A stretch of 62,958 bases of DNA, the filler included, from Lenisia limosa (taxonomy: Eukaryota > Protista > Breviatea): NCBI GenBank assembly GCA_001655205.1. It is 6 parts of 6 records of this genome, joined end to end, with 100 filler letters (N's around TTAATTAATTAA, not from the genome) between each part and the next. Parts side by side here need not be neighbours in the genome. Positions count along the whole stretch, not along the records: positions 30,352 to 54,923 come from LPNZ01001855.1; 5 more parts are not named here. The stretch is one strand, 5' to 3'. The translations under genes were made by a program, and so were the position numbers. Shown here one piece after another: positions 1-62,958 of the stretch (its first letter is position 1; the number at the start of each line of letters is the position of its first letter). The notes beneath the pieces are model-generated. The model saw only the letters and a list, made by a program, of their open reading frames with translations. It had not been told where the DNA came from and searched no databases.

Positions 1-888
1 GTATATATCCAGAAGTAAGAAATCAGAAGACGATTGGAAAATTGATGTTTTCCATGGACTAATATGGGGTCTGAAGCATCCTTCTTAATTCATAATTTAG
101 ATGACACAACACTTGAAAGTTGTCATTAAAAAAGTCATCAGGTGAATCCGTGATGCCTGAATGGCGCTCCCCTCCCTGCTCTTTCCTTCTCTTCTTACCC
201 GAAGTGACCATTTCTGTTCTTTTTTTGCTAAGTTTTCTCAAAGAAGTAAGTGATATTATTATTACTTATTGGATATCTTTAGGCATGCTTTGAGAATATT
301 CTTGTTTAAATATGTCTTTTTGAGCAGATATTGTTGTTTTTCGTGTTTGCTCTCCCGCAAAAGACACCACTTAGGACATTCATCTGTGAGTACAGTGCAC
401 TCTGCTGAGACCGTCTGTCTACTAAGGTGCTGTTTTTAGTGTACATGTCAAACACTTTATTTTACTTGCCTATCATTCAATGGGGCATGCAGCGGTTACG
501 TTATTTACAGAACAGTGTTTATTGTAATCAACAGCAATATCTTTGAGTCTCCAATCATAAAAAAAAAGAATTATCTACGTCAAAAGTTCAAGCCTATGGT
601 CTTCTAGACAAGTTGTTCCATATCCACATCATATGTGGGTGGTTTAGCGGTTCAAGTTTATCAATTTTTATTTAGACTTGTCAATTTCGAGAAAACTGAT
701 AGTTCCGAATTTGAAAATCTTACAAATTGTAATACATTGTTGTACCATTGCAATATGAAGTGCAGGGTGGGCATAACTACAACAGAAATTTGTTTTTAGG
801 AATTTTTTTTGGTTGGATTCTTCTCTTGTTCCAAGCCTCGTGGAGAGGCGTAGATACTAAGAATAGTCCAGTGTATGGCAGCAAATAA
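1..888 (+). CDS. 3' part of a multi-exon membrane protein gene, unidentified
   Basis: Hydrophobic exon-like segments (e.g. ILLFFVFALPQKTPLRTF). Last exon after tttag reads GIFFGWILLLFQASWRGVDTKNSPVYGSK, TAA at 886-888. No family recognised. Confidence 0.3.
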
Positions 889-1796
889 ACGACAGCATCT
901 TACAACAGTCGAGATAATAATTCAATGAAAGTGTGACATGTATATGATATATTTGATATTATAGTATTTGGTAGTAGTATATCATAAAGAAATGTAAAAA
1001 AAAAACGAATAAGAGAAAAAATGCAAAAGAGCAAATTGTACCTCAACCAATGGAANNNNNNNNNNTCAACTTAGAGGGAGTTGGGGGAGGGGGCGCTTTG
1101 ACAGCTACTAAGACTCATATCCGAAAAACTTCAAATTCAAATAGAAAAGACTATGTTTCATTAACTTCAAGAGATCAGAACTTTTTTTAAGAGCAAGCTT
1201 AAATATGAATCATGAAAAATAGCTAACTCAATAAGAAACAGTTTAGTAAAAATGTACCCTTGTAGATTCAGTCACAGTCAGAAAGACAACTGAAGAGAGA
1301 GAAGTTGAATGTGAATGTCTTCGAATCCCGTCTGTTAATAAATTAATAAGCCACAGACCCATATCATAAATAGTAGTATATTATAAATATGCAAAGCAAA
1401 GAATATAGCTTAGCTTGGTTATCAAATACAATGCTCAACAAAGTACACTGTCACAAAATGAGAATACACAAGATCAAACTGACAAATAATTCAAGCCAAA
1501 TCTTCATATAGGAATTGTGTTGAACCCAATCACCCCTCTTAAAGCCATACCAAGTTTCAGGAGCAGATACATCCCATTAGAATTCAAAAAGTGGGCAATC
1601 CAGGTAATAAGTTCAACGCATTTGATCACACCATTCGCAAGTTACATTGTAAGTACAAAACTCTTGATCAACCAACATGCGACGGAGTTATGCTTGATAA
1701 ATGTGATGGGTGAGGTGAAATATTAATAATATCACTTTAACATCACATATGCGATTAAAAATACCTAAATAGAAGATTGATATTCAACTGACATAT

Positions 1797-4330
1797 ATGA
1801 CCGGCAATGAAGAGCGGAGGTGGCTAAGGAGACGAGTCCCCCCCATCAACGCCCTCCGTTTGTACCCCAACAAAGACCCCAACTCGAAGACTGCACGAGC
1901 TTTTCCACAATTCCGACACCGCCAAAAGTGTAATTATCTGACTCTTCTTTTTAGACACTTCGTCGATCTTTTATGATGACCCCTCTCCTATGTGGCAATA
2001 CTATAGCTAAATTATATATGATACACATATGAAATATACATAGCTATAATTTTCGACAGACTGCAAAGACGAAAGGGCACCAAGACTAGCAGCAATGCCA
2101 CCTAGTGATGTTGAATCTCTTGCTCTGGATAATTTCAGCAACTTTGACAGCCCTGATATCTCGCATATTTGTGGGGTGAACGTTACTGTTCTAATCATTT
2201 ATCTGATTTACCGTTGTAGGAAGTGAAGAATAGAGCGAGAGGAGGGCGGAAGCCAAATTGGACAGGAAGGGATAACTGTGTTTTTCTGTTATTATATTTC
2301 TTGACCATTTTTTTGTTGCTAATTTAACACTCTCCTCTTTCTCATCTGACAGGCTGAAACACGAAATTGGACTTCTTGCAAGCGTGATTATTTGCTCTTG
2401 AAAGAGGTATTTTATGGGGAAATCATGTCGTTGTAGAATTATAAGATGAGATTGATAGCTGTCTGATTGTTATCTTCTAGTACAAATCTCCAAAAAGTAC
2501 CGTCGACGCAGTTCCCACCACAAGCTGCTGAACCTCCCCTACCCCCTCCACCAGAGCTGCTCACTGTCGATAAGATCCTTTAGGATGTCTGGCGTGCTAA
2601 TTCGAAGCACCCCTGGCATTCTCAGCGGAAGGTTATGATCGCGGACACTGAGCTTGTTTATCGGAATGGGCGATGCGGTCAAGAAGGAATTCTGGATGCC
2701 TTGAAGAAGGTTGGTAAATATTACTGTTTTTTTGACATTCTTTCAAAATAATATTCTGATAAACATGACAATACTGTATCCTTAGTATTTTCCTAAGCCA
2801 ATTTCCAAGTTTTGGGACAGGAAATTGGCAAATAATGGCTGCATCGTGTCTTTGGACAGTCGTGGTCAAAGGTGGAGTAGGATTCTCTTTTGGTTGAAAA
2901 AGTCTTTGAATTAACCGTTTAGCCTTGGGGTAGGTGTTCCCTGGATTAGTTGCATATGAGATCGCAATTAATCCATTTTACCCCTTTAACAATTAAGAAA
3001 CAACGACTTCCACTGCCGGCCAGATGCCTGAGAGCCCTCATCGAAGTGATGCCCTTCAATATCTGAAGAAGCGTGGCCGGCATCGTCGGTGATTCCTTGG
3101 GCCTGATCCTCCCATTTGCGGTGCTGCACGCTCAGTTTCCACCAAACAACAATCACCATGAGAACAATGTTTGTGGTGAAGTTTGGAATATGTTTTTCAC
3201 AATGTGGTATATGGTGGTTTCTTATTGTTCAGCAACATCTTGGAAATGTTGTTTCGCGCTTTCATGCCTGCCACAACCAACCTCAAAATGGATCTCTCTG
3301 TCGTGTACATCGTCCTGCTTTCTTTGTTTTATAAGTCAACAACAAACTCTTTGATATCCTCAGAGCTGACCGGCCACATGGGGAAAAAAAACCTTCTCAT
3401 CGTTGAGGCAGCAATAAATCTGGTCTGGCCCGCCTTTGTACAAAAGTAACCATGATATTCATGAATTTCATTTGCTTGCATCTGTCGCCCGGTTTACATC
3501 TTGAAAAAAACTGACCAACATCAAGGTATGAGTCACCTTTTCTTCTATTGCGTATATATGGTCGTATGTTTAAACGGAGAGGGCTTTATCATACAAACAG
3601 TGGTTTAAAATTGGGTGGTGTCCATTTAGTAGTAATAATGTATCTTCAAAAAAACAACACTTACTACACTTCGAACTATAAATGGGTTGTCTAGGATGCC
3701 ATCTCGGAATCTTTGATGTATTTTTGGTGTGTTATCACTTTTTGCCATTGAGATAACCCAAAATTCTAAACATTGTTCGCATTTACCTAAGTTGCTTGTT
3801 AAAATGTTGTAATTCCATTATATTCTCGTGAACACGCTCGAGCAGAGTCATTACATGCAGAAGCATATGCAAGAGGTGCAGAAATTCTTTGAGCGGCACT
3901 CGGCGATCTTTGATGAGAGGTAATGAATTTATTTACTCTTTTATAAAACAAAATCCCTTGTGACATTTTAGGGTTATTGAACTATACCATAAGGTCATGG
4001 ATGCGGCTCAGGTGCGCTGGTGCACTGCGCAAGACTACTCAGCAACAGCAGAGGTTTGTGGTTACAATATTCACAATTTTTTATTATTCTTCATGATTTA
4101 TTGAATTAGCTTCAAGCCACGTACTCCAAAATACGTTCCGACATCATTGCCAATGGGGAAAGTGGGTCTTCAAGGGGAATATGGGATGGGAGGTGGGTAA
4201 TATGGGGAATAGTTCGGTGACATGGCGTGGTGTACTTATCAGTGAAAACCCCTGTTGGCATGGAGGGGCTTTTCCAGCCTGGTGAACGCTACCAAGTCCG
4301 GAGAGCAGGCCATGACCCGCAAAGATGCTT
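1797..4330 (+). CDS. One or more multi-exon hypothetical protein genes, structure unresolved
   Basis: ATG at 1797 (MTGNEERRWLRRRVPPINALRLYPNKDP). Further GT/AG-bounded open segments: DVWRANSKHPWHSQRKVMIADTELVYRNGRCGQEGILDALKK (~2584-2709) and NTLEQSHYMQKHMQEVQKFFERHSAIFDER/VIELYHKVMDAAQVRWC (~3831-4050). Joins not resolved. Confidence 0.35.
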
Positions 4331-7300
4331 GTAGTTTGGGGTCATTTTAGACCAATGGGATGGAATCAGCCTCGTTGACACGGAACACGAATTTTTTTTT
4401 CTTTTTACAATCAAAGAATGGCTCTTGGCCCAAGGAATGGTGATGGCTTCCAGTCATCGGCTGTCTACCTTCCAACGGTTCCTTCTGCAACTTCGGTCAA
4501 AGCAACTAAAAATGATCCAATTTTCTTGATCCAAAGATAGCGTGCCAGGTGATCTCGTTGGCCGTTCTCTATCTTCTTCTTTCCCTCTTCTTCTTTTTTA
4601 ATCACTTTTTTGGACCTCTTCTTCACTGGCTTCGATGAGTCTAAAATGTAAATGACACAAAAAATTGAACATTGTGTACAGCCTAAAGGGGAAATTTCTG
4701 AGAGAATAAGGAGAGGTAGGGGAGTAAAATTAAAAAACTCTTCACAACCAGAAACCGCCAGGACTTCTTTATCTTTTTTATACCAGAAAGCCGTTATTGT
4801 AACTGTTGTGGACAGCCTGTCACAGCAAGCACAGAAACAGCTTTCTCTTGCCTTCATTTATGTTGTGAAAGGTGCATCCGCATCATCACTATCACACGTT
4901 ATAGCACAACTGAACCTCCCGAAGCTTCCGGAAGCATTCTTTAATAATGTGTTACTATTATTGAAATAGCAATGTATATCAGTGATATATGTAATATCAA
5001 TGTAATAATACAACACGAAGCTAAATGCACCTTAAAACATCACCACTTATCATATTATGATGATATTCAATTAAAATTCTCCAATCAACTTGAACAATCA
5101 CAAACCTGAAGTCCTGCGACATCCTTCAGTTGGGCTTCGGTGGAATGGGCGTAATCAGGGTTTCCAGTGTACTCATCTTGTGCCAAGAAGTATGACTGTA
5201 GCACTGACTTGGCGAGCTCGACTTCAGCTTCTGGCCGGAACAATCCATTGACAATCTCTTGCTGAATCTCAAACAGTGGTGCGGAAACTGAGTCAACAAA
5301 CGATGCGATTTGCTGCTCTTGGGGACCCATCTTCTTCTCGCCTTCTCTCATTGAAGCCTCAAACTTGGTGATTGTTCTGTGGCTGGGAAGGCCAGGCAGG
5401 TTGAGACGGCTTGGATTGTTTTCAACGAAGAGATCACCAGACTCGAAGGCCAAGTCCATACCAACGCGTGGAAGGCTGTAGCTACTAGCGGTAAGACGAA
5501 ACTGACTACTGCCAACTTCCTGAACCCCGTGGAGCCCGGGCACTTTGACCTTGGGGACTCGGGAGCAATGTCGCAGCTCCCCGAGGATGTGACGTCTTTG
5601 TAACCCCCCCCCTTTTTTTTTAAGTGAGAGGGGTCTGGTGACATGATACTTTGATTGTTACAAAGATCTCTTTTCTGACAACTTAGGTCAACTGGAGAAG
5701 CACCAGTTGTCATAATTTTTTCTTGATATAATATGTTTCTTGGTGTAAAATTGAAGATACGCAATTTCAACCAGTAGTAAATATTCCATATCATATTCAT
5801 CACCTGGAAAATCTCGATGTTACGCGAACAAATACCTGATAAATGAAAAACAATTTAAAAGGTATAAAAAAAACACACTCCGCGAATGGCTATTTCATAA
5901 GAAATATTCCTACTCCAAAACCACCAATTTGTTCCTTTCTTAAAAATACAACAGAACTACATTACAGACAAAAAGACACAGATCGTGAAAGTCTATTCTC
6001 ACACTTCATATTGAATTCAGACGAATGAGGGTTATGATACTGGCTGTGTTAGTGGAATAATAGTGGTCTTGACTTTAAGGTTTCAAAAAGACAGACAAAA
6101 TAGTTTTACGCTATTCTGTTTGATGACATCCAAAATAGTCGAGGACTATCAAGAAAGTCTTTTCAGAACGAAATCAAAATTCACTCCCACCTTTCATTTC
6201 CATCATGAGTAAACCCCTTGGGAGTTGGACTTTCGAGTGGCCAGGATAGCCAGGTCAATAAGAAAATCGTCACAGCGCTCACTTGTGTGGAACTGTGATG
6301 TGATGTGGGGTAGAGTGAACATATCACATTGTGTTTACCAGGGAAAATTAAAGCTCATATGTGCCCAAAAGCCAAAAACAAAGAGGCGTTTTCCCCCACC
6401 TTTATTTTACCGTCAATTCCCAAGGAAGCAACTGGAGTGGCAATTCTAAACCGTAAACAGATAAATACTTGATTAATGTTTGACAAACAGGCTACATTCA
6501 TAGTGTATAATAATAAATGTTAATATCATTATCATAGTACACTCCTTGATATGGTATGATATGCATTTTCTGTTTCATACTGAATAAGAAACAAACAGTC
6601 AACATCCAAGAATAGGTAATTGACCAACCTTGAAATAGTGCATGCCTCCTCTTTAATCCCCGTGGTAGACGCAAGGTGTTTTAGTAGAACTTCAGTAGTA
6701 TTGCGGACAATAGTACTGCCTAATATGGTAACACTGAATTTCACCTCCTAATATTGCCCAATAACTATTGTACCCCTCAATCAACCAATGTCCTTAAACA
6801 AGATGGTGGAAATGTTTCAGCTCGACTCGACTTTCAAAAACAGTCTTATCTAGAAAATGGCAAATACCTGGTAGGTAGGCCATGAACAAGGTACATGAAT
6901 AAGACAGCATTTTGACCCCCCCCCCCAACACAACNNNNNNNNNNNNNNNNNNNNNNNNNNNNNNNNNNNNNNNNNNNNNNNNNNNNNNNNNNNNNNNNNN
7001 NNNNNNNNNNNNNNNNNNNNNNNNGAAGACGATAGTTGGCGGCTTTGACACTAAAACGGTCAAAAAGGCACTCCTCTAAACAAAAGTGCTACAGTCAATA
7101 TAACATCATATCATACTGCAGCGAAATTTCGGCACTTCCTAAAAATCAACCGACAAAAGGCATGTGAACAAAACGGTAATGAGGATGTGGACGGATTCCA
7201 CCACACCCCCCCACGCCGAAGACAACGCCGCCCAGTCTTCTCGGGGTATTGTCAGGGTTATGGAGTCAAGCCCAGGGCATTCAGCGCAAAGTTGAAGGGT

Positions 7301-10050
7301 CAAACTCAGAGGTGTGGGCTTGGACGAAGATACGTCTGATAGTCAGAGAATTGCGAGTTGTTACAGGAGAAAACCTAAAAACAAGCGGCAAGAAACTGGT
7401 TATACCACCCACTTCCTGCATCCCCCCATTTGCCAGCCATATAAGCCAAGTTGAAGGGTTGAATCTTCAATGGTGCTAATGAGGCATCAAATCTAGGTAA
7501 TGAGGTTTTGTCTCTTCCTGGCTGACAGAAAACTATAAGGAATAAATGTTCTTGCTAGGCACATAAACTGTCAACCACCATCCTTGATTCCTCTAATTCA
7601 ATTCGGCAAAGCACAGGTGACACACTGTGGTATGTATAGTTCCCAATAATGCATCCATAGGGCACACTCCAAATGATACAAGCATTTACAACGTTCGGTT
7701 TTATAACGTTAATGAAACAATGACCCCCCCCCCCCACGTGAGNNNNNNNNNNNNNNNNNNNNNNNNNNNNNNNNNNNNNNNNNNNNNNNNNNNNNNNNNN
7801 NNNNNNNNNNNNNNNNNNNNNNNNNNNNNGCCCGAACCATGCATATAGGGTACCACATGAACCCTGGGCCGGCTTTGGACTCCTCCTTCTCTGTCAGACC
7901 CGCGGGATAGAGAATCACTGTCACGGGTCCAAATGCCGCACCTAGACGGTGAATCGGGTGGATACATGAGGTTGCGGATAGAAATAGATTATTTATCAGT
8001 TTTTTTTGACGAAGGGTTTGCTTTTCGATTTGATTAATGATAATACTTAGAACAGGTTCACTGCTGAGGTGGGTGGGTAAACAACACTGGAAGAAACTCC
8101 AACCACCTGGTTTTACAGAGGACTTGTCTATAGATGCTGTGAGCGCTAAAGAATGCCGGCCTAATGTGATTAAAAATAGCACGAAGAGAGAATAGCCAAA
8201 ATGTAAGCATGAGGCCAAAAAAAAAAAAATGCAGCAATTCCAAATGACAACAAACCTGAACTTGGCATTGCCCCGTTTGCCGCTGTTGATATTGGGAACA
8301 TGTGGGCAGCGCAGGTACCTTCTCCACTGTATGGTCAATTCTCACCTTAAAATAGAAGCACTGGAAGAAAATAGGGCTCAAATTGTTCTTGACTGAATAA
8401 ATCCCCTTTCATTCTGTGCTTAAAAATATAACAAGATTTTCTCATTCAAAACCAGCGGCAAACCATCTTTCATGTACATATTGCACAAATGATTCGCTAT
8501 GTCTTCTCAAGAGTCTAGCAGTGATGACCTGTCCGAAGTTGTGCAGCGGGCTTAGTTTATGTAGCAGCAACGTCTTATGTAGAAGTCCTAACAGTTTAAT
8601 GGATTTCTCAATAGAGGCAGGGTGTAATGTTATATGGCTGCCGCTTCAAATATAAATTTACCATAAACTTCTTAAATGGTTTTGTCGAGTCAGACTTAAA
8701 GGAAGAAATGAGTGTGTGATCTCACAAAATACGCGCCATAAGTTGGCAAACCTCCAAAATCAGAGAGATCCTGCACTAATCCGTCCAGGATCCGTTTATG
8801 AACATCAACCTTATCCTAAAATGGTAAGAGGTGGACGAGAGGGGCAGAAGTATACCATTTGTGCGCATTTCTTGGATTTTCAACTGTTCTCTGACTTTTT
8901 TGACCCTTCAATGTTTCTATTATAATTCTATCAAACACAATATTCGCATATATTTCTCAATCTTCATCTTGAATTATTTTGTTTTTGGTTTTATATAGTC
9001 AACTTTGTGGGGTTTATATGCTCTCCCTTTTGCCGTGATTTTGCCCCCCACTCGCCCCTTCTATCCAAAATAGTTCATAGAATTTAGGATTGAAGCTATT
9101 TAAAGAGTTAGGAGAACGGAAGCCCGGAAGTACCACCCCCAACTTGGGTCGCCCTATTATCATGACTCCCCCTGAGGTGTCAACACACTTGGGAATCGGA
9201 GTGGAGTGGGGCTCGTTAGTGTCTGTTAAACATGACTATTCCAAACTTGACCAGGTTGGTGTATCAGAGTCATTCAGGCTTTGCTTGATACCATAATGTC
9301 TGTCAGGTCATTGCCGAGATCATCAGCAGACTCAGCAATGTTGAGGGGACTGTCAATGGTAAACTGGGGTGGAGATAATGATAGGATATTGCGTACTTTT
9401 TACCCAGTATATTCAAGGATAATTAAATACGTAACCATTTGCTTTGTCAACAATGTCAAAATATATTTGATTTGCAGAGCTATGAGGTGGATTTTGTAAA
9501 TATGTCTTATGAAATTGTTTTTCACATGTTTTGCTCTGATATCTCATGAGCTCAAGATATTTTCACGTTTCTTTTGAAAAAACATGTTAAAATTTTAAAT
9601 TTGATTATCATAATGCTGATATCAATGACCCTGTTCCACATTGTCACGACTCACCTCAGCCTCAGCGGAAGCCTTCCCCAGCCTCCAAGACCAAATCGAT
9701 ACCCTTCGAGAGAACATGAAGAACCAGACTACACAGAAGGAATTAGGCCAGTCACGTGATCAAGATGCCACGCGGGAGGAAAACGTGACATCTTCCCATG
9801 ATAATGAAGGACGTCTTCCGTATGCATAGATTATCGCAATTTCATCGAAAGTTATGTTGAAGAGTATAATTTTCTTCGTAAATTTTAAAACCAAGATTCA
9901 ACATTGGGATTAAACTCTGAATAACTCTGTAGCCTTGCACATTCATCGAACGATGCAAGCAGAAGCGGTAATGCACCCAGTCCACTCGATGTAGGGATGG
10001 AGGAGTGCTTTACAATTAACAGTATGCAAAATTGTTTTAGGTCCTCTTTC
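4250..10050 (-). CDS. Large multi-exon hypothetical protein, boundaries approximate
   Basis: Series of minus-strand AG/GT-bounded open segments: SGSSCSLEGYRFGLGGWGRLPLRL (~9655-9730), FTIDSPLNIAESADDLGNDLTDIM (~9292-9363), DKVDVHKRILDGLVQDLSDFG (~8753-8816), GAAFGPVTVILYPAGLTEKEESKAGP (~7865-7943), and the long exon in ORF 5085-5543. No family recognised; could be more than one gene. Confidence 0.45.
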
Positions 10051-10189
10051 AACTACACAACCTGATTGCAGTGATCTTCATTCATATCATGTGATATGTA
10101 TGTTGAATAACAATTGAAATTAATGAAGGAAATTATGATGAATAGTGTATTTGATTTGATATGATGCCACTTCTGCTACATTACCGGAT

Positions 10190-13100
10190 ATGTTCAAGGA
10201 GGATTGTGACAGTCTAGGTGACAAGCTTAAGTGCTGAGGTGGAATCATTGAGAAAAGCCCTTGACAAGGCTGAAAGTGAGCGAGAAGAATCAGAGAGAAG
10301 AAGAGAAGAGGCTGAAAAAAGAAGAGAAGAGGCAGAGAAAAAACGAGAGGAAGTAGAGAAAAGAAGAGAAGAAAATGACAAGAAAGGAGACGAGACAAAA
10401 GAAACTGGTGTCTCCCAAGAAAATGACAAGGCTGGAAAGGAGGTGAGTTTTTTTACTTCCAAGATTAAAATAAATGCAATAGATTAAAATAAATGCAATG
10501 ACAATCAGGTTCCATTCAGGGTTAAGTGCATGATGAGCTTACTAATTCTCATACGATTTTCGAAAGACCTTGAAAATGCTATTTGTAAACATCAGCAGCT
10601 CTCTTTCATCATAATAATCCGCCTTTAATGACTATTGTCAGAGAGGTCAAGGCGAACGTCTCTCTCAGACCACGAGGGAAGCCAGCATGGCTGATTTAAG
10701 GGACGCCATTAATGGACCTCAGTCGGTGCAGAGTCTCAAGGACCGGCTGGACCAGGCTGAAGAGTCCCTTGTTAAGCTCGAGGCGAAGGTTGGGGCAGCA
10801 CTTGGTGGAATTGATACGTATAAACTCAGAATTCCAGCTTGCTCCACTGTCTATTCTTAACGTATTTAGGAAAACATACAGGCGGCCCCATCTTCTCTTC
10901 AGGATATTGAGGACCTTCACAACGCTGTTATGCGACAGGTAGGCTGATGTCAAAGAAAAGAGAAGTGCCACCGGACAAATGCTGCGTGGTGGTGAATATC
11001 AGAAGTATAGCAAAGGAGACCTTAATCAACAGCGCATTATGACTTGGCTTCCAACGGTCCCAAAACGATAAATCTCAATATTTAAACGGTTTTTTTCGGA
11101 CCGTATAGGTAATTCCTAATTGTGACAATTCCAGGACAATCTGGTGGAAGATGCGCTTAGGCGACTTTCAGATTTAGAGGCACATCAGCACAGTGCCCCT
11201 CTGCAGAGTACGACGGGATCTTCAAGCTTTTTGAGATGATTGAAGTCAGATAAGGTTGAGATAAGGTCATGATTGGTTGACGTTGGAATTGTCTATTTCA
11301 AAGATGAGAGTATATGATAGTACAAAAAAAGAGAATTAGGTAGGCCTTCACCGCGTAGAAGGTTCTGCCGAAGCCGAAGCAAGCACTCTTTCGGCATCCT
11401 CTCTTCCGCCCATCAAATCAGTGGGATTTGTGATTATAATAACTAATGAAGATCCAGCCCAATATGAAAACCATGCGCCCATTGGCTAACTCAATCAAAA
11501 ACTGAGATCGTATCAAAATATATCAATTGATTGTTTTGATTTCCGGACCAATTTCCGGACCAATACTCTCTACTTTCTTTTAGTGCGGACCATGACCACA
11601 TAGGCTACGCCCCTCCCACCATCAACCGCGTCAAATCCCGACCTTGCCATGCAATCTCTTGCGTCTGGTGAGCTGAGACTAGTCAGTTAGCTGAAACGTT
11701 CCTAAAACGGTTATTTACCGCTTATGATATATCATAAGTTGTTCCCCTCACCCTTTAGACATGGGGCTGCTTCGCGGCACAATGGAGGCCTACGGTCGCG
11801 ATGCTGGCCGACTCCGAGCAGACATCACTTCCGCCGCCAACCGAGCCGTTCGAGCCCTCGAGGTGGCCGAAGCCGCGGATAGGAAGGTGTGTGGGGGGTA
11901 GATTACATATGATACTCCCTATGATAATATGAAATTGGCTGACTCTTGCAGGCGTCGGAGCTGTCGGCTGCCAACGTCGGAACGGAAGCGGTTAACGATC
12001 TGTTCCGGGCTAGAATGTCGGATATTGAGGCTGATGTGGGGGGATGGTCATTTTGTGGCAGCATTCCTAACCACATAATGATGTGAAAATATCAGAACTG
12101 TGGTCTGGAGGATTTTCCTTTTGTTTTTGAATCATACAGTACCATTAATATTCGCAGACTCTAAGCGCCAAGCAAGCCGCAAATTCGTCTGCTCTGGTCA
12201 CTTCGGATATGTCCAAGGTATAAAGGGGTTGGAAGTGTCCAAGGTATCAAGGAGTTGGAAGTGTAGCTAAACGCACCTTTGTATTGAACCTGAACGCACC
12301 TTTGTATTGAACCACGGTCTTTACTGACTTTTGTATTCCTTGATAGCTTGCGGTGTTTTTCCGATCAGAATAAAGCCTTGTCAGTGACTGCTTAGGACCT
12401 TGATAACCTCATCAATCGGGTCAATTCTCTCGAGAGCCGTCCCTCCCTGAACTCCAGCTCTTCAAGGTAAACCCTCTTGAGACGCGAAAAACTATTACTG
12501 CTTACGTGGAAAATTGTCAGTTCCCATGCGATTACGCGATCAGTGTGGTCCAAAAAGGAGCTCACATTAGTATCACATTTTGCAAACCCATTTAGGGGTG
12601 AACCCGCGGCAGCCACTGTCCTCTCTCCAGGTGTCACAGCACAAATCACTTCCGCCCAGAACGCTGCTGACTCAGCTGCCCAACATGCCAACAATTTGAA
12701 GCTTGAGGTTGGCTGTGGAAATAGCGTTTTCAAAGGTTGGAATAGTTTCTCCTCTATTGATAATTGAGCTCACCATTCTGATACTTTTGAGTCTAACTGT
12801 GTTTATTCAAGCAACCGTACTCATTCACTCAACAATATATTTTAAATTGTTTGTACAGACAAATTATATAATAATCATCTTTTTTGATTTCGCAACATCT
12901 CACACAATGCTTGAACACATCGTGTGCGCAGATTTTCCCGTACGAAAGCATATCATAATTGTAGCTTGGACAACCACTAGTGGGGTATCCGCCCGACGCA
13001 CACGATTCTAACACCTGACAGATAATGCACACGAGTTTCTAACACCGACAGATTGAGGCACTGAAGGACATCACTGCTGCCAGTGAATTGAAGGCTACTC

Positions 13101-16100
13101 GGACTGCTGAGGCCCTCTTATCCGCTAACGATGAGCTTTCGGATCTTTCTGCTAAATTGGCTGCGATACAGGCAAAACAGGTTTGCCAGCTTTGGTTGAA
13201 CATTAAAAAAGGCTCAGTTGAATTATTATATGCATCTGCAAGATTGAATAGCCAGTTCACTTGTTTACTGAGTGTTTTGCGTTTATTGGTTCTTTAGGAT
13301 CTCCAACTTCCTTCTGGCCTCTCACCACTCCCCATCACCTCCGAAACTCCTCCTCACGTCATTGCTGCTAGTATGGGGGAGCAAGGTATGAGATCAGTCA
13401 TAATAGAATCATCTTATTAATACCAATGCTATGGTGCTAGTTTTTGTAATTTAGAACTTCCATTGTTCTGTTATTCACAAATTATCGTATCATGACACTG
13501 GTGTGCATGTGTCCCTTTCACGTCCTCAAGGACCTTCCACCCCCGACCGATCCGACGTTCCAGTTTCACCGTCCGGCCGTTTGACTCCCTTAACTCGCCC
13601 GGGATCTGGACGACAGAGCCCTTACCCGCAACTGGTTGGCGTGGCTATTACTGATGACTCTTTGTTGCTAATAGTTCAGGTCGCTAGACTAAATTCATGT
13701 TTTTTTTTCTATTTTCCACAAGTGACCTTTTAGATTTCATCAGATGCGGCAACCAATAACCAAATGGAACAGCAACTCAATAAGTTGCAGGTGAGCCATA
13801 TGTTGTTTTTCACAATAGATTCCGCTCCAAATATGTACATTAATCTCTTCTATCAGTGTTGCTATGGATTCTTACCTCCCAGAATGTTGTTGTTGATATG
13901 GCGTCAAAGGTTGCGGAAGCCTCAAGAGACAGTCGGTCTGCTATGGGCTTGAACTTCTGACCTTGTGTATAATGAAATATTGCTTCTGCTAAAAAGACGT
14001 CATATGGCCTCAGACGCGCCATTTCTGGCAACCTTGACGCCACACGCGAGCGCGAAGTATTGCGCGAACACGTTGCGGAAGTACGTCAGAACATTGGTCG
14101 TCTAGGGGCCAAGACTGACGACGTCAACGCGGCCCTCAGTACTGTGATGCAGAGGGTGGCTGCAATGGAGGACTCTGAAGCCGCCAGAGACTCCAGGTTG
14201 GTGCTTATCTCAGCATGTTATCAAAGATTAAAACAATTAAAACAATTAATTATTCCATTTTTCTACAGTTCTAAAATGCACTGTACAATCCACAAACTCA
14301 TTGACATATGCGATCATTCCTTGTATAATCAAACTTGCTCTTTCAGATCTTGCTACAGTAATCACAATTTACCTATGATTGACCAATACAGGGTTGGAAA
14401 CGTGCAAGACCGATTATCGCGTGTTGGCGACCAATTGATGAACATGGACGGACAGGTCCAGAACTTCATAAGGGAAGAACGGACCAAGTCGAAGGACGGT
14501 CAAATGGCAGCTATTGGGGGAAGTCCTAAAAGAGGTGAGGGACGCGTTTCACTCTTAACATTTCTTTTTCACATGTTCATCATTTATGAAACTTAACGCG
14601 GGGGAGAGGGGGGTAGTATATAAATGAGCCTCACGATACCTTTTATCATACTATTTCAGATCAAGAGGAAACCACCAGGCCGGCTAAGACCGATGATGCC
14701 AAGCTTGGCAACTCACCCCGTGACACTCTTTCCACCTCACCCCAGAAGTCCACCCAAGGTGCTGCTAATGCCCAGGCGCAAATGCGAGTTTTTGACAGTC
14801 GAATCGCTGAGGTGTGTGTCATATTAGGCTTGTGTAGTATTTTTACATTCATGATATCGAATTGTCATATTTACTATATAAACAATTTGCGTCTGAGAAT
14901 GGAATGTCCTTTTTGTGTCTAATTTAACGGCAATTAACAACAACATTACTCTCCGTAGGTTGAGGGCATGATCAACCAAGTGCTAGGTATGGCAGCGAAG
15001 GCTCAGAAAATGGCTGAAAACGCAACCAATGTAAGTTGCTGCTGGGTATGGAAATCTTCAGTCTTTTAACCCTTTGTGCTAGATCTATGAGTATTCAAAC
15101 GTTTCTGTAAATTAGCGAACCAATGTTGAGTTCCTTACTGTTTAGGCCATACCTGCCGAAACAACTACCTCCAGCAATGAGCTTGAGCAACAGGTATGCT
15201 CAGAATATGGTATTTCATTCACCCTCCTACATCATGCATTCGCATTTATTTTAATTCGTATCTTTATGCCAATGTTCACCATTGTATTTCCTTCGTTTCA
15301 CCCCACCCCCCAGCTCAACACCCTTACCGGCCGCCTATCAGCNNNNNNNNNNNNNNNNNNNNNNNNNNNNNNNNNNNNNNNNNNNNNNNNNNNNNNNNNN
15401 NNNNNNNNNNNNNNNNNNNNNNNNNNNNNNNNNNNNNNNNNNNAGACTCAAAAATTCAGCTGACCGAGGAGCTATCTAAAAAGGGTCGGTTCAGTGGTGG
15501 ATTAATCAACATGTAGCTCATATTCATGTGTGGGTTTGGAAATGCAAATGATAATGGAGTTTCAAATAGGAATGCTGCTTATTGCCATTTTAGCCGATAT
15601 GAAAGCGCTTTCTGAGAAGGCGAACAGACCCTATGTTGAAGCGCTTTTCAACAGAGTCACGTCTATGATCAACGGCGTATCAGATAAGGTCAATGCGAAC
15701 TCTGTTGGAGGGGGCGGGTCAATGCGAACTCTGTTGGAGGGGGCGGGGTCGAGGGACACAATATGAACTAGTAGTATATAGTATACTACATTGTTCTGTT
15801 CGTTACTAAACCGGATTGAATGGAGCTATCCACGCTTCTACAAGTTATACTATCAGCTTTCAGTTATTCAGCCCATATTATCGGCCGTTTTCTCATTTCC
15901 GCAGTCATCTGAGGTGCAGCAGGCTTCCCTTGCTGATGCCCTTGCTACTAAGGCCGATGTTGACCTTGTGCAAGGTATGGGGTAGAGTGGAAAATGTCAC
16001 AAAAGATTTGGCAAAAGCGATTTTATTACACTATCTATGCCTGAAACTAAGTATTTTTGGTTGCCAAAAGAGAATATCCAAAATGGCGCTTACGCTGATT

Positions 16101-16390
16101 TAGGACTTGAATATCCAACACGGTTCTTACTCCGATTTAGGACTTGCACAAGCCGTCGCCGTTTTACATAACGCTGTCAACGAATCTGGCTCGAATATCC
16201 ACACTGCTACCTCCACCTCCACACATAAAGTGGTTGGTTAGGCGTGTTTGACTGAAGCAGCTGCAATAGATATCCCTCAAAGAGCTTCACAAATGCTTAT
16301 TGTTGCAGGAAAAAGACGAGTTTGCTGCAATTACAGTGCGTGGTTACCCCAGGTTCTGCCTCACGTGTGCCAGGCCAATTGATAAGGTAC
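10190..16390 (+). CDS. Large coiled-coil protein with a C-terminal CxxC motif (possibly DUF4795 / QRICH2-C16orf96-like); 3' end cut by a contig join
   Basis: More than 20 short exons encoding heptad-rich sequence (SLSAEVESLRKALDKAESEREESERRREE; IEALKDITAASELKATRTAEALLSANDELSDLSAKLAAIQAKQ; EVLREHVAEVRQNIGRLGAKTDDVNAALSTVMQRVAAME). Late exons read LADALATKADVDLVQ and EKDEFAAITVRGYPRFCLTCARPIDK. The family assignment is from recalled motif resemblance only. Confidence 0.55.
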
Positions 16391-16445
16391 GCCATTTACT
16401 ATTGTGCCATGTTTTTTTTTTTTCTCCAACTTTACACGCTGGAGT

Positions 16446-16545
16446 NNNNNNNNNNNNNNNNNNNNNNNNNNNNNNNNNNNNNNNNNNNNTTAATTAATTA
16501 ANNNNNNNNNNNNNNNNNNNNNNNNNNNNNNNNNNNNNNNNNNNN
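16446..16545. other. Artificial contig spacer (N44-TTAATTAATTAA-N44)
   Basis: Six-frame stop linker at 16490-16501 centred in Ns. The same linker recurs at 30296, 54968, 58979 and 61239. Confidence 0.92.
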
Positions 16546-16784
16546 GGGAGGGAGGGGTAAGTACCTATCTGGCATTATACGGTTTTCAAAGATATTGTCA
16601 TATGACACCAATTTTTACGGCTTCACACCAATGTATTTTATCGTTTATCTCCGCAGCCCCCCTACCCCGAAGTCAAGTGGTGCAAATTCATTGCGAACCG
16701 TACCAAGTTGGCGTATATCGGGTAAGCTGGTTTCTTGCTCTGGCCGTCCTTTTTGTATCAAAACGACTGTACATATTGGATTTA

Positions 16785-16879
16785 GGGCTTCCCTACGGTC
16801 CGAAAAAGACCGTCAAAATATCGATATTTATCGAGGATTTATCGTGAAAATCATCCTTTTTTAAACCTTAGGGAAACCC
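16785..16879. mobile_element. MITE-like element, ~95 bp, copy 1
   Basis: Terminal inverted repeats GGGCTTCCCTACGG...CCTTAGGGAAACCC with the shared AAAATATCGAT/TTTATCGAG core. Confidence 0.7.
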
Positions 16880-16938
16880 CAGTTGGGCGAGTTTATCTTT
16901 TTACCTTTGTTTCAACTCCAATTTAGATACTCATATGA

Positions 16939-19900
16939 ATGTCTTCATCTATGTATCTTGGATTCCTCCCAACAAAGCTCAACATCCTTGAATTACTATT
17001 CCAGAACATGCTGCTGCTCGTGCTTCCTTGTTCTGTTCATGATCTTCATTTTGGCGTTCACCACTCTTGCGACTCTTTCCAGTGAGGTGCCATGGTATGT
17101 GGGTTGTCTGGTTTGCATTGGTAATAGGTTAGACGTAGCTGGGGAGGAGGAGTAAATCGACGGAAATTCGAGGAAATGGCGTATGGGGATGTAAATTTTT
17201 GCTTCCAATCTCAATACATTTGTTGCACAATTATAGGCCTCATATCATAAGAGTAAACCAAATATTGGTCTTGATCAAGTTTAAAGGAGCAGGTGCACAA
17301 ATAGTTAATCACAATTAGGGGTGAATGACAATTGCACGTCTTTCATATAAGGAAACCCACTTCCTTATTGTGTTCACAATTACAGGTCTGACTGGGACAA
17401 CGAGGCCGTTCAGAGGGAAAGCAGCTATGCCGCTGCACTCAGCAAAACTGGCAGTAGCTCTGAGGTCCTTGAACCAAACTCGGTACGTGATATACAATAT
17501 ATTCTACGGATTGATATGTCTTTTTTCTATTCTTCTTCATAGTGTTCATATCACCCAATCACATAATCTGAATACTGTGTAAGTATCTGTTTTTTTAATT
17601 TAATATTCATGTTCCTCTTTTTCAGTTTTTTTTTCGGTTATCTCACCTTCCAGGACCCACAATATTTCCTTCAGATGATTTACGAGGCTGAAAATAAGAA
17701 TGAAGAAGGGAAATACGCGTTTACTGAAGAGCACATGCGCAGAATTCTTCATATCGAAAACTCCATCTTTGCCGCTCCTGAAATGGAGAAGTACTGCTAC
17801 AAGGCCTCTGGTGGGAGGGCGCTCAAATTAGACAGATTTCCATCTTTCCCTCTTTGGTTTTTGATTCAGTTCAGTTCATATTTGTTTTGTAATTTATTTT
17901 ACAGGCTTCTGCATTCCCCCACGTTCAATGATGGCAGCCTTAACCACTTGGGACCGTGAGGAGGGGTGGTAATGAAGGCTTCAGTTTCAAAAAGGCTGAA
18001 TATATCGATATTGGTCTGAAGCCCCAGTGGTAAATGAGAAGCTATTGCCTTCTAACATTGTTATAGTTATATTAGAAACATATACATAGCATCAATTTCC
18101 AAGCGAATCTATTATTAAATCAAGCGCAAGGTGGCTAATAAAATACCATAAATTCACCACCGCAATCGTTATGACCGTTGTAGCTGTCAATAAGATTATG
18201 CCAGAAAGCACTTTGAAAGTCGACTTGGGCAACTCATCACAGTTCCATCAAACGCTTCAGGGCTTCAATGCAAACGAACAAGCTTCATATTTCGTAGGCA
18301 ATATATTTGGCGTTTTCAGTTAACTGACCTTACAGATTGACAAGTACTATTCGAACGATAACCCCAACCTTCGCTTCACCCGGTCAATTGTCATGTTTGG
18401 TTTGAGGAGTAACAGCTGTATTTATTCAGAATCTACTTCGTATTTGATACCAAATTGCATTTCAAATTGGATATTGTGCCCAGTATCTTGAATTCATACG
18501 GTTACGTGTTCCGCCACATTGTAAATTGAAAAATATTTTATCAAATGATCAAATGCTAGATATTTTTTAAGATTCACACATCCAAATCAAAATACAGTCA
18601 GTGTTTTGACAATCTAGGTGTGCCGTTCACCTCAGTTGACTCCTCCTACATTAACAACTACGACGAGGGCGATAACATTAAGGACCAAAGAGTGGGTTAC
18701 GCAGATTGATACATGAAACTGAAATGTTTCACATCGGAAAGATTAGTTTGCATTTTTAGCTCAAAATACACTAACATCACCAGACTGATCTTGAGGATTG
18801 GGCCTGTGATAATCTTTTGGACCTCCTGATGGATGACGGGCCTATTGAAGGCCTTCGTGTCCTTTTCCATGGTTGGTGTAGAATATTTTTTAGTTTGTGT
18901 TTTAACTTTCACAATATGATATGGATAATTTATTCCATATTGTACCGAAGTTTTGGAGATGTAACTCTAAGAGGATTTTTCAAGAGTTCAGCTGTTATTA
19001 GAACTCTAAGTCATCTCCAGACTTTGTTATTATTTCTACAACCAATTCTAGACAATCTCCCCTGTATCAATTAGCAACTGCCACTCTGACGTATTTTCAG
19101 GTCCTGGCGTGACTGAATGCTACAAGTCACAGCTCATTACAACCGACATGAGCTTCGCTGCAGGGTCCTTTGTCTTCGTCTACGGCTTCATTACTTACAC
19201 AACATCAAGCTTATTCCTTTCGTCTATGGCTATGTTCCTCATCATTGGATCCCTACCAATTGCCATGATTTTGTACTTCTTTGTCTTGCAAATTTCCTAC
19301 CTCGGAATGTTCCACGTCATGGTATTGGGGATGGAGATTATGTTGTAGTGTTTGATATGGTTTGATTTCCATTATATTGTAGTAACGTTTCTAAACTTTT
19401 AGGCTATATATGTCATTCTTGCTATTGGAGCTGACGGCAGTGGGTGGGGTTGGACTCAAGTTTCCCAATTGTCCCATAAAGACTGGTAAAATATCGAGAT
19501 GCAGTGACTCTGATAAGCCTTGATCGATCATTGATTATCCTTCAAAACAATCTTTCAAACCTTACCATTGTTTCACATCAAAGCGCATTAGTACAAATTC
19601 CATATTACGAGAATGAACTACTGGTGATGTTCATTGACAAATTTTCAGTACTAAGACTTGTTTTTATAATAATCATAAGTAGTTGTCATATGTCAATTAA
19701 TTTAATTTAACAACCAATGTACATCTAATATTCACAGTCTTCGTGTTCACCGATGCCTGGAACCAAGCTCCTGTCCATGAGCCCCTTATCTGTGCTCAAG
19801 GTATGATAGTATCAGAAATCACAATAGAATCGAACAATAATGGTTTTTTGGCAACTGGTAAATTCTTTAAAATTTTCTAGATTGACTGTTTATGATTACA

Positions 19901-22900
19901 TGTTGTTGTACTTGGTCTTGCTGGTTGAAATGGCTAAATTGTGATAGGTCTTTCGCAGCGTTTATCATGGGCTTACCGTCGCTCAATTGGAAGTGTCATG
20001 ATTACTTCGTGAGGGGTTTGGGGACTGTTTTTCAAATATGTTGTTTGTATAAGGTATATACGCTGACTAGGTGGGTTATTGATCGAGTTTCTTTGCGAAA
20101 TCAAAAATGTAAAGACTTATCCCCGTCACTGTGTCTAATGATATCTATTTTCACTCAATTTTAATATTTCCCTTGTCTCTATTCGTTTGCATATTATATA
20201 TGATCTATATTTTAGGGATTTATATGAAATGTCACAGATTATACCTTTCTTGATCTGACCGTAGAGCAGCCACTTGTGATAGTAATCTAATTTCAACAGT
20301 TTCACGACTGCCATTGCTTTCTTGGCGACAGCAACAATTCCCTTCTACGCCATGAAAGTGTTTGGAAGTTTGTGGGTTGACCAAATTCTGGAAAGAAACT
20401 ATTATGCAATATCCTTGATGAATATCAATTGCATATAGACTGAATTCTCAATAAATTCTCACAGAAAGTCAATATACCAATCTATTGGATCACTACCCAA
20501 TTTTGCGAGTCGTTTTGAAAATTTCGATTGTGAATATTTGGTAATTTCAGTCAAAAAGAGCTTTTTTTCTCGTGCCAAGCCATTTTAAAATGTGATTCGA
20601 CCATTTTAAGGGTTTTAGGGGTCTGGCTTTCGATTTCTAACGTCATTATAAGTTTTAAAGGGCTATAAGCTCAGAAAAGGCTGTTTTTTGACATTTAAAA
20701 CCCTGTTTTCCCAATTAGGCAATTAAGGAACTTTCTGGAACTTTTTGGGCAGAAAACATACACCGCCAACCTGATGTTGCCAAAAAGTGGGGTGTTCAAT
20801 TTTTGAGCAGAAAAAAGTGGCGGTGTTCGGTGTTAATTTCTATTGTATGGTTGTACCCCCAGGCATTATACTTTCATGGAGGTAAATTGATCACTTTTTT
20901 CCCACTTTCAATTAATCCCGGAATTGTCCCAACAATCAATCTCAACCCCCCAACCTGTCATTTTGGGCATTCCCCTTCATTGTCCATAATAATATAATCC
21001 AACCTATCCCCGACACGATTTTGGGCGCCAAAATAGTGGCGGNNNNNNNNNNNNNNNNNNNNNNNNNNNNNNNNNNNNNNNNNNNNNNNNNNNNNGCTGA
21101 GCCCCCTTGGATTTCTGGACCTGCCTTTCAAAAAAGGTTCCCCGGGGCCCGGGTCTAAATTTTCTTGAAAATTTCAGAAAATCATCAATTTGGTCATTAT
21201 TTAGTATTTTGTTTGAGTTGTTTGTGACATTCAATGGATTTTTACGTTTTTAGAGGCCAATTTCTAAAAAGAAACCCAATAATCGGATATAATCGGATTA
21301 AATGCTCTTAGCATATAGCTGCTATTGGTGCTGAAATAAAGCTTCCATTCTAACGCATCTAGTCTTCACGGCCATGGTGGTTCTTTCCAACCTTGGGCTT
21401 ATTGCCGTGGTTTGGCCAGCTGTTCTCATGTTCCACCACAAGTACCTCTCATCTTCGGTTGGTTTGTCTTCAATTTGATCAATCACAGATATTTCACTAT
21501 AATATTAGTATTCGTGGTTTTAGCACTTTCTGTTATATTGAGACAATAGATGAGGAGTTACTGAGTCTAATGGATTCATAACAAATATAATCGTACTACT
21601 CTTCTTATTTTACCTCTCCATTGATTAGATATCAAACAGTCAAACTTATACATCACATCCAATTTATAACTCTCAAAGCCATATCTGGTTTCAAATTGAT
21701 GGAGTTTAACATAAACACTCGATAATTATCGGTGTGTTGTATCAAATCATCCTAATTTAACATGTGCAAGGCTTCGGTTTGAATAAATTAATTGCTAATG
21801 TTACATTAGTGTTGCTTCGTGAAGAAGAAATCCCCTGTTGTTGACGTTGCCGCCCCCCACAACTTGAAACGCCCTATTATCGAGCGTCTTTTCACCAACT
21901 TACTTGGCCCCTTTGTTGTGAAATGCAAAGTGGGCTGAAAAGGGAATTACGTTGATTTTTGAGAGTAGTACACAGCTAGGGAAATAACAGAATACACGGG
22001 CTGCCCTGAAACAAATTACTATCCTTTGATCCCAACATCAGTTGGCTTTTGTATTTCTAAGCATATTATCAGTGGAATCCCTGGTGATCTCTGGCTCTAT
22101 GGGAAAACCAAGTATTTGTAATCTTTTTGCTTGTATCACAACCGTTTATCACTAACTCTCCAGGTTGTGATCCTCGTATTTTTCCTCCTGTTTTGTATTG
22201 TCGCTATTTACTTCGCTACCCAGCTTGAACCTTCTACTGACCCCACAATGGTATGTTTTGTTGACACATGATTGGGACTATGATTTGGTGAATTGATTAT
22301 TATTCTATAATCCATATCTCTTATAGTGTGGATAGTGTGGACCGCTTTGGCCAGATATAACCTTGCTTTATTCCTCATCCCTATATATTTGACAGTTTAG
22401 CTCTATCCGAAGGGTGAAATGACACGTGATTTCCAAGATTTCCTGTAAGATATATATTATCCATATATTTAAGATGGTAAATATTGGCCTAATATCATTG
22501 TAACTGTTAGATGATAATATACTCGAAACAAAATACTATTTGAAATTATTTCATCACAATGGGTTAATGTACCAATTCTGGGAGTATAAATAAATAGCGA
22601 TATTTATCGGGGATTTATCGAGGATTCAGTCTTATTTGGAACCAAAAGTGAAGCTCTAGTTATTCGTCCTGCTTCCCCCTCCTACCAGCACATTAATGGA
22701 AGGATATCAATGTTTTTCATATTCCAGTGGTTATGGAGTTGATGAAGACGATATGGTCTTCCAAATGGACAGAGACTTCCCGTCTATCATCGTGAGTTTT
22801 GCTGATTCTCAATACTCTTCCATCTCTCTGATCCTGAGTGTTGCTGATAGCTACCATTCTCATTACTTTCATTCTCAATCACAGCTTGACTGATTCAGTT

Positions 22901-25900
22901 ATTGGCATCAATACCATTATTATCATTGTGTCATTATTATTACCATCATCATTACCCCTCTACATTTTTGCAATAATTCCTCTTATAATCATAATTATTC
23001 TCATTGATATCACATAAACTATTCCACAGTTACCATTATTATCATTTCTCAACATCTTCATAACATCAACATTCGCCTAATCAAGGTTACATTAGCATCA
23101 CACCTACAGGTGTTCCACGCATATGGCTTAGAAGAGGTTCCTGACCGCTCTGACCAAGATAAGGTCTGCAGGCATCCATAATATCGGTAGTATTCGATCA
23201 TGAAAATAACAACACGCTACAAAATATCGATAGTCTTGGAGGAATTATCATGAGATGAAATTATTTTCTGCCCGATGTGAGGCCCCAAGTACAATACTAG
23301 AGCTTCTTTTGCGGTTCCAAAAAGACAAGTAAAATACCAATGATTATCATGGATTTATCAGGTTCTAAAATAAGTCTAGACATTTGTCGATATACATTTT
23401 TGGTGCCAAAAGTGAAGATCTTGTGTTTATCCCTTAAGGCTGACCCATTGGACCTCCCTGAGCCTGTTTATGATGACAATTTCAACATCAATAGTTTCAC
23501 TCCGAAAGCGCAGCAGGTTTGCATTAATAAGGAGTATTTATTATAATAATCAAATATCTCTTATTAATTTTCGTTCCAATTAAACTGTGCTGCATGGTGA
23601 CTTTATTTCTGCTTGGTATTGGGTAAGGCTTCAACTTGAGACTTCCACATCACATTTATATTATTATATGTATTAATTTTGTTATTCGTTTTTCTAAGTT
23701 TAACATTTTTCTAACACTTTAGTTTATGAAGGATTCCTGTCTCACAATGTACCAAGACACAGGCTGTACGGTTCTCTCGGCCAAACAGTGTAAGGAAGCT
23801 TACGACATTGCTGGCGTCTACAACAGAAACAAGGAGGTAAGGAAAGGAGGCGGCGAGTTGACATTATCTTGAGTGCTACATCCAAGTATTTACAATTATC
23901 CACGTTCTGTTTTTTACCAGCCAATTGTCTCACACATTTCAGCATAGTTGCTTTATGGAGAGCTTCGAAGCCTATGTAATATCGCAAAACTTGACCTTCC
24001 CGGTTCCTAAGGCCGACTTCCCTAAGCTTCTCCTGCAAATGATGGATCTGTCAAGAAGTGACAATGTCACCCCCAGAACAATTGTTGGTTTTGTTTGTAT
24101 TTGAAACGATATTACAGATGTAGTGATGTAAAATGACGATATCGTATGGTATTTGGATCAATTAATCGGTTTTCATCTTGTCATTTGCTTAAATAAGATA
24201 GAATGGAAATATGATATGGCTTTATTTTAGAGATTAATTTGTTTACTACATTCATACCAAGATCCCTTAATTAGCCTAATAATTTGTACTCTCGTTGATT
24301 TTAGTACTGATACATTAGCACGCAGAAAACGTTGGAGTTGTTGAGGGTGAAATCAAATTCCTCTCCATTTCAGTCAACACTACCAAAACAACCAAGGTCA
24401 GCTGGGTGGAGTGACTGTTGTTGGGTGTTATAATGTATTCACAAATACTTCATTCTACTCAATTGTATATCATATGTATTATATACTACGTATGATATGA
24501 TAATTCATTGACAAATGACATTAAAATTATGATCCACTTGGTAATTTACATTTCTGCTCGATGCTGTGTTAACTTCCGATTAAACAAAACTAAACAGAAA
24601 TGAGTCGGATATTGACGTCATTGCTGTAGATCTCTTTCTCAGATGGCATCCCTGTTTACGAAGACTACAATGAATGGTCCTCATACCTCAATCAAATCGC
24701 AGCTGATGTAGGGGGCGGGAGGGAGGGTCAGTTATTCCTTCATAACATGTTTGTTTTGTTATATAAGATATTACAAAGTCAAAGTTTTTTGAGAGACATA
24801 ACATTCAATAATCTATTCTGAGAATAGATCAACAACTTAATTCCGTAGGACTCGGAGCTGCAATTCCTTGGAAACGGTTTCCAATTTTCAGAGGCATCTT
24901 GGGCAGGTGTGTACGCTCAAAAAACCCTGCATGATTCCGCCTTCGTAGGGGGTGGCTGTGTTTTAAGATTAGATAAATTTATACCGTTTTACGGGAAGTG
25001 AATTGTTTTAATGTGTGATGAATAATATGCCTTTGTAGGGGAGACTTGATTTTTAGATTGGATAAGTGTTTTCACACCAATTCAAAAGTTAATTTTATTC
25101 AATTTCTTTGTGTTTTGGCATATATTTTCTATTTGTGATTGGCACACTTACGCAAATATTCTTCGTCGAATTTATCCACCACCACACAGCAAGCCATGGG
25201 CATTTCACTGTGCCTGGCTTTCGTTATTCTCCTCATTGCCACTGCCAACCCCATACTGGCAGTCTTGACTACCTTGAACATTTCCATTATTTGTGGGTTG
25301 AGGAAATTCAAACGTACGCCAGTTCATGAATTCAATAGTGAGATTCCATGTGACTATTTTTCCATCTTGTACACTATGATAAGTCCTGACATGCATGGAT
25401 TATATTGAGAAATTACTTTATTTGTATCAGGACTTTCGCGGTCATTATACAAGGTTTACGGTGTTTACACTGACACATCACGCAAAGAATAAGTGTTATT
25501 TTAATCCCTCATTAAGATATCATATAGTATCCTTTCTCAGTTACGCATAGAGCGTTATGCATATGATCTATTCATACAACGTCATATCACATGGCAAAAT
25601 GTCACGACAATCAGGTATGTCTGTTCTGGCATCCATGGTGGTGATGGGCTGGAAGATTGACCCTCTTGTCTCCATTGCTATGCAGCTTGTCATCGGTTTC
25701 TCAGTGGGATGGGATGAGAGTATTTTTCAAATTATGGACTTATTCTCAATAATTTTGATATATTATACCGGCAAGAAAAAATAGTCAACATTATTCTGGG
25801 TATTTTAAGAATTCAGATAGAGATATGATATCATAAACACTCCACCATGCATCTGTATTTGAATATGATGAATTGCGGTTTGTAGTTAGGGGTTATCATG

Positions 25901-26811
25901 AATGGGTGGGGATCATTAAAACTACAACTGGCAGTATTCCAAATATATATGCTGATTTCTTGTGTTTCTGTTTGCTCAAAATCGAAATTACTCCGTAGGT
26001 GGACTATTCAGCACATCTTCTTGCCGGATACTCGAGAGAAAGCAGGGCCTTGAAGAGGGAACAGAAGGTGCTTGACATGCTTGCTGCGGTTGGAGTTTCC
26101 GTCACAAGCGGTGAGCGGGATGGTGGTATAACAATTCTTGGAATGCAAGAAAGAACCGGAGGTAAATATGTGTTTAGGTGGATAAGGGGGATGATTAAGA
26201 CATAATTACTTGGGCTTCACTTCGGTTCAAAAAAGACTGAATTTCTCGATAAATTCTAGCAAATTATCGAGATTTTGTAGGTCTTTTTCAAACCGAAGTG
26301 AAACCCTCTTAATTTCAAAAGGTCACTTTGGTCATTTCACAGGTCATATTTCTAACAAATTCAGGTGCAATTTCCACCGCTGGAGCGTGCTCACTTCTTC
26401 TCTTCTGCCTTTCTATTTTCCTTTATCGGTTTGAGGTGGAGCAAAATAGTATATGATATTATCATATTTGTCTGCAAATTGTATAAATTTGTTTCCAAGT
26501 CAAAAATTTTGGATGCAAGTTACTTTATTCCCAAATTTATATTTTGAGTATTAACTCCCACGAAATAGTATATACTCTTATTCAAAGTCTCTTTGATAGA
26601 AGGCTTCGGTCAGATTCAAATATTTTAATTTCATTTCCCCATTTTTCAGAACGTTTCACACTTCAGATTTGGAGTGTTTATTGTCCTTACCATCATCTAC
26701 TCCCTCGTCTATTCCGTCTTCCTTCTCGGAAGCGCCTTAGCTACTTTTGGCCCTGAAGTATGTGGAATTTGCTAAAGAAAACTGGCAGTACTTTCAGATG
26801 ATTATTGACTG
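16939..26811 (+). CDS. Dispatched/Patched-family RND membrane protein with a sterol-sensing domain (Dispatched-like); 3' end approximate
   Basis: N-terminal TM (MSSSITCCCSCFLVLFMIFILAF). SSD exon DMSFAAGSFVFVYGFITYTTSSLFLSSMAMFLIIGSLPIAMILYFFVLQISYLGMFHVM, then AIYVILAIGAD..FVFTDAWNQA. Second half has MGISLCLAFVILLIATANPILAVLTTLNI, VVMGWKIDPLVSIAMQLVIGFS/VDYSAHLLAGY (TM10 GxxxD motif), VGVSVTSGAISTAGA and FGVFIVLTIIYSLVYSVFLLGSALATFGPE. Confidence 0.88.
26212..26306. mobile_element. MITE-like element, copy 2 (intron of the Dispatched-like gene)
   Basis: GGGCTTCACTTCGGTT...AACCGAAGTGAAACCC; core AAAGACTGAATTTCTCGATAAATTC. Confidence 0.75.
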
Positions 26812-27441
26812 ACAATCAGGCGGTACTATCATATGTTTGTACTTTTGTTAAAGATGATTAACTTTATATTATTGTAATGATTGTAATTGTTCATGATTGT
26901 CAAGTGTAGACTTTTCATGGTCACTCTACATGTACGATTGTCTTGTTCAATTTTCAGTTGTGTGTTTTATTTCAACCTTTGGGGCTTGATTGGCCTCTAC
27001 TTTGTTTTGTTGATTCCTTGAGCACGTCCTCCTTCAGGGGCTCTTCCCACACTTCATCAAATGCTGTCAATAACGATGTCCCATTCGCATGTTACAATCC
27101 AACTATTTTTGTTTCACACATTTCCAATTTTACACTCATTAGGGACTTGACGAGCAGATGACTGGCAACCTCAGAGGGTGCTGTAAGAAGAAGGATTAAT
27201 TAGATTATGTCACTAATGTTATGAGTTATGGTTGTACCAATAAAATTTTCTGATCTTACTGGACCGTATTAGGGCGCAAGCGGGGGTTCAATTTCACAAA
27301 ATAACGGCTTCGATCAGATACATACAACCTTGTTACATTTCTGATTTCAATAGTAGTATAGTGTCATTCAACTGTCACCAATGGAATATGACAAGATACC
27401 TACATTACCATAGTATAAGGCTCAACTTAATGAGCCTTAAT

Positions 27442-30060
27442 TTAGAAGTTGAAAAAGTGCTTGCTGATGGTCAACGACATGAACACAGCGTAGATGAGAA
27501 TAACCATGATGCCGAGCGGCTTATTGAGAACGCCTAGCAAATTAATAAAAAGAATAATAAGAGGATGTAGAAGTTTATGGTTTATGGTTGAGGGGAGTGA
27601 AAATGTGAATATTTACTGTGTCTTAGGGTGTAAGATGTGAATGGTTATTGCGTCTTAGGGGTGTGAAAGTAGGAGTGATTTTGGAATTGACGGCTGTGGA
27701 TATGAGGGGTGCTTACATTATTTAGGAGTTGTGAAGGGATGGTACGTGAATGTTATCTTCGGTAGGGAAATGTGAAACCCCTTAAAACAGCCTGATACAT
27801 CATATGATATGTACCCCAACCACCCCCCAAAATAATAACAATTAAATATAGCAATCATAAAAAAATTCGTAAATCTAGACATGATCCCCCTGCCCACCCT
27901 TGTTGAAGATCGGATAGACAGAAAGAAGGAAAAGGTTGATGATGGTGGCAATTGCACACGCAGCAAGGTCAAAGCCCAATGACAACGTTTGTGTCCCGTC
28001 CTTTAGACAAAGGTAGAGGTAGGACCCTCCAACACCTAGAAGAAGATCTGGGGGGATGATACATACATACAGTATATATATTATATCATATAATATTATT
28101 ATTATTATTTTTTTTTTTTTGGGGGAGGTAGTAAAAATGGAAAATGTATGAACCCGTGAAGGTGGGGGGGTACGTCAAAAATTATCAGGTTCATTTTAAT
28201 TACTTACCATTAACTAAAAAAAGACTGAATCACCTTAAAATACCAAATGAGTTATGGAATACCCCCCTCCCCNNNNNNNNNNNNNNNNNNNNNNNNNNNN
28301 NNNNNNNNNNNNNNNNNNNNNNNNNNNNNNNNNNNNNNNNNNNNNNNNNNNCCAAGACATGCCGACATTCCGCATTCGCCGCATCCGCTGCGGGCAACCT
28401 AAAACGTCGTCAGGAGCAATACTGAATTTCTCGATACATAATATCTAAAAATAAACTATCATATGTATATCACATGAAAGAAGGTTAGCTTAGCCAATTA
28501 TTCAAAAAGAAACTATTGATTATCAATGCAGATACACATATATTATGTAAATGTGGCTTTGCATAAAAGACTTAGCTTACCGATACATTTGCAACACAGT
28601 CACCCATTCCGTTTGCCCAGGCCAAGACTAAAACATGAAGAAAGAAGAGCAAAAAAAAAAACCATGAAAGAGAAAATATTGAAGAAGGACAAAACAATAA
28701 AAAAAAGGAGATTGAATATTGCAGAAAGACTCAATAATACAGAAAGAGAGACTGAATGATCGAAGTACAGTCACCCCCAATTTAGGACTAAATAATGAAA
28801 AGTAAAACAAAAAGCAAGACTAAATTGTGGAGACAAAATGCTAATGAAGAAAGACTACTCATTATGATATATTAGGAAAGAGACTAAATTGTGAAAATAC
28901 AGTCACCCCCAGAAATAGTGAAAAAAAAAAATACATAAGAAAGAGGGACCAAACAATGGGGCTTAAAAAACAAGAGCAGAAAGAGGATTTGCTCCGCACT
29001 CTTAGGTCATTTGGTATATCAATGTACTGCCGACTCAAGCAGCCACCGTCCGCAGTCACCCTCCTTCCTCCCCCGTATCCTCGTATCCCTCCACCCTCAA
29101 ACGAGCACAACTTTCACCAAAAGCCCCCCTGCCCATACTTAATCCACCCACCTGTTAACCCAATAAGGGCCTCTTCAATACGCAGCACCACTCCGAAAGT
29201 CTAAAGCGTGAAATTACGTGCACATGTGGAAACACGTAAATAAATCAAAATCATTTGCTTTTCATTTGTTTGTGTGGAAGGCTTTCCAACAGTAAGATAT
29301 GAAATATAGATTTCGGGCTAATTTCCTCAAACAACCAATTCTATAGAGCTTGCGCTTTCACCAAAACAGCAACCCACCCTGAGGAGAGACACAACTTCGT
29401 CAGCTAGCTTGAAGATCCACACAGTGGCCATGACAAACGCAATCGTACTGAAAACCTACGATGTTATAATAAAGGTGTTAGTTACATTTCGTACAAAAGC
29501 GCCTGATAGTAGTGTTATTTGTATGTATTTGTAGAAATGAGCTTTAAAAAAGGCATAATTATTTGTTGAAAAAAANNNNNNNNNNNNNNNNNNNNNNNNN
29601 NNNNNNNNNNNNNNNNNNNNNNNNNNNNNNNNNNNATATGAAGAGGTGTTACTAGGTGAGACATAAAAAAATGTGTTTTATGCTTTCAAAAAAGAAAAGA
29701 TCTATTCAAACCTGCAAAATTGAGGTTGTAATATGTACATAGTATGTGTAAAAAAAGAAAGATAAGGAACATTTACCCCTCATGTATTTGTAGAAATGTG
29801 AAATAATTAAGGCGATACGAATGAAGAAAAAAGCGTTGACAAAATAGAAGCCTTCGATACCATAAAGAAGGCAGGGCGTTTATTGTGCGTGGTAGTTGTG
29901 AGAACGAGCAACGATCCGAGTAATCCAAGAACTGCTGTGATCTATAGCGTGAACTTCTATACATCTGATTAGCCTGAGAGTATGAGTCTGTAAACTTAAA
30001 TCTATTTTACTGTCCGCGCGGTGGAGGCATAGTTTTGTTAATCTTAAGGTATCCCTGCGT
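27442..30060 (-). CDS. Cation/Ca2+ exchanger, CCX/NCLX-like, C-terminal half only; 5' part lost at a contig join
   Basis: Spliced exons give ITAVLGLLGSLLVLTTTTHNKRPAFFM/VFSTIAFVMATVWIFKLADEVVSLLR/TFGVVLRIEEALIGLT/VLAWANGMGDCVANVS/VARSGCGECGMSACLG (alpha-2 repeat). Last exon GVLNKPLGIMVILIYAVFMSLTISKHFFNF, TAA at 27442-27444. Confidence 0.82.
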
Positions 30061-30251
30061 ATCAAGATAAGGGGTTAATTCAAATGGTAGAAACTGCGGT
30101 AGAAAATGTAGATACACATAGGATTCTAATATAAAAGGTTATGGTCAATATTTCTATTCCTAGAAACCTAACATTAAGCTCTAAAATTTGTTGTTCCATA
30201 CATATTATTTTTTAAAATACTAATAATATGTAATATATTTCCAGTTGGTGC

Positions 30252-30351
30252 NNNNNNNNNNNNNNNNNNNNNNNNNNNNNNNNNNNNNNNNNNNNTTAAT
30301 TAATTAANNNNNNNNNNNNNNNNNNNNNNNNNNNNNNNNNNNNNNNNNNNN
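30252..30351. other. Artificial contig spacer
   Basis: TTAATTAATTAA at 30296-30307 within Ns. It separates the truncated formin from the truncated exchanger. Confidence 0.92.
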
Positions 30352-30411
30352 CATGCCTAAAACGGTAACTTCAGCAAAATTACTAAAAAAGGAAACTTGA
30401 ACATAACTCAC

Positions 30412-31368
30412 CTGGCATTGGTGGTGGTGGTGGTGGGCCTCCCATTCCTGAAGAAGGTTATGGTTTACAAATTGAAATCAATAATTTGCTCGTCACAAAC
30501 CTGGCATTGGAGGGGGAGGGGGAGGACCGCCAGACATTCCTGAAAGGGTTAATCACAGTATTTGAAATACTACACAAATCACCACATTAATAATAAATAT
30601 TGTCTAAGCTTATGCTGTATCCACGCTATATTGCCTCAACAAACCTGGCATTGGAGGGGGAGGGGGAGGGCCGCCAGACATTCCTGTGTTATTAGCGAGA
30701 GCAACATATTGAAATGATTAATATTCGAAACAAACCAGGCATTGGCGGGGGAGGAGGCGCGTTGACACCTAAGGTTTTTAATAAATGTGTGAATAAATAA
30801 ACATAAGGTGTTGCGGCTTACCACCAGGGGGCATTGGGGGAGGTGGAGGGCCATTGATACCTATATTATGAGTACAAATTGTAAATAACTAGGGCTACGG
30901 TCCCAAAAAAAAAGACTGAATTTCTCGATAAATTCTCAATAAATATCGATATTTTACCGGTCTTTTAACCGTAGGGAAGCCCTATCAATAACCTGGTCAA
31001 ATATCAATAGGCCCAATCATTCTCCTACCTCCTGCGGGCATTGGGGGAGGGGGGGGGCCGTTAATGCCTGGAACATTAAGTTCAGATGAGTTGAAGGAGG
31101 TTTTAAAAATGTGAATGTGGGAAGGACATTAAAAAAAAGGGGGTCATTTGATTGTGCAGCTTGGCATCCCATTCAAATAAATCTCAATACAACAAAAATG
31201 CGCCACCGTACCTCCAGCAGGCATGGGTGGCGGTGGTGGTCCGTTGATACCTGAAGCCAGGTGAAAAACCTCCCAAAAGCCACGTGAGAACCCCTCCAAT
31301 ACCAACCTCCAGAGGGCATGGGTGGTGGCGGCGGTCCTCCAGTTGCAGGTCCGGGCGGTCCTATACGG
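30412..31368 (-). repeat. Tandem array of short polyproline exons forming the formin FH1 domain
   Basis: Exons at 31212-31250, 31029-31067, 30822-30860, 30736-30768, 30645-30683, 30501-30539 and 30412-30447 (33-39 nt, each AG/GT bounded, phase 1), each encoding G-x-x-G/A-P5-7-M-P, plus one tract at the end of the preceding exon. Confidence 0.85.
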
Positions 31369-34300
31369 TCAATAGTTAGCATGTACAAACCGGCTGGTCG
31401 CGACTGCGCTTCCTTGAGGTCAGCACGAAGCTTATCCATTTCCTTAACTTGCTCCTTCAGCCTGTCAATCATCTTAAACGTCAGAATCTGCACAAAAGCC
31501 TAACCTTGACTTCTTCCTTCAGCTTCGGGATTTCAGCCGTATCTGCCTCAAGCTTCTTGACTACAAGGTCACAACCAAACAAGCAACAAACCTTGCTTCC
31601 TGAGCTCAGCAACAGGACCCAGACAGAAGCCGGCGACGGTCAGACCTGGCTCGGAGCCCGCCTCCACAAACACCGAAACTCCAGCTGCAACGTCAGCGGA
31701 CAGAAAAGGCCCACCCTTGGCATCCTTGGCCAGGCTGAGCAGAGGGGGCGTATCAGCTGCGATTCTCTGCAGGCTACCGGGGGGTGGTGGCACCTTTGTA
31801 GACACTTCTTCCTTCAGCGCTACAGTTGTCATAGAAACGCAAATCGTTGATCAGAAATCAATAGGTAGAAAAATTAATCTGCAGTTCCATTGCAGAGAGG
31901 AGCACAACCAACCTAAGAACTCCTCTTCAACCTTGCTGCCTGTACCACTTGCGCTTGCAGTTTCAAGCTCCTTAATCCGTGCCTTAGCAGCCAGAATCTT
32001 CTCCTCTGCCACCTTATGCTTTTCCTCCATAGCCTTGGCACGTTGTTCCGACTCTTCCGCCTCCTAAAGCATTATATTGTCCATGATTCAGTCAACGACA
32101 GCTGAATGAGGGCACTACCTTGGCCTTAGCCTGGAGGTCGGAGCTGGATGCGGATGTTGCGGCGGCGGCTGTAGCGGCCAGAGTAGCGGCTTGCTGGAGG
32201 GGGTCAACAACAGGCATTCCTTACCGATGCGTCTGATTGTGACTGTGAGAGTTCGGAAGTGAGTTTTTCCATTGTATTCTTTGTGGTTTGATGAGCGGTT
32301 TGTTCGGCTGTCAAACTAGAGGGTAAATTGCTGTTAGCCTCAGGCATACAGTGCACCAGATTCTTCGATTTTAGCATTAGCTCCAGCAAGTTCAGCCTTG
32401 AGAGATTCAATTTGAGTTTCGTGGGCCTGAAGTTGTGAAAACCGCCATATTTAGTCATGGATAAAGATGACCAGGAATCACCTCAAGCTTAGCCTTGGTC
32501 GCTTCCGCTTCAGCCAGCTGGGCTTTTGATGAAGACTCCATTGACGACTTGTGCTGAAGACGTCACAGGATAAAGGGGACTTACTTCAGCCTTGATGAGC
32601 AAGAGCTCCGCGTCAGCCACCTTCTTAGCTTCACGAAGGGCAACTGCTTCGCCTTGATTGTGAGATTGAAGACCGGCCCCAAAGGTTTGGTGATATCACA
32701 TACCTTCGGCCTTTGCTTGGAGAGAGGCGGCGGCAGACAAACGGCCAGCAAGCGCATTGATTTTTTCTCGTGATTCCGAAGCCGCTTTCTAAGAGAGTAA
32801 CTTCAAGAAAATAGCTAACACTTAAGCGTTTGACTTTGTCGGCTAAAAGCTCCATTTGTTCCCTTTCTTCAACTGCAAGTCCAAGTTCCTCACGAGAGAG
32901 GGAAATCTAAAAAGTAAAACCCAATAATACAAGAAGGTTTTCTTCACACATCAAAACTCAAACTTATTAATAGTGTTTTACTTAAAAATGTAAATTTAAA
33001 TAGGGGATTTTGGCCCACAGTTGGAGTATGCGAACAATATTTAAATAAATAAATAATTAAATATAAAAGACATACTACCTACCCCTTCTCCAGGCTGAAT
33101 ATTTTCAACACCCTTAGCAAGCTGGTGGATGAACGAGCTGCCAACTGACCACCATTTCAAACTACAAAATGATGAAACTGTTCTTCATTCTTTCATTAAC
33201 TAACACAATCATATTTGTTTTATTGGCTCCCCCCCCCCCCCNNNNNNNNNNNNNNNNNNNNNNNNNNNNNNNNNNNNNNNNNNNNNNNNNNNNNNNNNNN
33301 AAAAGATCAGCCTGAGGAGTAACAAAGAATAATAGAAAAGGCCAAGGGGCTACAGAGAAAAACAACAATAATTATAATCAAAACAGTACCCTCCAACCTC
33401 CACATCACTGTCTGAAGAAGCAAGCTGTCCCAGGTAGTGGAGCAGTGCTTGAGGGTTTCTACAAAGATCAGACCAATTGAATCCCGCTTCATAACCAACC
33501 GAACATCAACGTCACTGACACCAATCATCTCTTCCATTATCTGGGCGTCCGTCTTGATTTCTTCACAGTATGAGTCGATCACGTTCAAGAAGTTGCCCTT
33601 CGCTACTGGACGGAGTTTCTGTTTCGTGAATGGTTTCCTTCAAGACACAAACCTCCAAAATTTCGTCAATGCCAAGAAGGGTAAAGGACTGCCTGACGTG
33701 GCAACGGATATGAATATCGTCATTCGTATTTACGATTTCGTTGATGAGCGAGAGTGCGGTTTGCTGCACCATAGCATCGGAGGCGGACTTGAGTTGGAGG
33801 ATAATGGACTGGAAACGGTGGCGATGGCCTCGGACTTGTTGCAGGTTCTCAAAAGCTTTTACAATCAAACTGAAGAATAAGTCCCAAGCATAGGGAAAGC
33901 CCATTCACATACCTTTGCCCATACGGCAACTGGCAAATGACAGCAAGGAACTCAGAAACAAAGCACTGGTCTTTGCTGGGCCCGATGTCGTGTAACAGCG
34001 CAAGAGTTCGGATAATGTCGGGGCTTACCATCACTGCATCAATACCAATCTTGTATAATTAGTACCGAATAATATATGAATAGCGTCTCTCTCACTTGAT
34101 TGTTCATCAACTGGAAAACACAATGAGTGATTGCCGAAAGCATCTCAAAATCTTCGTGAGTTTTGCTGCAAAGTAAACCAACAAAAAGGTCTTCACGCCA
34201 CTAAGAAACGGTCCTTAACCCCTCAAACGCAATTCGCCGTTCATGTTTCTGCATGAGACTTGTGAGAAGCCCCAGGCCGTCAAGCTCAAGGAATCGGTTG

Positions 34301-34895
34301 ACCCATGTCATGGTGCGCGAGTGCAGCGCAACCTTTTGGATATTACCATTCATCCCAAAACATTCCCAAAGTATATAAAAATCCCTTGGTATATGCAGTG
34401 GACCTGCTTAGTTGCAAACCTTCAAGTTGATTAGATGGTCAAGGGTACACTCAGCCCTGATATGTTGGACATAGAACTCGGGTGGGGAAATCTTCTGAGC
34501 CTGGCTTGCGTCATTCAATTAGCTCGCAAATGTAATCAACATGAAGGCAAAAGAAAAAAGATATCTCAGGGCTGACCTCAGGTTCATGTAGAGACAAGAT
34601 TTTCCATTTCTGTTCCGGAGGCATCTTCATCATTGTCTCTAACTTCTCTCCTTTGACATTGAGCTCCTCCTACATTCATAAGACCCCCTCAACGGAAAAT
34701 CAAGGACAATTTACAACACATTCATCACAGATAGCAGACCACGAAGGCCTTGAAACGTGCTTCCAGCTCTTCAATTGGGGGCATTTCAGGTCCATCACCA
34801 TCGACTCTATGATAGTTATTTTCGTGAAAGAGAAACTGCGATACAAACTCTTGAAAATCTCCCTTCTTCTTCTTTTTTCTATTAAAAAGGGGCAT
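30412..34895 (-). CDS. Diaphanous-related formin: GBD/FH3, coiled coil and FH1; FH2 absent because the contig ends at ~30352
   Basis: ATG at 34895: MPLFNRKKKKKGDFQEVDGDGPEMPPIEELEARFKAFV, then MMKMPPEQKWKIL (Drf GBD pattern). FH3-like IIRTLALLHDIGPSKDQCFVSEFLAVICQLPYG. Coiled coil DRLKEQVKEMDKLRADLKEAQ, then eight polyproline tracts. Confidence 0.85.
30892..30982. mobile_element. MITE-like element, copy 3 (intron between formin FH1 exons)
   Basis: TA|GGGCTACGGT...ACCGTAGGGAAGCCC|TA with the same core as 26212-26306. Confidence 0.75.
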
Positions 34896-35409
34896 GGTGA
34901 ACGAATGGAAGCCTAGACTCCCAAATAACGCTTTAAAAGACCCTTTGTTTCTGTTATGCTATTACCAAGTTTGTTAATCTAATACATTTATATATTGCAA
35001 CAACCTTGTGATATCTTGGATAGATCAAGAAAAAAAGGAGCATAAATTCTCAATAAATTTTCGATAATTTTCGAAATAATAATGTGTGTTTTGTTTGGTC
35101 TTTTGGTCAAGCTATTGCTGGTAAACGTGTCTCGTTGTAGCTAACTGTAGGGAAAAGGTATAAGAAAGGTTGTAATTGTTGAAAATTGAAAAGGTGTGAA
35201 CCCCCACTTGCTTAGTAAAATGGCCTTTCCGCCTCAAACACAGGATAGTAGTGCAGTAAAGGGTATTTCTGGCTCGTCTACAGCTCCCACTGTTCAACAG
35301 CACCAGTCTTATTGTGATGAACTTTTGGAAAGAAATAAGGTATGAAAGAATAGGAATGTCTTTCAATAATACGCTTGTATAAATATAATATGTTTTTTTA
35401 GTCTGCACC

Positions 35410-38162
35410 ATGGGACAGAAGAGTGTGGATACAACTCCTGCAGCTTTTGCCGAAATTGAAGGTCTCGCAAGCCAGACCTATTGCACAGAGTGCCACCGAG
35501 AGATTCCCTGGTTCAAGTTTTGCGTAGGTCTATGAAATGTCGTTGACTATATAGCTGGTCAGCATTAATTAATCTTGAAGCGGAAGCAGGTAACCACGCA
35601 GAGATTGTCTCCATTTTCAATAAAGTGTTGAGAGGTCGGTTGAGATTACACTATAATACCCCCCCCCCCCNNNNNNNNNNNNNNNNNNNNNNNNNNNNNN
35701 NNNNNNNNNNNNNNNNNNNNNNNNNNNNNNNNNNNNNNNNNNNNNNNNNNNNNNNNNNNNNNNNNACAAGTCAGGAACCGCTGATGGAAGAGAAGCTCTT
35801 GAAGAAGCTTTCAAGGTACATAGCTACTCACATATTAACTTCCTCCAGATTGCACTGAAGTCAGTCGGAACTGATGTTCGGTCCGGACCTATTTGGAAGT
35901 CGTATCTTGTGTTCCTTAATACGGCTGATGCGGACAACCCACGTATGGAGTCTATCAAGAACAGCTTCATCCGAAAAACCTACCAGAAAGCCATTTCTAT
36001 CCCGCACAATGCGGTTGAGGAAATTTGGAGAGACTATGACCTTTTTGAAAACAAGCAGGATCCTACCCTGGTATGTTGCTTGAAATTGGCCTTAACATTC
36101 AGGCACGGGGGCTGATTTCTTCTCATAGTGGAAAATATACAGCTGCTCGCCAAGTCTTGCGCCAACGTATATCACTTCAATCCGTAAGCTTTAATATTGT
36201 CCATACTTGGCTAATTCTCAGGACCTTAACGCCGACCTCCTTGCGATTCCACCAGGACTGACTAAAGAAGTTGATTCACAGCAGGTTTGTCGATGATTGG
36301 AGGAGTGACCTTGCAGCTTGCTCTTTGGAGGCGGCTTGTGCAGTATGAGCTGACTAACCCGCTCAATGTTGACCAAGATATTGTTAACACTCGCGTCATA
36401 CTTCTGTACAACCAGTGTCTTTCAAGCTTTAGACACTACCCTCATATTTGGTTTGTGGTATACAGCCAACATTTGTTGTTGACTGTTTAGGTTTGAGCTT
36501 GCATCCTTCGTTGAAAATAATTCCAAAAATAAGGAAGCTGATACGATCGCTGTGTTCAAGCGGTAATCGGGAGCGGGTCATTGTAATTAATTCAACGAAA
36601 TCAAACTAATTTTCCACAGTGCTGCAATTGCTCTTCCCAAAACTCCTGTGATTCATTTCAAACTGGCAGACTTGTTGGATAACAAAAAAGAAAGAAAAGT
36701 GGGGAGTTGTTCTTTGGCAATGTCGTTTTGTTCGTGTCTTAGTCTCTAGGAAGCTCTAGAAGTTTACGAAGATTTGATTAAACAATTTGAAAAGGTAGGA
36801 ATTGACAAAAGCTATGGCTCACCAATTAGAAGGAAGATGTCCCTCCAGTTGTCTTGACCCAAATGATGCGTTTCATTCGGCGCACTGAAGGAATTCAACC
36901 TGCCAGGAAAGCATTCCTTCGTTTCAAAAACGAATACGAAATTGCTCCGTTATTTGTAGAAGGTGCTCGAATTGAAGCTTATGTAAACAACAGTCACAAG
37001 GTTAGTTTTCTTTAAAGAAGTCTAGTTGTATTCCTTTATTCCATTGTTTCACCAATTAGGCTGCAATTAATCTCTATGAGCTTGGGTTACAAACTCACCC
37101 ACAAGACCCCTCTATAGCAATCGCCTATTGTGATTTCCTTGTTCACCTCAATGTTGGCCTCTTCGCCTGATATCTCTCACATTCCAGGATCCAACTAACA
37201 CTCGCACTGTTTTTGAAAGAGTAATCACATCAGTCCCTCCTGAAAAGGTAGCGTTTCTATTCTGTATTGTTATCCCCCAGGCAAGGGAGCTTTGGTCGCA
37301 GTACGTGACATTTGAGGCGTCTGCATGCAGTGATCTGGTCATTGTCGACAAAGTTGTCAAGCGTCTCCGTGATGATGACACTACAGTGGGTAAATGGTCG
37401 TCTTTTAATTCCGCAGACCTCCGCTTCTTTCTATGCAAACCTCGATCGATACCGCACAGGGCCGAATTGGCCTGTTTTAGCTTCCGAACTTACCTTGCTT
37501 GAAAACAAAGTGGTAAGTCAGGGTCTATTTCAGCCTTCTTTGCGTTGATGTTCACGAAACAGTCATTCAGAGATGCGCCAGCCTCTAAGAAGAACTCCTC
37601 CAAGGCACCAGTCTGGGCCGGACCGGTGCCGGACCTTGGTCTCTTTAAGGTGAGACAAGGTTGCTGCTTATTGATTGTCTAGGTCTTCACACCGATGCCC
37701 CTTGAAACTCCTGCACCTCCTGGAGCAACAGCTCTTAGAGATAGTGGGTTTTGTCACCCCCTTTTTTATTTATTTATTATTTATTTATTATTACCTAGGT
37801 ACGAAGGAAATTCCCTTTGGAGATAGTAGCTGTCTTTCTTTGGTTTCAGCCCTCCTGACAACTCTCCCTTGCGCAATCAAATATAAAGGTGCAGTAGTGG
37901 AATTATTGAGCTTGTCACTTGTGTTCCGAATCTCACACAACAGGTCCGTCAGCTGACCCCGACAGCGTCATGGCTTCTCTAAACAACTTCCCAATTCCCC
38001 TGAAGAACCAAGTGACGGAAGGGGTATGTTTTTCTTTGGGATACTAATCATCACAGGATGCAACGCTTGCTCAGGCCTTGGACGCCAGCAGACGAGGACA
38101 ATGGGTTAGTTGATTTTTTTCTGGTAATTCTGACATTTTAGCCGGGTAGACGGCATTTCTAA
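35410..38162 (+). CDS. CSTF3: Cleavage stimulation factor 77 kDa subunit (CstF-77 / Rna14 / Suppressor of forked), HAT repeats
   Basis: ATG at 35410. Exons ALKSVGTDVRSGPIWKSYLVFL, FIRKTYQKAISIPHNAVEEIWRDYDLFENKQDP, LWRRLVQYELTNPLNVDQDIVNTRVILLYNQCLSSFRHYPHIW and ELWSQYVTFE match recalled Suf/Rna14 patterns. Confidence 0.9.
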
Positions 38163-38476
38163 TGGTGTTTCTTCACGATGTAATATTATTCTATTTTTTT
38201 CTTTGAACGAAGAGGTCACAGTCACAAGTCTTTCTTACCCACCCTGAATTTCAAACCCAATAATGCTTAGTATTGTTGAACTATAAGTTCTTTGCAACCA
38301 GTATTGTGAAATGAAGTCCTTGATTGCATGTGCATCAGGCCACAGGCCGGACTAGAAAAACGGCGTGTAACCAGAAAAATCTTTTGAAATTCGAAATTCG
38401 AAATTATAAAAAAATTGGATTAGAAGATCAGTAGCTTAATAGCAAAAAGAGTTCAGAGGGTAAGAGGCAAATCAGA

Positions 38477-41400
38477 ATGTTATCTGCATTGAGATTGATG
38501 CCAGCAAGGGCGTTGGCCCGAACATTTTCGTCGTCACTGACAAACCTCACTAAGGTCGTTGTCGTTGGGGGGTAGGCTTATTTATTGCCCCAAATGTTTG
38601 TCACAACCACTATAGCGTTGCTGGTGGTGCATCTGCTGCTGCAAAGGCAAGGCGTCAAGATGAAAGCGCGGAAATCGTCATGTTTGAGAAGGGCAAATAC
38701 GTTTCCTGTATGAGAGAAGTTATTCGTGCTCTATTAACGAGATTCCTTTGATTATATCACCACATTTTCCTAAGTTATGGTTCGCATTCCATTGAAACCC
38801 ACTCCTCCTGCTCTCTTCTGACCATTTAGTTGCAAATTGTAAGAAGGCGAAGGGCAGAAAACAGCGAAAAATGAAAGGAGGGAAAAGTTCTTCTTTGTTT
38901 CCCTTGAACTAATCCATTTAGGTGGCCTTCCAATGTACATTGGCAAAGTTATCAAGGTGAGCGGAAAGAGCAAATTTAAAGATCAGGAGAGGTCTTTTTA
39001 GACAGAGTTGGGTTTTGACTCCTGCAATGAAACTGCTTCAGAAATCGAACGTAACACATCAGGACCGCTCGTCTCTCTTCCTTCAGACTCCCGGCTCTTT
39101 CTGGGATCGGTTCCGAGTTGATGTTCGAGTTGAAACCGAAGTAACCAAAATTGACCGAGGTTTGTGAATGGATATGGTGAGTGAAATGGTGTATTGTTGT
39201 ATCTGGTATCTGGCCGAAAGCACAACTTCGTAAATTGTAAAAAAAAATAATACCAAATTGCTTAATGACAAACTGGTGGAATACTCAAGAAAACATCTCA
39301 ATGCAAGCATTTTAAACCCCAAATTCTCAATTTTCCTTTTTGGAAAGTAATGTAACATTGCAGAGAACAAAGCAGTTCATTGGATCCGTGGTGAGGAGTC
39401 TGGTACTGAGGATTATGACAAACTCATCCTCTCTCCTGGTAAGATAGTGTGATTAGTATGACAAACAGGCGCATCGGCTATTATGCCGCCTGTCCCGGGT
39501 GCAGATGCACCAAATGTCTTCACTGTCAAGGTTTGTTTACCGAAGTATCAGTAACATAACCATCAGACTGTCCCTGACACCGACCGTATTAAGGCATTCC
39601 TGAAGGGGCGTGAAATTAAAAACGTCACTGTCATTGGTGGCGGCTTTATTGGTAGGTTACAAGCCATAGTAAAAACAAATTATGACCGAGGGATAATGTG
39701 ACACAGAATGTGTCTTTTGTTTAAATTCATCAGATGCAACCAAGGCCGATATGAAATATGTGTGTCGAGTCTGTCTTGATTCAATCCCTCTTCTGACTAT
39801 TTTTTAAAATTTTGAGACTTTATTCAAGAAAAACAATTCTTACTCTAGCTTGCTCTATCTGACGCTCCAGGATTAGAGTCAGTTGAATCGTTCCACCATC
39901 TTGGAGCTAAGGTCACAGTAGTTGAGAAAATGGACCATCTTTTGCCAAACTTCGACGCTGACATGGCCTGGCCGGTAAGAATCATGAGGCCTGACGATTT
40001 AGATGTCGGAATGGCTTCGCCATCACAACGTCGATGTGATTACAGGTATGCTCTTATTGATAGTTACTGACAATCAGGAGACGGTGTTGCTGAGTTTAAC
40101 ACAGAGGAAGAGCATGGTGGCATTGCTGAAAGGTAACAACTCCAGTGCTGGCTTATATTTTAGCATCCGTCTTGAGTCCGGGAAAGAGATCGAATGTGAC
40201 CTTGTCATCGCTGCTATTGGAGTGCGCCCCACCACCAAGCTGGCTATTGATGCTGGTCTTGAAATCGGCCCTTCTGGTGGAGTTCGTGTCAACAGCAGAC
40301 AACAAAGCAGCGGTTTGCAAGTGTTGATATGAGGGAGTAACCAAGTAGACCCAGACATCTTTATCGCAGGAGACATTTCAGAAGTTCAACATCTTGTATC
40401 TAAACAGCCCACTCGCTTAGCTCTTGCCGGTCCTGCCAACAAGCAAGGTATTTTTCAACACGCCAAACTGCCAATTGTGCGCCAACACCACATTCATTGT
40501 ATCAGGACGTGTTGCTGGAGCGAATGCAGTTGGGGGTGACATGGAGTTCCATGGTGCCATTGGAACAGGTGCCGTGCAGGTGATGGGGCTTACAGCCGCC
40601 TCTACTGGCCTCAATGAACGGGACTGCAAGCGCCACGGTATTGACTATGAGGTTTGTAGCGCTTCAGCTTGATTTTTCTCATGACAGGTTATTCTTCTTC
40701 ACCCCGCTGACCACGCGACCTACTACCCTGGGTCGCAGCTTATTGACATGAAGCTTTTGAGCGAAAAGGAAACTGGTCGAATTCTTGGAGCGCAGGTTTG
40801 TTGATTTCTCATCGACCTGATCATTCTAGCTTATTGGAACCCAAGGAGTGGACAAGAGATGTGATGTTTTCGCTACAGCCATTGCCGGTTTGGCTGAAAA
40901 CTGGTTTATCTTTCTTTTCATGTGAAAAGAGAAATAGTAACGATGACAGGGAACATGACTGTATATGATTTGGAACAGCTTGACCTTGCCTATTGTCCAC
41001 AGGTCTTTGGGTGAATAGTGTTATGCTGATTACCAAATATTTGTCATTTATATCATATCAACAACATAAAAATATCAGGGAAAACCCAAAGATTACTGTT
41101 CATTAACTGCGTAGATTGGTTCAGCAAAGGACCCTGCGATGATCGCTGGCTACTGCGCTGCCAACTCTCTGAGAGGATTGGTGGGCTACCTCAAAATGCC
41201 TATCCACCCTAATCCTAACACTTTGACCTTTTAGCATCACCCCATCACTCCTGAGGGGCTCCACAATCTTCTTCATGGAAATGAGTTCAAGGACATGCAA
41301 CTTATTGACGTCCGAACATATGGTGAAGCAGACGTCTCACAGGTTGGTGTCCAATGGTGCACATTGTGTTAACCTTAGATTCTCGGAACAACTCACACCT

Positions 41401-41827
41401 TGCCGCTTGACAGTCTGCGTGAACTTGTACAGCATCTTGACCCCGAGGTTTGTGCTGTTTTTCAAGATCTTCTTCTCTCATTATCCAGGAGAAAACGGTT
41501 GTTTACTGCAGATCCGGACTCCGAGGCTATGTTGCTGAGTGCATTTTGAGACAGCATGGATTCACGTGGGGGAGCGGACATGTCGATATGAAGTTCTGGC
41601 AATTTTGAACCCATTTGTTCTGTGGAGTAAATTAAAGTTTTCATGAATGAAAAGATGTGATGAAAACTGATATTTTAGGGATGTGCATAATCTCACTGGT
41701 GGCATTCTCTCTATTGAAGGTTTGTGGACTGAGTGGGACGTCAATTTTTGGGAGAGGTTTTGTTTGGTGTTTTCACCTCGCAGGCTGTGACATTGATCAC
41801 AAGGAGTATCGCCCCTCAAGCTATTAA
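38477..41827 (+). CDS. CoA-disulfide reductase-rhodanese fusion (CoADR-RHD / Npsr-like persulfide reductase) with a predicted mitochondrial-type presequence
   Basis: About 23 exons. N-terminus MLSALRLMPARALARTFSSSLTNLT; FAD motif KVVVVGGVAGGASAAAKARR; catalytic YVSFANCGLPMYIG; YDKLILSPGA; NADH motif VIGGGFIGLE..VTVVE; DPDIFIAGD; LALAGPANKQGRVAG; HATYYPG; GVDKRCDVFATAI; DLEQLDLAYCPQIGSAKDP; rhodanese LIDVRT..VVYCRSGLRGYVAECILRQHGF..NLTGG. TAA at 41825-41827. Confidence 0.93.
38830..38838 (+). other. 9-nt microexon (TTGCAAATT) within the CoADR catalytic motif
   Basis: Flanked by catttag and gtaag. It is needed to join TCC T| and |GT GGC into S-F-A-N-C-G-L-P. Confidence 0.85.
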
Positions 41828-42284
41828 CTTATTATTGAGCAATATGTCATGTAATATTTATCGGTTTATATCAACAACAGATGTGTCAAGAAAATTAAGG
41901 CTCATAAACACATAAACAAATAAACAAAGGTTATGGTGTCAACTGGATTGAGATTATGATGAACCGTGGTCTAATGGTCGACCATTATCTCATGATATGC
42001 AGCATGGCCAGCATGGCTGTGTAGTCACATGGGTTAGATGGTAGTGGTGTAGTATGTATACTGCAGGTATATTGCGATTATACATACCTTAGCAACATGT
42101 ATATTGGAAGACAAAAGGGGCAAAGAACTAAAAAAAAATGCATATACCCCTCGCGCCCGCCCTTGCCNNNNNNNNNNNNNNNNNNNNNNNNNNNNNNNNN
42201 NNNNNNNNNNNNNNNNNNNNNNNNNNNNNNNNNNNNNNNNNNNNNNNNNNNNNNNNNNNNNNNNTGAGGCAGAATACGGAAACA

Positions 42285-45200
42285 AAAAACTTGCTGAGGG
42301 TTCGAGGTTCCCGTAACACATGTGGTGATCCCCACAATAAACCAACCTTCTCCCCATCTTCCAACGCTATGTCGACTGTGAACACTGAAGATGTTGAATG
42401 CACTTCACCTTCTTTGATAGACAGTGAGGAAGAGGGCGGTCGACTCTCACAATCTAGGTCGCCCAACAACATCCCACAGTCTGAACCTTCCGTTATGGCC
42501 TGATGATGACGATATCGGTCCAGCTGCCATTGTTGATGCGTACGTTTGGGATTTCTATTTTGATTACTGTTTAGTTTAAACGAAGTCCCTGAACCCGCAA
42601 TACCTCGTCAGGCTGTTAGAGGACAAGGTTGATTTTATTTTGATTGTGATTTCGTCATTATTGCAGGACGACCCCAATATGTCACTGCTCGAGACAGAAT
42701 TAGAAGAGTTGTTTTAGCAAAGTTTGCTCACAATTAATTTTTTTATTATTATTTAGAGAAGAACCAGCCCCACTTGAAAACCCCATTTCCTCGCAACCAG
42801 AGAAGGCCCGCACACCAACCCCACCAACCCCATCGTCATTATACTCCTACCAGTCATCAAGATCAAGTTCTCCTTCTCTTCGCCCGGTATGTGGGGCTAA
42901 TAATGGTATACTCAGAAACGTTTTCGAAACAAGCTTTGGTCTTTATCTACAATTCTATATTTATAGAGATTCTATTGATGGATAATTCTCAAAAAGTCCT
43001 ATTTTCAAAATATTAACACATAATACCATAGGACTCACCATTATCGCCAAAAGTCCAAGATGAGGAGGAGGTTGAAAATGTTTTTGTACCCTCTTCTTCG
43101 CCATCTCGCCTCAGAGTTAGACAGGATTTATTAGGTTTGAGGCGTTGATGAGTCTGAACAGGTTCTCAATGGTTCCAAATAATACCGGGATCTATTGATG
43201 ATGTGTATATATAGCAATGAGAAATAAAAANNNNNNNNNNNNNNNNNNNNNNNNNNNNNNNNNNNNNNNNNNNATTCACCCAATCATTTTGCCTTAAAAC
43301 TCTGTGCACACAGCTTTCTGCGTGCCTCCCCAACATACCTACAAGGATGTGTATAGATATTTATTTTTCGTGGTTCACAATAGATATTAAGGAGCCTAAC
43401 CTCGCAGGGACTTCAAAATCATCCCGCAAAGCACCTATCCACCACCCTCCGCGAATCCAATGTTGTGCTTCTGTAGCAGTGGAGGTCCCTTTGGTCCCCC
43501 AGGTTTGTGCTGCTAACGGTGTTTCTTACTGCCAAGGGCTCGTTAGATATCACTGAGGAAGTTGGATTTTACATGAAGCCTGGATGTGTCCCTCTGTCTG
43601 CCCGCCCGGTGAATGTGACAAATGAAGAAGGTGGGGACGGTTGTTGGTGTCACATTTCAGTACCCGTTGCTGTTGAGAAGCCTATGCTTACAATGGAGTC
43701 GGCAGCGTCAATGGACTGGCAGGACCCCCCAACCCCTGTAATATCCGTTTCGGTTCAACAACGTCCTCTGTCTGCCGGCCCTGAGGCCCCTGTAACTACA
43801 CCAGTACAGGTTGTTCCAGTGGAGTCTGAATCTGCCAAGGAACCCGAAAAGGTAGTCGTGGTTCCACCCAAGGTTATGGAAGTACCAAAGAACACAGTTC
43901 CATTGGCATTTAAGACAACTATTCCCCCAAAGCCGCCGCAGCCCCCTGCACCAGATGTTTTTAAAGAGATAGAGCAAAGGCAGCCAAACGTGGTGAGTAG
44001 CAGTCCCGAGCGGAGGGGATCGATTAGCCCAACCAAACTAACTCGCGGGCCTCCACGCCGACGCAATCGAATGGAAATGTCTCAACAGCCCCAGGAGTCG
44101 TTATATGCGAAGCAGATCGCCTTGAAACCTGACACTTTATTCGGCATTTCTCCCAATGCCCAACCTTCCGAAGGAGCCTTCTTCACTGCAAGCAGGACGG
44201 GTACTGAAGAAGACAGATATGGAAGTGGATTACAGAAGGTTGGCTTGACTGGGGAGTTCCTTTTACTTTTTAGCTCACATTCAATCTGGATGAAGCCCAA
44301 GCGTTCAAGTCCTCTTTAAAGGTAAGGAGAAGTCAGCATAGTCAACTTCAATTTACAAAATAGGATACTTTAGACCGACGTCGTGACCATGAACTATTGA
44401 ATTTGGAACTGGTGGGTGAAGTGTAGTGTTGACTTTCAAGATTAAAGACCATGTCAAACAGCAATTTCTTGAAGACCGCCATCTCTTAGAGAGTCGGCAA
44501 AGGCAGGCTGAGGCCAAAAAGTTGGCCCTGCAAGAACAATGTCGGGATGATGAATTGATTGAAAAGGTAAGGGTTAAGACCTTGAAAAGTCATTATTTAG
44601 ATGGAAAGCATGAAGACGATTGCACAACAAAATTTGGAGCAAAAACGGGAGCAAGTCAAAGCAATTAAGGTAATATGCAATTATAATTTTATACCCACCA
44701 TCCATTTGGCACCTATTATTTTGTTTTGTTAAGCGACGATGGATTGTTGACTTTACGTTTTGTTTGACATTACAGTCGCAACGACAAGAAGTCAGCCAAA
44801 ACCTTCAACATACAAAAGCGGCTGCTAATACCCAGGCGGCAAACCAAATTAGGTTTGATCGTATCTTGAGTTACCTTTTCAGAGAGTATTCCGAGAATGT
44901 CAAGAAACAACGTGCCCAAAAGGAAGGTCTCCATAAAACCCAGGTGGTGGCTTTTTGCAATGCATGAAAAGATCATTGCACTCTTTGATTTGGGATTTTC
45001 CTTTCAGGAACCCATTACTTTTCAGCAGCATTTAGCTCATTTTGTATTTAGCAAAATGTTTGAGAATACTTTTGTTGTACTTAGCTAACTGCTCGGAAGA
45101 TGGATTTAACAACTACTTTTTCCCCCCCCTAAAAAGTAATAGCTAAGTACAAAATGAGCTTAATACAACTAAGTTCTGAAATGTTGATTTTCTCAGTAGA

Positions 45201-46029
45201 TGACATCATCGAAGTCTGCCATTGTTTGACAAATTTTAGGTTGAGGAGATGGTAGCAGCTTCTTCTGAAGCGCAACTTAAGCACTCAGCTTCAATTGAGA
45301 AATCGCAACAAGTGTGCTGGTTCTTCAGATAAAATGTGATATCATGTTCTGGCCTGTTCTTTACTCTATTTTTAGCTTTTATCCAACAATTTAGATGAAG
45401 CAATTGACAAATGTTTATGCAGCACTGAGTAGAAGAGAGCGAATTGTTGGTCTGTGGGGAGACACATTCAACTTTTGCTTCGCTTGTATTAACCCAGTAG
45501 CGATGCATTTAAGAAAAGAAAGAAATGCAAAGCAGTCACAGCTGAAGGTTCACAGAGTAAAAGAGAGGTCATCCGTCCGAACTGAATCTTTGAAGCAGAG
45601 GCAAAATGTTAGGAGCTTCTAATATTATTGTCCTCATTCACTTAGGCTGAGCAGCAGAGAAAACAGGAGGAATCCAACCGACAACGAGCAATATATCAAG
45701 AGGCGTACGAGCAGAGGAAAGCAATAACTGTTTGTCGGTCTCTGAAAATGATATTTCCAGGAAAGTGAGAAGGCACAGGTTCGCCAACGAATTGAGCTGC
45801 GAAAATATGGGCAACATGAATCCATGGAATTGGTCCCCACAGAACCCAAAAATTTAGCAGTTAGCAGTTCTTTCAGTGTACTTATTACTTCAGAGACCTT
45901 TCTCTCCACCTTTGACGCCTCGAGAAGATGACGTAATGCTGATAAGGTTGCAGGATTAAATTCTCCTATTGTTAATGGCTTATAAATATTAATAACTATT
46001 GCAGGAGGAGGGCACAGTCAACTGCTTGA
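42285..46029 (+). CDS. Hypothetical protein with a Pro/Ser-rich low-complexity middle and a charged coiled-coil C-terminus; 5' end in an N gap
   Basis: Large exon in ORF 43507-44319, then exons DHVKQQFLEDRHLLESRQRQAEAKKLALQEQCRDDELIEK, AEQQRKQEESNRQRAIYQEAYEQRK and RPFSPPLTPREDDVMLIR/RRAQSTA, TGA at ~46029. Confidence 0.6.
43208..43335. repeat. Second interspersed repeat, copy A (interrupted by an N gap)
   Basis: ATAGCAATGA..AAATAAAAA and AAAACTCTGTGCACACAGCTTTCT..CCCCA(A/G)CATA shared with 61378-61475. Confidence 0.6.
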
Positions 46030-46144
46030 TGGCAATAGTGTTATTTATCATTTTGTGTTAAATTTTTTATAATTATGTTACCTTTGAAGAGTAATACTGA
46101 CAGAGCAAGCAATTGTTTGAAAGGAACATACATCAATGTTGCAG

Positions 46145-47394
46145 CTATGCAGGCAAGAACGCATCCTTGAGACCAGAAGACTTCTTTTTGAGCTTGAGGC
46201 CGCCCTTCTTGGCAGGAGGTAAAGACGATGACGATGATGGGACGGTTGTCTTTGGTGAGGGCGTAGTGACGGTCGGGGTTTCTCTAAAAACATGTCACAT
46301 TCATACTTGAAACAAGAGCTAATACACCAATCATCACAACAAATTGAAAAACAACTCAGCGATGTACACGTACTGAAATAAAAGCAATTATACAATGGAA
46401 ATACTATATAAAAAAAATAATAATAATAAAAAAAACTAAATGATAAGAAAACGAAGTAATTGAAAATAGTTACGATACGAATGAAATTACTCATATTATA
46501 TACCTTCTGGCATCACTTTGCATGAACCAAAAATGGGTAATTAATAGGGGATTGCCAACATACTGTGAAATGGCAATGGGACCATGGGACGGTTGGACTG
46601 TGTAAGTACCTCCAGGGCCTCCACCAATACCACCATATTCAGGTCTGCCTGCTTTGATAGCTTCTTGTTTCTGTTTTTGAATTTCCTTCTGACGACGCTT
46701 TGCTTGGATCTGCGCCTCATTTCTTTGAGCCTAATTGAGGTAAGGTAGCTGAAAACAAGCTTTTCAGCTCTCATAAATAATCCCAATTGTTTCCAAATTA
46801 ATAAGACCGCTTGCAGACCTCTTCGAGAGAGATTGCAATTCGCTCTTCATTAGAATCCATCTCCAAAAGTGTCTTCAGTTGAGCAAGGTTAAGATTTTCA
46901 CGGTATCCATTAGAAACAACCTTGAATACAGGTCAGCTCAATGACAACTTGGCAACCAATACAAACCTCATCAAACGCAAAGACCAACTCGAACTCCTTT
47001 GCTCTAACAGCGTATTCATCAACGCTTCCACTGCAGTTATCCGTCACCTATTCAATAAATGGAGAATTCACGAAATTAACCTCACCACTTGGCAAAGAAG
47101 CTTCAAAACTTCTAAATCATCTCCAATATTAGAGTTTTTAGTTGTAACAATTAGTACAAAGAGCGTCTCGACCGGTAAATAAACGTATCTGACGTTTTCA
47201 TTCTCTTCAAAGCTATGCTGAGAGTTTGTGGAGAGCAGCTTTGGAAAAGCAGAAAGGAGTCCATGGATATGTGCTTTCGAGACTGCCACAAACTGCCTTG
47301 AAAAAAGAACTACAAAAAAATGAACACACTAAACCATTAGTCCTTCGTTACCTTTTCCAGCCTTCGTTAAGACACCCGCAGAAAGGATAACCAT
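46145..47394 (-). CDS. ARCN1: Coatomer subunit delta (delta-COP), apparently without the C-terminal mu-homology domain
   Basis: [122 protein letters not shown], then AQRNEAQIQAKRRQKEIQKQK. Ends KKGGLKLKKKSSGLKDAFLPA, TAG at 46145-46147. Confidence 0.92.
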
Positions 47395-47868
47395 CCTTAC
47401 AAGGAAGCACTCAGTGACGTTTTTCTTAGCAAAGATGAACTACAGTTATCTTTTCTTGCAGTTGAAGAAATTAATAATTCTACTAATAGGTTTTATGTCT
47501 AATTTGGTGACTCTAGTTCAAAGACGGTAACCAATTACATTAAAGAATTTTCAAATTTGTTTTCAAATATTTATAATAATATTACATGGGGGTACGAGCA
47601 CGTAGTCATGTGGGGCATATAACGCAATGGATCCCGAACAATCGCGAGCGGACTTGATCATATCAGTGCTGCATCAGTGGGATCTTTGCGCTGTTTCACT
47701 CAAGGTGGAGTTCACTCAAAAACAAAGAAGATAATACAAAAAGGTGGGATTCTCAAACATTATTTTAATGTTCCTGCTGCTACAAAAAGAGTTACATACA
47801 TCAAATAAAATCAACCAAAAATGCCACCCTTTAATGGCTCCATTACCATACCTAAACCCTTTGTAAAT

Positions 47869-49497
47869 CTAGTCAGAGTCCGAATCAAATGTCATTGATT
47901 GCCCAGACGGCTTCATTGCAAGAAGCTGTATTGATAAATTGATGGACTCTTAAAATACCTGTTCGCTTCGCTTTGCTGCTGCCCAACTCTCATGTGCATT
48001 GACTGCATTGACAACCTTTTTCTTCTCAACATTCTTTTTAAGTTCAGTCTGATTGTAAATGAAAAACAATAAAGGAATAAACCAAACCTTCACTGCTTTC
48101 CTTTCAATAATTCTTTTTGTTATTCTTTCACGGTCTTTTTTCTGACATGTAACTTGAATTTACTCTCAAACCTCTGTTGACTTGTCCCCCTTCAAGAGGT
48201 GTTTAGCTTCCTTTCCATGTTCTATCTCCGCGGCTCTGAAATATATTGTCACTTTTTTAAAACAAAAAAAAACCCACTTTCTTCTCGCAAACTGCCCAGG
48301 GCGATTTTTCTTCTTCTTAACTGGTTTTCTTATCGTCTAAAGAATAAACCAGAAATTAGTGACTTCTTACCTCTTCAGCATCAGAAAAGTCACTATCACT
48401 GTTATCTTCTCCAAGTGTCATGAAAATTGAAGACTGAACAGGCTAAAGAATAAAAGCTAGAAACATGACATGGAGTACAAAAGAGAAAGAAAACCCTCAA
48501 ACGCCTTCATCATCGTCCATACTCTCCTCATCAGACTCAGACTCTTCCTTTCTAGCTTTACCTTTGCCTGCCTTTAAGCTCTGGAGGTCTCTTCGAAGAT
48601 CATTCAGTGCTTGTCCAACTACTCACAATAAGAACGAAAATACCAGCTTTTGAGCAAGTTTTTTAAAACACACCAACTGACCCTTTTGCAAACTGAAAAG
48701 TCGCTGACAAATATGGATTTCTCTTGAATCTGGCTTCAAATCTTTGGCCGAGTCCTTAAAAATGAGATGAGACTGTAGTTTATCAACACCTCTTCATACC
48801 TCTTTCAAAACTACAGCCAAGAGAGTGTCCATTGAAAAACTCTGAAGTTGGTGAGTAACAAGAAGACATTTTTCAAAAAAACAAACTAGAACACACCTTC
48901 AATTCAGCAATACGCTTCTCAAAACCCTCTTTTTTGTCTTTTTTGAGACGGGTGACCAAATCTTTTCGACACTATCAGGATGAGGAAGACCTTTTAAAAG
49001 CACCATTTCAGGTATAAACAGAAAGCTGTTCAGAGAGTTGTAAGGCAAAATAATTAATATTTGAAAAGCGTGATGATGTGGACAACCTCGGCGATACTTA
49101 CTACCTTATCTTGTTACTATTACTGAATCTAGACTATTTCTAAAAAAGACACGGAATAAAACTGTATAATTGTTTTGATTCCTATATTTTAGCAGCACTG
49201 CGTTGTATCAAAATCATTAACAATGCTAAAAAGCAACTGATTGAAGAAGGTAATTCCGTACCTGGTTTGCTGTTTTCATAAACTTGGCCTTGGCTTGCTC
49301 ACATTGGCCCTCAGAAAATCTAAATGATAATAAAAATAGATTCAGAAAGAAACAAACTTTATAAGAAGGGTTTTAAGCTTCTTTTTCTTTTTGTTTATCG
49401 CAGCTTTTGAAAGAGTTGTCTTCTCTCCTTTGATTTGATTTCTCAATCGATAGATTTCATTTTTGAGTGAAGTCTGTGTCTCAACTAAAGATGGCAT
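47869..49497 (-). CDS. BUD22: BUD22 / SRFBP1 family ribosome biogenesis protein
   Basis: Basic N-terminus and acidic tract, then family-like motifs KKKNRPGQFARRKAAEIEHGKEAKH, MHESWAAAKR and terminal KPSGQSMTFDSDSD, TAG at 47869-47871. Confidence 0.78.
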
Positions 49498-49862
49498 TTC
49501 TAAGAAGTGAACCCAATGCGTTTTAAAAAACCAATGATAGAGTGATATGAAGATTATTTATAAAGCCAAAACCCGACTCACTTCCAAGCTGCCTGAGGAG
49601 AGGGGGGGGGTGACGTCTGGCTGCAACCTTCTTGTAACCTTCCAAAACAAATTGTAGTTAGTTGGTGAAGAGGAGGAGGGGTGGGGGAGCGAAGGGAAGG
49701 GATTGATGGTTGATTGCTTGATTGAGAGCCGAAATTTGATGAAAGCGAAACCCGGTCGCGCAGATATACTTTTAATGTTTTTTTGTTTTTTTTTTCTTTC
49801 CCATTATATGGTTCTAAAATAAGAGAATTCTCTTGAATTCTGTACATAAATAAGTTGTGAGG

Positions 49863-51833
49863 ATGGATATAGTTCGGCTCCTTAAAGGAGAGTTTTCGGT
49901 TCCTCACGTAAGGTAATTTAAGCCAGCTCCCCTCTGGATTTGTTTTTACTATTTAGTGTTAATGGGCTTGAAGGGATCGATGAAGTCCAGGACGGTTCTG
50001 CCCAAGAAAAAGGTAAGACTGAAGTCCACCTTTAAGGTCCCTTTCCATGTGTTCTTTTCTAATATATTTAGGAAGTATAATGCGGATGCTTTTGGCGTTC
50101 GCTATTTTCCTTGTCGGTATGCTGAACACCATAGTGTCATTGCAACTGCTTCTCTCCTTTCATTTCTAATCTATAACCCTTTTACTTTAACCTGAAAATT
50201 ATGACTGGTAAAGGTGGAGCTGTCAATACATATATGGCAAACTTGGCAGATCGCTTGAGGCCTCTCCCTGGTAAGTATCGCCCCAATAAGGCCTAACCCT
50301 TTCTTTCTTTCTACTCACGGCTTAGGTACTCCTCCACTCCCTGATATTGGCCACTACTTAATCCCTGAGATTTTACACCCTGAAGGACTTCCAGAATACT
50401 TCTTGGGTCCTATTTTGGTTGGTAATCATGCTATTATCGTCAGTGTTGACCGATCAAGATGACAACGTTTGCTTTTGTCCTCATTCACCCTCAACGACTC
50501 TGTATTCTCCGGAGAATCTTTGTTATTCAAGTTTGCGGAGAGAAATTAACAAGTTTGCCATTTGAAGAGCCTTTTGCCTTGGTCCTTTGGTCATGTTACA
50601 TATTCAAGCAATCCATTTAACTTCGCTGAACTGTGGTCAAAACACATTCTAACTACCAGGGTGTGATGTCTTTGCTTCGGGCACTAACAGTTGTGGTCAC
50701 CTCACTCCCCGATCCAAAGTATGCCCCGTTTCAAACTTCCGTTTTTGTTTTCGTTTTCCTTTTTTTTTTATAACTCCAGTCCTCTTTGTCAAGATGTTGA
50801 CCGCACAATGCGGCATGTTTTTCAGCCTATCAACCCTTTTGATTCGTAAGCAAGTTTTGTGACCATCAGCATTATTCGAGTTTTACTCAGCTTGCATGTT
50901 ATCACCCATACAAACTGCAGGAGCGCGAATTTTTATCCAGACTTTAATTCCTTTATCATTGGCACCCTTTCACATGCTAATTGTCCAGACAAACGTGTGG
51001 CGATTTGATCTTCAGTGGGCACACTGTTGCTCTAATACTGGCGGGTTTTATATGGCAGGACTACACCAGACATCGGGGGATTCATGTATGAAGGGATTTT
51101 CACTTATGATGCGATTCAAGCTCTTTTTTTTTGACATTGAAGGTTGTGGTTTGGGCCCTAGTATGGACAGCAGTATTGTCTCTACTTGCGGCCAGATTCC
51201 ATTATACAATTGATGTTGTCATTGCCTCAATTCTAACAATTCGAATTTGGAGACATTATCACCTCTTTATCGTGGTGCCAGAACTACAGGTATGCTGTGT
51301 AGCTTAGAATTTGGTTTTGGCTAACCTTTGAAGAAAGAAGACTGGTTTATGCAATTACTTGAAGACCAAACACAGAATAACCCAATGGCCATTTTGGAAG
51401 GCAGTATGAAGGTAGTTCTGGGCTGGACCTTTCTCTAAACTTTGGAAGGCGTCGCTGTCTCGCAAGACTCGAAGGATGGCCAAATCGTTTCACAATGTCC
51501 AAGATGCCATCTCAAACCACGATGAACCCTATCAGGTTTGGATACAGTGTTAAAGAAGTGTCACTTTCTAGGCTTCTGGTTTGCCTATTCCAAACACAGA
51601 TTCAGATGCTAATGAAAATGATGGTAGTGTTTCTGTCTTTGTTACATAACTGTTACGTGCAGGTCTTCTTGAAGGTGACTTTGACTCCAGGGCAGCAACC
51701 CCACTTGAGTGTGAGGGTCGACCATTTGTTCCTTCTTCTTCGTATACCTCCCCTCCCCCTGCAGGTAGTCACCTTTATTGTTTATATTTCAGGAACAGTT
51801 GAGCCCCGGCCGCGGGTGCCGTGTGACCTTTGA
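49863..51833 (+). CDS. Sphingomyelin synthase family phosphotransferase (SMS/IPC/EPC synthase-like, PAP2_C); 3' end approximate
   Basis: ATG at 49863. D1-like PPLPDIGH, LLRALTVVVTSLPDP, D3 QTCGDLIFSGHT (~50988-51023) and D4 LLAARFHYTIDVVIA (~51186-51230). The catalytic His/His/Asp triad is intact. Confidence 0.85.
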
Positions 51834-51997
51834 TGAGTCTCTGTCGTGTTCTGTGTGTCGGTGTGTTTTCTTTTCTTTATTTGCTGTTTCCCTGGTTATT
51901 GACACCTTTTTTCGGATCTACTTGTTGTACTTTATTATTAATGTATCTTATTTTACTTTGACAAACTTGTAGATGCTGAAATTGAATTTTATTAATC

Positions 51998-54906
51998 CTA
52001 CTCATTCATAATGGCTTCGATTTGCTGGTGATGCTCGTACATCTTATGGAAAATCTACGCAATAAAGGAATACAAGTACCTTATATTTCTTGTTGTGATA
52101 ATCAGCATCGTCCTGATTGGGGTAGACAATCGGGCCAGATTTGGTCATGCCTCTCATGGCATCGATAACAGTTCTAAAAAGTAATGTCTTCGTATAGTAC
52201 ATGATATTCATGCGCTCCCCACTCCCCACGAGTATTTTCCTGAAGCAGTAGCTGCAAGAATGGCGGACCCAAGTAAAACAGGTTCTGCAGTGCCAGGAAT
52301 AACCAAATTGCAACCAGTCACATCAGAGAGTTGGGTCATAAATACTTTGTTCTGAGTGTGTCACTCAGAGATTCTTCCCACCTTAGAGAGACCACCAGCA
52401 ACAAATACTGTAGAAATGTGGAATCCATTTGAATTGAGAGTGGAGATAATATGCCGTGAACCATGGGCAACCTAAATGGTTAGACAAGGCTCATTTCATC
52501 TTGCCCACCGATTGAATAGCAGTCAAGTACTGAAGAGCAAGGTCATCGATCGTATTTGAGAGTATGAGTCCTGACACAACACCTGTGGATGTTAGCTTTT
52601 GGCAGCACAAACCAGTGAGAGAGGGGTTGGCACGGGGGGAACGGTTTCCATGGAAATAGGGGAGCATGTGGAGCTTCCTAGTCAAATAGCACATGGGTTT
52701 CTAAACTGTCAACACAGTTGTCGCCTACCATGGACTTCTTTTGGAGTTCTTCAAGAACTGAGTTCAAATACTCATAGATATTCAGTCCCTTGGCAGATGC
52801 ATTCTTCTTGGCAGCGTCGCCACATCCGTGACTATTGATGACATGGTCAACTGGAAATGGGTCAGCAAACAGTCACTACTGCGTACTCAGTGCGCCCGAT
52901 GCTGATTGTCCTCCTTCAGCAAGCCACACTCCAGGAATCATTGCTATACTTGTTACAAAACAGAATATGAAGAAAGAGCATCAGGGAAAGGACTCTTTTT
53001 CATCGCATACAACCGTTGTACCATCATACAGTATATCATATGATAATCCCAACAAACATCTTACATTATACGGTATGGTAATCAATAGTGATACCGTCCC
53101 GTCACCACTAACCACTTTCATAGGGCCCCCAGACACCCTTGACAAAGAGTGGGCCGTCTTGTTGGTTACTGCATGCCATGAAGCAGGAAGAGGTTCCGCT
53201 GATGAGTGCAAGACGATTGTCAATTGTGTTGAGGCTTGCCTGCGCAGTAAGATAGAACTGACACGCCTTACCTCAGGGCAGCAGTCACAATCTGACGCAA
53301 TGACACCGAGTCCACCAGCGTGGGCATCAATGATAGACACTCCGACTGCGGTACCAGGCTTCAGTCCAAGTTCCGCAGCGGCTTCAGAAGAGAGGCCGGG
53401 ATGGACGGGTGTTCCCATTGGCAAGACCTTTTGTCCTGCATACTTTATTCTCCAAAGTCACTTACCGAGCCGGGCGAAGTTGTCCGACACCAGATCATCA
53501 AGACCAACCATGGAGAAGAATTCCTTATTCCACCCATCTTGTGAATCAACATAAGTCATCTTGCACGTCGTGCTAGAATATGAGATGTTGGTCCTGATTA
53601 ACTCTTACCTGCAAAGAGAACGAATGTTGGAGCCAGTAGCGCGACTACAGTAATAAAATGCCAGTGATCGATCAACACCCTGCTGTCAAGGTTGTATAAG
53701 AATGCCCAATAAAAAACCCTTTCTTACTAAGTCAACCAATCAGGAAGGTCAAAAAAGTGGGTTGCTTTCTGAATTTATGAGAACCACTCTGAATGCAGTC
53801 TAGCATTGAAAGTATCTACCCTCTCCACCTGATAAGTGCTGGGGTGGTGTTTCTTGAGCCATAAAACCTTGGGAATCTCCATTTCAGGCGAAATTGTGGA
53901 TCCAACATATCTGCAATATTACGGGAGACAATTTGAAAAAAATCAAGCCTCGAGGAAGAATATATAATGTGATTAATATCATATGTCTTATAGCAAGAGA
54001 AGATTAGAGAAAACCAGTCACATACTTGAGAACACCATGGTTTGTGGAATTAATGAAGTCGGCTTCTTCAATTGCCCTGTGGTCCATCCTATTAGAGTGA
54101 GTCCATAATTCTATCCGGTAAAGAAGAGCGCCCCTTACCAAACAATAACATTGAAGTCCTCATTGCCGTCTGTGTTAACTATTAGGGTGAGAATACAAAC
54201 GGTTGAGGAGCAATGGTGGTAGTATGTTATTTGTTTTTGTGTTAGATCGAAATTTAACAAGGAATCAAAAACCAATCCTTTATAAATATTTATAAATATA
54301 TCCTAGTATATCTAAGATATTTATATCATAGTGTATAATAGCAATAATAATAATAGATAGTAGTAGATAATAACAAACAGCAAACCTGGAAGAGACTTAT
54401 CTTTCTCATCAACAACAACCAAAGAACAGGTTGCATCAAACCCTATGAAGTCAATTTACAAGAAATACAACAAGACAGCAATAAAAATCGACACCTACCC
54501 AGCCCTTTAATTCCCTCAGGTTCGACCTTGGATTCTTCAACAACAGATTTGACGCATTTGCAGATACTCTCCCAGATGTTGGTTGAAGACTAAAACATCA
54601 CCATTATTAAACTCTCAAATAATAGTACATTAGAAATATGGCAATAAAGCAATAAAGCATATAATCTGAGTCAAAGAATGAAAGGAATGCAAACCTGTTC
54701 AAAAAATAAGTGCTCAGGATTTCTGGTAACAATCTCTTGAACGCTAAATAATGAAATATTAATTATTACTTAATCAAATTAAGAAACAGAGGATGATAAA
54801 GACGAAAAGAAACCCACGCAGAGGAAACAAGGCTACCATCTGCTGTAAAGAGACCTGCCCTTGCACTTCCTGTTCCGACGTCAATACCAATGTAATACTC
54901 AGACAT
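51998..54906 (-). CDS. FGGY: FGGY-family carbohydrate kinase (D-ribulokinase-like)
   Basis: [85 protein letters not shown] and AGGLSK. Ends [21 protein letters not shown] at 51998-52000. Confidence 0.92.
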
Positions 54907-54923
54907 TTTTGGCTCCTTACACC

Positions 54924-55023
54924 NNNNNNNNNNNNNNNNNNNNNNNNNNNNNNNNNNNNNNNNNNNNTTAATTAATTAANNNNNNNNNNNNNNNNNNNNN
55001 NNNNNNNNNNNNNNNNNNNNNNN
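54924..55023. other. Artificial contig spacer
   Basis: TTAATTAATTAA at 54968-54979 within Ns. Confidence 0.92.
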
Positions 55024-55189
55024 GGGGGGGGGGGGTGGTGAGAAAGATACAAATTATTATAAAAGAAAATATCAATGTCACTATGACTCTCCGAATACAA
55101 TACAAAAAAGAACCCTCATTATTCATACCCGCTCCCCAAAATAATACTAGTAATAATAAAAAATAATAAAATAATAAAACCATAGCCCC

Positions 55190-58100
55190 TAACATTCCAT
55201 GCGCGCAATTGTCCGTCTTTACCACCAGTCACAAAGGTGTGTTTATCTTGGGGTTTAGCAGAGAAATATATGAACGGTTACGAAGGTTCGTTAATCAATG
55301 GGGTTTTGGAGGATACATGTATTATATGGCCGAAGGTATGCTTATCTGGGTGTTTACGAGTACACATCCCCCGCCAACGACAGAAACTAAGCCGATAAAA
55401 AAAACAGACCCTCCCCTACCGATAGACACCATGGCAAAAACTTCCTCGTCCGCTTTGCGGTCGTTTCTCTGGTTTTCCTTCTCCATAATGTCATCCTCGT
55501 CTTCAGCTGAGTGTCATTTGGTACTTGTGTTAGTAGTGGGAGGGGGTAGTGCAAAAATGACAATTTATGAAAATTAAAACAAATGAATAAAGAAAAAAAA
55601 GCAAAAAACAAACTTGCCATAGGTATGGTAGAAAAGGGAAACTATTAAACAACAAAAGATGTTGAAGAGAAGTCATTTGCAAGCTGTGGTAGGTAGACGT
55701 GGAAGCGAGCGCTTGCCAGTTTTACCACCCTCACTCAACATTGAGCGGAAGTAGTGTCCTTTCTACACACTTCGAAACTCTTGGAAATTTACGCAGGCAC
55801 TGTAGCCTTGATTTTATTGAACAATCTTTTTTATCTAGGTGAGTAATTTCCCAGTTGTTTTAACTATTTCGGATTTTCTTCACGAAAATTATCTCTTCCG
55901 TCTTCAAACTGGGTCCAAAAACATGGAGTCCTATGATTGCACCTTTGAAATGCACTTCCTAAAGGAGAAGAAAGATCTCATTAGCATCACGCCTCCCATC
56001 CCACTTTGTGTACTCGCCTCTCTCCGACAAAAACCACCAGAACGGTTGGTTCAGTCTTTTTTACCTGACATGTGTTTATATCATCGGCGGATTTGGCTAG
56101 TATTTTATTGTAGGTTATTGTGCGGTATTGTGACAGCCAAGGCGGCCAACTGTGATAGTGTGGAACAAATTGCAATCACGTTGCGGATGTTTCACCAAGA
56201 AAATATTCATTGCAGATCGCATGGCCTTCGCTTGGTGGTAAGACAACCGACGTGTTTACGTTTCGTAACGCTTCAGAGCGTGGGACTTCCTGCATCATTT
56301 ATTACATCTGCACGAAAACCATTTTTGCGAAATTGTGACTTTTCGGGGTACTACCATTGCTCTTTGAACTATTTGACATTGGTATTTGTTTTATCTTGTA
56401 TCATTACCAAATGAATGTCATCCACAACACTTGCAAGTGACGAAGGTGAAAAAGAGAACAGTTTAGATAAAACTGCGACAACCGGATTGAAAGGATAATA
56501 CAAAAAACGGAAAAATTCAGAAAAGCGCCGAAATGTAAATTATTATGTATGAGAAGCAGGGCTTACTCTGGTAACAAAAAAAATAAAATATAACGGTAAA
56601 ATATTAATAGGTTTCGGGAATTTATCGAGAAATCAGTCTTTTCTTGTAATTGAAGTGGAGTCATAATGAGAAGAAATAAAACTAGCCCAAATAATAATAA
56701 TAATACTAAAAAAAATAACAAAAAAAAAAAAAAAACCCNNNNNNNNNNNNNNNNNNNNNNNNNNNNNNNNNNNNNNNNNNNNNNNNNNNNNNNGCTTTCG
56801 GATCTTTCTTCGGGATTTTCAGCACTGTATCTACGTACAATCTAAAGAGGTGAACATTGTTTTGGGTTGTAATTATTGTTTGAAACGCCTAGCATCGATT
56901 CCCTATTTCTCAGAACGTGCAGATTAATATCAATGATATGTGATGTATAGTAAATGTGGTAAGTCTCAACATATCCATATGTACTTGTATAAAAACAGAA
57001 CACTCTCGGTGTAAATATTAAGAAAATATAAAAAATACCAACACTACCTCCCCCTCTCCGCTGCTACCATTTTCTTCTTCCAGTTAACAAGTTTGGCAGT
57101 ACCATGTCCACAGAAGGACAGGAATTCCTACGTTTGTCAAAATTCTCATTCTAAACACATCGACCCATTTCATATCACGGGTATGTATCCTAATATGAAT
57201 TGGTCAGTTCATCATAAGCTATCATTTGAAAAACAAATTAAGGATCAGAAATAGTGAAATGTCAAAATATAAAAAGAGCATAACCCCTCCTTCCAGACTC
57301 AACCTCCTATCAAGTTATTTATTACAGCGCCTCTACTCACCCTCAAGATCCACCATACCCACCACCCTCCCTCCTTCATCGTATATCCGCTATCACCCCA
57401 CTCCCACCTCAGGCCTGTCAATAGCCTTAGCAAAGCCTTTGGGTCCGTTCCAATGGGGAATAAACTTCTTAAAACAGTTGTACGAGTCGACGTTCCAACA
57501 ACGCACCTACGGGAGAGTTATTAAAAAATCTAGGGATTCACTCCACTGGTCCACTCATTATTATCAAAAAAAAGAGAATTAAAACATTTTAAATAATAAT
57601 AATAACAACAATAATATAATTAATAACAATAATAAAAACGTAACCCACAGTGTTGTCGTTACCAGCCGAGAAGACCGTCTGAGAGTCCTCACTAAACATT
57701 GAGGAGTAGACAGTATCGGTGTGACCCTGAAGTTCCGAGACAAGGACGGGGGATTCCGTGGCTGTCGCTAGGAAGAGGTACTTTTTCCGAGCATTGCAGG
57801 CTGCAGGGGTGGGGGTAAATGGAAGGTAATTCCGATGACGACTACAGGAGTTTAAATGACAACATACATATGACGATGTGTTTGCCGTTAGGAGAAACCT
57901 CGATATGGACCGGGTAGGAAACCCCTTCAACTTCAAATCTGAAGACGTGAATGGATTCTACACAAAGGCATTGGCGTGGAATTTCCAAAAAGGAAAGCAT
58001 GACAGCCACCTGGGATTGACTTTCGAAACCCGAAATTTCTCCAGATTTCCATCTTAATTTTCATCACATTCCCAAGTCAATGCGCCGTGGTGTAGATGGG

Positions 58101-58640
58101 AGGTTAGGATACTATTGAGGAAAAATGATCTAGTTTGAGTCCATTATACTGTTTAATTATTTCCCAAGATATTGAATTTGTTCAAAAGAGCTTCAAAAAA
58201 ATAATTAGAAAAAAAACAACAAAAAAAAAAACTCAACTCCATTCAGATGACAAACCTGGTTGCTTCCAAAGTCTCCTTGTTCATAGTCCTGGAAATTGTT
58301 AGTGTCTTTTGCTCGACAGCTCTTCCATTAGAAACTCTACACAAAACAAAATGCAAGACCCCAACAACAAACCGCTGCAGTCCTTCAAACATAGAAAAAT
58401 AATACACAACAAAAGCATAACCGACCAAATGTGAATTTAAAATTTATCTCTTATTAAAAGATGCACCTATCCCTCATAATAAATACCAAAATATGTCCAC
58501 CTTATCTGATAGTATAAAAAAAACAACAACAGCAAAAAGCCGAAGAAAATTGTCCCACCAGGTTTTGCCTGAAATAAGGAGGAAAACATAGTCGTGGTCG
58601 GGGTGGCTGGCTAGCTTCGGCTCATCATACGCACCGTGTT
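55190..58640 (-). CDS. WD40-repeat protein; partial, may be more than one gene, both ends in gaps
   Basis: ELQGHTDTVYSSMFSEDSQTVFSAGNDNT/VRCWNV (~57450-57740) and HTFVTGGKDGQLRAWN (~55193-55245). Confidence 0.6.
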
Positions 58641-58934
58641 NNNNNNNNNNNNNNNNNNNNNNNNNNNNNNNNNNNNNNNNNNNNNNNNNNNNNNNNNNNN
58701 NNNNNNNNNNNNNNNNNNNNNNNNNNNNNNNNNNNNNNNNNNNNNNNNNNNNNNNNNNNNNNNNNNNNNNNNNNNNTAAACCATGGATTAAAGAGATGCC
58801 CAACTTACACTTGATAATTTCATTGGTTGCGTAGTCTCTTTTGAGAATCAGCTGGACAAGTTAAGATGAGGAATGGATGTGACTTCAAAAAAAAGAATAT
58901 TAAACCCCAATAAATAAGAATGTAAGAAAGGTCG

Positions 58935-59034
58935 NNNNNNNNNNNNNNNNNNNNNNNNNNNNNNNNNNNNNNNNNNNNTTAATTAATTAANNNNNNNNNN
59001 NNNNNNNNNNNNNNNNNNNNNNNNNNNNNNNNNN
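58935..59034. other. Artificial contig spacer
   Basis: TTAATTAATTAA at 58979-58990 within Ns. Confidence 0.92.
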
Positions 59035-59419
59035 GCAAACTTGGGGAGGTGGGAGATTTATGAAAGAAAAAAAAAAGCCCAAAATCAACTCTGGTGACCG
59101 ATTTGATCTAATGAACCAGCAGAATGCACACCATATCATAGAAAAGTAAAACAAAAAAAACTTCGCGCATTTGTTTTTGGACGACATACAATGACAATAA
59201 TTGTAATTTAAGTGCCTGAAATATGGTTTTCGTTACAATATGAATATCCATTTATCTTCAAGACTACTTTCTCACTTAATTCCTCGGAGTCCTATTAACA
59301 ATACAGCGAAGTATACAGTGACCAGGAAAAGTCATGACCGATTTACCATATGATTTCCCAGAGAAAATCGGTCAAGACTTATCGCGGCCACTGTATATCA
59401 AATATATTTCTCTCCTAAT

Positions 59420-61050
59420 TCTACCCGCTCACTTCATCCAGGAGTTCATTTCGCTCATTTGTCAATACAGTCACCTGGAGGGTAAACAAATGCCTGAAAA
59501 AACCACAATTGTGTCAAGGGTTGCCTGGCAAATAGCACCCTGTGTGTTTGTTTTGGGTGGCAAAGTTGCACGTACATGGTGAAATTTTGTTGTTGTTTTA
59601 TAGTATTTGTATTATTGTGTCTCCGAAGATTTCCTTGCTTTCAATAAAAAAATGCAACTATTTAAAACACTTCCACTACCACCACTATAACCCCATAATA
59701 CCCCCTATGAATAATATTGGGTGAATTAGTATTATACTGTAATCCAATATCTCTTTCAGCGTGATGGTGGGGACGGCTTCGGCCAGATACACCTTTATTA
59801 ATATTGTATCAAGGGCTTCACTTTGGTTTGAAACAGAACGGTAAAATATCGATAGTTTTCGGATTTATCGAGAAATTCAGTCTTTTACCAAACCGAAGTG
59901 AAGCCCTACCTGTAACCCCCGTTAATGTATTTTCACCTTGCCAGGGTAACCCCCAAAACCAACACATTGCCCCCCCCCCNNNNNNNNNNNNNNNNNNNNN
60001 NNNNNNNNNNNNNNNNNNNNNNNNNNNNNNNNNNNNNNNNNNNNNNNNNNNNNNNNNNNNNNNNNNNNNNNNNGCTTTGGTCTGGGTTTCTGCCTGATCC
60101 TTTGCCTGGAGAAAATGTTAGTCAATTCACGAACGGAGACATATATTATCTACTTGGGTAACTTAAAGTGAAGGTAAGTCTTGACCGATTTGCCATATGA
60201 TTTCCCAACAATTCGGCAAGACGTATCATAGTCACTGAATATGTGCATAACCCGAAGTGTTATACTTCTCGCTCTGGGTTCTATACAATGAAATATTGAA
60301 GGTGAAGATAATGTAATGAAGGTTGAAGAAGATGATATTTACCATCTAAAAATCGAGACTGGATTAAACGTAGTGCATCTATAATAAAAGAAGACAGGAA
60401 TGCACAACCCAAGATCCCAAACCTCCCACATTGCTCAGCTCATCAAGACACATTTCGGCGTGCTCATATCGTCCTTTTGCCTCCGCCAAATCCTACGATT
60501 ATTAGCCTCAGTGAAGTCTTAAAGATATTAGCTTTTCAGATCAAGAACCAAAAACAGTATTTTAAAAAAGTAATATTATTGAACACGTTTTACTCTGTGT
60601 TTATTTTCAGAAATCGGTTACAAGAGACTGAAAAAATACACACATTTATCATAACTTATCGAGAAACTCAGTGTTTATTTCTGACGGGAAGCCCTATCCA
60701 TTGAGCAAACCCGTTTGAGACGATGTATGACTTCCGCAGCACTTTCCTCGGTTTTGTTACCCTGGTCAACGCACGTTGTTTCCTGGGGTGTTAAATTGAA
60801 ACTGGTTCCTGGGGATGATATGAGTTACATGAATACTGAGCTTTATCTTTAGTCAATCATATCAAGACTTATCAGTGTTTGTAATATGCATGAAATTGAG
60901 GATATTAGTGGACTGTGATGAGCTTTTTGGAAGTACCAGGAAAGATAAAGTATTGCGGAAAATCCCATGAAGACCCAACACGCCGCATCACTCAAACCTT
61001 GAACAAAGTTCTGTATCCCTTCGAGAAGCTACTGAAGGATATCTGAACGG
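59420..61050 (-). CDS. Multi-exon hypothetical protein fragment, probably helical or coiled-coil
   Basis: AG/GT-bounded segments ETTCVDQGNKTEESAAEVIHRLKR, DLAEAKGRYEHAEMCLDELSNVG, VYLAEAVPTITLKEILDY and VTVLTNERNELLDE. Confidence 0.4.
59813..59906. mobile_element. MITE-like element, copy 4
   Basis: GGGCTTCACTTTGGTTTG...CAAACCGAAGTGAAGCCC|TA; core in the opposite orientation to copy 2. Confidence 0.75.
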
Positions 61051-61194
61051 TTACCACCAGAAACGGATTTGAAGGTGTGAGATGAACAATTCAACAAATT
61101 GGGAATTGTGTGTACAGATATCATATTATATTGATATACTATACGTATAGGTCAGGGAATATGAAGGGGCCCAGTGCATATGAAGGGGCCCAGT

Positions 61195-61294
61195 NNNNNN
61201 NNNNNNNNNNNNNNNNNNNNNNNNNNNNNNNNNNNNNNTTAATTAATTAANNNNNNNNNNNNNNNNNNNNNNNNNNNNNNNNNNNNNNNNNNNN
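61195..61294. other. Artificial contig spacer
   Basis: TTAATTAATTAA at 61239-61250 within Ns. Confidence 0.92.
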
Positions 61295-61377
61295 TCCCCT
61301 CCCTTAGACTCCTCATATATATGATATTCTGATCTTATACATGTATGTATTATGTATGATTATCTGATCCTATATTA

Positions 61378-61475
61378 TATATAGCAATGAAAATATATAT
61401 AAATAAAAAAAACAAGGTTGTATCTGGCCAAAACAACTCTGTGCACACAGCTTTCTCCATACCTTCCCCAGCATA
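61378..61475. repeat. Second interspersed repeat, copy B
   Basis: ATAGCAATGAAAAT..AACTCTGTGCACACAGCTTTCT..CCCCAGCATA. Confidence 0.6.
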
Positions 61476-61716
61476 ATTCTGTCCTATATTATACGATACT
61501 CTGGTGCTTGAAGACCCCCCCCCCCCCNNNNNNNNNNNNNNNNNNNNNNNNNNNNNNNNNNNNNNNNNNNNNNNNNNNNNNNNNNNNNNNNNNNNNNNNN
61601 NNNNNNNNNNNNNNNNNNNNNNNNNNNNNNNNNNNNNNNNNNNNNNNNNNNNNNNNNNNNNNNNNNNNNNNNNNNNNNNNNNNNNNNNNNNNNNNNNNNN
61701 NNNNNNNNNNNNNNNN

Positions 61717-62720
61717 NTGAAACCCGTCGCAATCAGGTCCTGGATAATGATGCAGGGGGTGGGGCAAAATTGGAAAATTTATGAAACAAAGAAAAGCCCA
61801 AATCAACACTGTTGGCTGACAACACACGAGGGTTAGGGGCGAAGTACTTATTCGGAAATTATGACAAGGCTCTGGGTATTGAAGAACGACTCTGTGCAAT
61901 TCATTTTTTGAAAAAATTGATTGACAAAATTAGAAATTAAAGTGTCTGAAATGGAGTTCCCATGACAATAGGTCTCGTCAAATTGTGCAATTAAGAATTA
62001 ATTGCATGGAGCCCTCAAAATACCCAAAATGGAGAACCGAGCATTTGAACGAGAACTCCCCTTAAGCCCAATATTTCAATTCAAACGCCCCCAACGCAGT
62101 AAAGAGGGTGGGTGTTGCAGACGACAATGTGGACCCTTTGGTGGTAGTTCATGGGATATGTCGGCTCAAACTCAAGTTGGATGGAGACCTAGAGGGTGGT
62201 GACTGGATGGAAAATGAACAATTTATGAACACAAAACCAGAATCAACTCTGTTGGCTACACATTTGAGAAGCACAGAAGAAAAATGTGAAAATGCCTAGA
62301 TGACCAGAAGCTCCCTACTGACCGTCGAGTTGGCTTTAATTACTGCCGACATGGGGTCTCGTGAGTGCTTAGACAGGAACTTGAAGGGCCCTAAACAGAC
62401 GTAAGATGGATCCGTCTCTGAGCATTAAGTTACTTATGGTGATTTGTTTATGGTATCCTTATATATTTCCCTAGATTGATTGATTTACTTTATATTTGTT
62501 TGCCCCCAAAAAAGTCACATATCTCAACCCCATGCGATTAATTATGATGAAGAATCGATTGACAAAACGAAAAAAAAAGTGGCTGAACTTGCATTCAGGT
62601 TATATATCGATTGTGGAAATTTTGAAATTTATTCGCACATTTCTAATTAAGTCGCACAGGTTCCTAATCCCCCCCATCGGGCTCACCATCAGGCTCAGCC
62701 AGGAGCTGGAAGGGCACGGG
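61717..62720 (+). CDS. Multi-exon hypothetical protein fragment
   Basis: Candidate exons DDNVDPLVVVHGICRLKLKLDGDLE (~62120-62195) and DDQKLPTDRRVGFNYCRHGVS (~62300-62360). Confidence 0.3.
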
Positions 62721-62958
62721 TACGGGTGAGTCGTTGATCAGAGTTAAGGCCTTGAACATCTGGACGGTTATTTGTTTCCCTAGATTTCTGACGTATTATT
62801 TCGCTTGTTCAAAAAAAATAAATAATAATAGTCAAGACAATGCAAAACCCCCATTAAATCTGGATAATAACCAAGTTGCTACCTTCTTCACACTTCTTTC
62901 CTTCACCCCCCCCACCTTTTTGCCCAGAGCCACCGAGCCAAAGTTAATAGTGCTTGCC

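Follow-up and report, generated by a model that had tools for sequence, protein, structure and literature searches.

A spliced and expressed gene for a rhodanese-fused CoA-disulfide reductase in the breviate Lenisia limosa, with a putative organellar presequence

Gene Structure, Transcript and Genomic Setting

The DNA analyzed here (the window) is a stretch of 62,958 nucleotides joined from six parts of the genome of Lenisia limosa, and all positions are counted along it. On its + strand lies a gene encoding a CoA-disulfide reductase (CoADR) fused to a rhodanese. We rebuilt it from the sequence as 23 exons and 22 GT-AG introns, with the coding sequence running from an ATG at 38477 to a TAA stop that ends at 41827 and encoding 589 aa (Table 1). 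The original prediction had counted about 22 spliceosomal introns, and this splice model was borne out, at the same coordinates, by a 1888-nt contig from a polyA RNA library (run X1) that maps from 38409 to approximately 41877. At least 15 of the predicted splice joints, among those listed, were present in this contig, together with two seen as deletions of 28 and 30 nt, and the contig also included the 9-nt micro-exon inside the active-site motif. One acceptor had to be moved by 3 nt: the RNA joint 40311-40348, which skips 36 nt, places the end of intron 12 at 40348 instead of 40345, and one Val is thereby lost from the protein.

The assembled RNA contigs also provided the evidence on the transcript start. 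No AUG precedes Met1 in the mRNA, whose 68-nt 5′UTR contains an in-frame stop (TAG at 38432), although shorter transcripts starting downstream of Met1 may also exist. RNA coverage was absent at 38211-38396, between the neighboring Suf gene and the start of the mRNA. The 3′ end of the mRNA was calculated from the length of the X1 contig minus UTR and coding sequence. The gene is thus expressed as a polyadenylated transcript from which 22 host-style introns are removed.

The upstream neighbor is a separate Suf/CstF-77 gene with at least 17 GT-AG introns of 31-59 nt, which is the same tiny-intron style as in the CoADR-rhodanese gene, and a Diaphanous formin gene lies farther upstream. An 11,225-nt DNA contig of run X2, with uniform depth, spans both the Suf/CstF-77 and the CoADR-rhodanese genes. 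The gene had been described as flanked on both sides by eukaryotic genes without any artificial spacer. This stood for the upstream side, both genes being contained in a block (35766-42167) free of N runs, and needs a qualification for the downstream side, where a 97-N scaffold gap (42168-42264) parts the gene from all following sequence. The GC content was 0.50 in the coding sequence, against 0.46 in the Suf exons, and 0.38 in the introns. These data establish a real, spliced and expressed eukaryotic nuclear gene.

Table 1. Positions of the CoADR-rhodanese gene, its exons and its upstream neighbor in the window.
Feature	Position	Strand	Basis
Upstream neighbor, Suf/CstF-77 gene, separate from CoADR gene	35766..38210	+	Pfam Suf E=1.3e-9; spliced 2175-nt RNA contig
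mRNA	38409..41877	+	polyA RNA contig; 5′UTR 38409-38476, CDS 38477-41827, ~50 nt 3′UTR
N-terminal extension, residues 1-25 MLSALRLMPARALARTFSSSLTNLT, putative mitochondrial/MRO presequence	38477..38551	+	composition, amphipathicity, motif
Exon 1: N-terminal extension, first Rossmann strand KVVVVGG	38477..38571	+	gene model; RNA joint skips 44 nt, GT..AG
Exon 2: FAD-binding GGVAGGASAAAKARR...EKGKYVS	38616..38707	+	model, RNA; G31, V33, A34, G36, R45 in family-invariant columns
Exon 3: 9-nt micro-exon TTGCAAATT, F-A-N of SFANCGLP, first base of Cys66 codon	38830..38838	+	RNA: TTGCAAATT between joints 38707 and 38922
Exon 4: finishes Cys66 (T|GT), then GLPMYIGKVIK, with Met70	38922..38956	+	model, family alignment
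Exon 5	39063..39159	+	model, RNA
Exon 6	39364..39438	+	model, RNA (30 nt left out at 39438)
Exon 7	39469..39530	+	model, RNA
Exon 8: NADH Rossmann start VTVIGGGFIG	39567..39651	+	model, RNA, conserved columns
Exon 9: NADH-binding beta-alpha-beta unit, Glu202 (39924-39926)	39871..39974	+	Pfam Pyr_redox E=2.9e-7, 31.3 bits
Exon 10	40003..40045	+	model, RNA (28 nt left out at 39974)
Exon 11	40078..40132	+	model, RNA
Exon 12: longest, 49 full codons	40164..40312	+	Pfam Pyr_redox_2 E=2.8e-9; best PDB match Shewanella Npsr 3NTA, 42 bits
Exon 13: acceptor corrected to 40348|40349	40349..40447	+	RNA joint
Exon 14	40506..40651	+	model, RNA
Exon 15: HATYYPG	40688..40795	+	model, RNA; Y394, P396 family-invariant; Pyr_redox_dim weak, E=0.013
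Exon 16	40830..40887	+	model, RNA
Exon 17: LAYCPQ	40950..41002	+	model, RNA; Q455 common only to nearest bacterial clade
Exon 18: reductase end, linker	41115..41180	+	model, RNA
Exon 19: rhodanese start (LIDVR)	41235..41342	+	model, rhodanese profile; D502, R504 invariant
Exon 20: rhodanese	41379..41447	+	model, rhodanese profile
Exon 21: rhodanese active-site loop VVYCRSGLRG, Cys543 at 41507-41509	41489..41565	+	C543, G546, R548 invariant
Exon 22: rhodanese end (NLTGG)	41679..41719	+	model, conserved columns
Exon 23: C-terminal tail, TAA stop	41784..41827	+	model

Protein Family and Conserved Residues

Judged by its sequence, the protein belongs to the rhodanese-fused CoA-disulfide reductase family (Npsr, CoAPR, CoADR-RHD) as a full-length member. 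The original prediction had named this prokaryotic family on the basis of a CoADR core and a rhodanese with its active cysteine; all the motifs that it cited were found, Cys66 and Cys543 included, and the profiles, the conserved columns and the tree agree with the assignment. Residues 26-575 are colinear with bacterial family members; over about 550 aa, the protein is 42-48% identical to the products of 80 bacterial genome loci, and this rises to 54-57% for the nearest clade. Residues 26-476 scored 601.6 bits with a profile built from the reductase portion of the bacterial proteins, matched end to end (profile positions 1-449), and residues 496-574 scored 79 bits with the corresponding rhodanese profile, which gave no more than 2.7 bits for 200 shuffles. 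Of 67 columns with a conservation of 95% or more across 96 bacterial homologues, the protein keeps 62, including C66, E202, Y394, Y452, D502, R504, C543 and R548.

The FAD Rossmann motif GGVAGG occupies residues 31-36, with G31, V33, A34 and G36 in columns conserved at this same level. The single redox cysteine, Cys66, lies adjacent to the flavin in SFANCGLP, where S62, A64, N65, G67 and P69 are conserved. The NADH fold has the GGGFIG motif and, where its second strand ends, the acidic Glu202 (G179, G181 and G184 conserved, and E202 in at least 95% of the 96 bacterial homologues), and Glu202 points to NADH rather than NADPH as cofactor. The score of exon 9 exceeds the Pfam Pyr_redox cutoff of 22 bits; Pyr_redox_dim, on one exon alone, gave 16.1 bits, below its cutoff. 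The interface domain shows the motifs HATYYPG (392-398) and LAYCPQ (450-455), with Y394, P396, Y452 and P454 conserved. Single rhodanese exons are too short for Pfam, and the loop C543-R-S-G-L-R548 (VVYCRSGLRG) is intact, with D502, R504, C543, G546 and R548 conserved. After CGLP, Met70 replaces a Tyr that is invariant in 96 of the 96 bacterial homologues and in 16 of the 16 nearest ones, and four other near-invariant columns also deviate in the Lenisia protein.

Phylogenetic Position

In the careful tree, the Lenisia protein falls in a clade of 30 rows whose other 29 are bacterial (support 100/99), and its sister (80/83) is a subclade holding Nitrospirales MAG proteins; the phylogeny, which includes the Npsr orthologue L061 from Shewanella, places it inside the family. 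The LAYxPQ motif is common to this protein and its nearest bacterial clade. The nearest Atlas clusters were 87-100% Bacteria, the JGI scan gave bacteria only, and an exhaustive search with exon 12 alone as query found no non-bacterial sequence closer, apart from the homologue L001 described below. Also, a literature search found no published eukaryotic member of the rhodanese-fused CoADR family. Nesting within an all-bacterial clade supports lateral acquisition from bacteria, which had been proposed before any tree was available. With 1.56 substitutions per site, the terminal branch of the Lenisia protein is very long, which suggests an old transfer or fast later evolution.

L001 is a JGI metagenome contig (sample 3300048587) with a eukaryote-type gene that has GT-AG introns and encodes a reductase and a rhodanese. 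Both genes are intron-bearing and share this architecture, but their proteins are only 41% identical. The L001 gene has a GC content of 58%, longer introns and GTGAG donors, and its 5′ end is missing from the contig. Its product is 61% identical to a Chthoniobacter protein and is nested in an Acidobacteriota/Verrucomicrobiota/Kuenenia clade. By this placement, L001 came from a separate bacterial clade than the Lenisia gene.

N-Terminal Extension and Predicted Localization

It had been noted from the sequence that about 25 residues without acidic side chains, carrying an R-x-F-S site, precede the FAD motif. This holds for MLSALRLMPARALARTFSSSLTNLT, which lies before the first Rossmann strand and, the X1 contig starting 68 nt upstream, is encoded in the transcript from the first AUG. 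The extension contains 3 Arg, no Asp or Glu, 7 Ser/Thr and 10 Ala/Leu; the three Arg are at helical spacing, and the first 46 positions of the protein are free of acidic residues. By heuristic assessment, and not by a trained predictor, its 11-residue hydrophobic moment was 0.66, approximately 3 sd above the mature-protein mean of 0.25 (sd 0.13), and an R-3 motif (RTF|S, residues 15-18) predicts cleavage after Phe17, whose codon ends at 38527. The extension lacks the hydrophobic core of a signal peptide, and the protein ends in …PSSY, which does not resemble a PTS1. In the alignment, the nearest bacterial homologues have their start Met at residues 21-26, leaving about 21 N-terminal residues without bacterial counterpart.

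From these features, we infer import into the mitochondrion or a related organelle (MRO). With a probability of roughly 60%, the locus would represent a domesticated bacterial gene whose product is a homodimer-type flavoenzyme of the persulfide-reductase family, sent to the mitochondrion or MRO. The same enzyme could be cytosolic, with the extension being a by-product of start-codon choice after the transfer or a signal for another compartment. We consider this unlikely, even though LGT-derived flavin oxidoreductases of the CoADR superfamily in anaerobic protists are mostly cytosolic. The case for targeting is heuristic, short N-terminal extensions are possible in some bacterial ORFs by start-codon choice, and some 20 basic residues may arise by chance or serve another purpose; however, a cytosolic location is opposed by the acid-free stretch of 46 positions, the helically spaced Arg with the high hydrophobic moment and a textbook R-3 cleavage motif, by the lack of a signal-peptide core and of a PTS1-like C-terminus, and by the placing of the extension just where the bacterial proteins have nothing.

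Proposed Activity and Alternative Explanations

A mechanism can be proposed in analogy to the bacterial and archaeal enzymes of known structure. FAD would be reduced by NADH and would in turn reduce a Cys66-S-S-CoA mixed disulfide. The tightly bound CoA thiol would then swing to Cys543 loaded with the sulfane sulfur of a persulfide or polysulfide, or CoA-SSH would be taken directly, and H2S would be released with regeneration of the thiol. [quoted passage not shown] By the same analogy, the Lenisia protein may act as an NADH-driven CoA-persulfide/polysulfide reductase, and may serve as an NADH-reoxidizing sulfur sink or a CoA thiol system. Its basic, acid-free and amphipathic extension, with R-x-F|S, would direct it to the mitochondrion or MRO, where it would keep the CoA pool and the acyl-CoA enzymes persulfide-free during sulfide stress, and could reoxidize NADH at the expense of sulfane sulfur.

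The enzyme might here be mainly a CoA-disulfide reductase or an O2-scavenging NADH oxidase, like related single-cysteine flavoenzymes, and not a persulfide reductase, which appears rather improbable. The PDB matches show that the family grades into CoADR, NADH oxidase and NADH peroxidase, and Met70 in place of an invariant Tyr near the redox Cys, together with the four other changed columns and the very long branch, suggests that substrate or activity may have shifted. Nevertheless, the protein retains both cysteines and the complete CRSGLR loop, in a rhodanese domain recognized at 79 bits, and the characterized fused enzymes need the rhodanese Cys and prefer persulfides over disulfides (PMC9405070, PMC7969121). 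As about 100 rhodanese residues are kept across 5 exons, selection seems to act on this domain, in keeping with a persulfide reductase.

That the gene is an ancient eukaryotic one, descended for example from the mitochondrial endosymbiont and lost by most lineages, without lateral transfer, is very improbable: the very long terminal branch and the host-like introns and GC do show long residence, but the protein lies within a well-supported bacterial clade and not as sister to all bacteria, the exhaustive exon search gave nothing closer than bacteria, and the intron-bearing L001 belongs to another bacterial clade, a joint clade being rejected (p-AU 0.036). Bacterial contamination or a chimeric assembly, which the all-bacterial best homologues and the sequencing of the sample as a mixed (meta-) library might suggest, is refuted, as anticipated in the original prediction, by the removal of 22 spliceosomal introns in polyA RNA and by linkage to the Suf gene, on one DNA contig of uniform depth and with introns of like style, and also by an identity of at most 57% to any bacterial protein.

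Significance and Comparison with Known Systems

A laterally acquired persulfide reductase imported into the organelle can be compared with the canonical mitochondrial unit for sulfide oxidation (SQOR, ETHE1 persulfide dioxygenase, TST rhodanese), which also handles persulfides, in the matrix, but is oxidative and O2-dependent. To our knowledge, this unit includes no reductive, NADH-driven CoA-persulfide reductase. [quoted passage not shown] Import of the Lenisia enzyme, if true, would be one solution to lifting this block, and the gene would be an experimentally tractable example of lateral transfer equipping mitochondria, or the organelles derived from them in anaerobes, for life at high sulfide and low oxygen. 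We tentatively suggest that it is the first eukaryotic CoA-persulfide/polysulfide reductase targeted to an organelle, using NADH to clear CoA-SSH and other sulfane sulfur from a mitochondrion or MRO and complementing or replacing the O2-dependent SQOR-ETHE1-TST unit, and that, since the L001 eukaryote obtained its enzyme independently from another bacterial clade, such genes may have been captured repeatedly in adaptation to sulfidic low-oxygen habitats. In bacteria and archaea, where the family has been studied in detail, it keeps the CoA pool persulfide-free. The Lenisia gene is a clean case of full domestication of a bacterial gene, with 22 introns at host density, a 9-nt micro-exon in an active-site motif and an added targeting-like leader; should this leader be non-functional, an ordinary but well-documented lateral transfer remains.

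Among bacterial enzymes with known structures, Shewanella loihica Npsr (PDB 3NTA, 3NT6, 3NTD, 4OCG) likewise combines an FAD/NADH reductase with a C-terminal rhodanese and has one redox Cys besides one rhodanese Cys. This enzyme falls in another bacterial subclade, is cytoplasmic, has no targeting extension and is proposed to act in sulfur respiration. Its Shewanella orthologue L061, 42% identical to the Lenisia protein, scores 800 bits against 3NTA, 632 against 3ICS and 536 against 8A56. Enterococcus faecalis CoAPR (PDB 8A56) and Bacillus anthracis CoADR-RHD (PDB 3ICS) have the same architecture and the same two catalytic cysteines, but stand in a CstR-regulated bacterial operon, with no organelle involved; their sequences are more remote, the Lenisia protein sharing 43% identity with the Bacillus-type loci L054 and L072. 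The nearest relatives are uncharacterized bacterial CoADR-RHD proteins (P0518, P0517, P0514, P0524, and P0520 and P0508 from Nitrospirales MAGs), which are 54-57% identical over about 550 aa and share with it length, domain order, both cysteines and LAYxPQ, in a sister position in the tree. In contrast, their genes are intronless and in bacterial contexts, and the proteins start at the first Rossmann strand, without the 21-residue extension, and have Tyr at the position of Met70.

A sulfur context was also observed in bacteria, with TusA and DsrE fusions and, in a Nitrospirales MAG, a sulfite-oxidase-type neighbor.

Transcript and gene structure

Joining the three forward frames of 38400-41900 at GT-AG sites gave one continuous open frame in 23 exons, separated by 22 introns. 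The original prediction had proposed about 22 introns over 38477-41827, and this splice model was matched by RNA, with one acceptor corrected. A single contig of 1888 nt, from the polyA-selected RNA run X1 of the same study as the DNA, covered 38409 to about 41877 with the predicted introns spliced out; 15 of the joints were present among the matches listed, and 2 others appeared as deletions of 28 and 30 nt. The contig moved the end of intron 12 to 40348, which gives an intron of 36 nt, and the protein therefore has 589 residues. The introns measured 28-219 nt (median 49), nine of them being in phase 0, ten in phase 1 and three in phase 2. The nine letters of the micro-exon, TTGCAAATT, were present in the RNA contig between 38707 and 38922, and the contig also confirmed the division of the Cys66 codon into T and GT at the junction of the micro-exon with exon 4 (38830-38838, 38922-38923). 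The 5′ leader of the mRNA comprises 68 nt before the ATG, with no further ATG and with an in-frame TAG at 38432; Met1 of the putative presequence is therefore the first AUG. All RNA support comes from assembled contigs of a single study, and the gene was present only in X1 and in run X2, a possible source of the assembly. An Rfam search of the sequence piece carrying the gene gave no RNA family match.

Coordinates of the reductase gene, its micro-exon and the neighbouring genes
Feature	Position	Strand	Basis and remarks
Reductase CDS	38477-41827 (ATG at 38477, TAA end at 41827)	+	Frame reading, RNA contig
9-nt micro-exon	38830-38838	+	Codes for F-A-N within SFANCGLP and supplies the opening base of the catalytic Cys codon
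Suf/CstF-77 gene	35766-38210	+	Pfam Suf, RNA contig; at least 17 introns within about 2.4 kb
Diaphanous-type formin	31173-34353	-	GBD and FH3 domains, proline-rich FH1-like stretch; upstream of Suf; may hint at the host lineage

Genomic setting

Two ORF pieces upstream, also on the plus strand, matched the Pfam family Suf (E = 1.3e-9 and 3e-5), and a 2175-nt RNA contig ending near 38210 displayed GT-AG introns of 31-59 nt in this gene. No RNA coverage was found at 38211-38396, between the Suf and reductase transcripts. On the DNA side, an 11,225-nt contig of X2, with even depth, bridged Suf and the entire reductase gene; the N-free block extends over 35766-42167 and a 97-N scaffold gap starts at 42168. 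The reductase gene equals the neighbouring Suf gene in its extreme intron density and in intron size, and GC was 0.50 in its CDS (GC3 0.47) vs 0.46 in the Suf exons. Dense and very small introns thus look like a property of the genome and not of the transferred gene. Contamination or chimerism is ruled out by the spliced polyA RNA, by the one DNA contig over both genes, and by the neighbour-like introns and GC, as had been argued from the introns and from the gap-free linkage to Suf.

Four scaffold gaps (N runs) were located at 33242-33300, 35671-35765, 42168-42264 and 43231-43273. The second is filled by real sequence in a Logan DNA contig, and a loose end was reported at 35766. Also, ORF pieces at 52494-53424 on the minus strand resemble an FGGY-family carbohydrate kinase (weak Pfam FGGY_C match, E = 0.017) and are probably another intron-split gene.

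Membership in the rhodanese-fused CoADR family

Database searches used single exons as queries, and the spliced model was compared locally. Single exons matched Pfam Pyr_redox and Pyr_redox_2 above the cutoffs, and among solved structures they matched those of the CoADR / Npsr / NADH-oxidase group. When exon 12 was searched exhaustively by HMMER against 1.84 billion representatives, its own ORF fragment came back at 100% and all others at no more than 63% within the exon, and in a JGI metagenome scan with the same exon all matches were intronless bacterial genes with identity of 60% or less. By local BLAST, the spliced model shared 42-48% identity over about 550 residues with full-length bacterial proteins from many phyla. 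The closest identities, 54-57%, were obtained with database proteins P0518, P0517, P0514, P0524, P0525, P0528 and P0515 and with two proteins from Nitrospirales MAGs. This nearest bacterial clade was brought in by the third protein search, seeded with locus L065. Searches seeded with P0038, from a Planctomycetota clade, or with the Chthoniobacter ORF of L024 retrieved only relatives close to each query; none was eukaryotic, and none came closer to the window protein.

Profiles built from bacterial sequences only were matched end to end by the reductase part (601.6 bits, residues 26-476) and at residues 496-574 by the rhodanese part (79 bits; 200 shuffles scored no higher than 2.7 bits). Among the columns conserved in at least 95% of 96 bacterial homologues, 62 of 67 are retained, including C66, E202, Y394, Y452, D502, R504, C543 and R548. 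The departures are Y70M, L191F, T299S, A306I and A453C. The first of these (38930-38932) affects the position just after CGLP, which is Tyr in each of the 96 bacterial homologues, as it is in 16/16 nearest relatives. The Shewanella locus L061, which is 42% identical to the window protein, encodes the orthologue of Npsr (3NTA, 800 bits) and matches B. anthracis CoADR-RHD and E. faecalis CoAPR at 632 and 536 bits, respectively; the family is therefore tied to characterised members. At the sequence level, the window protein carries all the defining features of the rhodanese-fused CoADR family, and by sequence it belongs to the Npsr / CoAPR / CoADR-RHD group; the CoADR-rhodanese fusion first recognised in the genomic sequence is upheld by both retained cysteines, by the conserved columns and by the two profiles.

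The architecture is a minimal one, with two domains, compared with longer bacterial forms. Relatives of the sister subclade (P0434, P0439, P0452, P0482 and others, about 740 aa) bear a C-terminal PF11127 extension (YgaP-like membrane), whereas other bacterial branches of the family (Atlas clusters, about 820 aa) add TusA and DsrE sulfur-carrier domains.

Bacterial origin

Bacteria account for the great majority of the rhodanese-fused CoADR family. Of 600 pattern matches in species-representative prokaryotic genomes, 599 encode a relative, and the nearest ESM-Atlas clusters are 87-100% Bacteria. The unplaced long branch seen in the first trees was a sampling artefact, as the placement became clear once nearer sequences were added. 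In a quick tree, the window protein adjoined a 35-row bacterial clade (SH-aLRT 96). In a careful tree of 65 rows, it fell in a 30-row clade whose other 29 members are bacterial (ultrafast bootstrap 100, SH-aLRT 99), where it was sister (80/83) to ten proteins of 550-564 residues, including the Nitrospirales MAG sequences. The motif LAYxPQ is common to the window protein and this nearest clade, whereas the wider family has LAYAPP. This nesting in a bacterial clade at 100/99 supports the lateral origin that had been proposed for the gene. The taxonomy of the donor is based on two named MAG proteins in the nearest clade, whose other members carry no taxon name.

The nearest relatives are ordinary bacterial genes. 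That of P0518 lies downstream of pyruvate kinase on an intronless contig, and that of P0520, in a Nitrospirales MAG, lies among c-type cytochromes and beside a sulfite-oxidase-type molybdoenzyme. Around the nearest named homologue (L103:6001-10867, Nitrospirales MAG GCA_020430285.1), c-type cytochromes were observed on both sides, with an adjoining sulfite-oxidase-type molybdoenzyme that has its own cytochrome c; this neighbourhood is a sulfur-oxidation setting and not a cst-type operon.

At 1.56 substitutions/site, the terminal branch leading to the window protein is several times as long as those of its sisters and reflects either an old transfer or faster evolution afterwards. Both the number of introns (22) and a composition resembling that of the host fit long residence.

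N-terminal extension

The start Met of the 16 nearest bacterial proteins aligned at window residues 21-26. Residues 1 to about 21, whose exon also encodes the first Rossmann strand, thus have no bacterial counterpart. Residues 1-25 include 3 Arg, 7 Ser/Thr and 10 Ala/Leu; Asp and Glu are absent, and acidic residues begin only at position 47. The maximum helical hydrophobic moment over 11 residues was 0.66 in the extension, vs 0.25 ± 0.13 elsewhere in the protein, and R15-T16-F17/S18 matches the R-3 processing motif. The extension lacks a hydrophobic core like that of a signal peptide, and the protein does not end in a PTS1-like sequence. The composition and the RTF/S site agree with the earlier description of a leader of about 25 residues, free of acidic residues and with an R-x-F-S site. 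By these heuristics, the extension looks like a classical matrix presequence, and we consider it probable (about 0.6-0.65) that the protein is imported into a mitochondrion or related organelle.

Proposed mechanism and role

In the solved enzymes, a surface rhodanese Cys takes up sulfane sulfur, bound CoA ferries the sulfur to a Cys beside FAD, electrons come from NADH, and H2S leaves; persulfides and polysulfides are favoured over disulfides (PMC7969121). By sequence, the window protein retains every part that this mechanism needs, and Glu202 indicates NADH, not NADPH. By analogy with the Npsr / CoAPR / CoADR-RHD enzymes, sulfane sulfur would be received by rhodanese Cys543 and delivered by enzyme-bound CoA to Cys66 beside FAD, and electrons from NADH would then release H2S. 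Because of the Y70M change and the long branch, there is room for a shifted substrate.

The Enterococcus CoAPR is specific for CoA-SSH and depends on both cysteines; it has been proposed to shield enzymes that use CoA or acyl-CoA against poisoning by persulfide (PMC9405070). [quoted passage not shown] If imported, a CoA-persulfide reductase would reverse the block on this dehydrogenase, and in an anaerobic organelle its reaction would also serve as an NADH sink; the choice between CoA-persulfide clearance and NADH sink depends on the host organism.

Novelty and a second intron-bearing copy

Our full-text literature searches gave no report of a eukaryotic CoADR-RHD member. With respect to the known family, the new features are the eukaryotic nuclear host, the full domestication (22 introns, a micro-exon and host-like composition) and the added leader. 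The finding would carry more weight with proof of import into the organelle and of CoA-SSH reductase activity.

Unannotated eukaryotic homologues may exist. The exon-search match P0140 lies on L001, a 5.8-kb contig (GC 58%) of JGI metagenome 3300048587 in which the coding sequence for reductase and rhodanese is broken into at least 10 pieces, bordered by cag on the left and by gtgag or gtgcg on the right; at least one unannotated eukaryotic homologue therefore exists. Its protein shares 61% identity with a Chthoniobacter protein but just 41% with the window protein, and it is nested in an Acidobacteriota/Verrucomicrobiota/Kuenenia clade (support 99-100). Forcing the two intron-bearing copies together cost 56.6 log-likelihood units (p-AU 0.036). 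Since they belong to separate bacterial clades, the enzyme entered eukaryote-type genomes at least twice.

Among fragment candidates with unaligned flanks, only P0140/L001 was real. Others that resembled exon-bounded eukaryotic ORFs, such as P0003, P0011, P0058 and P0138, were really adapter-tagged or frameshifted bacterial fragments. Several short database proteins, including P0003 and P0058, start or end in MCIRDS, SLIHI or CLLYTS, which we take to be translated sequencing-adapter sequence; such fragments mimic exon-bounded pieces and should not be taken as eukaryotic. In L001 itself (1-5755), the 5′ end is missing and some exons are doubled in tandem (630-701/799-903; about 1100-1190/1214-1405), which may reflect duplicated or alternative exons, or a fault in the assembly.
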